From contig CM060734.1 of assembly GCA_030704615.1 (NCBI GenBank), positions 61,194,001 through 61,258,000 of the forward strand: DNA of 64,000 bases, in the 5' to 3' direction. Shown one piece after another: positions 1-64,000 of this stretch. The DNA is from Takakia lepidozioides (taxonomy: Eukaryota; Plantae; Bryophyta). The notes below the pieces were generated by a model. It was not told where the DNA came from. It worked only from the letters and a program-made list of their open reading frames with translations, and made no database searches. The first letter of the stretch is position 1; every line of letters starts with the position of its first letter. The position numbers and the translations under genes were made by a program.

Positions 1-3000
1 ATTCGCATTTTTGATCTTAAACTCTTGGACAGCTCCTCCTCTGCACTAACCTGGTTGTCTGGAAAGAACATTCCAGAGGGTTTTGGAGATGTGGGGAACA
101 GAAAATTCTTGGCTTCAATTTATGGAGCAGAAATGGAGATTGTAGAGGAGTTCCATTACTCCCAAAGGAATCTCCCCTCGGAGGACGAACCTCCATCAAG
201 TGACAAGTTCTTCACCATTATGGATCTGGCCACCACTGCCCTATCCCCGGTGAGCTCGAATAATCTCTGCTGCTCTCACTCGCTTCTCTCTCTCCCCCCC
301 ACTTCTTTCTCTTCCCTCTTTATGAGACCTATCTACGGTTATAAAACCAAGCTTCATATGTGTTGCAGTTCTCCCTCTTGGACTAGTCTATTCCTCCCCA
401 CTATTGTCATCCCTGCTTGTGGACAGTTGCTATGCCCTGTTTCTTCCCTCTCTTGCAAAGTTAAAGGGCTTTTCTTGGTCAAACTCTGGTTGGACTCTCT
501 CATTTCTGCAATTCCCTTTCTTCATCTCTAGCTTTCCCTGGCTCTATTTGATCAGCCATCAATTCGTTGGATCTCACCAACGGGTTGGGAAAAATTCCCC
601 ACATGACCTGGTCCCTATTCTCTTGGAACATACGTGGTTTAGGCTCGGATACCACTATGCCTAAAAGACGACGAGTAAAATTGTGGGCTTCTTCCCTTAT
701 GTCTACTTCGGCTATCATTTTTCTCCAAGAAACTAAGTTAGATGATGTTAAGATCAGATCCATTGGAAACAGCTTCTGGCCTTCGCAGGTTGCATGGTGG
801 AACCCCACTATTTCCTCCTCTCGTGGAGGAACGGCGATCCTAGTATCTCCGACCATTGCTGGTTCAATAAACAATGTAGAAATCTGGATCCAGGGTCGTG
901 TCCAATGCCTTTTCACGGACTCCTCCTCTCCCTTTGGCCCCACTGCTTTCATAAATGTGTATGCGCCGAATCTATCTCAGGAAAGAGATGTTCTCTGGGA
1001 TGCTATCAGAGATAAAATTACCAGTTTTCCCAATGTTCAGAATTGGGTCCTAGCTGGGGATTTTAACATGGTGGATAATTATAATGATAGGCTGCAGCAC
1101 GCCTCACATTTTTTGTCTGATGACGAGCAAGTTGCTTGGGATATGTTATGTTTCTCAGTTGGATTGGTGGATATCCTTTCAGACTCCTCCTCTGGATTAA
1201 GATTCACGTGGTCCAATTTGAGGAATCCTCCCGACCTTTGTATGGCTCGGCTGGACATAATTTACTGTTCTCAGTCCCCCCTGGCCTGGTCTAAAGCTAT
1301 GGCTCAGACCCCTATACTAGCGGACTTTGATCATGCCATGGTTGCTGCGGAGTTCTATCCACCTGGACTGCATGCTAGAGGTCGAGGTTATTTTAAACTC
1401 AACCCAAGCATTCTGAAAAAACAAGACTGGCTGCAGAAGCGGAAAAAAGAACGGATGGAAGCAGGGGCTGGGTTTCACTCCCCCTCCATTTCCTTTTTAA
1501 ATAAACTTCAGGCTACACGCAGATTGGCTCAAGACCTTTCCCGCTCTGTTGCTGCTGAAAGAACACAACATCATAAGGCATTAACTAAATGCCTGTTACA
1601 TTGCCAAAAAAGAATTGAAGGGGGGAATCATGGTGTAATTACAATGGAATCCTATCTTGCAGCTAAACGTAATTTGGCAGTATTGGATGTTGAAAAGGAG
1701 GATTTCCTTCGTATTAGAGCGGGAGTAAATTGGACGTTGAAGGGGGAGAAGATGACTGGTTATTTCTTCCAGAAAGCAAAACAGCGAAGGGAAACAACGC
1801 ACTTTCACGCGATTACAAACCCCAGCGGGATGACCTTCTCCCAACCCAAGGAGATGGCTGCAGCAGGTGCAGACCACTTTGCCAAGCTCTTTTCTGCTTC
1901 TCAAGAGGGAAATAACCTGCTGGAATTTCGTTCTGAGGTTATCCAATCCTTCCCAAGCCTTGTCTTTGTTGACGAGCAGAATGCCCTTGCTGTTCCCTTT
2001 CTTTCTGATGAGTTGTTGAACGCTGCAGAAGCGTTGAATACGTTTAAGACTCCAAGGCTAGATGGACTGCCTGTGGAATTCTTCACTGCCTTGTGGGAAG
2101 AGGCGGGGGAAGACTTTACGCGAATGGCCAATGATATTTTATCTAAGGGGATCATGCCTTCGCATCTGGCGCAGGGAGTCGTCACCCTGGTTCATAAAAA
2201 AGGTAACTGAGAACTTCTTTCAAACTATAGACCTATCACCTTGCTGAACTCTACTTACAAAATAATTGCAAAGGCTCTCGCTCGCCGTTTGCAACCCTTG
2301 CTGCAAAAGTTAAATCAGACCAGAGCAGTCAGGGTTCCTGAAAAACAGAATGATCCTTGATAACATTCTTCTTACAAATGAGGCACTACATCTGGCTCGC
2401 ATTGATAACCAGCCTATAGCTCTGTTAATGTTGGACTTTGAAAATGCCTTTGATAATATTAATTGGGACTATCTTTTGAAAGCCTAGAAGCGGTTGGGAT
2501 CAAAGAGAACTTCCTTAAGTGGATTCAAATCCTTCTTTCTGCAGCTTCCAGTAGAGTGATGGTCAATGGCATGGTCTCCAAACCCTTCCCTCTGTTCAAA
2601 TCTGTAAGACAAGGGTGTCCGCTGTCCCCCTTTCTCTTTCTTATAGCAGCAGATGGTTTGGGTCACTTACTGGATAAGAGAAAAGACACCTTGGGTCTGG
2701 TTATTCCTAATTCCCCTAATGACTTTTCCTCTTCCATTCGCTCTTCGCTATATGCTGATGACACATCATTGTTCATTAACAACTCTTCTCTTTCCAATGT
2801 CCATGCGGCTCTCAACTCGTTGAAGGCATTCTGTGCAGCCTCGGGTCTCAAAATCAATTGGAATAAATCTGTTGGTTTATTAAATCGACTGGCAGACCCA
2901 TCTGTTGCAGCTCACACTGCCGCATGGGGCATTGAATTTGGCTTGAGATGGCTATCGGATGGGGAATTGCACGAGCTCTTAGGTCAGTTGGTGGGAACTG

Positions 3001-5310
3001 ATCTCTCAGATGATACCAGGTTTGCTGCTGTCCTTACAAAACTTAAAATGAAGCTTGCACATTGGTGTTCCTTGCATCTGTCGCTCGTGGGTAGAGCTTT
3101 AATTGTTAACCAAGTGCTCTTGGCTTCACTGTGGTTTTTGGCTTCGGTTTGGTCGCCAGGAGCTCTCATAATAAGAAAGGTAAAATCCCTCATGAGGAAC
3201 TTTATTTGGGGTGCTACTCCCGCTGCCTCATCCAAAAGAGCCTTGGTAAGCTGGGACCAGCTTACTCAAAGCAAAAAAAATGGGGGTCTTGGGGTGCTAG
3301 ACCCCCAAACGCAAATCACTGCTTTGCTTGCCAAATGGGTTTCCCGTGCACTTACTCACCTTTCAAGCCCTTGGAGTCGGCTAGTTGGACTCAACTTTCT
3401 GGCTGCCACCCCTCGTTCCAGTGATAAATGGGCTCATTCACTTAGGTGGATCATGCAAGGTGGGAAGCTCAATGAAAACCCTGGGTTGGGTTCAAGGGCG
3501 TGGCAGTCAATCTAGATGGCATGGTGCAAATTGCGTCCCTTCCTGGTTCAGCTAAGTCCCTCTTCTTTTAGCCAGGTGTTGAGACAACCTCTCTTTGGGA
3601 ATTATAACCGGGATAAAGAAGCTCTGATTCCTTGTTCTAAACGATGGGCGGAATGGGAAGCTGCAGGTTTAGCCCATATTATTCATTTATGGGATGACAG
3701 CTCCTTGTCCCTTATCTCTTTTGAATCTGCTGCGAAGCAACTGTCCAAGCAAAGAGTTAATGCTGGCTGGAATGCAGTTATGGGAGATCTCCCTGACAAC
3801 TGGACAAGAATACTGGCTGAACCTCACCTGCAGCCTCTTCCCGGTTGGTTGGGGTATTGTATGGATTCCCAACCCAAGGCCATTTATGCTATTGCACAGG
3901 ATAGCTTTGGTCTACATGGCACTGGTTTTGAGGTGAGTAAAGATGGTAACCTTCTCCTTTCAAAGTCAGTGAGTATTCCACAAGGCTGCAATTGCTTTGA
4001 AATCAGAGTTTTTTGTAAACTCTCAGGCAACCCCAACCCATTGCCTCCGATGGATTTGAAACAGTATGGTGAGAATTTCCGCTGGTTTTTATCAGCCCCC
4101 TTTAAGCTGCTACAGTTTGACCCTGGGGAGTGGATATGGATGAATAAAGGACATGATCCCTTCTTCAAATATTCAATTAAGCTGGGGTACAAGTTGTTGA
4201 TGCCTAAAAGAGGTTTTGACCGTAAGTGGTCTTTAAAGTGGCTACATCTGCTTGGACCTGCGGTGCCGTGGAAACTAGTTTGGGGAGACATCTGGAAAAA
4301 ACACAGATATGCTAAGATAACGACTTTCCTGTGGAAGGTGTTTAACAGAATCTTGCCAGTGGCAGCTAACTTTGAAGATTCACCTTCGCAATGTGTTTCT
4401 TGCAATCTGGCCGCTAATGAAGATTTGGAACATGCCTTGGTGTTGTGCCCTTTTGCTCGAGTTGTTTGGGACAAGGCCCTTTCTCTATACGCTTTCTGGT
4501 CTTCTGACTTGGATTCATCTCCTTTGGTTTTACTGCTTAATGTTAAGAATGGCAGAATGCACTCTTCTTGTCCAGTGTGGGAATCTCTCAGGGGGATAAT
4601 CCTTTGGCAGTTGTAGAAAATGAGGTGTTGTGTGGTATATCAGAAAGAGAGGCCGTGTGTGCAGAAACTTCTTTATCTGGCTCACTCAGACCTTAGGTCT
4701 GAGGCTCGCAAAGCATGGTCTGTTTTGCTGGCAGCTCTTTCCAAGTGTCACAACAATCGAAGACCCCAGCTCTTTGCCAAATTCGACGAATCTTGGGGGA
4801 AGGACTTTGTTTTCTACAGGAGAATTGAAGACACAAGAATTGTGTGGGAAGACTCCCCCCCTGCCTGTTGGAAGCTCAACTAGTACGAAACAGACTCCGC
4901 TGGAGAACGAAGACATGGAAATAAATTGGAGACACAAACGTAGTGGCTCTAGGAAAGCAAAAGCAAAGGCACAGCTTACTTATGAGGGTCCTAAGAGGAA
5001 ACGAGGCAGTATGTAGGATGTTTTCTGGCAGACTAGGTCCTGCTCTCCTTCTTCTTGCTGGACAGGTTCATCTCTGTAGAGTGGACAATTCAGCGCTATC
5101 CTTTCTCCTCACTTCTCCCTGTTTTCAACTATGTTAGTAATTCCTACTTAGTCTAGATTCATCTTCCTTGATTTCTGTAATGTTGGTTCTGAGTGGTACC
5201 TATGTAATCTGCCTTATGGCTCTCTGTAAGGTTATTTTTTCCTTACCTCTTCTTCAATAAATTTGTAGGGGCTACAATTTTCCCGTTGAAAAAAGAAAAA
5301 AAGAAAAAAA
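1..5310 (+). mobile_element. L1-clade LINE retrotransposon, degenerate, 5' end outside the window
   Basis: ORF2 remnants with endonuclease, RT and zf-RVT domains, followed by a 3' UTR with AATAAA (~5256) and an A-rich tail at 5289-5310. Confidence 0.93.
603..4883 (+). pseudogene. LINE ORF2 (APE endonuclease + reverse transcriptase + zf-RVT), disrupted
   Basis: Endonuclease motifs SWNIRGLG, FLQETK, VLAGDFN, ARLD, DFDH. RT motifs RPITLLNSTYKIIAK, SVRQGCPLSP, YADD, SGLKINWNKS. C-terminal CxxC..EDLEH..C. In-frame stops at 2208, 3513 and 4614; frameshifts at about 2320-2460. Confidence 0.92.
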
Positions 5311-5802
5311 GGTAGTTTTCCCGAATTGCGGGCTGGTAAAATCCGTGGGGAAAAAAAGCAAAAAAGAAACAAAAATCGGGCCCAGGAAGTGACCGGTGAT
5401 AGACGGTTGCCCGCATTGATTTCAACTGAGATTCTGTGACAGTGAGAATAGCATTTATTTACTTAAGACAAATAGTACTTGTTTTATCATTTACGGTACA
5501 TAGTTTCAGTTGGATGGTACTACAATAATGTGCCATCTTAATAAAGTATTTGAATTTTGGGGGACCCGTCCCTCAAAAACAAATAATAGAGTAATGTGAA
5601 GGAATTTCACATAAGGTGACCGGGAGCGGTGGTGCAAGAAGACGGGCGATAGGCGGTGAGCAGAGCTTGTGGAGAGGCAGCCGAGCTTGGGAGCTATGGC
5701 GGGCCCGGTGCATGCGTGGGGAGGCAGCGAGCGAGAAGCTGACAGCGAGGAGGACAGACGAAGACGAAGAGCGCGTGAGAGCGGGATGCACAGGCATTCG
5801 CG

Positions 5803-8800
5803 ATGGCATCGGGTAGCAGCGCTGGATTCATGAGGTCCAGCAGGGCGCAGCAGGCGCGCGGCAGCATCACCAGCCTCTTCATGCTCATGCTCTCCTTCTT
5901 CGCCTGCTTCTACACTGCCGGCCGGTGCTTCTCTCACCTGCATGTGTGTGTGGAACCTCTATCGATCTTTCTTGCTCGAGGATTTCTCAGAGATCCCCCA
6001 GCTCAAGCGGTTCTGTGTGACCGTGCTATCTGAAGTTATTGCTGATCAGTGGTTGCATGCATGGGCGTCGTAATCATCTTATCCACTTATTCTGTGGTGG
6101 TACTGATGGATCGATCCGAAACTTGTTAGTTATCCGGGTTTCGATCACTAAAATTTTCAACCCCGATGCCAATTCTGGAGTTGAGAGAGAAAGAATTCTG
6201 GGGTCTATGGGCTTACATTCTTGTAGGAACATGATTTTTCATTTGCTGTTAAGTGTCGTAATTGATGTTGTCAAAGTTCTTGGAACGTGCATATTTGGGA
6301 AACCGCATTCTTTTCTGGATGCTATGTTCCCTCGCCACCCTGATCACGGTTGAACGAAATTTACAAATTATGAGGTGCGCACCCCTGAAATCGGGTAGAG
6401 AAAGAAGAGAGAAGATTATACATGGACACATTGGAAATTTGGTTTTAGTCATTTTCCGAGGTAAGTGTCAAAAACAAGCGGAGGCACTACCTTCTCTGTG
6501 CATGCTCCCCAATTGCCACAGTTGATTTACCATAGTTCTTTGCTTGGACGAAAGGTGTCCATATTCTTCACCAAGAAAACCAGGCCCTTGGGAACAATGT
6601 TAACTTATTAAGTTATTTTGTGCAAGCCAGGGCCTTACAAATTTCCATCCGTTTTGGTCATACCACGACCAATTCCCCAAAGGAATTTGCAGTCTATTAT
6701 TCATATTCTTGAATATCATGCAATTCCTGTTTGCAAGGCCAAAAGAAAGCTTTCCCAGTGCTGTTGTAGAAGGAAGAAAGAGAAAACTTGGTGTACTCTG
6801 AGATGTACCCCCAGTTCCCAGCTACGGGGGCAGGTCTACTTCAGGTCTGCAGGCCAGTTGTCAGTTGGTCCTCTGGATTCTTTCACCTCTCTCACAACTA
6901 GGAATCCTTGATCTATCGACAGGTTTGTGGTGCTATAGTTAGAACAAGTCTGTATTGGTCGTCTGTATTGGAAATTTGAAGGACGAGTTTGTTCATTGAA
7001 GATTTATTCCCACAGCATCTGAGTTGACCATATTTTCCTTTGACCGTTTGATTGGTTACAGTATGTGTGCTGCTTCTTATACTTTTGTGGTGTTTGTGAT
7101 TGTGTGCCAGGTTATGGCAGGATGCGGAGATGAGATCAATTCTTGTTGGGCTCGCGGAGAAGCACAAGGGGCAGGTCTCTTTTTCTCCATATCCCTCTCT
7201 TTTTCTTCTCCTCCACACATTTGGGTGCTTAGTCCTTCCTCTCCCCTACCTCTATCTTCCAACAATTGATGTGCATGATAATGTCCGGGGTGGGAACTTC
7301 TCTTCCTACAATATCATGTAGCTCATAATCTTGGGTCACAGCTATGCTGCTTTCTGCAGCTATTTATCTGGGGTCATTGGCTCAGTTCTAGATATCTTCC
7401 ATTGTGATCTCAGGAGGGAGGATCATTGTCAGTTGATGAGACATTGAAGCTCCTGGACTGCAAGTAAGTGCTAACCTCTTGTTTGCATTCTCCTTACTCA
7501 TCTGAGACATGGAGAGGGTTAAGTGTCACTGCTATGGCACAACTTCATATGTAACTTCCATCATGCATGCATATGCCTTCTTCTGTGTCAGTAGTACATG
7601 AAGGATGCTGCTACTGTATGAATGCTGGAGTCAATTCCAGTAGCCTTAGAACTATCTCAAGGTATCCTGCCCATGCTTCACTGGAAGATCTTGTCAGTAA
7701 CTACATTGTAGACCTGCACACGTTCCAGTATGTCGGTGTTGCTCCAGTTCAAAGTTGTCACTAACACAGATTGCCGCTGTCATGCATTGGGGGCCAACAT
7801 GAAAATGCAGTGGTGCATGTTTTTGCACTATCTCCACACTGTGTTGATGAACTCATTATTTCGACATCTCTTCCTAACAACCCTACATCTCTTCAGACTC
7901 AGAGCACTTCCCTGGTTGTCTGGATATGAAAAGTATGTACAAGGTACTGTGTTGAGGAACTGTTGAGGAACCCGTTGAGAAACTGTGACACTGTACCCCA
8001 CTTTGCATGACAGAGGCAATCCATTCAACTAATGACTTTGAACTAGACCCACACACATAACTGCATTCATGTAAGCAGAGTTTGATCAGGAAGAAACTGT
8101 GAAATACAAGCCAAATTTTTATGCAGATGTGCATGAGACTAGTTCTTGTGACAAACTGGGATGGCAAGAGCTACCTGCATTCAAGTCTTGCAGGTTGATC
8201 CTGAAGCTTCTTTGCATTATATAACCCTTCATGGTACTTCGGCACAGGGATCAACAAAAGAGACTAGGAGAGTTAGAGATGCAGCTGGCAGCAGCCAAAA
8301 GCCAAGGTTATGTGTCCAAATATGGGCTTTCTGCCAACACAACAGTGACTGGCCACCGTTTCCATGCTGTTGTTGGCATCACCACTGGCTTTGCCGGCCG
8401 TTCTCGGCGAGATTCTATACGCAAAACATGGGTGCCCAGTGGTAACCTCTCTCCCTTCAACCGAGACTCCGTTACGGGGCCTATCTGTAACAAGCAAAGT
8501 CTGACGCGTACATTGCTTTGTCCCGCTTTCTTTCTTTCAATCCCTTGGAAGTCGTTCATTTATACAGGATCTTGCTTGGTAACTGAAGCAGCTGGCTTTT
8601 GCAGGTTCAGCACTAAAGAAACTTGAGGATGAAAAGGGTATTGTTGTTCGATTCGTGGTTGGACGAAGGTCTCTTTCTCTATCTGTCTGTTTATCTTGAT
8701 TGCATGCAAGGCCAATGAGCACATACATATATACCTTGATGAATAAATAAGTGGAAAAGATAATTCGTAAATATTTCCGACTTAGTGTCAGGTAGTTGAC

Positions 8801-11800
8801 CTCTCAGTTTAACTTTGACCGAATCCTAATATAATTGCAGTGCTAGTATCCTGACAGCAGAAGAGATAAGAATAGGGGTGAATTGCTTCCCATATATCCA
8901 GGTATCAACTGGTGAAACTATTGTATTTGTTGCCCAAAAGGTTAATTTAGAACTACCAGGCTGGCAAAGTTGTTCTCTGATATCTGAAGTTGAATTTCAA
9001 TCATGATATTCATGACATCAATCAGGTTTTGATAGTTATGACTGGGATAGCTCGCAAAACTTTAGTACTCTATTCTACATCACCATCCTAAGTTTAGATG
9101 AAGACAATGGTTGCAATCTCTTTGTGTCATACTCTGACCCTCACGAGTGTATATGATAAAGAGTACTGTCCAGGGATTTGTTATGCTCAATTATTGTTTT
9201 TGATTGCTGGGCAGTGCGAATAGAGGGGACATGTCTGACCGCCAAATTGATAAGGAGAGCAGTGAGACAAATGACTTCCTCGTCTTGGTAATCAACCTCC
9301 ACGTGCAAGATCTGACTTTTTCTTTTAACGTTGGGTGCTTTTGTGAGGGCCTGTTGATTAGGTACTAATGGCCAAACTGTATAGGCACATGATTAACAAG
9401 CTGCAGTTTTGAGTAGGGTATCATGTTTAACATGAAAACCACCTTTGTACACCTGGCCAGCCAGGAATTGGTGTGAGGAAACTGTCCTTCTACATACTAG
9501 TTGAAGAAGCTCCAGAAACTTGCTCACAAGGGAAGGGGAGCCAGCGGATATTTATTGCTGCTTGTGGCTCACCAGTGTGAACCTTCACCTGGGGGTTTAC
9601 CCCCTGTGTTACCAGATGGACAAGAGAAGTTAGGGAGTGGGAAGGGACTTTATACAGAAGAGAAAGAAAACCGAGGCAGCCCTAGGGCGTGCTGCTGAAA
9701 TATATGTAGACATGCAACTTCATCGGGCTGAATTAGTCAGGATTGACTTCCAGTAGGGTGCCTTGTCAAGATGCTACCTGTTGACCTTGTATGTCTAAGG
9801 TTCATGTTGATGCTTTTAACCACTGTAAACCTCTTGAATGTGTACAGAATGAGCATGTGGAAAGTGATGACTCGCTGCCACAAAAAACCAAGCTCTACTT
9901 CAGTACAGCGGTGGAAACATGGGATGCTGATTTCTACTTGAAGGTTGATGACAATGTATTTGTTAACATTGGTGAGCTTGTTTTATTGGGTACTTGATCA
10001 GTTGGTTTTGTACGCTCAGCATGATTTTTCATGCTATACCATTTCTTTGTTGGTTTTGATCAAACTGTTCTAGGGACTGTATGAGTTCCTCCACTTGAAG
10101 TGATCTAGATGCCTTGTTTACAGCCTACACTCAGATGTTGTGGAATAGCACTCCTGGGATGAGAGTACATTCCAGTTGGGCATTTAATAGTGTTCACTGG
10201 TGCCTCAGAGATCATGATTGACTAGTGTACACTCTTCTTGAGAAACTGGAATGGCCTTGGCATTGGACATTCTAATCTCAAGACTTCGAAGGGACTAAGG
10301 TCCTGTAGCTCTGAAGGGTGTACAAAAAGGCAACCCATTCAGGGGATCTAATGGGAACAACCTATTTGTGTGTGTGGGCATAGAGCAGACAAGTTGGGGA
10401 CGATGCTGGCCAGCCATTGGGATAAGCCTCGCGTATATGTGGGCTGTATGAAGTCGGGGGAGGTTGTCAGTGACTCGTGAGTTCTGCCCTTCCAGTCATG
10501 ACACCAAGAGGTTTACTTGTCCACTGCATGTTTGCTGGTTAACAGGTTTGTACCTGTGTACGGGAGAAGCAGTGTAACAATACAACATGTTGATTGGAAT
10601 GCACTGTGCCGGTGCAGGAATGCTCAATGGTACGAACCTGAGTGGTGGAAATTTGGGGAGCAAAAATCCGAGTAAGCCTTTCCTCTTGATTTTCTTTATT
10701 AAGCACTGATGCCTTTGCAGATACTTGCATACACTGCCATAGTTCACCATGGAAGACAGACCAAAAGACTGGCAGGTGAAAATCATTTTATTGCATTGTT
10801 TTGTGGCAAGGAAGTTGAGAATGGTTGAATTATGAAGGCTTGAGCATTGCATGTGCGCATTCTGGTTGAACTGTCAGTTGGCTGCTTACCTGATTATTAT
10901 GCACAAATACCTTCTATTTAGTGCTAGTGTCCCTGCAGGTATTATCGGCATGCGGCTGGTCAAATATATGCGCTGTCCAGAGCATTAGCTCAATACATCT
11001 CCATCAATAGGTACAAATTTTATGAAACTGGAACTGTCTTCTGCTAAGTTCTGCTCCATTACAACTCGTCTTGGTTGGGTTTGAGTGTTGCTGATTAATC
11101 TTGTTGGATCCCTGTTTGTATCTTGCAGCGCCTCTTTGCATGAATACAGAAATGAGGATGTGTCAGTTGGGGCCTGGATGCTTGGGCTGGATGTAGAGAA
11201 TGTTGATGAGCGCAATCTTTGTTGCTCGGCCACCACTGGTCTCTCTCTTACCCTACCTCCCTCTGCCTGAGTGGCAGTCATTCCATGCTGATCTTTGTAT
11301 TGGCATATAGAATTGTTTGACTAGGTTCAAAACGTTTAGTGATAGACTGAAGTTTCAGATGCAACTTGTATACACAGCCCAGTATAGACAACCATCACAA
11401 ATCTCCTTCCAATCTGCAATGGCTTTCCCATTGCAGGTTCGAAGGTCAGAGAACCTGTTAGACATTCCTTGCTATGATAGGCATACCACAAGTCTGCTTT
11501 GACTGCAAATTTTGTTGTCTTCAGTTGGGGATGTTCTGACGCCATGACTAGCTTCCTCATGCTGGCTGCTCACATAATGTGCTCTAATTGGTTGCCTTTT
11601 GCTGTTTGGAGGCTGGGAATTCCTTACAGGTGGGATCTGTGCAACTCGGCCATGGTTAGTCTGTTATACCATGTGTTACCCCCACCCAAACTTTTTTAAT
11701 GAGAGAACCTTTAGCGTTATGTTGCTGTCACCTGCTCTTTCTGGATTCTTGTAGGTTCTTCACATCCAGTTGATTGTTTCCATGCTTGATGTACTAGTCC

Positions 11801-11832
11801 TCTGATCAGCTATACTCATTATTTGGTGCAGA
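5803..11832 (+). CDS. HPGT: Hydroxyproline O-galactosyltransferase (GT31/B3GALT family, HPGT1-3-like)
   Basis: GT-AG exons with consistent phases: 5803-5924, 7111-7174, 7414-7463, 8248-8441, 8605-8668, 9215-9287, 9848-9971, 10389-10476, 10618-10671, 10939-11010, 11129-11238, 11630-11654 (stop probably TG|A at 11832). Product has a type [78 protein letters not shown]. The 3' end is less certain. Confidence 0.9.
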
Positions 11833-13616
11833 TTGACTGGGAGATTGGAACACAAGCATCAGGCAGAGCGACCCATAGGGAATGACCTCAGCCACTGTTT
11901 TCAAATGGTATGGCTAAAAGAGGTGGTGGCATTTGTCTTGACAACCACAGATGCAGTGATTTGAGTGCCCTTATCCATTGTAAAGCTTATGGCCATAGGG
12001 AGACCCTGTTTGAGCAACCGCATGAAGAAAATATCTTTGACACAGGTCGTAGGCAACAGTCACAGCAACCATATGACACCAAAAGTTTTTTTTTCTGTAG
12101 CAAATGAGTTACTAGGTAGGTTGGCATAGCCCTTGATGGCATAGCCTCCTCGTGATACCATACATCTCAGAGACAGAAGATTCATTTTCAGGGTTTTGTA
12201 GTTGTGGGCATAGAAAGAGCAAAGCCTCAATGTGCCACTGAGCACGGAAAACAACATTGGTGTTGCAGTTACAGCCAAATTGTTCCATACACAGTTATAG
12301 TGGTTGAGTTTTCCCCTCACACCACTTCAGTAAATGTATATCTCATTCCAAGGGTATCTTTGGTACAAAAAGTGAAGTCTTGGATGTCTCTGACCATGAT
12401 CCCTGGAGATTTTCAGCAGTAAATTAATGGGCATTGCTCTTTCCATGTAGATATTCCCTCTCAAGGGAGATGTGCAGACAACTAGTGAGTACATGTACTG
12501 AGATCCAGCCCTAGGCGCTTGCCGCAGATCCTGTTCAATGCATTTGACCTATCAGAAGTTCCACATATGAAAAGAATGCTTACTAGTGTTTTAAGTGGGT
12601 GTCCTGCAGCAGATTGTCTGTTCTCTAGCAGAATGTGTGTTCCGCTGGAAAGATACATTTGAGATGGGTTTGTTTCTGATTCACATACAACAGATAAAAG
12701 TCAAGTTTGTTTACCATCTGGCACATTTAAGAGATCATACTGCTCTCTGTGCACAGCCTGAAGATGGCTAAAGACAAGTGGAATCTCTTATTTTTCTGGA
12801 GTAACTCGCCCTAGTTATGACTTTCCAAATTAATCCAATACATTCTCAAGGCTATATATACTGGGTCAGACTTTGGATTCATTCCCATGTCCCCATGTGA
12901 ATATTTTTTCTCAGCCTGAGCTGGCATCTGCTCACCTTTGCAGCTGACTGCAGAAGCATCTGATGTCTAGCTGTCTCAGGGTAAGGGGCCTTGTATATAC
13001 TAGTAGCTGCTGATGTCAGAAGAGCCCGGTGTGGATAGCTGAGGTTCCACTGCGAGTTGATAGGGCCAAAGAATAAACATGCTGCTGGGCCAAAGAAAAC
13101 ACACGGACCCCTATCTAGAGACATGCTTTGGACTCCTCTGTTCTTTCACCGATGGTGACCAAAGAGGAACAGCTGCATAAATTCTGTGAGGAGCAATACG
13201 CCTCTGTCACACATGCACCTCCTTGCGCAGTCTACAAAGGGCCTATTTATGCAATACTCTATATAAGTCAATTGACAAGTACACCTCAAATGACTTGGGA
13301 GTTTCCATCATCAGGGCTCCCTTGACCAACATACCCATTAAAGAACAAAATCGATTCTCCCACATAGCACCCTCCCACAAGAACCTACTTCAATTTACTA
13401 GACACAGAAAAGAAAGAGTAGTATGCAAGCCTGAGTGAATGAAATCCTCAACTTTCTTGTGAAATTCATCACACAATACTCTACAGAGATGTGCCAACCA
13501 AAGGCAACCAAGCACCTGCTCACTGTTTCCCCCTGCAAATCCCTACTCTGCCGAAAGTAAAAAGGGCACAATTGGGGCAGACAGAAGACTTGTGGTCCTT
13601 GGGCCGCTACATTGCT

Positions 13617-14843
13617 CTACAAGAAGGGATCAAAGGGGTTGTTTGAGTGGGAAAGCAAGGGCTTTCCTGGCAATGCAGGAGAATCTGGACAGAATAAGGC
13701 TATGCCATTCCCATCCGAGAACCCACCACCACGGTCCACAGGCCTGAAGGTGTCACCCCCTGCAGTATACTCCCTTTCAGCACCACTCACAGCTTTCCCA
13801 AGTTGCCTAGTAAGCAGGGCGGGTTCATCATCTTCACTGCCAAACACAGACAAGGGTATAGAGAGAGGCCCACCATCAACAGCCTCAATATCCTGCCCCA
13901 ATTTTTCAAGGACCGACACCGATAGCGCATCTGCAATGGGCCGAATGACAAGTATGCCTTCACCCACAGTGGTGGAGAGAAGCACAGTGAGGAAGCCCAG
14001 AAAGCCAAGCCCCTCAAAGGCCAGGTTGGTTGGCCGTGTGAGCACTGACATCCCTAGGAGCAGGACGTGTAGTGGCAGCAGAAATAGCAGTGAAGCCAGC
14101 AAGCGATACACCCGCCTCTGGAGGCGGCGATTGATGACCACCCCCACCATGCGCCAACCCAGCAACAGGAAGTAGGCACTGTAAATTACACCAAATGCAG
14201 CCAGGACAAGAGTGCTTAGCAGTGGGTAGGTGCAAACCGCTGCCGCCTCGTGGCTCTCCATCACGACCTCCTCAAATGCTCGAGTAAAGTAGATTGGTAG
14301 TCGTCGGTGGTAGCCTTCATTCGCCGTGTTGTACCCCTTTCTGAACTCAAAGCTAGGGCTAATCACGACAAAGAAAAGCTGCAACAGGAACACCGGCAAG
14401 CAGCACATGAGGATGAGAGCCACTACCTTGCCATTCCATCTCTTCCTTGGAGTGAAGGGCGCATTGCGAAGGGAACCGTGCACCAAAAACAGGGCAGTGA
14501 GGAAGAAGCAGGGCTCCAAGAAGCCAAGGGAGGAGAGGATGTAGAGGCGGCACATATTGGCCTGCCACTGAAAGCTGAGAGAATGCAGCGGCCAGTTTGG
14601 ACGGCGCAGCAAGGGCAGGCGCAGGAGCTCGACAAGGCTCCAAACTACCGCCAGCACGATGAGGATGATGCGCACGATCCATAGAGCGTTGAAGTCCTGA
14701 AGGGCCTGCAGACGCCCGCGCTGAATACGGGCTCTGAAGTGCAGCACATAGCCAACGCACCCAACCCCTACACAGCACAGCAGGATGACCAGCACCAGCG
14801 TCACTACGCCAAGAGCATACACGGCAGTACTGGTCAGGGGCAT
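13617..14843 (-). CDS. Intronless uncharacterised 7-transmembrane protein (408 aa)
   Basis: Uninterrupted 408-aa ORF with seven hydrophobic segments and a polar C-terminal tail. LGFLEPCFFLT and CTYPLLST resemble a conserved plant family (from recall). Confidence 0.88.
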   Translation of the reverse strand: MPLTSTAVYALGVVTLVLVILLCCVGVGCVGYVLHFRARIQRGRLQALQDFNALWIVRIILIVLAVVWSLVELLRLPLLRRPNWPLHSLSFQWQANMCRLYILSSLGFLEPCFFLTALFLVHGSLRNAPFTPRKRWNGKVVALILMCCLPVFLLQLFFVVISPSFEFRKGYNTANEGYHRRLPIYFTRAFEEVVMESHEAAAVCTYPLLSTLVLAAFGVIYSAYFLLLGWRMVGVVINRRLQRRVYRLLASLLFLLPLHVLLLGMSVLTRPTNLAFEGLGFLGFLTVLLSTTVGEGILVIRPIADALSVSVLEKLGQDIEAVDGGPLSIPLSVFGSEDDEPALLTRQLGKAVSGAEREYTAGGDTFRPVDRGGGFSDGNGIALFCPDSPALPGKPLLSHSNNPFDPFL

Positions 14844-15597
14844 TACCCAATCTCCACTCTTCTCTGCACATCAGCGCTCCCTTACTGCATCGACGATTGA
14901 GTCTATCCCTCCTTACCTCTCTGCCATTCCACCAGCTCTTCCCTACCTACCTTGCCCAAAGCTTCCCTCCTTGCGTACTGTTCGTCGTTCTCCCAGTGCT
15001 GCCTGTGAGTTGGGTCAAACTTCACCTACAATAACCCTAGAAAATGATCCTTCTCACCCAAATTGCCGGAGCCCCTGATGAAGCATCTACCATAGCCATC
15101 CCTCTTTCTGCAAAAACAAAGCGAAAACTGTTGCTGCTCGCGTGGGACCACCCGCTTCCAGCCATATGCCTCTCCCTTCTCAGTTCCCTAGTCTACAACC
15201 TCCAACCGAATTCTCTCACCCGTTTTCGCATGATCTCACAGCCACTACAAACCTCCCAGTATCTTCGCTGTTAACGATTGCAACTGCCAATGTACGCGAC
15301 GAAGAATGGTGAGCTAGATGTCAGAATTGGTGCCCGCAGAGCGCCCGACGGCATGAGAAGGCAGCTGCTACACACCAATCGCGCTCATAAAAGTCTCCCC
15401 AGCCTAATTTGAAGCAAATCTGCCATTACAAAGGGCCATTGGGGCACAGGGTTCAGCTAAGTCGCCAGAAATCATCCACCGTAGCTTCTCCGCAGCGGAA
15501 TTCTACGCAAGTATCCGCATACAAAACACCTGCAAGAGCATCGGAAGGCCTCGCCCCGTCCCCGCAGAGCAAAGCGAGCAAATGCGAGTGCACAGAG

Positions 15598-15600
<3 letters not shown>

Positions 15601-15650
<50 letters not shown>
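15601..15650. repeat. (AG)n microsatellite, upstream or in the 5' leader of the 7TM gene
   Basis: About 25 perfect AG units. Confidence 0.95.
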
Positions 15651-15659
<9 letters not shown>

Positions 15660-16334
15660 CGACGATGCGAGGGAGGAGCCCTAAAACTGTGATTTGGAGG
15701 AGCTGACAGGCTGGCGACAGCGGAGCCTCCACCTTTAGGTCTGGTACAGGTTCGGCACACCGAGAGGTACGGGGCGAGGCCCGTCACCGTCCGCCTTAGG
15801 TTCGGATTGCCGCGGTCAAAATGATGGATGAATAGTTTCTCGTCCGCAATACAGTCGCACAACGAGAAATTAACGGGCAGCGGGCTGAGTGGCCGCATGT
15901 TTTTCGAGCCTGCCCGCCCACAGTGTGAGTGGAAGCCAAGCCGCGAGACGAGAGCAGCTGCGCTTGTTGCTTGGTGGGCTTCTGGTGGTCTTGTGAGAGA
16001 CATGCGTGTGAGGTTTCGTTGGGGTCCATTTCATTCCTTCTTCCTGGCAAGACTGGGGTCCCATGTAGTGTCATTGAGTTTCACCCAGTGAGATTTTGAA
16101 AAGGTTCCCAGGATATAAGTAGTACGAGGCGTGGAAATGACAGTGGAGATTGTGGTGGCCAGGCAATCGACACAGTTGCTTGATCACATACAGCAGAGAC
16201 CTAGCTTAACAGTTGGTGGATAGCTAGTGTACATAAACTGGACTCTCTCATGAAGTTTTGAAGTGATGAAGAAAAGAAGCATTTAGAAAGAAAGCACGAG
16301 TGAGAGTTTTGCGAGTTTGTACCGAAGAGTCGAT

Positions 16335-19300
16335 TCAAATGGGTGGAACAAACATGTGGCCTAGACCTAAGAACTCACATGCAAATTCATCATCGTTCTT
16401 AGCTAGCATTCTCTTCAGGTCACAGACTTTGCTATTGGCAATCACTCTAGCTCTGGGCATAATCTTCTTCTCAAGAGAGTAGCTAAAATATCCGGGATAT
16501 GTCACCACTTCATGAATTGGACGCCCCATGCCATTGACTAAGTAATCAAGCTTGGGTCTAACACTGCCTCAATGTTGTAGCCGAGTATAGGTGGGAAATG
16601 ACACCCCATGTATGCCACATCCCTTTGGCTGAGACCCCTAGCTCGCTAGTAGGCCATCCTGAAACACACACAAGACAGTCAAGGCACTACTTATAGCACA
16701 CAAACTGATACCAAATTGGACTCACTCTCCCATCATGACTCACCATATTACTCTCCTTCTAACCCAGCACTTTTTTTAGTCAAGTAGCTCAGAACTGCTT
16801 CGAGTGGAAGTATAAGAAAACCTCCCGTGCGGTCTTTGCGTCTAATATCAAATGCACACTGGAAAGGAAGGTGAAATTTCAGAGGGAGTTGGGGGTCCAC
16901 AGTGATCGCTTCTGGCAGGTGATACATGTGTATCCCGAGATGCTTTCCATTAGTGTGGAGGCCTCTTTACGACCAAGGTTAGTTAATGTCTACCCGCATT
17001 TACCTGTTGACCAGATCTTAATTGGACCAGGGATGGATGGGACTTTCCCAGATACAGCAGAAGCTATGATCTCCCATGGGTTGCCACTCACTTCAGCAGT
17101 GTTATCGGCAAGCAGTGGCCACGCTTGCTTTGGTGGGTGTCTTGGTAGTACATAGAGGCCTGGGCATATTCTCTCCAAGATTTGTGGATTGTTCCCATAA
17201 AGCGCATAAGAGCTATCCTCACCACACCTTCAAAAGTAAGTTGCTCCTCATTACATCTACAATGTTCAAGATACCTCCATGACAAAACATCTCAGTACTC
17301 ATCAGTTGCTGAGTCTATGATAAATCCTAAATTAGGCAAAAAAGGAACTGGCCATTTGACTTTTCCTCCTTTCTCTCGGAGTAGTCGTGACTGGCCAGCG
17401 CCTCCCTGCGATAATATGCAGGGCACTACCACAATGCATGTACTGGTACTAGATAAGTGGAGACCAGTGTAAGCAATCTTACATTCTTGATGGGCATCAA
17501 CGTCCTTCTGCTTTTTTTATCTGGTCCAATCCATCATCCTTTCCTTCCTATCTTCCACGAGAGAACAAGTCATCAATATATGAATCGAGACGTTTGTTTT
17601 GTTTTGTTTTGTTTTGTAGATTTGAGAGGTCCCAAACCGCGGGTCCCCAGCCTTGGTGCTTGGTACCGTTGGAAAGCCCTTGATGAGGAGGGGTGCACGG
17701 GCTTGGTCTCATGATTTTTGGACCTGCGGTGTGGGAGATGTGGAATTTCAAGTACTTTAGGTCGCTGAAAATTCCCGAAAAATAGAAAAGTGGGAATTCC
17801 TGGGACAATGGTTGGAGCCTCGAGAGGAGAGATTCCAAGGGAAAGGTCTCCGGTTCAAATCTGGTCGTAGGCTCTGTGGAAAAAAAATGCATTTGGACTT
17901 AGATGACATGGACCCTTGGGCCAACGGCAGAGGCTACCCTAGAGGTCGCACTTGGGCCTCGACATAGGAGACGCACTTGCATACATAGGAGATTGCACTT
18001 GGGCTTAGATGACACTTGACACTTGGGCCAACGGCACGGGCTACCCTATTTCATTTGAGTTTACAAGACTGGGGGGTAGAATAGAAGGATGCTCACCTCA
18101 TTGAATTCTTGAGGTGTCTGAAGAAGAAGTTGTGGGCTGCAAGCTATCACTTGACCCAGCCACTTGCTCTTCACCCCCAAGTCATTTAGGCAATGCACCA
18201 TCGGTTGCATTGTCCTAGTACTTGAACATCCAACCAACTGTGGGCATCTTGTGATGGCTCGATCCACATCTCCACCTGGCACCTGGCACTTGGCACCACC
18301 CATCAGCAGACATATTGCACACATCCCACCTTTATCATCTCTTCAAATAATATGCCTTTCCTATGTATGATACCTATATGATGGCAATAACAAAGAGTGT
18401 GTGAGAGAGAAGAGAGAGTTGGGGATAGTATCAACACCTTGATAGAAAAGAGGAACTGGACGATTTCATCCACATTAACCTGAACACTGCGGCTCAGAAG
18501 CCAGGGGTACCGGACCACCATCTTCCCCAGATCCCTTGCACGTACGCCAATCTACAGCATGTGTCAAAGAATCTGCTGTAGTCTGTGGGTAAAATCGCAA
18601 AGAAAGTGGCGCCATATCTCTCTTCAAGCACCAACTCCCGTCAGGCCGCAAGTAGGATACTCAGATTCCAACCTCAAGCAAAATATAACACAGACCTTCT
18701 TCAAGGTTCTGAGTTGTGGCTGTAGGTCTTTTCAATGTCGCACAATAAAACTGGTGGAAAGCAGAGTAACATCCGACCCACGCTTTCTTTCGGCACTCCT
18801 AAAGTCTCCAGATAAGAGACAGCAGGCCTAAGCAATTTGTGGAAACTCCTCTATCACATGAGCAGGGCTTCCGCTCCTGTATCAAGATAGCCAGACCTCC
18901 ACGTTGGGCCTCCATCTAGAGAATTTGAAAGACAGTCCAGGTCAGTTTCCTTTGGATGCAAGCATTTGACTGTTGTGAGTGGTCCAAATTTTTTCTCGGC
19001 CATCTAGAGAGAGGAAGGACGCAGAACTCAGCCATTTCTCAATGAGTAAGGAGCCAGCATATAGGAGAGAGACACCCCTTAGACCAGGCGATCCGTAGAA
19101 AGGAAGACAGTCAGAGAGAGAGAACAAAAAGAGAGAGACTAGACACATCTTCTCGCTCTCATTCATGTGTGCAACCTAAGTTCCCCAAAACCATATGAAA
19201 CCTTAAGGTAAAATTCAATTCCCTCCAACGCACTCCCACACTATTTCCGATTGCCTCATAGCTGAAGCCCACCGGCTATGGCCCCTTACTATCATTTGGA

Positions 19301-20195
19301 GGTTCCCATACATTCACCCCATCACAAATGTTGTTGCAAAAGAAGCAGGGCGGGTGAAACCTTTTCGAAAAAAGAGAGGGTGCGCTGTAGGTTCTCATCA
19401 AGAGGGACGGAAAGTCTCCTCATCATGTGATGCACTAGTCCTTCCACGGTCTTCCCGTTATCTTGTGTGTCTGCCATCATATCCTCCAAAAACCTGACCT
19501 GCGCGCCCTTCAACACAAAATATAATTGTCCCACCAGCCTGTCCGCAACCAGCATCCCCCCATTGCATGAAGTTACAAGCACCGTACAACCTCGGTCTAA
19601 TTACAGCTGTTGTGCTACCCAACTTTTTTTTCATGTGTTTGAGCTCCACAAGTAAATGATGAACAGTCTGTGTCCACATGGCCAGAACGTCACCCACCTT
19701 CTCGAGGAACTCCGAAAGCGGAAGAGAGGATAGCGAGTGCGAGACTCGTGCCATGTGCTGAACTCGCACACCCACGCTCTCCAATACAGCGCCCCAATTC
19801 TGCCTGTCTTTTCTTTGCGGACTGAGACGGCCAACGTTGTATGCTGGGCCTCTCGGGCGGCATCCAATGTGCCCCACCGCCGAAGCTCCTCTAATTCATA
19901 AGTACCATCCAGCAGCTGTTGAACAAAGATGGGTGCCTTTGCAGACACATGCAGAGCCTCCTCCCGATCAAGGCCTGCTTCTACCAGCATATCTGCCACT
20001 GCAGCATGTGCTTCCTCTCGAGAACAACCCAAATTTGGTTCGGCATCCCCATCTCCATACCCGCATCTAACATCTCTTCTGCTTTGTTGGGAAGCTTGCA
20101 CGCCTTGACCAACGCTAGAACGTATGACATTTTCTGGTCCCCCATCTGCTTTACTAAGTTAGCATGAAACAGTTCAGGTGTGGAGACTGCGTAGA
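16335..20195 (-). pseudogene. MTERF8: mTERF8/pTAC15-like pseudogene, copy A
   Basis: Exon remnants LSVPLDENLQRTLSFFEK, MEAQRGGL, YPWLLSRSVQ, DVDRAITRCPQLVGCS, YFSYSLEKKIMPR...KNDDEFACEFLGLG match plastid mTERF8 as recalled. The start is deleted, one exon is inverted, and there are frameshifts. Confidence 0.82.
17573..18048 (+). mobile_element. Non-autonomous Helitron-like element in an intron of mTERF copy A
   Basis: Starts TCAATATATG and ends GCTACCCTA(G). Inserted at A|T without a TSD. The paralogous copy shows the empty site (AAGTCA|TTGCATTTGAG, ~27904). Confidence 0.8.
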
Positions 20196-20572
20196 GGATG
20201 GTGTGGAAACATGTGATTTGAGCATCTCAATCAACAATTCCTTGCATGTCCACGGATGTTTCACGACCGTGTCGTGAATCAGCAGCTACGTAAGCTGCAC
20301 CGACGCCATAGTTAACACGTCATTGGGGGGGGGGGGGGGGGGGTTTCATTATTATTATTGTCTAATTTCTCTCTTAGAATTAATTAGATTGTAAAAGGGT
20401 TTAATAATATATTGAAAAAGACTGAAATCTTTGCACAAGAGACAAACTTAAAGATATTCGAATTCATAGATATAGTTTTTTTTTTAAACAAAAAAACAAA
20501 AAAAGATATAGGAATTCCATGAAGATTGGGACAATCTAGTCATAGCTCTTTGAGGAAAAGAGATTCGTGTAT

Positions 20573-21258
20573 CTTTTTCTTTTTTTTTAAAGGAGACATA
20601 GGCCCTTTTAATCAAAATTAATAAAAGAGAAGAGTTACATAAGGTGGAAAAAATAACCACCCAAGGGGCCGTGGAAGCTAACTGAGGAGAAACTTCCCTG
20701 AGAAGAAGCAAAACAGGGAGGGGGGGGGTAGGTTGCTGCAGCAGCAGAGAACCTAAGAGAAGAAGACGCTAACGCTGTGACACAAGGGAGCTGAAAAACA
20801 TGGGGATGCCGGAGGGCAAGGAAAGCACCCAAGGCCCAGAGAGGCAACACAGAAAAAAAATAAAAAATTGTAGTGCATAGCGACAGCAAGACATGTAGAC
20901 TTCGAACGGTGCAATGACAAATGTGCACTACCTAAAAGTAACTAAAAGAACAGCAGGAGCAGCTAGAAATGACAAAGAAGTCACAGATGATGCCGAGAAG
21001 CAGCCAGAGAACAACTGAGACTGGATTAATGAAGTAGCATGTCGTTCTACGTCGAGTCAGAACTTCAATTGAGTCTTGATCAGCTTGGAGTCACAAGCGA
21101 GCTTGTGGCGCCGGTTGAGCTGATCAGCTTCCTCCCCTTCACCGGGGGACCTCCCATTGAGGGGGGATGGAGTTGTTCCAATGAAAACGAAGGTTGGGAA
21201 GACGGGTTCCGAGCACGTTGCCCTTGGCCCAGGACTAGTCGAAATCTTGGAGTTTTTT
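20573..21258 (-). mobile_element. Possible LINE 3' fragment
   Basis: The minus strand ends in a CT-rich UTR-like stretch and an A-rich tail (20573-20588), similar in style to the LINE 3' end at ~5250-5310. No domain recognised. Confidence 0.3.
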
Positions 21259-21261
21259 ACA

Positions 21262-23687
21262 TCAATATATGAAGCGAGACGTTTGTTTTGTTGGCCCTGC
21301 CCGACAGGGTAGGGACTGCGTATCAAGTTGGCCAAAGTGACCTTAACCAGTGTTGGACTGGTATGCCTGGTTTAACCTAGGTATGGAATACATGTATGAA
21401 TATATATATTGAAGAACATACCAGTGGGTTATGAAAGAACCAGTGTACCCATATGATACACGTACTGGGGGAGTATGGCTTTAGGATTCCCCGCACACCG
21501 CAGGTCCAAAAATCATGAGACGAAGCCCGTGCACCCCTTCTCGTTGAGGGCTTTCCAACGGTACCAAGCACCAAAGTTGGGGCCTCGCGGTTTGGGACAT
21601 CTCAACGCAACGCAACAAAACAAAACAAGGCGTGAGATACACGGAGGCCCGCCATTGTTTTATTGATATGAAGTTTTATGGAATTATGTTAAATCTATCT
21701 TAGGGGGATGGGCTCTCTTGCTTTGGCAAAACATAAGAAAAAAGTGAGATTGAAGGGCATGACTCAGCATAATAACAGCACAGACTACCCTAGTCAATAT
21801 GTGAATCAAGACGTTTGTTTGTTTCACGGAGGGGGGTCACTATATGTATTTTTTCCATATCACATGCGTACAAAGGTATATTTATACTAGGCTATATTTT
21901 TAAAATTTTGCATTTTTTTCCACCCTATTTTTAGGTAATATTGTATGCCCTATTTTTCTTTATAATTTTTTTTTCAACAATTAATTAGACCGTATTTTAA
22001 ATTATCTTTTTAAATAATTGCAAAATTTCAAAGCAACATAAGTCAAATGCTGGACCCAAAGAAAAGTTTAATTTTCATTAGCCACGAACTCACTCAAAGC
22101 CGCAGCATCACTTGGATCTAAAGAGTACAAGTTCTGAGATGGTTCAAATGTCATAGTCACTTTTGAGATTATGGTCTCAACATCAATCCATTGTATATCA
22201 CTGGAATCATATTTGAACTTCAAGTGATCTCTACCTTTAGATAACCAATTCAAAAACATCATAATTGAAGGACCCCCAAATTTGGGTAGAGGAGACTTAT
22301 TCATCAAATAAGCTTGATGAATGAATGAAGTTTTGAGAAGATTTCATCATGATGGATTAGAGTTGGATGAAATATGAGAAACTTCACAAGGATGGATATA
22401 TTATACTGTAGATAAAACCCTTTATTACATTAAGTTTTTAAGTAAAACTCTGGATTTTTTGTGATCTTTTTTTCTAAAATAAGTGAAAGAATATTGTCCT
22501 ACCATATTTTCTAAATAAAACTTTTCTAAAATTTACCTCAAAAAAATAAACTACACCCTATATTTGTTCTCACGTGGTTTTAAAAATACGGGGAGTAACC
22601 CCCCCAAGGTTTGTTTGTTTGTTTGTTTGTAGCGTCGGTGAGATCTCCCAAACCGCGGGGCCCAACGCTGGTGCTTGGTACCGTTGGAAAGCCGTCGATG
22701 AGGAGGGGTGCACCGACTTGTCTCCTGATTTTTGGAGCAACAATTGGCCCTTCATGTGGGAAATTTGGAATTTCAAGTACTTTTTTTTCTTTTTTTAAGG
22801 GGATGAATTTCAAGTACTTTTGGTTGTTGGAAATTTGTGAAAATTAGCAAAGTGGATATATCAATATATAAAGCCTCGATAGGGGAGATTGCAAAAATAG
22901 CAAAGTGGGCTTTGTTGGAACAATAACGTGGATATCTCCCAAGCTCTAGGGTCTCTAGATACACATGGGATTTCACTTGGACTAAGATTGACAGTGGACA
23001 CTCGAGGTCGCACTTGGGCCTCTACATGGGAAAAGCACTTAGATACATAAGAGATTGCAATTGGGCTTGGATTTCAGTTCTTCACACACGGGACGCTTGG
23101 GCCAAAGATGCAGGCTATCCTAGAGGTCGCACTTGGGCCTTGATGTAGGAAACACACTGGGATACATAGAAGATCTTGCACTTGGGCTTAGATGACACTA
23201 GACAATTGGCCCAACGGCACATGCTATTTTTAAAGATATTTGAACCCAGCATGTGCTCTAAGAGGGTGTAGCATGCTGCTACCTTTAAGTAAACAAATAA
23301 TTAAAGGGGACAGAGGCATGGTAGCTCATATTAAAAACATGGATGACTTAGATGACAGTGGACACTTGGGCCAACGGCACAGGCTACCCTAGTAAATTTC
23401 CAGCGACCAAAAGTACTTGAAAATTCCAAATTTCCCACATGAAGGGCCAATCGTTGCTCCAGGAAAGCCCACTTTGCTAATTTTCCGAATTTCCAGCGAC
23501 CAAAAGTACTTGAAATTTCGTATCTCCCACACGACAGGTCCAAAAATCGTGAGACCAAGTCGGTGCACCCCTCCTCATCGATGGCTTTCCAACGGTACCA
23601 AGCACCAGCATTGGGGCCCCGCGGTTTGTGAGATTTCAACGACGCTACAGACAAACAAACAAACAAACGTCTCGCTTCATATATTGA
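21262..23687. mobile_element. Cluster of nested and fragmented copies of the same Helitron-like family
   Basis: 5' ends TCAATATATGAAGCGAGACG at 21262 (+) and 23687 (-). Core TGGTACCGTTGGAAAGCC at ~21550 (-), ~22680 (+) and ~23590 (-). 3' ends CTACCCTAG at ~21793 and 23392. Confidence 0.75.
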
Positions 23688-23749
23688 TTATTTTGTTATT
23701 TATTATTTGTTTTTGTTTTGTTGTTTTTTTGTTTTGTTTTTTTCAAACA

Positions 23750-24960
23750 AAAAAGGGGGCAGAGCCATTTTAATCAAATTATCAAATTGTTTTTTGGTTT
23801 TGTGGCGTCGTTTAAGATCTCCCAGCTGGCAAGATTTGATCTCCTAGTAAGGCCTAGGATCTGGCATTTGAGGAGGAAGATTTACCTACTTACGTACTTT
23901 TTGCAGATATTAATTTTTTTACTGGTTCCAACTGCAATTACACTTCTGACAACATGACCCACCTTCTTTTTCTTTTCTTTTCGTTTACGGAAAAAGGGAG
24001 TGGACACCCTTTAAACCTTATAAAAATGTGGGAAAAAAGTCCCAAGATTACAAAGAGGTAAAAATAACCTTTGAAAGAGTGCCATCAAGATATGATGGCA
24101 AGCCTGTTTTGTTTTGTTTGGTTTTGTTTTTGGTGATTTTTATTTGTTTGTTTTTATTTTAGGTGGACACCCTTTAAACTTTATAAAAAGGTGGGAAAAA
24201 GTCCCAAAATTACAAAAGAGATAAAAATAACCTCTGAAAGAGTGCCATCAAAATATGATGGCAAGCCTGTTTTGTTTTGTTTTGTTTTGTTTTTGTGGTT
24301 TTTATTTGTTTGTTTTTATTTTAGGTGGAAACCCTTTACACTTTATAAAAAGGTGGGAAAAAGTCCCAAAATTACAAAGAGATAAAAATAACCTCTGAAA
24401 GAGTGCCATCAAAATATGATGGCAAAGCCTGTTTTGTTTTGTTTTGTGTTTTCTTGTTTTTTCTTGTTTTGTTTGTTTGTATTTATTTCTGTTCTGTTTC
24501 TTGTTTCTGTTTGTTTGTTTTTATTTTTATTGTTTGTTTTGTTTTGTTTTGTTATTTTTGTTCAGTTTTTATTTTATTTTATTTCCTTAAAAGAGAAAGG
24601 GGTTGGAGCCATTTTAATCAAATTATCAAATTGTTTGTTTGTTTTATGGCTTCGTTTAGATCTCCCAGCCGGCAAGATTAGATCTCCTAATAAGGCCTAG
24701 GATCGGGCATTTGAGGACGTAGATTTACCTACTTACATACTTTTTGCAGATCTTATCTATTTAACTGGTTCCCACTGCAATTACACTTCTGACAACATGG
24801 CCCACCTTTTTTCTTTTTCCTTTTTTTAAGGGAAAAGGGAGTGGACACCCTTTAAACTTTATAAAAAGGTGGGAAAAAAATCCCAAGATTATAAAGAGGT
24901 AAAAATAACCTCTGAAAGAGTGCCATCAAATATGATGGCAAGCCTGTTTTGTTTTGTTTT
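23750..24960. repeat. Composite tandem repeat: ~162-bp units inside a larger direct duplication (23750-24130 vs 24600-24960)
   Basis: GTGGACACCCTTTAAAC...GAAAGAGTGCCATCAA.ATATGATGGCAAGCCTG at ~24000, 24162, 24325 and 24840. Confidence 0.88.
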
Positions 24961-25215
24961 GTTTTTATTTTTGTTGGTCAAATCTTAAATGTCTTTTAGT
25001 TCATCAAGTTGATCGTCAGAGGTCGCGATCAAATTGGCACCCATGATATATATATATATACGTATTCTTCTTCTCAATTCATTGTCATTAGCTTATTGCT
25101 GACAAGGGCAATACCACACCTCGCTAGCTTTGGCCCAAGTCTTTTCTCGACGTCGGAGCACATTCATTCTGTTTCCTTAGAAAAATTCTATGTGAAAAGT
25201 TGATATTAGTTCAAA

Positions 25216-25752
25216 ATGGGACAGGTTGGAGTTGTGCGGGTAGTGTTACTAACAATTTTGGTGATATATTTTTGTATCGTTTGCAATGTTGATGCTTCCA
25301 CTACAACAGCCATTGTTGCAAGGCGTTTGTTGAAGGGCTCACCCTATCAATACCATGACCGATCTGCTCGTGAATTTTGTTATAAGCAAACTGTAGAGCG
25401 GGCTCTTACCGGGGATGTTGATCAAGTGGTGCGAGATATAGATGTGAAACAAGATTTTGTGAAGCGGGCCCTCAACGACGGAGACCAAGTGGTGCCAAGT
25501 TTTGTGAAGGCAGTAGCCCTTAGTGACCCAAATCTGCATAAATACGGAGACCGAGTGGTGTCAAGCGTTGAGGAGAAACAAAATGCACTGCCTGACTATT
25601 GGAAGGCAGTAGCCCTCACTGACCCAAATCCGCCTAAATACGGAGACCGAGTGGTGTCAAGCGTTGAAGAGAAACAAAATGCACCGCCTGATTACTGGAA
25701 GGCAATAGCTATCGAAGTCCCTCCACCTAAATGCACCGCTAGCCCTCACTGA
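25216..25752 (+). CDS. Small secreted precursor protein with 32-aa tandem repeats (178 aa)
   Basis: Signal peptide (VVRVVLLTILVIYFCIVCNVDA|S), RRLL motif, 96-bp repeats starting at 25507, 25603 and 25699, and a TA-rich tract ~160 bp upstream. Confidence 0.75.
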   Translation: MGQVGVVRVVLLTILVIYFCIVCNVDASTTTAIVARRLLKGSPYQYHDRSAREFCYKQTVERALTGDVDQVVRDIDVKQDFVKRALNDGDQVVPSFVKAVALSDPNLHKYGDRVVSSVEEKQNALPDYWKAVALTDPNPPKYGDRVVSSVEEKQNAPPDYWKAIAIEVPPPKCTASPH

Positions 25753-26050
25753 CCCAAATCCGACGACAGGGGGGAAGGATGCTGGGAGTAAACATAGATG
25801 AAATAAACAATTCCTCAATACCAATGGGATGAAAAGAAGGAATTTCATCCATGTAGTTAGCATGGATAAAGGCAAGTTAAACTGAAGACAAGTTACCAGG
25901 AAGCTATTATTAAGTAGTAAATTACTATTCTATAATGTAGAACAAGCCTTCACCGCCCCGGGCGGGGTGGTTATTTTTTCCACTTCTTTGTATCTTCAAT
26001 TATCCCATTAATAATTTCCCAGGGCCACTGTCCCTGTTCTATAATCAATA

Positions 26051-26522
26051 CTAGGGTAGCTTGTCATCTAAGTCCAAGTACAATCCCCTATGTATCAAAG
26101 TCCGTCTCCTATGTCGAGGCCCAAATGCAACCCCCAGGGTAGCCTTTGCCGTTGGCCCAAGTGTCCAATGTCATCTAAGTAAGTTTTTTTTTCCACGGAG
26201 CCTACAACCAGATTTGGACCGGAGACCTTTGCCTTCATATCTCTCCTGCCGAGGCTCCAACCATTGTCCCAGGAATGCCCACTTTTGCTATTTATGTTAT
26301 TTTTCGTGAATTTCCAGCGACCCAAAGTACTCAAAATTCCACATCTCCCACACCGCGGGTCCAAACATCATGAGACCAAGCCGGTGCACCCCTCCTCATC
26401 GAGGGCTTTCCAACTGTACCAAGCACCAGCGCTGGGGCCTTGCGGTTTGGGACATCTCAATGCTACAAAACAAAACAAAACACAACCAAACAAACAAACA
26501 AACAAACAAACGCTTCATATAT
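26051..26522 (-). mobile_element. Non-autonomous Helitron-like element (same family as 17573-18048)
   Basis: Reverse-complement copy ending CTACCCTAG|T at 26051, with (TTTG)n near the 5' end. It abuts the duplication boundary at 26528. Confidence 0.8.
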
Positions 26523-26622
26523 CTGTGTCATGAAGTTTTGAAGTGATGAAGAAAAGAAGCATTTAGAAAGAAAGCACGAGTGAGAGTTTTGTGAGTTTGC
26601 ACATTTGTACCGAAGAGTCAAT

Positions 26623-29600
26623 TCAAATGGGTGGAACAAACATGTGGCCTAGACCTCAGAACTCACATGCAAATTCATCATCGTTCTTAGCTAGCATTCT
26701 CTTCAGGTCACAGACTACTTGGCGATTTGCAATCACTCTAGTTCTGGGGATAATCTTCTTCTCAAGGGAGTAGCTGAGATATCGGGGATATGTCACCACT
26801 TCATGAATTGGACGCCCCATGCCATCGACTAAGTAATCGAGCTTGGGTCTAAACACTGCCTCAATGTTGTAGCCGAGTGTAGGTGGGAAGTGACACACCA
26901 TGTACGCCACATCCCTTAACCCCTAAACGCCCGCAGGCCTCCGTTGACTTTTTACCAAAAAGCGGGGCCCGGCCAGAAAAACTAGCGTGATTTTTGAAAA
27001 AAAATGAATCTTGAAAAAGTGACCGGACAATATGAAGCCACCTACCCCAGGCAGGTCCTGCCCAATTTTGGAGCCAATCAGACAACTAGTGCGAAAACCC
27101 CACCGTTGCAAGTGGGGTCCATTTTTGGAAATTTGTGCAGCACAAAAAAACCAAAATGGAGATTTGTGGTCGGGATGGAAAAAAATCGGCCTGCTGTACC
27201 CGAAAACGTGGTGGCCGTCCAGCACGATTTAGGCACTCGATCTCGCATGGATCATCCTGATGCAGACACGCAGTGCACCCACCAAAAAAAACAAGAAAAG
27301 GCCAAAATCTGCTCCTGGCAGAACTATTTGTGTAAAAAAAACGACCAATTTTGGGCCGGCGGGCGTTTAGGGGTTAACTAACCTTGGTCGTAAAGAGGCC
27401 TCCACACTCATGGAAAGCATCTCGGGATACACATGTATCACCCGCCAGAAGCGATCACTGTGGACCCCCAACTCCCTCAGAAATTCCACCTTCCTTTCCA
27501 GCGTGCATTTGATATTAGACGCAAAGACCTCTGGTTATCTGCGCAACATGCTGCCCATGCGACTAGACTCCACCCCCATCTTCTCCAGAAAGCTCACCAT
27601 CTGCCTTGCCACAGTCAAGTAGCTCAGAACTGCTTCGAGTGGAACTATAAGAAAATCTCCCGGTTAAGATTTGAACCTCAAAGCTGGATTGTTCCCATCA
27701 AACACCATAAGAGCTATCCTCACCCCACCTTCAAAAAGGAAGTTGCTCCTCTTTACATCCATGACAAAACATCTCAGTAAACCTCAGTTGCTGAGTCTAT
27801 GCTAAATTATAAATTAGGCATTTGACTTTCCTCCTTTCTCTCCGAAGTAGTCTGGTGCATTCCATCATCCTTTCCTTCCTATCTTCCATGAGAGAAACAA
27901 GTCATTGCATTTGAGTTTACAAGACTGGGGGGTAGAATAGAAGGATGCTCACCTCATTGAATTCTTGAGGTGTCTGAAGAAGTTGTGGGCTGCAAGCTAT
28001 CACTTGACCTAGCCGCTTGCTCTTCACCCCCAAGTCATTTAGGCGATGCACCATCGGTTGCATTGTCCTAGTACTTGAACATCCAACCAACTGTGGGCAT
28101 CTTGTGATGGCTCGATCCACATCTCCACCTGGCACCTGGCACTTGGCACCACCCATCAGCAGACATATTGCAGACCTCCCACCTTTACCATCTCTTCACA
28201 TAATAGGTCTTTCCTATGTATGATTGCCAACCTACATGATGTCAATAACAAAGAGTGTGAGAGAGAGAAAGAGAGAGTTGGGGATAGTATCAACACCTTG
28301 ATAGAAAAGAGGAACTGGACGATTTCATCCACATTCGCCTGAACACTGCGGCTCAGAAGCCAGGGGTACCGGACCACCATCTTCCCCAGATCCCTTGCAC
28401 GTACGCCAACCTACAGCATGTGTCAAAGAATATGCTGTAGTTTGTGGGTAAAATCGCAAAGAAAGTGGCGCCATATCTCTCTTCAAGCACCAACTCCTGT
28501 CAGGCCGCAAGTAGGATACTCGGATTCCAACCTCAAGCAAAATATAACACAGACCTTCTTCAAGGTTCTGAGTCGTGGCTGTAGGTCTTTTTCAGTGTCG
28601 CACAATAAAACTGGTGGAAAGCAGAGGACCACCTGGCCCACACTTTCTTTCGGCACTCCTAAAGTCTCCAGATAAGAGACAGCAGAGCTCAGCTTCCAAA
28701 CTGCGGATAAAAATTTGTGGAAACTCCTCTATCACATGCTCAACAGCTTCCGCTCTTGTATCAAGAATAGCCAGACCTCCACGTTGGGCCTCCATCTAGA
28801 GAATTTGAAAGACAGTCCAGGTTAATTTCCTTTGGATGCAAGCATTTGACTGTTGTGAAATTTTTCTCGGCCATCTAGAGAAAGGAAGGACGCAGAACTC
28901 AGTTTCTCAATAAGTAAGGAGCCAGCATATAGGAGACAGACACCCCTTAGACCAGGCGATCCGTAGAAAGGACGACAATCACAGAGAGAGAACAAAAAAG
29001 AGGGAGACTAGACACATCTTTTCTCGCTCTCATTCATGTGTGCAACTTAAGTTCCCCAAAATCAGATGAAAACTCAAGCTACAATTCCATTTGGTTTTTC
29101 CAAGCTTCCTGTCCAGTATCAAAGATCATTAAGCGAGTTATTGCTAAGGTGCCAGTACATTGGGTCTGAGAGAGAAAGAATACTCCAGCCAAAGCCAGGT
29201 AAGGGCACTGACCTGGGCTCTTTATGGAAGTCCTTAGGTCTGACACTATGAAACCCTCCTGTGAACGCACTCCCACACCACTTCCGATTGCCTCAGAGCT
29301 GAAGCCCACTAGGTATGTCCACTTACTATCATTTGGAGGTTCCCATACATTCACCCCATCCCAAATGTTGGTGCAAAAGAAGCAGGGCGGGTGAAACCTT
29401 TTCGAAAAAAGAGAGGGTGCGCTGTAGGTGCGCTGTAGGTCCTCATCAAGAGGGACGGAGAGTCTCCTCATCATGTGATGCACTAGTCCTTCCACGGTCT
29501 TCGCGTTATCTTGTGTGTCTGCCATCGCATCCTCCAAAAACCTGACCTGCGCGTCCTCCAACACAAAATATAATTGTCCCACCAGCCTGTCGGCAACCAG

Positions 29601-30362
29601 CATCCCCCCATTGCATAAAGTTACAAGCACCCTACAACCTCGGTCTAATAACAACTGTTGTGCTACCCAACTTTTTTTTCATGTGTTTGAGCTCCACAAG
29701 TAAATGATGAACAGTCTGTGTCCACATGGCCAGAACGTCACCCACCTTCTCGAGGAACTCCGAAAGCGGAAGAGAGGATAGCGAGTGCGAGACTCGTGCC
29801 ATGTGCTGAACTCGCACACCCACGCTCTCCAATACAGCGCCCCAATTCTGCCTGTCTTTTCTTTGCGGACTGAGACGGCCAACGTTGTATGCTGGGCCTC
29901 TCGGGCGGCATCCAATGTGCCCCACCGCCGAAACTCCTATAATTCATACGTACCATCCAGCAGCTGTTGAACAAAGATGGGTGCCTTTGCAGACACATGC
30001 AGAGCCTCCTCCCGATCAAGGCCTGCTTCTACCAGCATATCTGCCACTGCAGCATGTGCTTCCTCTCGAGAACAACCCAAATTTGGTTCGGCATTACCCG
30101 CATCTAACATCTCTTCTGCTTTGTTGGGAAGCTTGCACGCCTTGACCAACGCTAGACGTATGACATTTTCTACCCTGTTCTGGTCCCCCCTCTGCTTTAA
30201 TAGCATGCAAAAATTCAGGTGTAGAGACTGCGTAGAGACCTCGTCGCACTGTACATGCGACAATAGCACATGCAGCGTTGTTTGAGCCAACATCTCGCTG
30301 CACTGCAAAGAAGGGGGCGCCTGCACCCAGGCTGAGGAGTGCACATGCAGTTGCCAACCCAT
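26623..30362 (-). pseudogene. MTERF8: mTERF8/pTAC15-like pseudogene, copy B
   Basis: Keeps the ATG and a transit-peptide-like N-terminus (30362). Has TAG at 29937, an 11-bp duplication frameshift at ~29417-29438, TGA in the last exon (26656), and an insertion plus deletion at 26916-27377. Confidence 0.82.
26920..27373. mobile_element. piggyBac-like non-autonomous element (454 bp)
   Basis: TTAA|CCCCTAAACGCCCGC ... GCGGGCGTTTAGGGG|TTAA: perfect 15-bp TIR (19/20 if extended) with TTAA on both sides (26916-19, 27374-77). Absent from paralog A. Confidence 0.8.
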
Positions 30363-31829
30363 TCTTGCCTAGAAGGAGTTGACAGAGGGCGAAAGGCCGC
30401 CCATCGCTACGAGATCACACGGGAGTCTTTGGAAACAATGCCCATCTTGCTGCACCCCCCACGCATGCCTAGCACCCAAGCGGGCATCTGCTATGCATCC
30501 CTTCTTATTTTCTTCGGATGAAGCTACCCAATTCAGAGTTTCATTTGTCTCCGAACCAAAATAAGAAAGAGATCGATCGTGTGGAAACATGTGATTTGAG
30601 CATCTCAATCAACAATTCCTTGCATGTCCACGGATGTTTCACGACCGTGTCTTCAATCAGCAGGTGCCTACATGGCTGGAGCTGGGGGATCGGGATAGAC
30701 TCTCACTCATGTGGTCGTTAAAAAAGTTCTTGTCCAAGCGTACAAGGAGCGGAAGCAGTGAGGCTCTTGGCGCTAACTCATATCTCTGTTTGGGTTGGCG
30801 GGCAGGGGATCTCCAGAACAAGTAGAACCCACAGCTTCAGTGCTGGGTGTTGGGGGTAATGACTAATGACGCAGGGTCTTTGTCAGCTTGCGATGCTCCT
30901 ACTTCAGGGCAAGGGTACCTATTGTGCTGTAAATATTTCGAGTTTTAAGTTATGGTGTGCGTGCTGTTTGTGAAATGAGCTACGCTTGGGCTTGAGAGTT
31001 GAGAGCTACCCTCCCGGTGCACACTGCACACATGGAGGCTGGCTTCTCTGAATGAATTTTAGAGTAAGGTATTGCTCCCTATACTGGACCTGCTTGTGCG
31101 CTTTGTGTCAACATTTGAAGCCCGGTCGATCCTTTGCTATATTACCAAGTTTGTACAAGTATTCGACCCCAGAATTGCAGTGTCTTGAGCTCCATGAAGC
31201 CAGTGAAAACTGGTCTCTAAATTGTCGCTTCTAGTAACAAATCTCGTCCCATACACTCGTGCAAATTGCTGCCCCAAATTCACTTCATCTCTTCAGACTG
31301 AAATCTTTCAAACTTCACACACCACTAGGAACATTTTTCTAGCATGTCAAGTACTAAAGCCCAACCCTAAGCCAAGCTTCTTCCCGGCCACACCAACAAA
31401 GATAGAAGGATGCCAGACCAACTTCTAGACTTAAGTGGAAGAACAAGTTGCATATAGCAATAAAAGATTTAATAGTTTATCTTTATATTTTAATCATTTT
31501 TTAGTTTTTTTAGTATTCATCTTTTTAGTCATAACCTAAATTAGAATCATTAAAATTTATATTACTGTACGAATTAAATCAACACATATTTACTATTAAA
31601 AATAATAAAAGTTATTCAAATTTTAACTTCTATACAACCACTCACTTGTAACTACACAATGCTCTTAAACATGTAACAATCAGGTATATTATATATATAT
31701 ATATATATATTCAAAAATCTATCCCACAACATTCAGTCTCACTTTCATTTTCTAAACATCTAAAGATCGGACATGAACAATCTGATTCTAAGTTGCTTCT
31801 GTTATTTGTTTACGTTTCTTTGTTCTTTA

Positions 31830-32470
31830 GAACTGTCTCTTAATTCTTCTCAATAGCCTTCATTTGTTTTTTTCTTTCATTTTCTGTTCTTTGATTATGT
31901 TTCTTTATTATCTCTGTTCTTTGTATTCCTGTGTGAGTTGTCAACGGAATAGAACTTTCTATTCATTCTCTCTATTTCTTTTTTTTTTCTTTCATCTTTG
32001 TTTGTGTTTCTTCTTTGCTTTTATTGTTTGTTTATGTTGCTTTCTTCTTTCGGTTCTGTGGCAAAATAAACTGTCTCCTAATTCTAATTCTGAGTAGACT
32101 TCATTTGTTTTTTTCCTTCGTTTTTTGTTCTTTGTTTATGTTTCTTTCCGATCTCTATTCTTTGTATTTTTGTGTGAGTTATACAACAAAATATAACTTT
32201 TTATTCTTTCTTTCTTTTTGTTCTTTCTCTTTCGTTTTGTTTCTTTCATCTTTGTTTGTCTTTCTTCTTTGCTTCTGTTGTTTGTTTATGTTGCTTTGTT
32301 CTTTCGGTTCTGTGGTAAAATAGAACCGTCTCCTAATTCTTCTGAGTAGCCTTCATTTGTTTTTTTCTTTCACTTTCTGTCTTTGTTTATGTTTCTTTCT
32401 TATCTCTATTCTTTGTATTTCTGTATGAGTTGCTCAGCGGAATAGAACTTTCCCTTCTTTCTTTCTGTTC
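31830..32470. repeat. T-rich tandem repeat, ~250-bp unit, about 2.5 copies
   Basis: TAGCCTTCATTTGTTTTTT...TTCTTTGTATT...GAGTT...GGAATAGAACTTT recurs at ~31855, ~32095 and ~32347. Confidence 0.75.
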
Positions 32471-34972
32471 ATTTTTTCTCTTCGTTCTTTCTCTTTTGTT
32501 TTGTTTTGTTTTGTTTTTTCTTCTTCTAATATATCAAACACTCTATCAGATAATTACCAAAAACACTATCTTATATTTCCAAGAAATCATCAAAATTCAT
32601 TACATTGTGATTATGCCATTTGAATGTTACATCATAATCTATAGTATATATGATATTCAAGCATGATATCAATATAGTATATACAACTTAGAGATTATAA
32701 ATATTTAAATATAATCAGAATTATATATGTATAGTATAAATAAGTATATAAAAAATTATATTATATTAAGTAAATAAGTTTAATAATAAATAGATGTATT
32801 TTAAAATCTAGCTATAACCTAACGACGTCACTATATAAATCAACTATCATTCTATCCATCAACCAGTCAATTATCATTCCATCCATTATCATAAATCAAT
32901 CATTATCAGTTACTATCATGTGTTATTTTTATTTACTACATAATTATTTATTCATATCACTTTATATCTTATCATTTCATTTTCATATTTCAAATTTAAA
33001 AATCTTAAGCTTTTATATTATTTCTATAAATGAACATACTAAAATATTTATTTAAAAAAACTAAAATCTATCATATATCTATTTATTTAAACATAATAAT
33101 GTATATTATATATTATAAGAATAAATATATTATCAATTTATATCATGCTTTCAATGTCAGATTTCATCATTCCAATTTAAATCTAATCAGTCAAATTATC
33201 TATCAAATTACATCTCAAAAAATTCAAATATTTCAAATACAATATTTATATTAACGAATTTATTTATAAAAAAATAGATATACAATAATATAATATTTAT
33301 TAAATACTTAGAATATAAATCAATATATAATATAATATGTAATGTATAATATTATATTCTATCATGTTCTCAACCTCAGATTTCATCATTTCAATAAATC
33401 CAAAATCCATTCAATCAATTGTTTATCATATTACATTCCAAAACTCCAATTTATTTAACCTTTATGGTTAATCTTAAAGGCCTTTCGAATCCCTATAACA
33501 AAAATGAAGTTATTGTGAATATCAAAGCTGCAACAAGGAATGTCGCAAGGATGTCTTGGCGCGGGGTCAATGGCCACAAGGCTACAGCAAACCACGTCTT
33601 ATGAGAACATTCTTTGCAGAGCATACCTGCCAGATTGAAGAAAAAAATTGATCTCAAAAAACCATTTAAAAAGTTGTTCTGACTCCTGTGCGTCAAAATC
33701 TTATAATTGCAGTTCATTGTCAAGAATGTGAGCTTACAGCCGTAAGCACCGGCATTTGAACTCTATACTTCGGAGCCAATGCAATGACCACCTGCTCTGG
33801 CAACACCCTCCCCTGCTCGACTCATGGAGGACAAAATGTCTTCAAGTTTTTTACCTGACCCATGTTTGACCCCCACAGCTCCATTCCTTGACAATCTCAC
33901 AAAAAAAATAAGCATAATGTCCCCAGATCGAGAAAGATTGAGAAATGCCTAGCAGGGTTGTAGATTTTGCACCCATATTTTCTGCCAACCATCTAATTTC
34001 TGAGTAGCCCTGACCAACAAGAGCCGCCATGCAATTGCTCCCAAGCTTCATTTTTCTTCTTGGTCATGGTTGACTCTTGAGGGCGTTTGGCACCCTTTGG
34101 AATTTAACTCTTTTTTCCTCCTTAAATAATCTAATTATTAACAATATATTTAAAAAGTGACATTTTGGCTAAAATATATTAGGGTTTAGCCAAAACTTGT
34201 CAACGTGGCCTTCTGTCTTGCTGAGAAAGAAAAACTTGGCACTAGCTGGCATCAAGCGTGGGTGATGATCTGCGAGGCCTTGTAAACAATGTTTTTTTCC
34301 AAATTTGGAAAATAACAGGAGTGGCTACTGAGTTTTGCGGGAAATAGCCATGTTTTCTGTTCATCCACTGAAATTTGGACAGAATCATTTTGTTGGAGAA
34401 TTTTGGCGATTTCATCCATGAGAAAATAGGGAATTTACGACAGAATATTCGATTTGTTTTGTGAGGTCGAAAAAGTGCGAAATTTCGCCAGAAATAAAAA
34501 CACTGGTTGCAAGCGAGGAAGAGCGACGTGCGACAGAAATGGGGTCATGGGCCATGGCCTGCCCGCGCAGACATGCCCATGTCGCACGCACCACGACGGC
34601 CCACCCGTCCCATCCATATTTCACGCTATTTCATCCTTGTTTTCGTCCATTACCACTCACTTCACTGTGGATATACGAACAACATTCATCCAAGACAAAA
34701 GGAAACGGATGGAAAGGAAGCGCGGGTGATGCTATTATTAGAGCGCGGGCTGCCACAGCGATCGCACGCGCTGCCTCGCTTCGCAGATCTTTCGTGTGCA
34801 CCTCGTTTCTTGCGAAGCTCTGCGCTTCTTGATCTGCTTGGCACTCGTTTTCGATCGGCTCAGGAGCTCTGCTGTTTAATTTGCAGGGGCTAACTTAGTT
34901 ACCTGGACGCGCAAGGTGTTGTGAGGTGAGATAGAGGGAAGGCGTGTGAGAGATCTAAGGTAGTTTGTCAAG

Positions 34973-36415
34973 ATGGTGAAAATCTGCTGCATTGGAGCGG
35001 GGTACGTCGGAGGGCCGACCATGGCCATGATTGCTCTGAAATGTTCAGAGATTGAAGTGGTGGTGGTGGATATTTCCAAGCCAAGGATCGCTGCGTGGAA
35101 CAGTGACGAGCTTCCCATCTATGAGCCCGGGCTTGACGAGGTGGTGAAGCAATGCCGAGGGAAGAATCTGTTCTTCAGCACCGATGTGGAGAAGCACGTA
35201 GCGGAGGCTGACATTGTGTTTGTTTCGGTGAACACGCCTACCAAGACCAGGGGTCTTGGAGCTGGAAAGGCAGCCGATCTCACGTACTGGGAGAGCGCGG
35301 CTCGGATGATTGCCGATGTGTCGAAGTCGGACAAGATTGTGGTGGAAAAGTCGACTGTGCCGGTCAAAACCGCGGAGGCCATTGAGAAGATCCTGACACA
35401 CAACAACAAGGGTATCAATTTTCAGATTCTTTCTAACCCTGAGTTTCTTGCAGAGGGAACGGCGATTGAGGATCTGACGAAGCCCGACCGCGTGTTGATC
35501 GGAGGACGGCAGACTCCCGGAGGACAGAAAGCCGTAGAGGCTTTGAAGGCAGTGTACGCGCACTGGGTACCTGAAGACCGAATTCTCACAACCAATTTGT
35601 GGTCCGCTGAGCTGTCCAAGTTGGCAGCAAATGCATTTTTGGCACAGAGGATCTCTTCCATCAATGCCATGTCTGCACTCTGTGAATCCACTGGTGCTGA
35701 TGTGTCGGAGGTGGCCTATGCTGTCGGGAAAGACTCACGCATCGGGCCCAAGTTCTTGAATGCCAGTGTGGGATTTGGTGGATCTTGCTTTCAGAAGGAC
35801 ATATTGAACTTGGTGTACATATGTGAGTGCAATGGCCTCCCCGAGGTTGCACATTACTGGAAGCAGGTGGTGCAGATTAACGACTATCAGAAGACTCGCT
35901 TCGTGAAGCGCGTGGTCTCCTCCATGTTCAATACCGTGTCAGGAAAGAAGATCGCCATTCTTGGCTTTGCGTTCAAGAAGGATACCGGTGATACCAGGGA
36001 AACTCCAGCGATTGATGTTTGTCACGGACTTCTTGGAGACAGGGCTCTTCTCAATATCTACGACCCTCAGGTGACTGAAGATCAAATCAAACGGGATCTG
36101 GCCATGAATAAATTCGACTGGGACCATCCTCAGCACTTGCTGCCCCAGAGTCCTACTGCGTTCAAGCAGGTCAGTGTGGTGTGGGATGCTTACGTGGCAA
36201 CCAAGGATGCGCATGCCATCTGCGTGATCACAGAGTGGGATGAGTTCAAGAAGTTAGACTATCAGCGAATCTATGACAACATGCAGAAGCCAGCTTTCAT
36301 CTTCGATGGCCGCAATGTGCTTGATGTGGAGGCGCTCAGGAAGATTGGCTTTGTAGTTTACTCAATTGGAAAGCCTCTTGATCCCTGGGTGAAGGATCTA
36401 CAAGTTTCTATCTGA
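34973..36415 (+). CDS. UGD: UDP-glucose 6-dehydrogenase (480 aa, intronless CDS)
   Basis: [16 protein letters not shown] Rossmann motif, [16 protein letters not shown], catalytic [20 protein letters not shown]. Full length, no lesions. Confidence 0.99.
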
Positions 36416-37254
36416 GAACATCTTTGTCCTTGCCTTTACTCTTCATTCTTTTTCTTGCTGATGAGGTATATTTCCTTAGTCAAGAAGCATTGACATTCTT
36501 CTTATAGCTTCTCTCAAGTTGATTGCAGCCACAATTTTGACAGCATCCAATTTGGGTTGACGCACCATGGTTTTGAAAGATCCCCCGTTTGAGATTCTTC
36601 TACATGTAGTGTCCTTCTGTTAGGTAAGCAATAGGAAAATAGAACGCTCTGGCAGCACATATAAATTTTACAATTCTATGTATGGAAGCCTCTCTAGGCA
36701 CACAGACTGCATTTTCTATTGCAGATTTATGCATATTACTATGGATCACTCCTTTGGATTATTGGTGTCCTACTCCTTGTTTGGAAAGTTGCTTGCCTCT
36801 CCTGTCTTTTAAGTGATAAGAAACCTTCCTATTTGTATTCTCCAATCTCATGCCGATGCTGTTTCGCAAGGTATATTCCTTTGACTGCTTAAGCCCACTT
36901 TTCATGGACTATTCCACAATCTTGCAGTTAAGCTTGTGGTGTGTGGACCACAGACTAGAAAGGTGATGCCCATGTCGGTGTTTGGCATTGAAGGAGGCAG
37001 CAAGGCTGCATGGTTCTGTGCTGTTACAGAGTGCCTTGTTGCCCCTGTGATAGTGCTTTGTGTCGTTGCACATGTCAAATGATTGTAAAGCATACATTAT
37101 TATCTGAAGGCTTGTCATGTGAATAGATGGATGAGGGTTGTTGATTTGGATTAGGGCCAAGTCCTTTAGATTCAGATGCAGTGCATCCTGGCACTGGATG
37201 ATTTACTAGACTGTGTGCTTGGACAAAGTTGATCTCTGAAAGGGGTGGGTGTTT

Positions 37255-38130
37255 AGATGATCCGCTGCATGCCCTGCGACAACCAAGCCACGTTCTGCAA
37301 AGCTGGGATCCTACACTTGTCAACCCCTGCACCTGGTTCCACATCACCTGCAATCCTTCAAACTTTGTGATCCGACTGTAAGGCTGCCATACTTGAAGTT
37401 TGCTTTAGAGCCAATGCTTGCTTAGAGTTTAGTGTTGAAGTGGCCTCCGGTTTCGCAAGGTTAGGTTGGATGCAACTAGTATCTTTTTTTGTCAAATAAG
37501 ATTCAGTTTTGCATCTTCCTAGACTGAGGTCAATGCTTCCCCATGCTGGACCGTGCAAAGTACAGAGTACAGTTTAAGAACCCATGTTCCTCAAGGATCT
37601 GCAGAGGCCAAGCTGAATACGAGTTTGATTCAATCATAGTTATCTGTATTGTGTATATGATATTCACATGATACTCAATCCTGCACAGTAGCTTCCTATG
37701 TCACTGCGTTGCTGCAGAGCTGCAGGCGCCAGGTTGGGGGAGCATCCTAACCAAGTGCAATTTTAGGCACCACATCTCTAGGACCAAGACATTGCGGTAC
37801 CTTAGGGGCTTCCTTCAAAACGGTCATGAGTTTCTAGCATGGATGCTTATTATTGGAGTTCTCTGATGTGGAAAGGGCATGTCGGCTGCAGAGATCCAGG
37901 AAACGCCGGTTTGTCGGGTAGCTTAGTGCCCGACCTTGGCAATCTTGCCTGAATGTCCGTTTCTTGGCTGGTTGTGGTGAGTTGATAACGAGTATGGTTC
38001 GCACATAGTATTTTTTAAGGTGTGAATTATCCTCATGCTGAGTTTATGATGGGTGGGTTCAAAATGGGTGAATGTTAATGTCAACAGTTTTCAAGGGAAC
38101 ACAAATCTGTGTGGAACAGTAATCCCATGT
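37255..38130 (+). pseudogene. SERK/LRR-II-type LRR ectodomain remnant
   Basis: Exon fragments [20 protein letters not shown] (~37295-37355), DPGNAGLSGSLVPDLGNL* (~37893-37952) and SFQGNTNLCG (~38086-38115). Intervening LRR exons and the kinase are absent. Confidence 0.8.
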
Positions 38131-39142
38131 CTCTCTATTGTCCCACTCATGCTGAGTCAGAAGATAGAAGGCAGATTGTGGTACTTTGATGGAGTATCCA
38201 CAAGTGTCTACTTCACATGTCCTAGTTTACTTTGTCCATGGAAATTCAAGTGACAGCATCCTTGAGTATTTGTGTCCACTGCAATGAGAGATTCAAAACA
38301 ATGGAGCCATCATGTATCTGTCATTAGGTACTCTTTGAGACATGCAAACTGTTGTTCCATCTTGTGAGGATGGGATCTTGGGGACTGCCACCCATCTGAT
38401 GATGAGGCAGAAGCCACCTAGGCTCAACCTTGAACTAGAGGTTGAGTTTTAGGCATTTGAGCCCCATCATCCATGCCTCATTTTCTGAATCTGCAGTGTG
38501 GTAAAGCACATGCAAGTTTAACTAAGTCATGCAGCTCTCCAAACTTGATCTCATCTAAGGGGGGGGAATAATAGGAATAGTGTTAGCAAGGGCGCAACCC
38601 CGCTATTAGAATGCTAATGGTTATTGTCTGGCAGTGAGTAGTATGCTGGTAAGGCAAAGGTGATGGTTGCTGTGTGGTATATCTTGCTGGATTGCCATGT
38701 CAACCTCGTCCATGTCATCTCGATGATGTCACCCTGTCCCATGTCACTTCCTTTCTATACTTGGTCAAAATTCGGGACACCAAGTGGGAGTTATAATCAA
38801 TTGGAGTGATACTCCTCCCTTGTTGCCCTGATGATGTCACCCAATCTACGCCCCTCTCCAGGGGGGTGGGGAAGATTTGATAGGTCAGTGTCCATTTACC
38901 ATGCTATCAGAATTGACATTAACTTTTAACATTATTACTATTCTTCTCTGTTATTGGGCAATTTTATCTTTAGGAAACACCATGTACCCAATTGATTAGC
39001 TTGGAGTAGGATAGAAGCCCCTTCATGGTGCATGTCCCAATTGCGGTGCACCAATGTACCCCTATGGAGCATCCATTTTTGGAAGGTGTCAGGGACTTAC
39101 TTTTAGGTTGGGTGCACCTCGTGGTTGTGCCTCATTCTAGCA

Positions 39143-39399
39143 GAGAGAGAAGACTCCGGCCGAAACCGCCATAACTAAGAGCCACTTCGCCTCACGGCCG
39201 CTGTCCCCTTTCGGATGTGGGCACCCCTATGCTGAGTGCAGGCTACGCTTGCAAGTGTCTGGGGGACACCGGGTGGGTAGGGAGTAGAGGCACCTAGGTA
39301 CTGAGGGACGGTTGGATTCAAGTTGCAGCTTGTTAGTAATAATTATAGTTGTGAGGGAGCGAAGCGTCGTGAGGTGAATGGCCTTGAAGCATTTATGGA
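39143..39399 (-). mobile_element. 5'-truncated non-LTR retroelement (257 bp) with a 12-bp TSD
   Basis: Flanked by CTCATTCTAGCA (39131-39142 and 39400-39411). Ends in TTCTCTCTC on the minus strand. 3' end is homologous to 43194-43243. Confidence 0.75.
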
Positions 39400-39419
39400 C
39401 TCATTCTAGCATGTACCTA

Positions 39420-40095
39420 GGCACAAGTGGTTGCCATCACGTCCACGGCAATAATAGTGAGGGCGGACATGGCATACAACATACAACACACATCAGTGTG
39501 AAGGCACTGATGCACAAACGTGCAAGAGGCATCCCTTGTGTCGGAAATCATTGTACAGAGCAGGCCACAATGTTCCCAGAAGTCGTCAAATCCTTTGACT
39601 GTGTAGTACATATATGCTTCGACCTCCATACTTACAAAGAGCTACAACCACTACCCGCCATGCCTTGCGAGCCTTAGACAATAAGTCTGAATGAACTCTG
39701 TCGCATAATCACACTCATAGTAGGGGCCTCCTTCTCAAAAACAAGAGAACATCATGACTTCTAAATGTTCCAGAGAACACGGGTAGTAGCCAAAACCGGA
39801 CAGGGGCTCCACATGGAGCCTAAGTGAAAATTGAAGAGACAAAGACGAGTAGCAACTAGTACAAGATATGGACACCAAAGAGAGTAGAAAGTTAAGACCA
39901 AGTACCAAACTCTAGAGGCCAACACACATTAAATTAAATATTGTTCAATGGTTTCGGTAACATGATGGTTGCAGGTTAAGCAAAGGGTTGGACCATCGGA
40001 TAACGAGACAACCACCGAGAGGATTTTGTTAGCAAGCTTCCAAAGCAAAGCAAAGACTTTAGATGCTTTATCATTTCTCTAGATGTTAGAGGGGG
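39420..40095 (-). mobile_element. Degenerate L1 LINE 3' fragment (zf-RVT)
   Basis: Minus-strand translation KVFALLWKLANKIL...CLTCNHHVTETIEQ..*C..ASRVW, with stops, is homologous to the ORF2 C-terminus at 4310-4880. Confidence 0.75.
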
Positions 40096-40117
40096 AGAGC
40101 CCAAAAGATGTGCTCTT

Positions 40118-41245
40118 CTTCTTTTTCTTTTTTCTTTTAAAAAAAAAGAAGCCTTGAAACTTTATAGCAGGGGACAAATGCCCAAAGAGTACATAGAGGA
40201 AAAAATAAACTATAAAGTGGGTGCCATAGAGGCTGATCCAGGAAGGCAATGCTTTGTAACCAAAGTCCTAAGACAAAGAGGGTAGAAAAGCCGAGAACAG
40301 TGACAAGGGAGAAGCAAGAAGGGACAACAAAACACAGCAGCAGCTCACATCTTACCTAGAAACTCCCACGTTATCTTTTCTGAGGCTCATAAGAAAGAGA
40401 CATAGCAGCAACTGGCCTCATAACTAGAAACTCCCACGTTTTCTTTTATGAGGCTCATAAGAAAGCTGAGTCCTAGACCTCGTCTTCCTAAAAGAACGCT
40501 TGTGCCTCCAATTAACTTTAGAGTCTTTCACTTCCGCTGGTGAGTGCTTCACACTAATGGAGCTCCCAGCCTGTAGGGATTGGGTCAACCCAACAAACTC
40601 CCGAGACTAATGATTTGGAGCAAATGATCTGCCCTCTGGCCCAAGAGCTGTCAAACTAAAGGAGCAGTTGATCTCTCCTTCTTGGGCTACATCTGCGAAG
40701 AGCTTCATACACCACCCCCCAAGCTTTTCTGGCCTCAGACAACAGGTCTGAGTGAACCCCACAAAGAACTGCTCTAACAAAAAATGGCTTTGCATCAAAG
40801 ACGAGCTTGCATCTAGCTTTCCAAATATTCCAAAGAGTATGAGCTGTGGGAGTTGACCAAACCGGGCAATCAGACCAGACGTGATCATCCACATAGTTCA
40901 AAAGAAAAATAGAATTGGAAGGGACAGCCAAGGTCTTCCAAGGGCCGTAGAAAGAAAGCACATAATTCCACACCATGAAGGCCAGCGGATAGTCAATGAA
41001 GCAGTGTTCAATCGTTTCAGGAATTCGCAGATGACAGGAGGAGCAGCTGAGATTGGAGTCAGCGAAATGACTTGTGACAGACATAATTCTGTTAACCAGT
41101 TTCCAAAGAAAGCCACTTAACCTGGCCGACCTATCTCGGAAGGGATACCTACTGATTTTCCCCAATTGACCTTAAGACCTGAGGCATGACAAAAAGTAGA
41201 CAAGGCAAGAAGCAATCTATTGATATTATCAGAGAAGCTGTTGCA
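40118..41245 (-). mobile_element. 5'-truncated, internally deleted L1 LINE
   Basis: FCHASGLKVNWGKSVG (RT end) is joined directly to FLWKLVNRI...CSSCH..ETIEHC (zf-RVT). A-rich tail at ~40118-40138. Confidence 0.8.
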
Positions 41246-41489
41246 TGGGGACTGCAGCCTGAGGGATGCTAGATTGTGAGCGGTGAGCCTGTGCTCATGT
41301 GAGCGGTGTTGCCCCATGATTTTGCAAAAAAGTATTGTACGTAATTCCGCAAATGGCACCCATAACCGCGGGCAGGATGTCCCTGTAGGCATAAAGCGCA
41401 CAGTTACAAGGATCCAACCGATTGCTGCGATATTGACAATGGGCACAATGAAGATTAGTAATTAAGGGGAAGGTGGAATAGTGGATGGA

Positions 41490-42200
41490 TAATTAGGGTT
41501 TTTTTAGGGTTTTTCATGTGTTTTTCCCGCAGATGCCATTGAATGTTTTTCTCGTTTTTTTCGGGTTTTTAGGGTTTTCTTAGGGGATTCATAGGGGGTT
41601 TCATTTTCCCCGCAAATGACACTCACCACTTTCAGAGGATTTTTTTTGGAGAATTTTAAGGGTTTTTAGGTTGGTTTTTTAGGGTTTAAGGGTTTCTTAG
41701 GGTTTTTTTTAGTGTGTGGTGCCACTGAAAGAGGTGTGCGGTGCTGCACACCCTTTTCAGTGTTTTTTTTTTGGGGGGGGTTATTTTAGGTATTTTTCGG
41801 TTTTGTTTTTGGATTTTTATTTTATTTTTCCCCGCATATGCCATTGAAAGTGGGTGTGCAGCACCATACACCATTTTTAGGGGGTTTTTTTTTGGGTTTA
41901 GGGTTTAGGATTTAAAGGGTTTTTTAGGTTTTAAAAAGGTTTTAGGGTTTTTTTAGGGTTTTAGTCTAGTGTGCGGTGCCACTGAAAGAGGTGTGCAGTG
42001 CTGCACACCCCTTTTCAGGGTTTTTGTTTTCCCCTTTTTTGGGGTTTTTTCTTTTTTCTTTTTTTCCTTTTCACAGACGCCACTGAAAGTGGTGTGCGGC
42101 ACAACACACCACTTTTAGGGGTTTTTTCTAGGGTTTTTTCGGGGATTGTTTCGCATATGCTACTGAAAATGGTGTGCGGTACCGCAGACCACTTTCCAGG
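41490..42200. repeat. Array of ~40-bp palindromes separated by degenerate TTTAGGG-like spacers
   Basis: GCCACTGAAAG(T/A)GGTGTGC-N6-GCACACC(A/C)CTTT(T)CAG at ~41721, 41840, 41978, 42079 and 42159, with partial copies at ~41525 and ~41606. Confidence 0.85.
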
Positions 42201-42489
42201 GATATTTTTTTTGTTTTGGCAGAATGGTGTCGTCTTGTTTGCAATATGCAGCATAGGTCAGCAGTGGACACTCCTACCTAAATCGCCAAACTTCTACAAA
42301 AGAAAAATAGTAATGGATGAATTCGCCTAATATGGATGATATAAATGGATGAAAGTACATAGGAGGATGATTCTATCCAAATTTCAATGGATGAACATAT
42401 ATTTCCTGTAAAACTTAAGAGCCACTCGTGCTCTTTTTCAAATTTAAAAAAAAACATTGATCGGACACTTAGCACTACAAAGATACTTT

Positions 42490-43540
42490 AGATCTCAGTT
42501 TATTAAAATATTATGTTGTTGTTCTTGTAAGTAATTATTAACACCTATCTGTCAGTAACTGTTTGGCACACAAAATTAATATTGTCAACCCACAATCGAA
42601 CCTCTGAAATTTTGGTCTAGTGTCGGTATGGTCATATTAGCAATGTTGTTGGACCTTTGAAATTTTGGTGTCATACTTAGTATTATAGGCAAGCCAAGTT
42701 TGAAAACAAAAAATTGGTAAAACAAGAATAAATTACTTTACTATTTTATCTAAACTAAAGCTAACTTTTCAAAGTGAACATCTTCTAGCTGTCACAATCA
42801 AATACAATGTTGTGATTGTCTCATTCTCCCCCACACAAAAGTCCTCATAGATCTTTATATATGAGGTCATAGGTCAACAGGCGGTTGTAATGAATTACAT
42901 CCAACATACAGCTATAAACACAATTTCAACTAAATGCGGACTTTTGGCTTAAATCCGGACCAAACCTGATATACGGTACAATTGGATTAATTGATAAATA
43001 ATATTTTAAAATAACTTATATTTAGTCATCTTTAGTCATATGTAATCATTTAACTTAGAAACAAAGTCGAAGAGCTTCAAACATTATTGATTATTAAATT
43101 TTTATAGCAAGTCATTTAAAAAATTATCATTATATTAATTGTGGTCAATTTAATTGTCAAGGGGGTCCATGATACAATTGAGATATCATTATGGCCGCAA
43201 GGCGAAGTGGCTCTTAGTTACGTCGGCTTCGGAGCCTTCTCTCTGAGATATCATTATGTTTGTAATATGATTGATGTTATAGTTCGAGTGAAAGCGTTAA
43301 TATTGACAAGTTTGTTCATTTAATTGAATTTTCATTGAATCGGATACTTAACAAGAAATCTCAATTTGTTAAAATATTATATTATTATTATTATTGTAAT
43401 TAATTATTAACACCTAGCTGTCAGTAACTCTTTGGCACACAAAATTAATATTGTCAACCCACAATTAGCAATGTTGTCAAACATCGGAAATTTTGGTCTA
43501 GTGTCGGTATGGTAATGTTAGCAATGTCGTCGGACCTCTG
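42490..43540. repeat. Direct repeat of ~180 bp (42490-42670 vs 43355-43540)
   Basis: AATTATTAACACCTA.CTGTCAGTAACT.TTTGGCACACAAAATTAATATTGTCAACCCACAAT...GGTCTAGTGTCGGTATGGT occurs twice. Confidence 0.85.
43194..43243 (+). mobile_element. 50-bp 3'-end copy of the 39143-39399 family, with a 15-bp TSD
   Basis: Flanked by TGAGATATCATTATG (43179-43193 and 43244-43258). Shares GGCGAAGTGGCTCTTAGTTA and the TTCTCTC end. Confidence 0.78.
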
Positions 43541-43541
43541 A

Positions 43542-43775
43542 TTTTTTATTCTTTATTTTTTAAAAGAAAACCTGGGAGCTACTGCTCACAATTTAGGCCC
43601 TTGAGGAGGGGGAAAAATTAACCCCCTTTCAGATAAGCCCTTAGGCACACGGAAGGGATACCACCACTAGACCACCTTGCCACAAACAATCCACACACCG
43701 CGCAGGTAGCGGGTTCGAACCCTGAACCACCAGGGTGACACATTGTGCACTTACTAGACTAGGGCTTCGCGTGCT
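43542..43775 (-). mobile_element. Putative tRNA-derived SINE
   Basis: Minus strand has an A-box-like TAGTCTAGTAAG, a B-box GGTTCGAACCC ~30 nt later, and an A-rich tail at 43542-43561. No TSD found. Confidence 0.55.
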
Positions 43776-44271
43776 CCGCACTACTAGCGACGAATTCTGA
43801 GAACTACGTTCAATTTTTCACAAAAAGGGGTGGGTCATCCCCATGGTGTTACATACATACAACCCATATTTCATTGTGTTCCGGAAGAAGAACGGCGGAG
43901 TGTTGCCGAAGCTATCATATTATTTTTATTCTTCAAAGGAAAGAGGGCCGAAATCTTGCTGGTCCCTCCTTTTCGGCATCCCTCCTTTTCGGCATCCCCA
44001 GAGTTTTACAAGTCCGATATCAATTGGAAGCACAAAAAGGTTGCCATTAAGACCAATTACGATAGGTAGACACCTAACACTTTCAAAAAGAGAAGCTACT
44101 TCTCACGAATCAGGCCCCTTCAATACAGTGAGGAGAAAATAACCTATTTGATAAAGATAAAGGTAAATTTTCTTTGATGTCCAATGATTTACAGAGCCTA
44201 CTGCTCAACACAGGGACCGGAGGTGGGGGGGGGGGGGGGAGAAAATCATACCACACCGACAAGGTCAACCT

Positions 44272-44338
44272 GCCTCTCATTTTAAGATAATAGGGTCTTC
44301 AATGGGCACGTGCGATGTGGCCGGTTGGAATGAGAGGC
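44272..44338. mobile_element. 67-bp minimal derivative of the MULE at 52672-63501
   Basis: About 54 bp of one TIR plus the last 10 bp (AATGAGAGGC) of the other. 9-bp TSD GGTCAACCT (44263-71 and 44339-47). Confidence 0.93.
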
Positions 44339-45139
44339 GGTCAACCTTGTCGTTTATTTATATATACGGTAAATCGTATTAAATCAAGGGAAATAACCTT
44401 GGGAGAACTTTAAGGCCTTAGGTGGGTATCATAGCCTAGGGAAGATATTTTTGTCTTGGATATGAAACTGCAAAAGGCTACATTTGTTTGTTGTGGTATG
44501 GATCAAAGATCCGGACCGAGGGGGTACATATTGACAATATTTCATGAAGATAAGAGCTGTTGCTCTACATAAATGACCAAAACAGAGGAAGTCTTGGATG
44601 GGGAGGACCACACTTAGGTTCCTTGGCTCCTATCATTGTTCTTCCCAGTCTTCTGTTTGAAAATAATCAGTTAAAGAGGGTAGCCCTGGGATGGCTGGAG
44701 ATGCACTAGTTACAAAGTTGCCACTAGCCTTGGCCCAGAGAGAGGGGGGCTGGTAAGCCAAGCTGGAAAATGTTGAACAAGAGAAAACTTCATCAGCACT
44801 ACTGAGAATGGTGAATTTCACATTGAGTTAACAATGCCTGAACAGATAGATACACTGAACATTCTTGCGAGGGACCAGTTCCATTATACAACATTAAAAC
44901 CAATCATACAAAGCCACAGTAGCCCATACCAGGGCTACTGGTCACCTTGGTCGAAGAATAATGACCTACAATGTTGCACTTCAGGCGTTTCCAAGGAACA
45001 AGAGCTGCACAATGAAGGTGCGAGCGACTAATACCACTTACTACCATGGCTTGGCCAGCTTCAAAGAATGTACTCATAAGACGTTGTTTGCCGTAGCCTT
45101 GTGGCCATTGACCCTGCGCCCAGTGTGAGCGGAACACAA

Positions 45140-47298
45140 AGGGATGTGGTGGCAAAGAGAAAATTCCTTTCCTCCTCCCCCACATCATGCAATACAAAGC
45201 GTGTGTCAAGCACATACCCCGCCTCCTTCATCATTCTTCTCACCTTTGCAGTATCATCCCACCTGCCAGCTGCAACATAGATGTTTGATAGCAACACATA
45301 CGTCGCGGCATCTGTTCATCCACTTGGGGATAGATGTTGCCGCATGTCAGCCATCTCCACATTGCCATGGATTCACACCACAACATCTGGATTGATTGGC
45401 ATTTTATTATTCAGGTCCACTGCCTCACCCAGTTGTCGCGCACGTCCAAGAAGCTCCACCATGCAGCCAAAGTGCTTTACTGTCAGAGTGACACCATGAT
45501 CTTGACTCAGGGAATCGAAGTAGCATCTTCTTTCATTCAGTAGGCCAGTGTATCTGCATGCAGAGAGAACACATAAACGTGATATTGTCGGCTTCAAGCC
45601 GTCCCTTTGCATTCCTTCAAATAGTTGCAGGACCTCCCTATGACAACCATGCTGGGCATATCCTGCGATCATAGCATTCAATGACACCACATTTCGTTCA
45701 GTCACATTGTCAAATACTCCCTTTGCATCCTTAATGCACCCACATTTCTCATACATGTCCACCAGGGCAGTGTCCAGAATGACATTTGGTACAATTCCAG
45801 CTTTGAGGATGTCACCATGCACCTCTTTGCCCTTTTCTAGGGCTGCCAGGCTTGCACAAGCATTGCAAACGCACACAATGTGATGTGGTTGCACCTCACC
45901 CCTTCCCCCATCATTTGCTCATGTCTCCAAGGCCTCCATCCCGCGCCCCTGCTGTGCATATCCTGCAAGTCTCGTTCAGCCATATTGTTGAACACTCCCT
46001 CCGCATCCTCAATGCTCCCACGGTTGGCATACATGTCCACGAGGGTATTAATGGTACAATTCCAGCTTTGGTGATGCTGCACCTCTTTGCCCTTTTACAG
46101 GGCTGCCAGGCTTGCACACGCACACAAACGTGATGTGGTCAGGCTTCACCCCTCCCCCCATCATTTGCTAATAGGTCTCCAAAGCCTCCATCCCGCGCCC
46201 CTGCTGTGCATACCGTGCAAGCATTGCGTTCCATGACACCACATCTCGTTCAGCTATAGTGTTGAAAACTCCCTTCGCATCCTTAATGCACCCACATTTG
46301 GCATACATGTCCACCAGGGCAATGTCCAGGATGACATCTGGTACACTTCCAGCTTTGACAATGTCACCATGGACCTCTTTCCCCTTTCCCAGAGCTCCCA
46401 TGCAAACACAAACAAATGTGATGTGGTTGGGCTTCACCCCTTTGCGCATCATTTGCTCATAGGTCTCCTCCATCCCGCACCCTTGCTGTGCATATCCTGC
46501 AATCATCGCACTCCACGACACCACATCTCGTTCAGCCATACTGTCGAACACCCCCTTCATACATGTCAACGAGGGTATTGTTCAGAAGGACATTTGGTAC
46601 AATTGCAGCTCTGACAATGTCACCATGCACCTCTTCGCCCTCTTCCAGAGCTGCCAGGCTTGCACACGCATTGCAAATGCACAGAAACATGAGGTGGTCG
46701 GGCTTCACCCCATCCCCCACCATTTGATCATAGGTCTCCAAGGCCTCCATACCACGCCTGGCATATGTGCATACCCTGCAAGCATCGTGTTCCACGTGAT
46801 CAAAGATCGTTGAGGCATTCTGTTGAACACTTGGTGAGCATCCATGATGGTCCCGCACTTAACATACATGTTGACAAGGGTGTTGAGTGGAAAAACATTT
46901 GGCATGAATCGACTTTGGATAATGTGAGTGTGCATCTGCTTTCCAGCTTCCAGACCTTCCATCTTGATGCACTTAAGCAAGAGACAGACATACGTATCTG
47001 AATCTGCTGAAATGCCTCCTTGGTTTAAAGTCTGTAGAGCCTCTGTCAGTCTGCCTGCCGCACAAAGCATCTTCACATACCCAGAAGTGCCAGAAGAGGC
47101 ATTGTGGACTCCCTCTCTTGATCCTCTTTCAGAAGCTGTGGTCAAGGTTGAGGTGCCTGATTTTATCAACTGTGCCGCTGCAGCTGCTGCCTTTAGTTGA
47201 TCATCTACATGAAGGTTTCTTGTAGCTATTGATCCACAGATAATCATAGGTAATCTGGAGTTTGGAAGTCCGGCCCTCTTGGATGAATCTAGACCCAC
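45140..47298 (-). pseudogene. PLS-class PPR (E/DYW-type RNA editing factor) pseudogene
   Basis: ALVDMYAKCG, ERDVVSWNAM, GVKPNHITF repeats; E domain YVLLSNIY; DYW start GYVLDTRFVLHDV. Many frameshifts, and truncated at the HSE motif. Confidence 0.9.
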
Positions 47299-47999
47299 AC
47301 TCTATCCCTGCTCCTTCAGCTATCCATGCCTCTGCACAAATCATGCATACATCTTTGCCTTGCTGCTAGTAGCTGACAATGACAGCCTAGATTTGTCTTA
47401 GGAAACACCCAAATCAACTTATCACACTAGTTCCTATGCTCAATTGCATCTGCTACTCTCTGTAATCCAACAGGCATTCACCTTTTTGCCTTGATTGTCC
47501 CACCATTGACTGGGGTCAGAAAAGTAGTCATTCCACAGCTCCTCCTCGTCTCTGTTACCTGTTTCTGGATACTTTCCTGTTGTCACATTGGCAGTATCAT
47601 GTCAGTCACTCCAAACTAACAAAGGTTCACGCAACCAGCTAACCTGCAGAATTCAACATGAAAATTTAGGGCTGATTCTGATACGATGGAAAAACAGGGT
47701 GAAATCTGTTGAATACCAACCATGTTACCATACCAAATGTACAAACCATGTTACAACCTCAATGCAGCTGCTCCCTCACAAGTTTCTGACATCTGTCCTT
47801 ACGTCATTTGTGTTCATCCCTCCAGCAAGGCTCAGCATAGTAGTGGATAGCATCACACAAGCTGCTGCCTGCTAACAATGCTTTTCACCACATGTTCTGC
47901 TACCCCCACATCTCCATGAAGTTTGCAGGCACCAAGCAAGGCCCTCCATACCCTAGGATCTGGTTGGATTGACATTTTGCTACTATAAACTCCTCTGCC

Positions 48000-49205
48000 T
48001 CATCTAATCGCCCTGCACAGCCAAGAAGGTCCACCATGCAACCATCGCGTTCCAAGACACCACATTTCATTCAGCCATATTGCTGTTCGCATCCTCGATG
48101 CTCCCACATTTGGCATGCATGTCATTGGGTACAATTCCAGCTCTGACAATGTCGCCATGGGCCTCTTTGCCCTTTTCCAGAGCTCCCAGGCTTGCACACG
48201 CATTGCAAACACAAACGTGATGTGGTTGGGCTTCACCCCTTCCCCCATCATTTGCTCATAGGTCTCCAAAGCCTCCACCCCACATCCCTGCTGTGCATAC
48301 CCTACAAGCATCGCGCTCCATGACACCACATCTCGTTCAGCCACATTGTTGAAAACTGCCCTTGCATCCTTAATACACCCACATTTGGCATACATGTCCA
48401 CCAGGGCAGTGTTCAGAAGAACATCTGGTACAATTCCAGCTTTTGACGATGTCATCATGGACCTCTTTCACCTTTTCCAGGGCTCCCAGGCTTGCACACG
48501 CATAAATGAACGTGATGGGGGTGAAATGTGTTGAAGAAGGTGCCTTCATTAGCAATGCCTGAGTTTATCAATTGTGCCGCTGCTGCTGCGGCTTCCAGTT
48601 GACCATCTACCCATGCAGGTTTCTTGTAGCTATCATTCCACAGGGAATCATAGGTAATCTGGAGCTTGAAATCCGACCCTCTTGGATGAATCTGGACCCA
48701 CACCCTATCCCTGCTCCTTCAGCTATATCCTGCAATCATGGCACACCACGAGACAGCATCACGTTGAACATCTTGTCAAATACTTTACAGGCATCCTGCA
48801 TGCTGCCACAAGTGGCATACATGTCCAAAAGGGTATTGTCCAGAATGATATCTGTAGCAATTCCCCCTTTTGACGATGTCACCGTGCACACTCTGCCCTT
48901 TTCCAGGGACCCCAGCTGGCATTGTTGAACACTTGACGTGCATCCTTCAGGCTGCCAGATTTCGCATACATATCAATAAGGGCATTCTGCAAAATGATAT
49001 CTGGGGCAAGTCCAGCTTTGAGGATGTCCTTGTGCACCTCTCTGCCCTTTCCAGGGGCCACAAGCTGGCGCATGCTTTGAGAACGCAAGTGAATGTGACC
49101 GCATTTGCCATCACCCCTTTGTGTATCATCTGGTCATAAACACAAACAAACGTGATGTGGTTGGGCTTCACCCCTTCACGCATCATTTGCTCATAGGTCT
49201 CCAAA
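48000..49205 (-). pseudogene. Second mosaic PLS-PPR pseudogene fragment
   Basis: Frameshifted PPR motifs. 48170-48450 resembles 46130-46500, and 48555-48725 duplicates 47150-47325. Confidence 0.85.
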
Positions 49206-52200
49206 GCATCTCATGCTTGGTGACATGCTCATGCTTTCCATAGTAGAAGGTCCGATCACAAAGACATGCATGATTATTTTGTAGCCCATCCCCACAAAGT
49301 CAAGAACCGTTCTTTGACGAGTCGTGGCCGCGAGCGGCATACTAGCTAGAGGGTCGTGGTAAGTTGCGGTGTAGGTTGGGCTCGAGGAACCGCCTACCAG
49401 CTGCGTGTAGAGGATTTGCGGCATGCATCTGATGAACAATTGCAATCTAGAGTTCCTACCGGCAAAGAAGAGTTTAATTGCTCTTCCTCACAGGGCGATT
49501 TGCGTTTTCTAAGTCCTACGGTATGTCTACAATTTATTCGATAGATGCCTTCCAAGTTTTAGCCGGGGCAAAAATTCAAGCCCCTTCACAAAACGACTCC
49601 CGAGTTCAAGGAAGCGGTTCTGTTCTCGACCGCCCAATGCCCCTCTTTCCGGCCAAGTCCGTAGTTCAAACGACTGTAGAGGAAGGGCTATGTATTCCCG
49701 GGAACGTTGGGTTTTAGTTCCAAGGGAACCTAGATCAAATATAGGGTCAAAGGCTCCCTGGGACCAATCTACCTATTCAATCAAAATAATTCACGATTAG
49801 TCCCTGACCCAAATCATACCACTTCAACTTAATGGGAGCCCTCGGCACTCCGGAATGGGGGTAGATCCCAGCCACACAATGCCCCTAATCCTTGGACTTC
49901 GCAACCCTCAATCCTATATTAGCCCCAACCACCCTTTTACTTAATTTTCAAGTCCAAAGAGGGTCCCTAAATAACTTCCATATAGGGCGAATTATATGAG
50001 TATTTATCCTATTTATAAAATCGCATGAATTAATAAATAAACAGGAAAAAAAACTTTAAAAAAAAGGAATAAGTAGAGGATTCCCTGAGGATCTCAAGGA
50101 TCCCGAGATTACCTCCAGGGGTCACAGGAACACCCTGGGAACGCTTTCCTTCATTGGGAACAACGGGGAACCGCTCTTCTCAATGGAAGCGCCCCTAATT
50201 CCATGACCCACTCAATGGCTCATTAGCAACTTATGGGGGGTGATTGGCCCCAGATGAATGAAAATTCAATTTTAATAGTTTATCATCCGTGTGGTATTTT
50301 CATGAATAAACAAACAATATAATGCTAGTGGGTCCCAAGGGCTATTCAGTGGGCTTTTCCCCCTCCCTAGTCTTAAATATGTGTGTTGGCTTTGATGGAG
50401 GATGCGTACTTTCGGTAATGAGACGACATGTACCTCGCTTTGCTGGCGATGGTATACAAAGATCTCATAATGGAATAAGAAAAATTGTGGGCGAAATGTG
50501 TTGCAGATTGTCATAAGGCCCCCAGCAGGCACTTGCAATCCATGCCACCTTCAAATCGACATGGGCCTGCCATGGCATCATTTGTCAAAGCGACGAGCCA
50601 TACCTCTGTGTTTGGAACGCTCTCCCCCCTCAACGCTGGAAAAACCTCAGAGCTCCACTCCATGGCCTCGCTAGAATTTGAGAGAGACGTGAATTGGAAA
50701 CATGTCAAACACCCCACCACGACTTCCAGGCTCAATTTTCGCTAAGTATGCTTATGTTGTAGATTAGTTCCTCGGTAATCTCTGCTTCATACTGAGCCAT
50801 TTGGAGGACTCTCATGAGAAAGCTAGGTTATATCTAGAGGATTTTTTCAAGTACGATGCTGCACTATTATGTACAGGTTCTGATTCACTCCATAGTGACT
50901 ACGGTATGTAACCCTTATGAAAATGGATGGAAAGTCTTAGAGGCCAACGAAAAATGGTTTTTTCATTCATTTATTGGACGATTAGTTTTTATTTTCATCC
51001 ATCTAGCCTACTGGACGAAATTATGATTTTCATCCATTGGACGAAATAGAAAATCACTTATCTAGCCTTCGCGAATGCTGTTGGCCTTGGAAATTGTGGT
51101 CGTTGCTAATCTCCACCATAAATCACCAAAATTGGTGATAAACTACAATTGGGTACATTGCATCAGCTTGTAAATTTTAGGTCCATCGGGGGTAAAAAGA
51201 TACTCCGCTCGCCAATCTTTGTAGTTTCGCCATATAGGAATTTTGCCATTTCCTTGGAAAACAATTTACTGGTGGTGGCCCTGGGGTCTTTGGCCCTACC
51301 ACTGGGTCACAGATCGTCCGAATTCATCTCCAACCAAACCGCATCGCTAACAAGGCCACGCCTCGCCTTGAAGTCGTCCTGATTCGCTGTACATCCCAAT
51401 GCAGCAACCTGCTTTTCTGCAATATTTCATCGCTATACAACTACTCCTACCAATTGCCAAGTTTTCCCTCGTCGTGAACCTACTGGACTTGAGAGAAGGG
51501 ATAACAGAAAAATTGCAATCATGTATCCAAACAGTCGCCTCGTAATGTTCGAACAGCCCTACCGTTACTGGTATCGATTTGGCAGCCTATCCTGCTGTCG
51601 ATGCAGCTTCCTACGGTCATTTTGACGCCAGAGTTCCTCTTGATGGCCACCTTAGACTCTGCCTAAGTTCCTAAGTGATGTACCAACGATCTTCCAAATA
51701 ACTAACAAAACGTCCTGCTTTGGCTATACAATGCCGAAACTGTCTGTCTTAAGATTAAAAACGATATGAAAATAAAAATGTACCCTTATATGCATCTACA
51801 CTCTTGCCTCTTTTCTCAAACGTGGCATCTCGATTAGCTCGTAATAGTTGAGGGTAGGGCCAGCTTATAAAGCAGTTGTGCGGTTTGCAAAGACTACAGA
51901 CATGATATTGTATGAAGCGGAGGGGGGAGAGTCTGCAAAAACATGGAGAAAAAATGGGTTAGTACTGGGGGGGGGGGGGGGGGGGAGAGGGGGAGGAGTA
52001 CAACACGTAAGCATAGTTGTAATATGCCCATGAGTTCTTGGAGGCTGGATTTAGTTGGAGGTCAACGGAGACGTGTACCAGAGCCAAACAGATGAGTAAC
52101 TAGATATTTGAGAACGAATTGGCATGACATTAGGTGGAGGTGATACCAAGCAAACGTTCTGAATGAATTGATGGGGTAGTGCCAAGGAAGTCGTTACCAA

Positions 52201-52671
52201 AATTTGGGTGGGAGAGCTAGTGATCGGGTGGGGAACGGATGTCGAAGTGGGTCAAGAGCCCGAAGCATGCAGAGAGAAGTTGAGAGAGGCTGTTACCTAT
52301 TGCAACATGCGTCGCAACCACCAGAGCCTCCAAGTGACATGAGGGTTGAAGCACGATTTGTTTGTGTCGTAGCATGAGGAGAGCATGAGCCTCTCTTGGT
52401 ATACACAGGAGTCCAACGAGAAGCAGCATAATGGTAGGGTGGTGATAGAGGGTTGAGCCATAGATGCATTAAAAGCACTCGGGGGTAGAGAGGAGAAGAC
52501 AACAAGTAATTCATTACAACCACCTGATGACCTCTGACCTCCTATATAAAGATCTATGAAGACTTTTATGTGGGGGAGAATGGGACAACCGCATTGCATT
52601 GATTGTGACAGCTATGTGCACTTTGAACATTTAGCTTTAATTTAGACGAAAAATTTAGCATAGTAATTTAT

Positions 52672-53081
52672 GCCTCTCATTTTACGATAATAGGGTCTTC
52701 AATGGGCACGTGCGATGTGGCCGGTGGGCCCCGCGCACGGACGCCCGGCTCCCCAGCACCCCGCCCGCCGCTGCGCGCGGTCGCCTAGCCGCGGGCGCGG
52801 CTGCAGCAACCACGCCCGCGCCCCCGTCCGCCGCGCGGCCAGTCCCCCGCCCATGAGTCCGCTGCCCTCCAGTCTGCCAGTCCGCTGCTGGCCAGTCTGC
52901 TGCCCAGCAGTCTGCCAGTCCGCCAGTCCGCTGCTGGCCAGTCCGTTGCCCAGCAGTCTGCCAGTCCGCCAGTCTGCCCGCCAGTCCGCTGGCCAGTCCC
53001 CTGCCATCTAGTCCGCTGACGGCACAAGATCGCCACCGTCCATTCCCATAACCCATCCGAGCCCTCTATTTTTAGGGCTGC
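52672..53081 (+). repeat. Left TIR (~410 bp, GC-rich, with an AGTCYG array)
   Basis: Reverse complement of 63160-63501, with extra internal repeat units. Confidence 0.93.
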
Positions 53082-54822
53082 GAAAATGGCAATGATCTTC
53101 CCACCAAATCCCGGCCGCTCTCTTTTGACGGCTGTTTGTTGTCCGATGTTGCGGTAGGCGTTTCCATGCACGCGACTGTTCCTCTTTTGCGCGCGATGTT
53201 CATGATGATGATGAAGCGTGTGCTTGAACATGAGAGGACTGTCTCGGCACTACAGCCACCATCGTGCATATGCTTCCACTATTTTTGCCTTCGTGTTGTG
53301 CTTTCGGGAATCTTTGTTTTATGGTTTGGTTCTATGTCATAAATATGGAAAATGCGGACATCTGTCGTCGATAACGTCCTCTGCTTGTGATCCATCATGA
53401 TACGTTTAGCCCCTTCGTGCTGCATCCCTCATGAGAGCCTTCACAAGTTTAGTTCGTTAAAGGAACCCATGGGTAACATCGGTGTGAAAATGGCGGAAGC
53501 GTATGCACATGGGGCGTGTATTGCAGATTTCGTATCGGACGATGGGACTGTTTATGTGACCAAGTATAGCGGCTTGCATCCGTCGTGCATAAGTTGTGGA
53601 AAAGGGTGGAGAATTTGAAGAAACCCAGCTTTGTGATGGATCCACATGGTATTATATAAAGGATGGCAGCACAAAAAAGCAATTCGAGTCGTCACGGAAC
53701 ACCATCCAGTCGTACGGTCCTCAAACATCCACACGCACCTGCTGAATGCAGATGTCTGAGCCACGACGGGAGTAGGTGCAGAATCGGTACATTGTCGCAT
53801 TTGCCAGGAGACGGACCAGGCTGAGACAATTGCATCTGCAAATGCGCGTGGATGTTTGAGGTCTGTTGTGTCGCGAGTCTGTTCACAGTGGGTCCGCTGG
53901 CCCATCAGTGCTCCGGATATTCCCCTTATCGCGTGCATAACAGTCAGTTTGGAGGCGGTCTGCTGGAAGTCCGTCTGTTGGGATATCAGTCTGTCGCACT
54001 TGTGAATTTGTCAGTCTGTTGTGTCGGAAGTCTGTTGCACTAAATCTGTTTGACTTCTTATTTTCCCTCCGGTCAGTCTTTTGGCTTGTTCTCCCGCCAG
54101 TCTGGCGAAACGTCCGTCTGCTGGACAGTTCTCCTCTATGGATATCAGTCTGTTGGACTGTGCATGCATCAATCTGTTGTGCCGCGAGTCTGTTCGCAAT
54201 GGGTGTGTTCGACTTTCCTGTTCTCCCCTTACTCTCTTTTGTCGGACCGCCAGTCCAGCGGACTATTCGCTTTGCTGAGGCGAAGCGGCTTCATATTGGA
54301 GGCACTTCCCTGCCATCAGACTCTCGGCCCGATGGGAAATGAGTCTGTTGCACTTGCGAGGACCGTGGATGAATTTAGTACGATGCGTTCGTTCGGTGGA
54401 CGTATTCAATGCGATGACGGCGGATAGTTGGCGCCTGTGAAATCGCGCCACGTTGGCAGTGCCATGCCCGCTTTCCCCCTTCTACTTCTACTTTCTTCTC
54501 ATGTTCCCTGTGCGATCGACTCCATTCTCTTCGCGCCAGTTTCTTCGCACTGTTTTGCACTGTTTTGTTTTCCTCTTTGCGTTTCCATCACCGTAACGAA
54601 AGACGGCCGTTCTTCCCCAGGTGTGGAGAGTCGCGGTGAGCCGCGAAGCGTCGCAAACACGTTCGCCTTCGTAACAACTCGAAGTTCATCGGCTCGGTGA
54701 GGTTTTCACTTGCTGCGGTGTTTCCAATCCATTCTGTGTCCTCTTCTTGCTTAGGGTGAGTCTTTTCATAGGACTTCTATCTGTCGCTCATTGTCCTTGC
54801 ACCCTCGTTTCATTCTGCAGTG

Positions 54823-57800
54823 ATGGAGGATGCTTGTGAAAAGGATGGAGCGGACTGGGTGGATTTTGTGCACCAAACCAGACTGAAGAAGAAGCGAAGG
54901 TACTCGTACTCACCAGACAAGTTTGATCATAAAATAGTGGAAGCATTTGTAGACCTCCGTGCCCGGAAGCCCACAAACTCGAATTGGCAGAAGGACAAGC
55001 TCTTCTGTCCCTTCTGTGAAGAGGTTATCAAGGACAAAATCCAACTAAATCGGCATTGTGTTGACACGGGTTGCAAGGAGACTGTTGCAATGATTCCACG
55101 GGATTTCAAACCTTGGCCGATACTGAAAGAAATGTCGATTGTCAAAGAGGCCACAATGCGCTTGCGCGGATCAGTGCTTGACCCCCGCACTTTGGAATTA
55201 GACGAAGTGCGCGCACGGTATGGCGTCCATTCTGGTGGCCCGTCAATGGAGGATTTGCAAGTGCAGGGAACGCCGGACGCTGCCAGAAAACGTAAACTGA
55301 GTGATGGGGCCCAAAAAAAGGAGAGGCAAAAAAAAGAGAAGGCTGCAAGGTCTGCTCGCGAGGCAAGGGCAAAATCCACACAACAGACTTAACCCCGTCC
55401 TGGGCGGCAGACCCACACCATCAGTACTGATACTGAAAGTGAATCTGCTCAGGGCCTGGAAGGGGTGACAAGTCCAGTGGACATTGACTTGTTTGACCAG
55501 ACTCGGCAGCAGACTTACCAAAAACCAAAAACTCAACAGAGCATTGAAGGGCCAGTCTGCCCTGGCACATTGTGCCTCGTTGACTTTGGGCTTTTCCCAC
55601 CAGAGTGCCCACCAATTGGGGATCCAGACTTCTTCCGTTATTTCTACAGAGTTGCCCAGTCAGGTCTGCTACGCACATTCATCCGACAGGCGGAATAGAA
55701 CTGGTTGAACAGCTTTGAAGATGAAGATGACGATGATGAAGTAGAGGAGGTAATGGTCAGTCTGACCGCCCAATCTGTTCTCTGTGCTGTTTGAGTCCAT
55801 CATCGGGATCACGTTGTCTATTCAGTCTGGTCAGTCCGCTGCGTTCTCTCCTCAGTCCGCTGGCTCACTCCGCTCGTCAGTTAGTCTGTTTTATATCGCT
55901 GCATTACTTACTGAGTCCGTTTGTCAGTCCGCTGGTCCAGTCCACTGGTATAGTCTACTAGTTGCCTCCACCCTACGTATGCACGTTACGTCTGTCAGTC
56001 TGCTGGTCTATGAGTCCAGCCCGCTGCATGAGGTGAATATAGAGTCCACGTCCAAGTTCTCTGCCTTGTACGAGGATGAACGTGTTTCTATTCGTAGGGC
56101 CATTCAGGCTTGGCGGATACCTAGCAATGATGCTCCTTTACAAGCGACTGCAGTGCATGCGGAAGTGGACCGCGTGCGAGAGTACATATTATTGAAGTAT
56201 CCTGGGTCATCTGCTGCTATAGCAACATTACATATTCAAGACGCATCGGGGGGGAATGCGTCTGGGACAGCCGAGTCTGTCATCCAGCAGACTCCCATTC
56301 AGCAGGCCGTCATCCAGCAGACTCCCGTTCAGCAGCCTGTCATCCAGCAGACTCCAACGGAGCAGACTCCCAACGAGCAGCTTGTCATCCTGCAGACTCC
56401 TCTCCAGGAGCCCATCATGCAGCCCATGCCAATGGGAAGTCCTGTCATCCAACAGACTGCAGACCAGCAGACTGACCAGCCGACTGCCTTTCTCTCACAT
56501 AGCACGACGTTTTTTGCAGTTTGGCGATCGCCATCACTGTTAATTCGACCCGGAGTTGAAGACCTCATACTTCCCCGGCTTAGGGTAGGAGAAATTAATC
56601 CCCATTTGGATTGGCATAATGAGCTCCACCGGATTGTTGCGGACCGCCGGTGGTCATTTGTACCCTTTCATTATTCCATGGAGTTTTCTATTGAAGAAGC
56701 CAACCATGTTCTGGAAGCCGCCTCTGTTGTTGCCATTGAAGCCACAAGCGTCCAAAATGCGCCGCCTCTACTTGTGCAGCTGATTCTCATGGATGACCCA
56801 CGGCCTGAAGACCTCAGACATATGCCTATGGCACATCCAACCTTTGGGGTGCGAAGAAAGCACTTGTTCGGATTGACTGAGGAGGACTTTGAGCGCATGA
56901 CAGCTTCCTTCCTACAACACAGATGGATGCAATTTGGCAATTTTCGCTCATACAACAAGTTGATGAAGGATCTGCACAGTTTGAGGATGGACTTACTCCA
57001 TGGAACAGACCATTCACAGAACTTTGTGGTGGATGACGCATTGCACTGGTTTGCATTGGTGATGGAGCGAGTAGTATTCGACATTGTTTTGCAGAATCCT
57101 AATGTCTTCAAAGTCCTGTGGTGTGGGATCCCAACTGAAGACCGCATCAGCGCCATTGCTCATCTCGATGGAGTATGCCTGTGCCGGCAAATCAAGGACA
57201 TTGGCCTCGTCGGAAATCTCTTGGAAGGTAAAATGTTATGGGCAACTTTTGTGTTTCAGCTCAATTTCTTTTGCCAACTTTTTTAGAAGTTCACATTTGC
57301 ATAAACATATGTTGCAGGGTGAGTTGATCTAGGAGAAAAGCAAGTGCAGGCTGCTTTCGACTCTTTTGCCAGAGGTGCAAGGGACCTTGTCCTGGCTTTA
57401 CAAGGAGTTTGGGAGACTGTCCAGCAGACTGGCCACAAGAATGTCCAACAACATATATCCCTACGACACATGTGGGCAGACTGCCCAAGTGCTGGAGACC
57501 AAGCATGTGCACCAGACCGTCCCGGGTAATAGGTCGGATCACTCCCAGCAGACTGCCCCGCACACACATACTCAGTATGTGCAAACAGTACTGAGCGGAC
57601 AACAAATTTTGTAGACTTTGCAGCAGACCGGAGAACAGACCGGCCAACAGACTGCCCCTCAGCTGATTGTGCATCAGACCAGCAAACATGGCCACCAGAC
57701 TGCCCCTCAGCAGACTATACAACAGACCGTGCAGCAGACCGACGAATCCAGCTAGCAGATTGCCCCTCAGCAGACTGTGCAGCACACTGGCGAACCCACT

Positions 57801-59401
57801 CAGCAGATGGCCGAGCAGACTATCCAGGAGACTAACAGCCAGTCTGTTCCCTGGATTGTGCAACAGACTCGGATGCACTGGCCTCACTGGGACCCTGTGG
57901 ACGAATTTCTGCTGAGTTCCCAACAACATGTTTTTGGATCTGTCAGTATGAGTGTTTTGACCGAGTCCACTTTTCCACCAAGCACATTCACTGACGACGT
58001 CATCAGGTCACCGGTAAAGCATTCTTATCCAGCTCCCCGTGGCCTGCCTTCTATGACCTTCCAGCTTAGTCCCGTTTTTGTGCGCTCAGTGGCGAAAGCC
58101 ATAGATGAGTCTTACGTGATGACCGAACTCAATCTGGGAACGCAAAACCATATCATAGATCTTACAGAAGAGTCTGAGGAAGCAATTGCCGGTGGGTCTC
58201 CCATACATGTTCTTGATGTTTCCCAAGTCCATGGAGATCCGAACACCCAGCCGGCTGTCCACCAGATTGACCAGCACACTGAACAGTGGACACATGGAAG
58301 GACTGCCGAACAACCTGTGGCGGGGCAGCATATTGTCTTCATTGATGAGCAGACTGAACCGCAGACTAACCGGCAGACTGCATAGGTCACAGATGGAAGG
58401 ACTGACCAGGATGGCTCGGAGTGGCAGACTGCACAGCTCAGCTCTGACTGCACAGTTCAGACTGCACGGCCTGACCAACACACTACACACTTCACAGAGG
58501 GAAGGACTGATGACCAACCTGCCACCGAGCACACTGCCCACATTGAGGAAGAGACTGAACCGCAGAGTTGCCAATAGACTGCACAGTTCACAGACGAAAG
58601 AACTGACGAAGAACCGGCGGCCGAGCAGACTGCCCACATTGAGCAACAGATTGAACATGATGGCAGACACACTGACAAGGAACCATATGCGGCGCAGACA
58701 CCGTCTGGTATAGCACTGGATTACATGGAGTCTGCTCCCTCACCCCTTAGGCAGGTTGTGCCATTTCCTCTTTCAGCACTGTTGTTTATGTTTTAGCACA
58801 TTGTGAAATTGGGCTAATTCGCCATTTTGCTCGGTATCCTCACAGGATGTTCGTCCCTCCGTCGGCAGACTGTCTACTTCTGAGGACATGACATCTTTTG
58901 CCCATGCTGCAAACGTGGGATCGACAACCAAGAAAGGTGTGGGGGTGAGCACGCCCCCCGATGCGTGGGTCAGTTCTACGCATGCGACCCACGAAGCTGC
59001 AAAGACAAGTCCAGCAAGTGTAAACAAACCTGCTGACCAGCCTCTGTTGCGAAGTAAGGCGGCAGCGCTGCGTTTGTCTGCTATATCCAGCCCGCCTACA
59101 GCTGTCCCTACTTCCCAGGGGAGAGGCAAAACATGAGATTGTCCAAGCATTTCAGTTCCACGCGCCTGATGTGCCCCAGCAACCATTCAGCTGGGAGTGT
59201 GGCTTTTACGTCATGTCATTCATTCAAGTATTTTATGAGTGTGTAAAAGTCAGAGCAAATGTCTCCAAGACTGCAAAGCCAAAGAGAGAAACACATTTCA
59301 CGAAGGACTGGTTTACTTTCAAGTTTGCACTTGGGCAGCGAATACAGTGTGCCCAGTATATCGTGCGGGGATTGGATAATGTAGAGAAACTGCTCTCATG
59401 A
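54823..59401 (+). pseudogene. MULE cargo gene: N-terminal CxxC-H-C zinc-finger-like region, Q/T-rich repeats and a C-terminal Ulp1/C48 protease remnant
   Basis: Long spliced reading frames: 54823-~55750 (stops at 55390 and 55696), 56108-57227, ~57320-58753, 58846-59136, 59156-59401. LFCPFCEE...NRHC; last exon DVPQQPFSWECGFYVMSF. It may be more than one gene. Confidence 0.65.
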
Positions 59402-59675
59402 GTATGATGTACTTGTCCATTGAAGTCTATGTACCAAAATAAAAAATGCGAGTCTTTTACTGGCGCTTGCAGTCTGTTGACTGTGACTTTGTTGGGAGAC
59501 TGTGTGGGAGTCAGTTGGGAGACTGGAGGAGTCCGTTGGGAGACTGTGCATTAGTCCATTGCGGACTTGTATTTCAGAAAGGGACAATGCTACCAGAGGA
59601 ATTGCAGACTTATATTGTTTTCTTCGTGACACCTACACGACGTGAAACCTTGTCTCTTTTCGAGGCATTGCAGAC

Positions 59676-62600
59676 TTATATTGTTTTCTTCGTGACATCT
59701 ATACGACCTGAAACCTTGCGAATTTTCGAGTATATATGTGCTGCAGGTGCAGGTGCAGACACCCTCTTGCTGGTTCTCCGCAAAACCCTAGGACAGGTTT
59801 TCCAGGCCTCCACGAAATCTCGTCTCCTTTTCAGAGACATGTTGTTGTTGTCGTTCAGAGGACGGAAAGCCTTCGCTGCCGCAGGGTGCAACATTCCAGC
59901 CGCACTTTTCGCCAGGATATCAACGAGCTGCCCTCTGTACATATGAAGAGCAGATCGGGCATGTGCCTCCAGGTATTTGTCATCACCTACAATGCGAAGT
60001 ATGTCCGCGAATTCTTGTTCCATTGAGACCTCCAGAGGTGCCTCGTCGTAGGGGAAGTCGTCCGGAGGATGTCTTTTCATGAACTGATTGGATTCGTCGT
60101 TGCCGCCGGCACCGTTGCCCAAGAGCAAGTTAGGTAATCCTCCATGAATGGTTCCCAGCGCCGTGCCACAAGCGCGCACAAGGAGGCCATCCTACAGGTC
60201 AGGGTGAAGCATCTTCAGGACACGGACCTGATGCTTGCATAAGTTTCCCTTCATTGCCCATGGGCACGTGCAACAACCCCAATCGCAATCAGGATTGTAA
60301 ACAATATATGTTGTGCCGGGGTGGTTGCTGCTGAGAACGTAGGCTGGTTCACCAGGACCCAAAGGAAGAGTAACACTCTCAGCAGGAATGTCTCATGCCG
60401 GAAGTATAGAACTGGATATGTACTTTTCGTGCTTGTCATTTCTTATGAACCCGTGGGTCTTCAAATGGATTGCGTACCAGTAGTGTGTTAGTACATGGCC
60501 AGTGAGTTCCCATATAAGCCAATCCACTCTACGACCACTCATCTTGCCTTTTCCCATGGCAAGTCTTGTTTTTAGATTTCCACGGTATGCCTCAATGCTT
60601 GCGTTTGTGTCTTGGATCGCATGAGGGACATGGCGGGCTGCTGTATACCACATTGCTATTTTGGGCTTCCAATACTGTTCAATATAGTCAAGAAATTCAT
60701 GTCCTTTCGGGTATTTTGACCTCATACGACGGATTCTCCTTGCAACCCACCGAAGCGCTATTTTCTCGTTGCGTGGTCCCCCTCTACAGTACATGAGGTC
60801 TACCATATCCTTCAACAAGTTTACAGCGGTCACCGGATCTTTCGTTTTCTTGCATGATTGCTTCACCCATGCCTTGCGGACATGCCAAAGGCAGAGGAAA
60901 ATGAGTACTCCTTCAAAAATAATTCTGCACAACACACATGATACACATTAGAGTCTTGGGATCGGACTGCAATGGTGAACTGTAACAGCGACCTGTATCA
61001 GCGGGCAGAGCCACTGGACTCGCCCAGTGGACAGTACAATGCCATGACGTTGATGTGCTGGAATAACCCCATTGGACTACCCAGTGGACTTCCCCATTGG
61101 ACTTCCCCTAGCTAGGACTGGGGCAACGGACTGCCCCATTGGACTGCCACAACGGACTGCCGAGCGGACTTGCCAGGGATTGCCGAGTGGACTTGGCAGC
61201 GGACGGCCGACCCCAGGGACTGCTGAGTGGACTTGCCAGCGGACTTGGCAACGGACTGCCGAGCGGACTTGCCGGGGACTGATGAGCGGACTTGATAGCG
61301 GACTACCAGTGGATTTGCCCAGCGAACTGCCATCGGGTTTCGCCACAAGAGTCTGCCAGTGGACTGTAGCAATGGACCGGTGCTGTGGACCAACAGACTT
61401 ACCGAATAACATTGATTTCTGCTTCGGCATCGTCCACAATGAAGGCATTGGGTCGCCAGCTCGGCAAATCTGCGAGGAGTGAATCGCGCAAGGCTCTCAT
61501 CCACGGAACTAGGTCTCTTGTCCGATTCCTCGCGGATAGGATATAGGCAACTGGTATACCGTTCAACCACTCGTCGAAGACCATCAACGTGTACAATGGG
61601 AACTGTTGGAATGCACAATGTAAGATGGTCAGAGCATGCAAATTCCGCTCAGTTCTGCACGATAAGACTTCATAAGAGTAATGAGGTCTGCAGCGGTTCA
61701 CAATGGGTTTGCCCCTCGGTCTTCCGCAACGTACACATGAAAACATACAGAAAGGGTCAGCACACCAAATTTTATGTGAATGTTGCATGGTACTATGCTA
61801 TCATGCTCGTACAAGTCCATGGAATCGTTCGAATAGTACATTGTCATGATTTGTCCCAAAGGTTGCATCACATGCAACGATACAGTCATGTCCTAGTTCC
61901 AGCATTCGTCGTTTCTGCCACGGAGTCTGTATGCCAATACTGAAATCTCCATCAAAATGCTCGAATGTTGGCTCTAATTTCTCTTCTTGATAGAAAAAAA
62001 CAGACGCAGGATTCTGGTCTTTCCACATGCGTACACTCTCCGCATCATCGGCGTGCTTTTTGAAGGTTTGCCACGCACGTTTCTTGGCAAGGTTGCGAAC
62101 ATCTTGCTCCAACAAGAAATCATCGCGGGTCCATGCATCGCCCAAGCCGGTGTTGTTCATCACGTGCTCTTTATGCTCCATCATGATTTGGGCGACCGAC
62201 AGGCCTCGGCACAAACACTCGACGACCCAGGCTTTCAATTCCTTGCTAATGTGTGGTGCATAGGCGTGGCGGGTATTCCTAAACTCTGCGGACTTCCCAT
62301 GCGAGGGTTTCCCTTGCGCATCTGTATGCTCCATGTTGTTGTAATACGTGAGGACACAGATGTCAGGGGCGAGATAGCATTGCTGGACCTTGAAACAGCA
62401 TTGGCAACCACGCTTGTAAGACTCTCCATACTCCGACTTCTTTCTCCTTGGGCCTTTATGAGGGCAAGATGTTCGAGCACCACAAGAGGTCATCCACGCT
62501 TCTGTTTTGGATCCTCCACTATTGCCTTGTTGGTGCGCTTGTCATCAGGACCGTAACAGCATTGATGTGTGGACAAAAAATTCTAAAATTGATATCCAAT

Positions 62601-63015
62601 GACTTGAGGAAGCATAAAATCAGAGAACTCGTGAAACAAAAAATGGCAACAGACATACAATGAAACGTCAAAAGGACTGAGGATGGTGCACACATCATAC
62701 TGGACAGAAATGTGTTGGCTCTGGGTGCTTTTCGCGAGGCGGGTTCCACTTTAGAATGGACATTCACCCAAAACTGAGTGGGGTAGTCCTCCAAACTCTC
62801 CTCTCCTAGGACAAAGTCACCAACTCTATCCCAAGGTATGCAGGCCTTTTCAACATTCACTCGCACACCCATAAACCCATATTGCGTCTCACTCTTCCAA
62901 TGAAATCCTTCCTGTTGAAGGGTCCTGGTTTTGCTGTTTACAAATATTGTCGAAGAGGCCGTATAAGCGGGCTTTCCGTGATCAGTATATCATCGGGTTT
63001 TGCTTCCACGTCCAT
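59676..63015 (-). pseudogene. MULE DDE transposase with SWIM zinc finger, disrupted
   Basis: KRGCQC...H..H N-terminal zinc domain, DATFGTN (D1), IVDDAEAE (D2), CLWHVRKAW, ASIEAY (E), SWIM CTCPWAMKGNLCKH (~60230-60275). Introns at ~62695-62566, ~61839-61604 and 61402-60928. Stops at 62938 and 60192, plus frameshifts. Confidence 0.92.
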
Positions 63016-63159
63016 GCCCTATATAGTACAAAGGACACGCTTCTGAACATGCAAGAAACGTGCCGTAGTACAGGACACGATCGACAACGTGCCAGGAGAA
63101 CAGTGCGCACGTTCGCGGCTGCTGGCAAGTGGCAAGCGGCATGGATGCAGATTTGAATT

Positions 63160-63501
63160 GCAGCCCTAAAAATAGAGGGCTCGGGTTATGGGAATGGACG
63201 GTGACGATCTTGCGCCGTCAGCGGACTGGATGACAGGGGACTGGCCAGCGGACTGGCGGACTGGCAGATTGCTGGGCAGCAGATTTGCCAGCAGCGGACT
63301 GGCAGACTGGAGGGCAGCGGACTCATGGGCGGGGGACTGGCCGCGCGGCGGACGGGGCGCGGGCGCGGTTGTTGCAGCCGCGTCTGCGGCTGGGCGACCG
63401 CGCGCGGCGGCGGGCGGGGCGGAGGGTGGGCGTCCGTGCGCGGGCCCATCGGCCACATCGCACGTGCCCATTGAAGACCCTATTATCTTAAAATGAGAGG
63501 C
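63160..63501 (-). repeat. Right TIR (~342 bp)
   Basis: Inverted copy of 52672-53081. Confidence 0.93.
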
Positions 63502-63895
63502 GTAATTTATGCTTGTTTTACCAGTTTTTTTTTGTAGACATGGCTTGCCTATTGTACTATTTTAAAAATAAAATAAAATAGGGGGATCGTAGCCATAATA
63601 AAATTTATTATAACTAATTATGACATCAAGGCACATTGGGTGGTAGCTCATTCTAGCGACGACCCAAGGTCCGAAGCTAATTTAGCGTAGAGCAAGAATA
63701 GGCTGCCAAAGTGCCACGTTTTTGTCACCACGTCATCGTCGCCACGTTTCGTCGTCAAATTCTGTCAAGTCTGCCCGAACTGCCCGTCACTCACGCGCGC
63801 GCGCTGCTGCTTCTTTCTCGCTCGCTGTCCTTCGTTTGAGTTTGCGTGTCTATGTGCGCGTCTGCCTTTGAGCGCTAGGTGTGGTTGCTGGAATC

Positions 63896-64000
63896 ATGGC
63901 TGGTGTGGAGGGATAGCACCAACAATGCAGGAGAAATTCACAATGAGGAGGAGAAGAAGCCTTTGGAGGGGGGGAGGTCACATTAATCTGAAAGTGAAGG
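63896..64000 (+). CDS. SUMO: SUMO, first exon (partial; two +1 G frameshifts as written)
   Basis: MAGVE[+G]DSTNNAGEIHNEEEKKPLEG[+G]GGHINLKVK matches the plant SUMO N-terminus (EE.KKP..G.HINLKVKG). Confidence 0.75.

Follow-up and report, generated by a model that had tools for sequence, protein, structure and literature searches.

A decaying Mutator-like element in Takakia lepidozioides as a probable collateral relative of conserved angiosperm SWIM genes

A stretch of 64,000 nucleotides from Takakia lepidozioides (hereafter the window) harbours a Mutator-like element of 10,830 bp, the predicted transposase of which resembles proteins that angiosperms possess as conserved SWIM genes of the At4g13970/At1g60560 type. 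This likeness raises the question of how the element and the host genes are related. An initial annotation regarded the element as a recently mobile member of the very transposon lineage from which those genes were exapted, with a transposase sister to, or nested in, the angiosperm clade. Here we examine the boundaries, coding capacity, state of preservation and relatives of the element, and consider which parts of that proposal can be retained.

Members of the MULE superfamily often possess terminal inverted repeats of hundreds of bp and generate a target-site duplication of 9-11 bp. Both hallmarks are present at this locus, where the left end of the element begins at 52672 and the right end closes at 63501:

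52663-52671, no strand: left target-site duplication GTAATTTAT, a 9-mer that is the same at both flanks
52672-53081, plus strand: left terminal inverted repeat of about 410 bp, from inverted-repeat pairs I1-I5, alignment of the ends and tandem repeats
63160-63501, minus strand: right terminal inverted repeat of about 342 bp, from alignment of the ends and inverted-repeat pairs
63502-63510, no strand: right target-site duplication GTAATTTAT, matching the left flank at 9/9 positions

The two inverted ends and the perfect 9-bp duplication had already been recorded in the initial annotation, and both were confirmed. Complementarity between the ends amounts to 82-97% by segment, with a single 58-bp indel inside an array of CCAGTC(C/T)GC, and their outermost 38 nt agree at 37 positions. 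The left repeat is G+C-rich and holds 13 plus-oriented AGTC(C/T)G units, organised in CCAGTC(C/T)GC arrays, while the right repeat contains six minus-oriented units of this type. A chance inverted repeat was considered as an account of the ends and rejected. The terminal 26-mer of the ends was absent from metagenome contigs.

Between these ends, the minus strand carries a predicted transposase gene of the DDE/SWIM type with four exons, which are separated by predicted GT-AG introns at 62700-62583, 61839-61603 and 61402-60925:

62701-62872, minus strand: exon 1, counted from the first ATG, holding IPWDRVGDFVLGE, with a GT donor at 62700
61840-62582, minus strand: exon 2, with YGPDD, a Cys/His finger (KRGCQC...H...H), a helical domain and the first catalytic D
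61403-61602, minus strand: exon 3, with GIPVAYI, FIVDDAEAE and the second catalytic D
60925-61402, minus strand: intron 3 (GTAAGT...CAG), with 10 minus-oriented AGTCCG-type units, a motif also present in the inverted ends
59676-60924, minus strand: exon 4, with LCLWH, the catalytic E, RVDWLI, the SWIM finger and a C-terminal tail
60882-60893, minus strand: CxxH motif (LCLWH), in exon 4
60231-60272, minus strand: SWIM finger (CxC...CxH), in exon 4

The frame of exon 1 stays open upstream as far as 62989. All sequence blocks that were initially listed lie on this strand and in the order given there, i.e. IPWDRVGDFVLGE, YGPDD, KRGCQC, YAPHISKEL and RDDFL, followed by FSIGIQTPWQ, DATFGTN, GIPVAYI, RVDWLI and the CxC...CxH finger. 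The catalytic triad noted there is likewise present: alignment to relatives that match Pfam MULE locates its residues at 61867-61869 (D), 61432-61434 (D) and 60591-60593 (E). None of the window exons, scanned singly, matches the Pfam MULE profile (PF10551), and the assignment to MULEs therefore runs through these relatives, which match PF10551 and PF21056 (ZSWIM1-3 RNaseH) at E 1e-20 to 1e-40, and with which the D, D, E, LCLWH and SWIM residues of the window align. The SWIM profile PF04434 scores 21.2 bits at positions 60195-60392 of the window (cut-off 19.6); a C-terminal SWIM zinc finger is common among MULEs, albeit not universal. For exon 2, an AlphaFold model (pLDDT 73) yielded no fold match in the PDB at E <= 0.001, and only weak winged-helix-like rows. 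Throughout, searches, alignments and trees were based on single exons or stop-free pieces, the exons never being joined.

The plus strand of the element carries additional material:

54820-57286, plus strand: accessory ORFs of 190 aa and then 506 aa, the latter with a Gln/Thr/Pro-rich repeat
59024-59398, plus strand: remnant of a Ulp1/C48 peptidase domain (PF02902, scoring 21.2 bits with the cut-off at 20.7)

In a contig that is 97.6% identical (L004) the accessory ORFs remain open, with lengths of 334 aa and 411 aa. Their sole known relative is one contig with 94% identity, and a search of the ESM Atlas with each of the two ORFs returned nothing usable. The peptidase match covers no more than 31 of the 217 profile positions (156-186), those that surround the catalytic Cys, and the PF02902 profile search did not find the His/Asp part of the domain in the plus-strand remnant. 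This partial and near-cut-off match may be set beside the complete C48 domain that KI-MULEs bear in a second gene (PMC4948706).

The extra material in the plus-strand region can be cited for a different origin of the locus, namely a capture of the Pack-MULE type, in which unrelated Mutator ends would have taken up a host SWIM gene, so that the gene would represent cargo instead of a transposase proper to the element. A sequence from Riccia (L003, P0008) points in the same direction, as no inverted ends were detectable there within 10 kb, where AT-microsatellite 'inverted repeats' were the only ones found. Pack-MULEs, however, usually capture short pieces and rarely whole genes of 3.3 kb, such as the one present here, and a complete transposase with DDE, CxxH and SWIM motifs adjoins one end of the element in the usual position of mudrA. 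Furthermore, two distant relatives from another assembly (L005 and L006) each have inverted ends of about 300 bp to themselves, flanked by 10-bp target duplications (GTTGAGAGGG and CTTAGTTTAT, respectively), and several copies of the transposase family exist in both Taxus and Cryptomeria. On account of the complete transposase, the relatives with ends of their own and the multi-copy family, a capture was rejected as highly improbable.

We consider it very probable instead that the element represents a two-gene MULE, i.e. a cut-and-paste transposon, in a copy that is decaying and non-autonomous. With MuDR and other MULEs it shares the long inverted ends, the duplication of 9 bp and a DDE transposase that combines CxxH with a C-terminal SWIM finger; as in two-gene MULEs such as MuDR, a second gene lies on the other strand and runs towards that of the transposase. 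The element differs from these in several respects. Neither the MuDR-type DNA-binding domain (PF03108), characteristic of the MuDR/MURA and MUSTANG lineage, nor that of FAR1 (PF03101), characteristic of FAR1/FHY3/FRS and Jittery, was detected in the window exons or in 24 full-length relatives (E <= 0.01), the N-terminal domain is specific to the element's own clade, the exons are not scored by Pfam MULE, and the accessory ORFs lack known relatives except for the one contig. From what is established for MULEs, an intact copy would be expected to encode, in four exons, a protein of about 790 residues with, from N to C terminus, a Cys/His finger, a helical domain, an RNase-H-like DDE core with CxxH and a SWIM finger. 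Binding of this transposase to the long ends would probably take place at the conserved outermost 38 nt and the CCAGTC(C/T)GC arrays; excision of the element would be followed by its insertion at a 9-bp staggered cut, giving rise to the 9-bp duplication.

The copy in the window is dead, since one frameshift and two nonsense codons prevent the enzyme from being made. The frameshift, at about 62480-62540, leaves YGPDD and KRGCQC in different frames of exon 2 and could be an assembly error; the in-frame stops in exon 4 (TGA at 60393-60395 and TAG at 60192-60194) both fall within conserved sequence. The initial annotation made no mention of these three frame breaks.

A comparison with contig L004, a partial copy from a public run, revealed 66 differences at 2806 aligned sites. 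No fewer than 47 of these are C>T or G>A changes in the window copy, as opposed to only 5 reverse transitions, and the rate per site decreases in the order CG > CHG > CHH. Silenced, methylated plant transposons are known to gather one-sided C>T changes, and the excess observed here fits the decay of such a copy. Disabling mutations and one-sided decay alike speak against the view that this copy was recently mobile, for which the perfect 9-bp duplication could be adduced.

The family of the element, on the other hand, did move, as is evident from a second insertion in the same window, from the inverted ends and duplications of L005 and L006, and from a cluster of copies in Taxus:

44263-44347, plus strand: second insertion of the element's family, together with its duplications, from pattern search, sequence and alignment

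This mini-element (44272-44338, 67 bp) is internally deleted, retaining the initial 54 nt of the end together with the last 10-14 nt, and has at its flanks a perfect 9-bp duplication of its own, GGTCAACCT, which is different from GTAATTTAT. The search with the end pattern gave 3 matches where 0 were expected. Internally deleted derivatives of this kind also exist among known MULEs. In Taxus, one cluster at 90% identity comprises 18 members, which are scattered over the chromosomes. Neither phmmer nor a word-index search (best match 43% identity) found an intact or near-identical transposase copy, so that any activity of the family today would be putative.

An exhaustive phmmer search with exon 2 gave 440 matches among 1.84 billion proteins, and all those checked belong to the clade of the element. 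An old MULE lineage with introns, known from a liverwort, ferns and gymnosperms, is the one to which the transposase is assigned. The angiosperm proteins among the matches (E ~1e-23 to 1e-26) have 36-38% identity over about 200 N-terminal residues, and their genes fall into two families, A and B, present from Amborella on. Correspondence with the Arabidopsis genes is by name: family A bears the database name 'zinc ion binding', which is that of AT4G13970, and the name of family B, 'SWIM zinc finger family protein', fits At1g60560. Homology is collinear with the element from the IPxxRV block past the SWIM finger, and D, D, E and the SWIM Cys/His residues are conserved as in the element. The proposed homology over the whole length of the protein thus holds across the N-terminal domain, the DDE core and the SWIM finger, and the angiosperm motifs named in the initial annotation (FGPDD, FAPYISEDL, RDDLL, GIQTEWQ and DSRFGTN) match the family. 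In addition, introns 1-3 occupy the same positions in the window, Riccia, cacao and rubber tree, which favours direct descent over chance resemblance.

The window copy is broken and bounded by inverted ends and a target duplication, whereas the angiosperm genes are devoid of inverted ends, have stable neighbours and show very short branches. Cacao and rubber tree agree in the surroundings of the gene, DUF247 / TIM21 / gene / MYB, and inverted ends are present at neither locus. These observations support the conclusion that the angiosperm SWIM genes behave as stationary host genes, in agreement with their earlier description as immobile. The comparisons likewise support a derivation of the two conserved, syntenic, TIR-less families from the same MULE lineage.

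Whether the window element is the closest kin of these genes is a separate matter. Strong homology and the three introns in common would be in keeping with a recently mobile sister and thus a living direct-progenitor lineage, and a forced grouping of window and angiosperms was not formally rejected in either of the two exon-wise trees (AU p = 0.09 and 0.33). Left free, however, both trees place the window as an unresolved branch on the backbone, and it is gymnosperm copies, weakly supported (80/52), that stand nearest to the angiosperm clade; the constraint costs 18 lnL units in the exon-2 tree. A single starred clade unites families A and B (96/91). The trees are unrooted, were computed without MURA, FAR1 and MUSTANG outgroups, and treat the exons separately, which accounts for their low resolution. 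Two characters outside the trees also separate the window from the angiosperms. It lacks intron 4, which is common to Riccia and the angiosperms, and it retains the His of CxxH, which is replaced by Arg in both families (121 of 124 in family A and 7 of 7 in family B). A recently mobile sister of the angiosperm genes consequently appears unlikely. Of the proposed exaptation link, the common transposon lineage is retained and the recently mobile sister is not; the phylogeny suggested as a check, run exon-wise with relatives of the clade, did not support a position beside or within the At4g13970-type clade. As far as these comparisons indicate, the relationship between the element and the angiosperm SWIM genes is a collateral one, a sister position being supported by neither tree.

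Taken by itself, the element is a dead MULE of the ordinary kind, and its value is that of an anchor: through its ends and duplications, the protein family of two conserved, unstudied angiosperm genes is identified as a transposase family. For At4g13970 and At1g60560 this suggests the hypothesis of a domesticated transposase with DDE triad and SWIM finger intact and CxxH altered. Known MULE-derived host genes of plants are FHY3/FAR1/FRS and MUSTANG, in which, as is proposed for families A and B, a MULE transposase has become fixed as a conserved angiosperm gene; these belong, however, to other MULE sub-lineages, set apart by domain content. It is quite conceivable, if somewhat short of probable, that families A and B constitute a third, unrecognised exapted set beside FRS and MUSTANG, going back by a single descent to an intron-bearing lineage in which TIRs and TSDs can still be seen in non-seed plants.

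The two gene codes are absent from PMC5715367 (text and examined supplements) and from PMC4948706; the searchable papers that name them do not address their origin, although an earlier listing is possible. In the searchable literature no paper joins 'SWIM zinc finger family', transposase and domestication. If the third set is real, SWIM families with D-D-E and a SWIM finger, and without the His of CxxH, may still bind or even nick DNA, and a comparison of mobile copies with fixed genes could indicate which residues changed at domestication. Pfam sees no transposase domain in family A, and this blindness would then explain why domain-based screens have missed it.

The Mutator-like element (MULE) of the window is itself new, a further example of a known element type; it matters chiefly as an anchor, tying two conserved, unstudied genes of angiosperms to a MULE lineage whose mobility is demonstrable. 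It lies where the initial annotation had placed it, at 52672-63501, starting with GCCTCTCATTTTACGATAATAGGGTC, stopping with the reverse complement of that sequence and carrying the same target duplication on both sides. The inverted ends are 82-97% complementary by segment and differ by one 58-bp indel inside a CCAGTC(C/T)GC array, while the 38-nt terminus pattern has 3 matches within the window against 0 expected by chance. For the transposase gene, introns were placed by comparing the DNA with aligned relatives, which gave the following features.

Features of the element and of its derivative in the window
44272-44338 (44263-44347 with duplications): 67-bp derivative of the element, flanked by a separate perfect 9-bp duplication, GGTCAACCT
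52663-52671 and 63502-63510: target duplication GTAATTTAT
Left end to ~53081, right end from ~63160: inverted ends
Within 54820-59398, plus strand: accessory ORFs of 190 aa and 506 aa, then Gln/Thr-rich repeats
62872-62701, minus strand: exon 1, with IPWDRVGDFVLGE
62700-62583, minus strand: intron 1, GTATGA...TTTTAG
62582-61840, minus strand: exon 2, with YGPDD, KRGCQC, YAPHISKEL, RDDFL, FSIGIQTPWQ, DATFGTN
61839-61603, minus strand: intron 2
61602-61403, minus strand: exon 3, with GIPVAYI, FIVDDAEAE
61402-60925, minus strand: intron 3, GTAAGT...TGCAG
60924-59676, minus strand: exon 4, with LCLWH, NASIEAY, RVDWLI and SWIM CxC...CxH
61867-61869, 61432-61434 and 60591-60593, minus strand: catalytic D, D and E, by alignment to relatives

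The protein blocks and DDE residues first noticed by eye are thus real, being read in exons and aligned to relatives that match Pfam MULE, with whose D, D and E those of the window share alignment columns; the SWIM piece scores above Pfam's own cut-off.

The element family did transpose. A copy with a different target duplication, for which the initial annotation had proposed a search, is present in the same window as the 67-bp derivative, which consists of termini only (54 nt from the start of one end plus the final 10-14 nt of the other) and probably arose by internal deletion, as is known from Mu elements. Two relatives from ENA assembly ERZ25073694, with ~40% identity in exon 2, each lie between ~300-bp inverted ends and have 10-bp duplications unlike one another, GTTGAGAGGG and CTTAGTTTAT. 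These two elements, 6.5-6.7 kb long, belong to a related family, have ends starting GGCGGACGTTAAATGGCATGGGGGTCTTAATGG and occupy 8689-15397 and 8906-15377 of two contigs (L005 and L006, respectively). The GGGTCTT-AATGG core of these ends resembles AGGGTCTTCAATGG in the ends of the window element, a likeness that may be due to chance. Among gymnosperms, 18 Taxus proteins from several chromosomes fall into a single cluster at >=90% identity, and Cryptomeria has several copies.

The window copy, by itself, is dead. Its transposase frame is disrupted at three places that had escaped the first reading: a frameshift at ~62480-62540, located there because YGPDD and KRGCQC are in different frames of the same exon; a TGA (60393-60395) in place of a residue of the conserved A-x-IP stretch; and a TAG (60192-60194) that breaks the tail downstream of the SWIM finger. 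A Logan contig from run SRR15431198 (L004), which holds a partial copy, is collinear with window 54621-57445 at 97.6% identity at aligned sites. The two differ at 66 sites, where the window copy shows C>T or G>A 47 times and the reverse transitions 5 times, and the rate of change per cytosine is 5.7% in CG, 3.6% in CHG and 2.2% in CHH contexts. This one-sided pattern is as expected for deamination of presumably methylated cytosines in a silenced transposon. In L004 the plus-strand frames of 334 aa and 411 aa are uninterrupted, whereas two additional stops occur there in the window. Given the broken frame and the C>T decay, the description of the window copy as recently mobile is therefore unsupported.

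Searches, alignments and trees were based on single exons or stop-free pieces, exons never being joined. When 1.84 billion representative proteins were searched exhaustively with exon 2 by phmmer, no more than 440 matched at E <= 0.001, the best at 41-43% identity; the proteins searched include no close copy, the nearest relatives being sequences from liverwort, ferns and metagenomes. A fold search with exon 2 returned nothing informative. Named full-length matches come from the liverwort Riccia, the ferns Adiantum capillus-veneris and A. nelumboides, the gymnosperms Taxus and Cryptomeria, and two angiosperm families (A and B). Diagnostic domains of MURA, FAR1/FHY3 and MUSTANG were absent from the window exons and the relatives scanned; this absence, the small match list of the exhaustive search and an N-terminal domain common to this clade alone would place the window transposase outside those three clades.

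Family A comprises proteins of ~870-1170 aa named 'zinc ion binding' or 'SWIM-type domain-containing', in which the angiosperm motifs named in the initial annotation (FGPDD, FAPYISEDL, RDDLL, GIQTEWQ and DSRFGTN) are indeed present. Family B (~710-810 aa, 'SWIM zinc finger family protein') shares 43% identity with family A across 660 residues, nearly gap-free, and Amborella possesses both. Going by database names, the AGI codes would be At4g13970 for A and At1g60560 for B; AT4G13970 carries the annotation 'Zinc ion binding' and lies in a collinear position in Arabidopsis and Brassica rapa. These angiosperm genes are host genes, and their supposed immobility was borne out: the cacao and rubber-tree loci of family A share their neighbours (in order DUF247, a small gene, an opposite-strand TIM21-type gene, the SWIM gene and an R2R3 MYB), with no flanking inverted repeats at either. 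Measured in changes per column, terminal branches of the angiosperm genes span 0.005-0.25 (0.005-0.085 for the exon-2 region), those of most other sequences ~0.5-2. Of 124 family A proteins (P0165 and P0184 among them), 117 keep the first D and 122 the second D, while the E and the complete SWIM Cys/His set are kept in 124. By contrast, the histidine of CxxH, present in the window (LCLWH), is Arg in 121 of the 124 and in 7/7 of family B. Even with a threshold of E <= 1, Pfam finds no domain in most proteins of family A, which may be a reason why the family goes unlabelled as transposase-derived. No link of these genes with a transposon was found in the literature searched, which excluded Hoen & Bureau 2015.

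Trees were computed for exon 2 (54 rows, 217 columns) and exon 4 (26 rows), and are unrooted because they contain no MURA, FAR1/FHY3 or MUSTANG sequences. In the exon-2 tree families A and B come together in a single starred clade (support 96/91), weakly grouped with Taxus and Cryptomeria (80/52), and the window is among several branches on an unresolved backbone, with the Riccia protein P0008 nearest by path; a tree constrained to unite window and angiosperms in one clade is worse by 18 lnL units (AU p = 0.093). With exon 4 the window is again on an unresolved branch (nearest row Adiantum P0025, 35% identity), and AU p under that constraint is 0.33. These comparisons assign the window transposase and the angiosperm SWIM genes to one and the same MULE lineage; this part of the proposed kinship stands, while the sister position is unsupported by the trees, a backbone branch being found in both. 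The first three introns of the cacao and rubber-tree genes follow ...ILEYIL, DSRFGTNKLK and ...LTIR; these positions also carry introns in Riccia P0008 and in the window, where intron 1 agrees to within a few residues. A fourth intron (between KIG and MW) is common to Riccia and angiosperms and absent from the window. Intron positions shared over such distances argue for common descent from an intron-bearing gene.

The accessory ORFs have a pN/pS of 0.56-0.66 between window and L004, which was the only relative of them found; two Atlas searches with them gave nothing informative. Downstream of the Gln/Thr-rich repeats, a short Ulp1/C48 peptidase match at the catalytic Cys (21.2 bits against a cut-off of 20.7) is reminiscent of KI-MULEs, which carry a C48 peptidase (PMC4948706), although the domain is incomplete in the element. 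The motif AGTC(C/T)G occurs 125 times in the window against 50 expected, and ~90 of these lie inside the element (about five-fold enrichment, span 52856-63323), in plus orientation in its left part and minus in its right. Its units are arrayed in the two inverted ends as well as in intron 3 of the transposase gene, and part of the remaining ones lie within CAGCAGACT coding repeats. On the simplest reading the arrays may be transposase-binding sites.

Elsewhere in the window, 567-4616 (+) holds three long ORFs in a row that, by eye, have the look of a LINE-type endonuclease/reverse-transcriptase element in translation, and 34973-36415 (+) an intronless, apparently intact UDP-glucose 6-dehydrogenase gene of 480 aa, whose protein has no identical entry in the contig index. 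Just outside the left end of the MULE, an 88-nt inverted pair (42811-42898 and 52506-52593; 90% complementary, 9.6 kb apart) may represent ends or copies of another repeat. Diverged direct repeats at 45570-49210 (60-235 nt, 3-6 copies each) overlap a PPR-like ORF region (46705-47298, minus) and are probably a tandemly duplicated PPR gene cluster.
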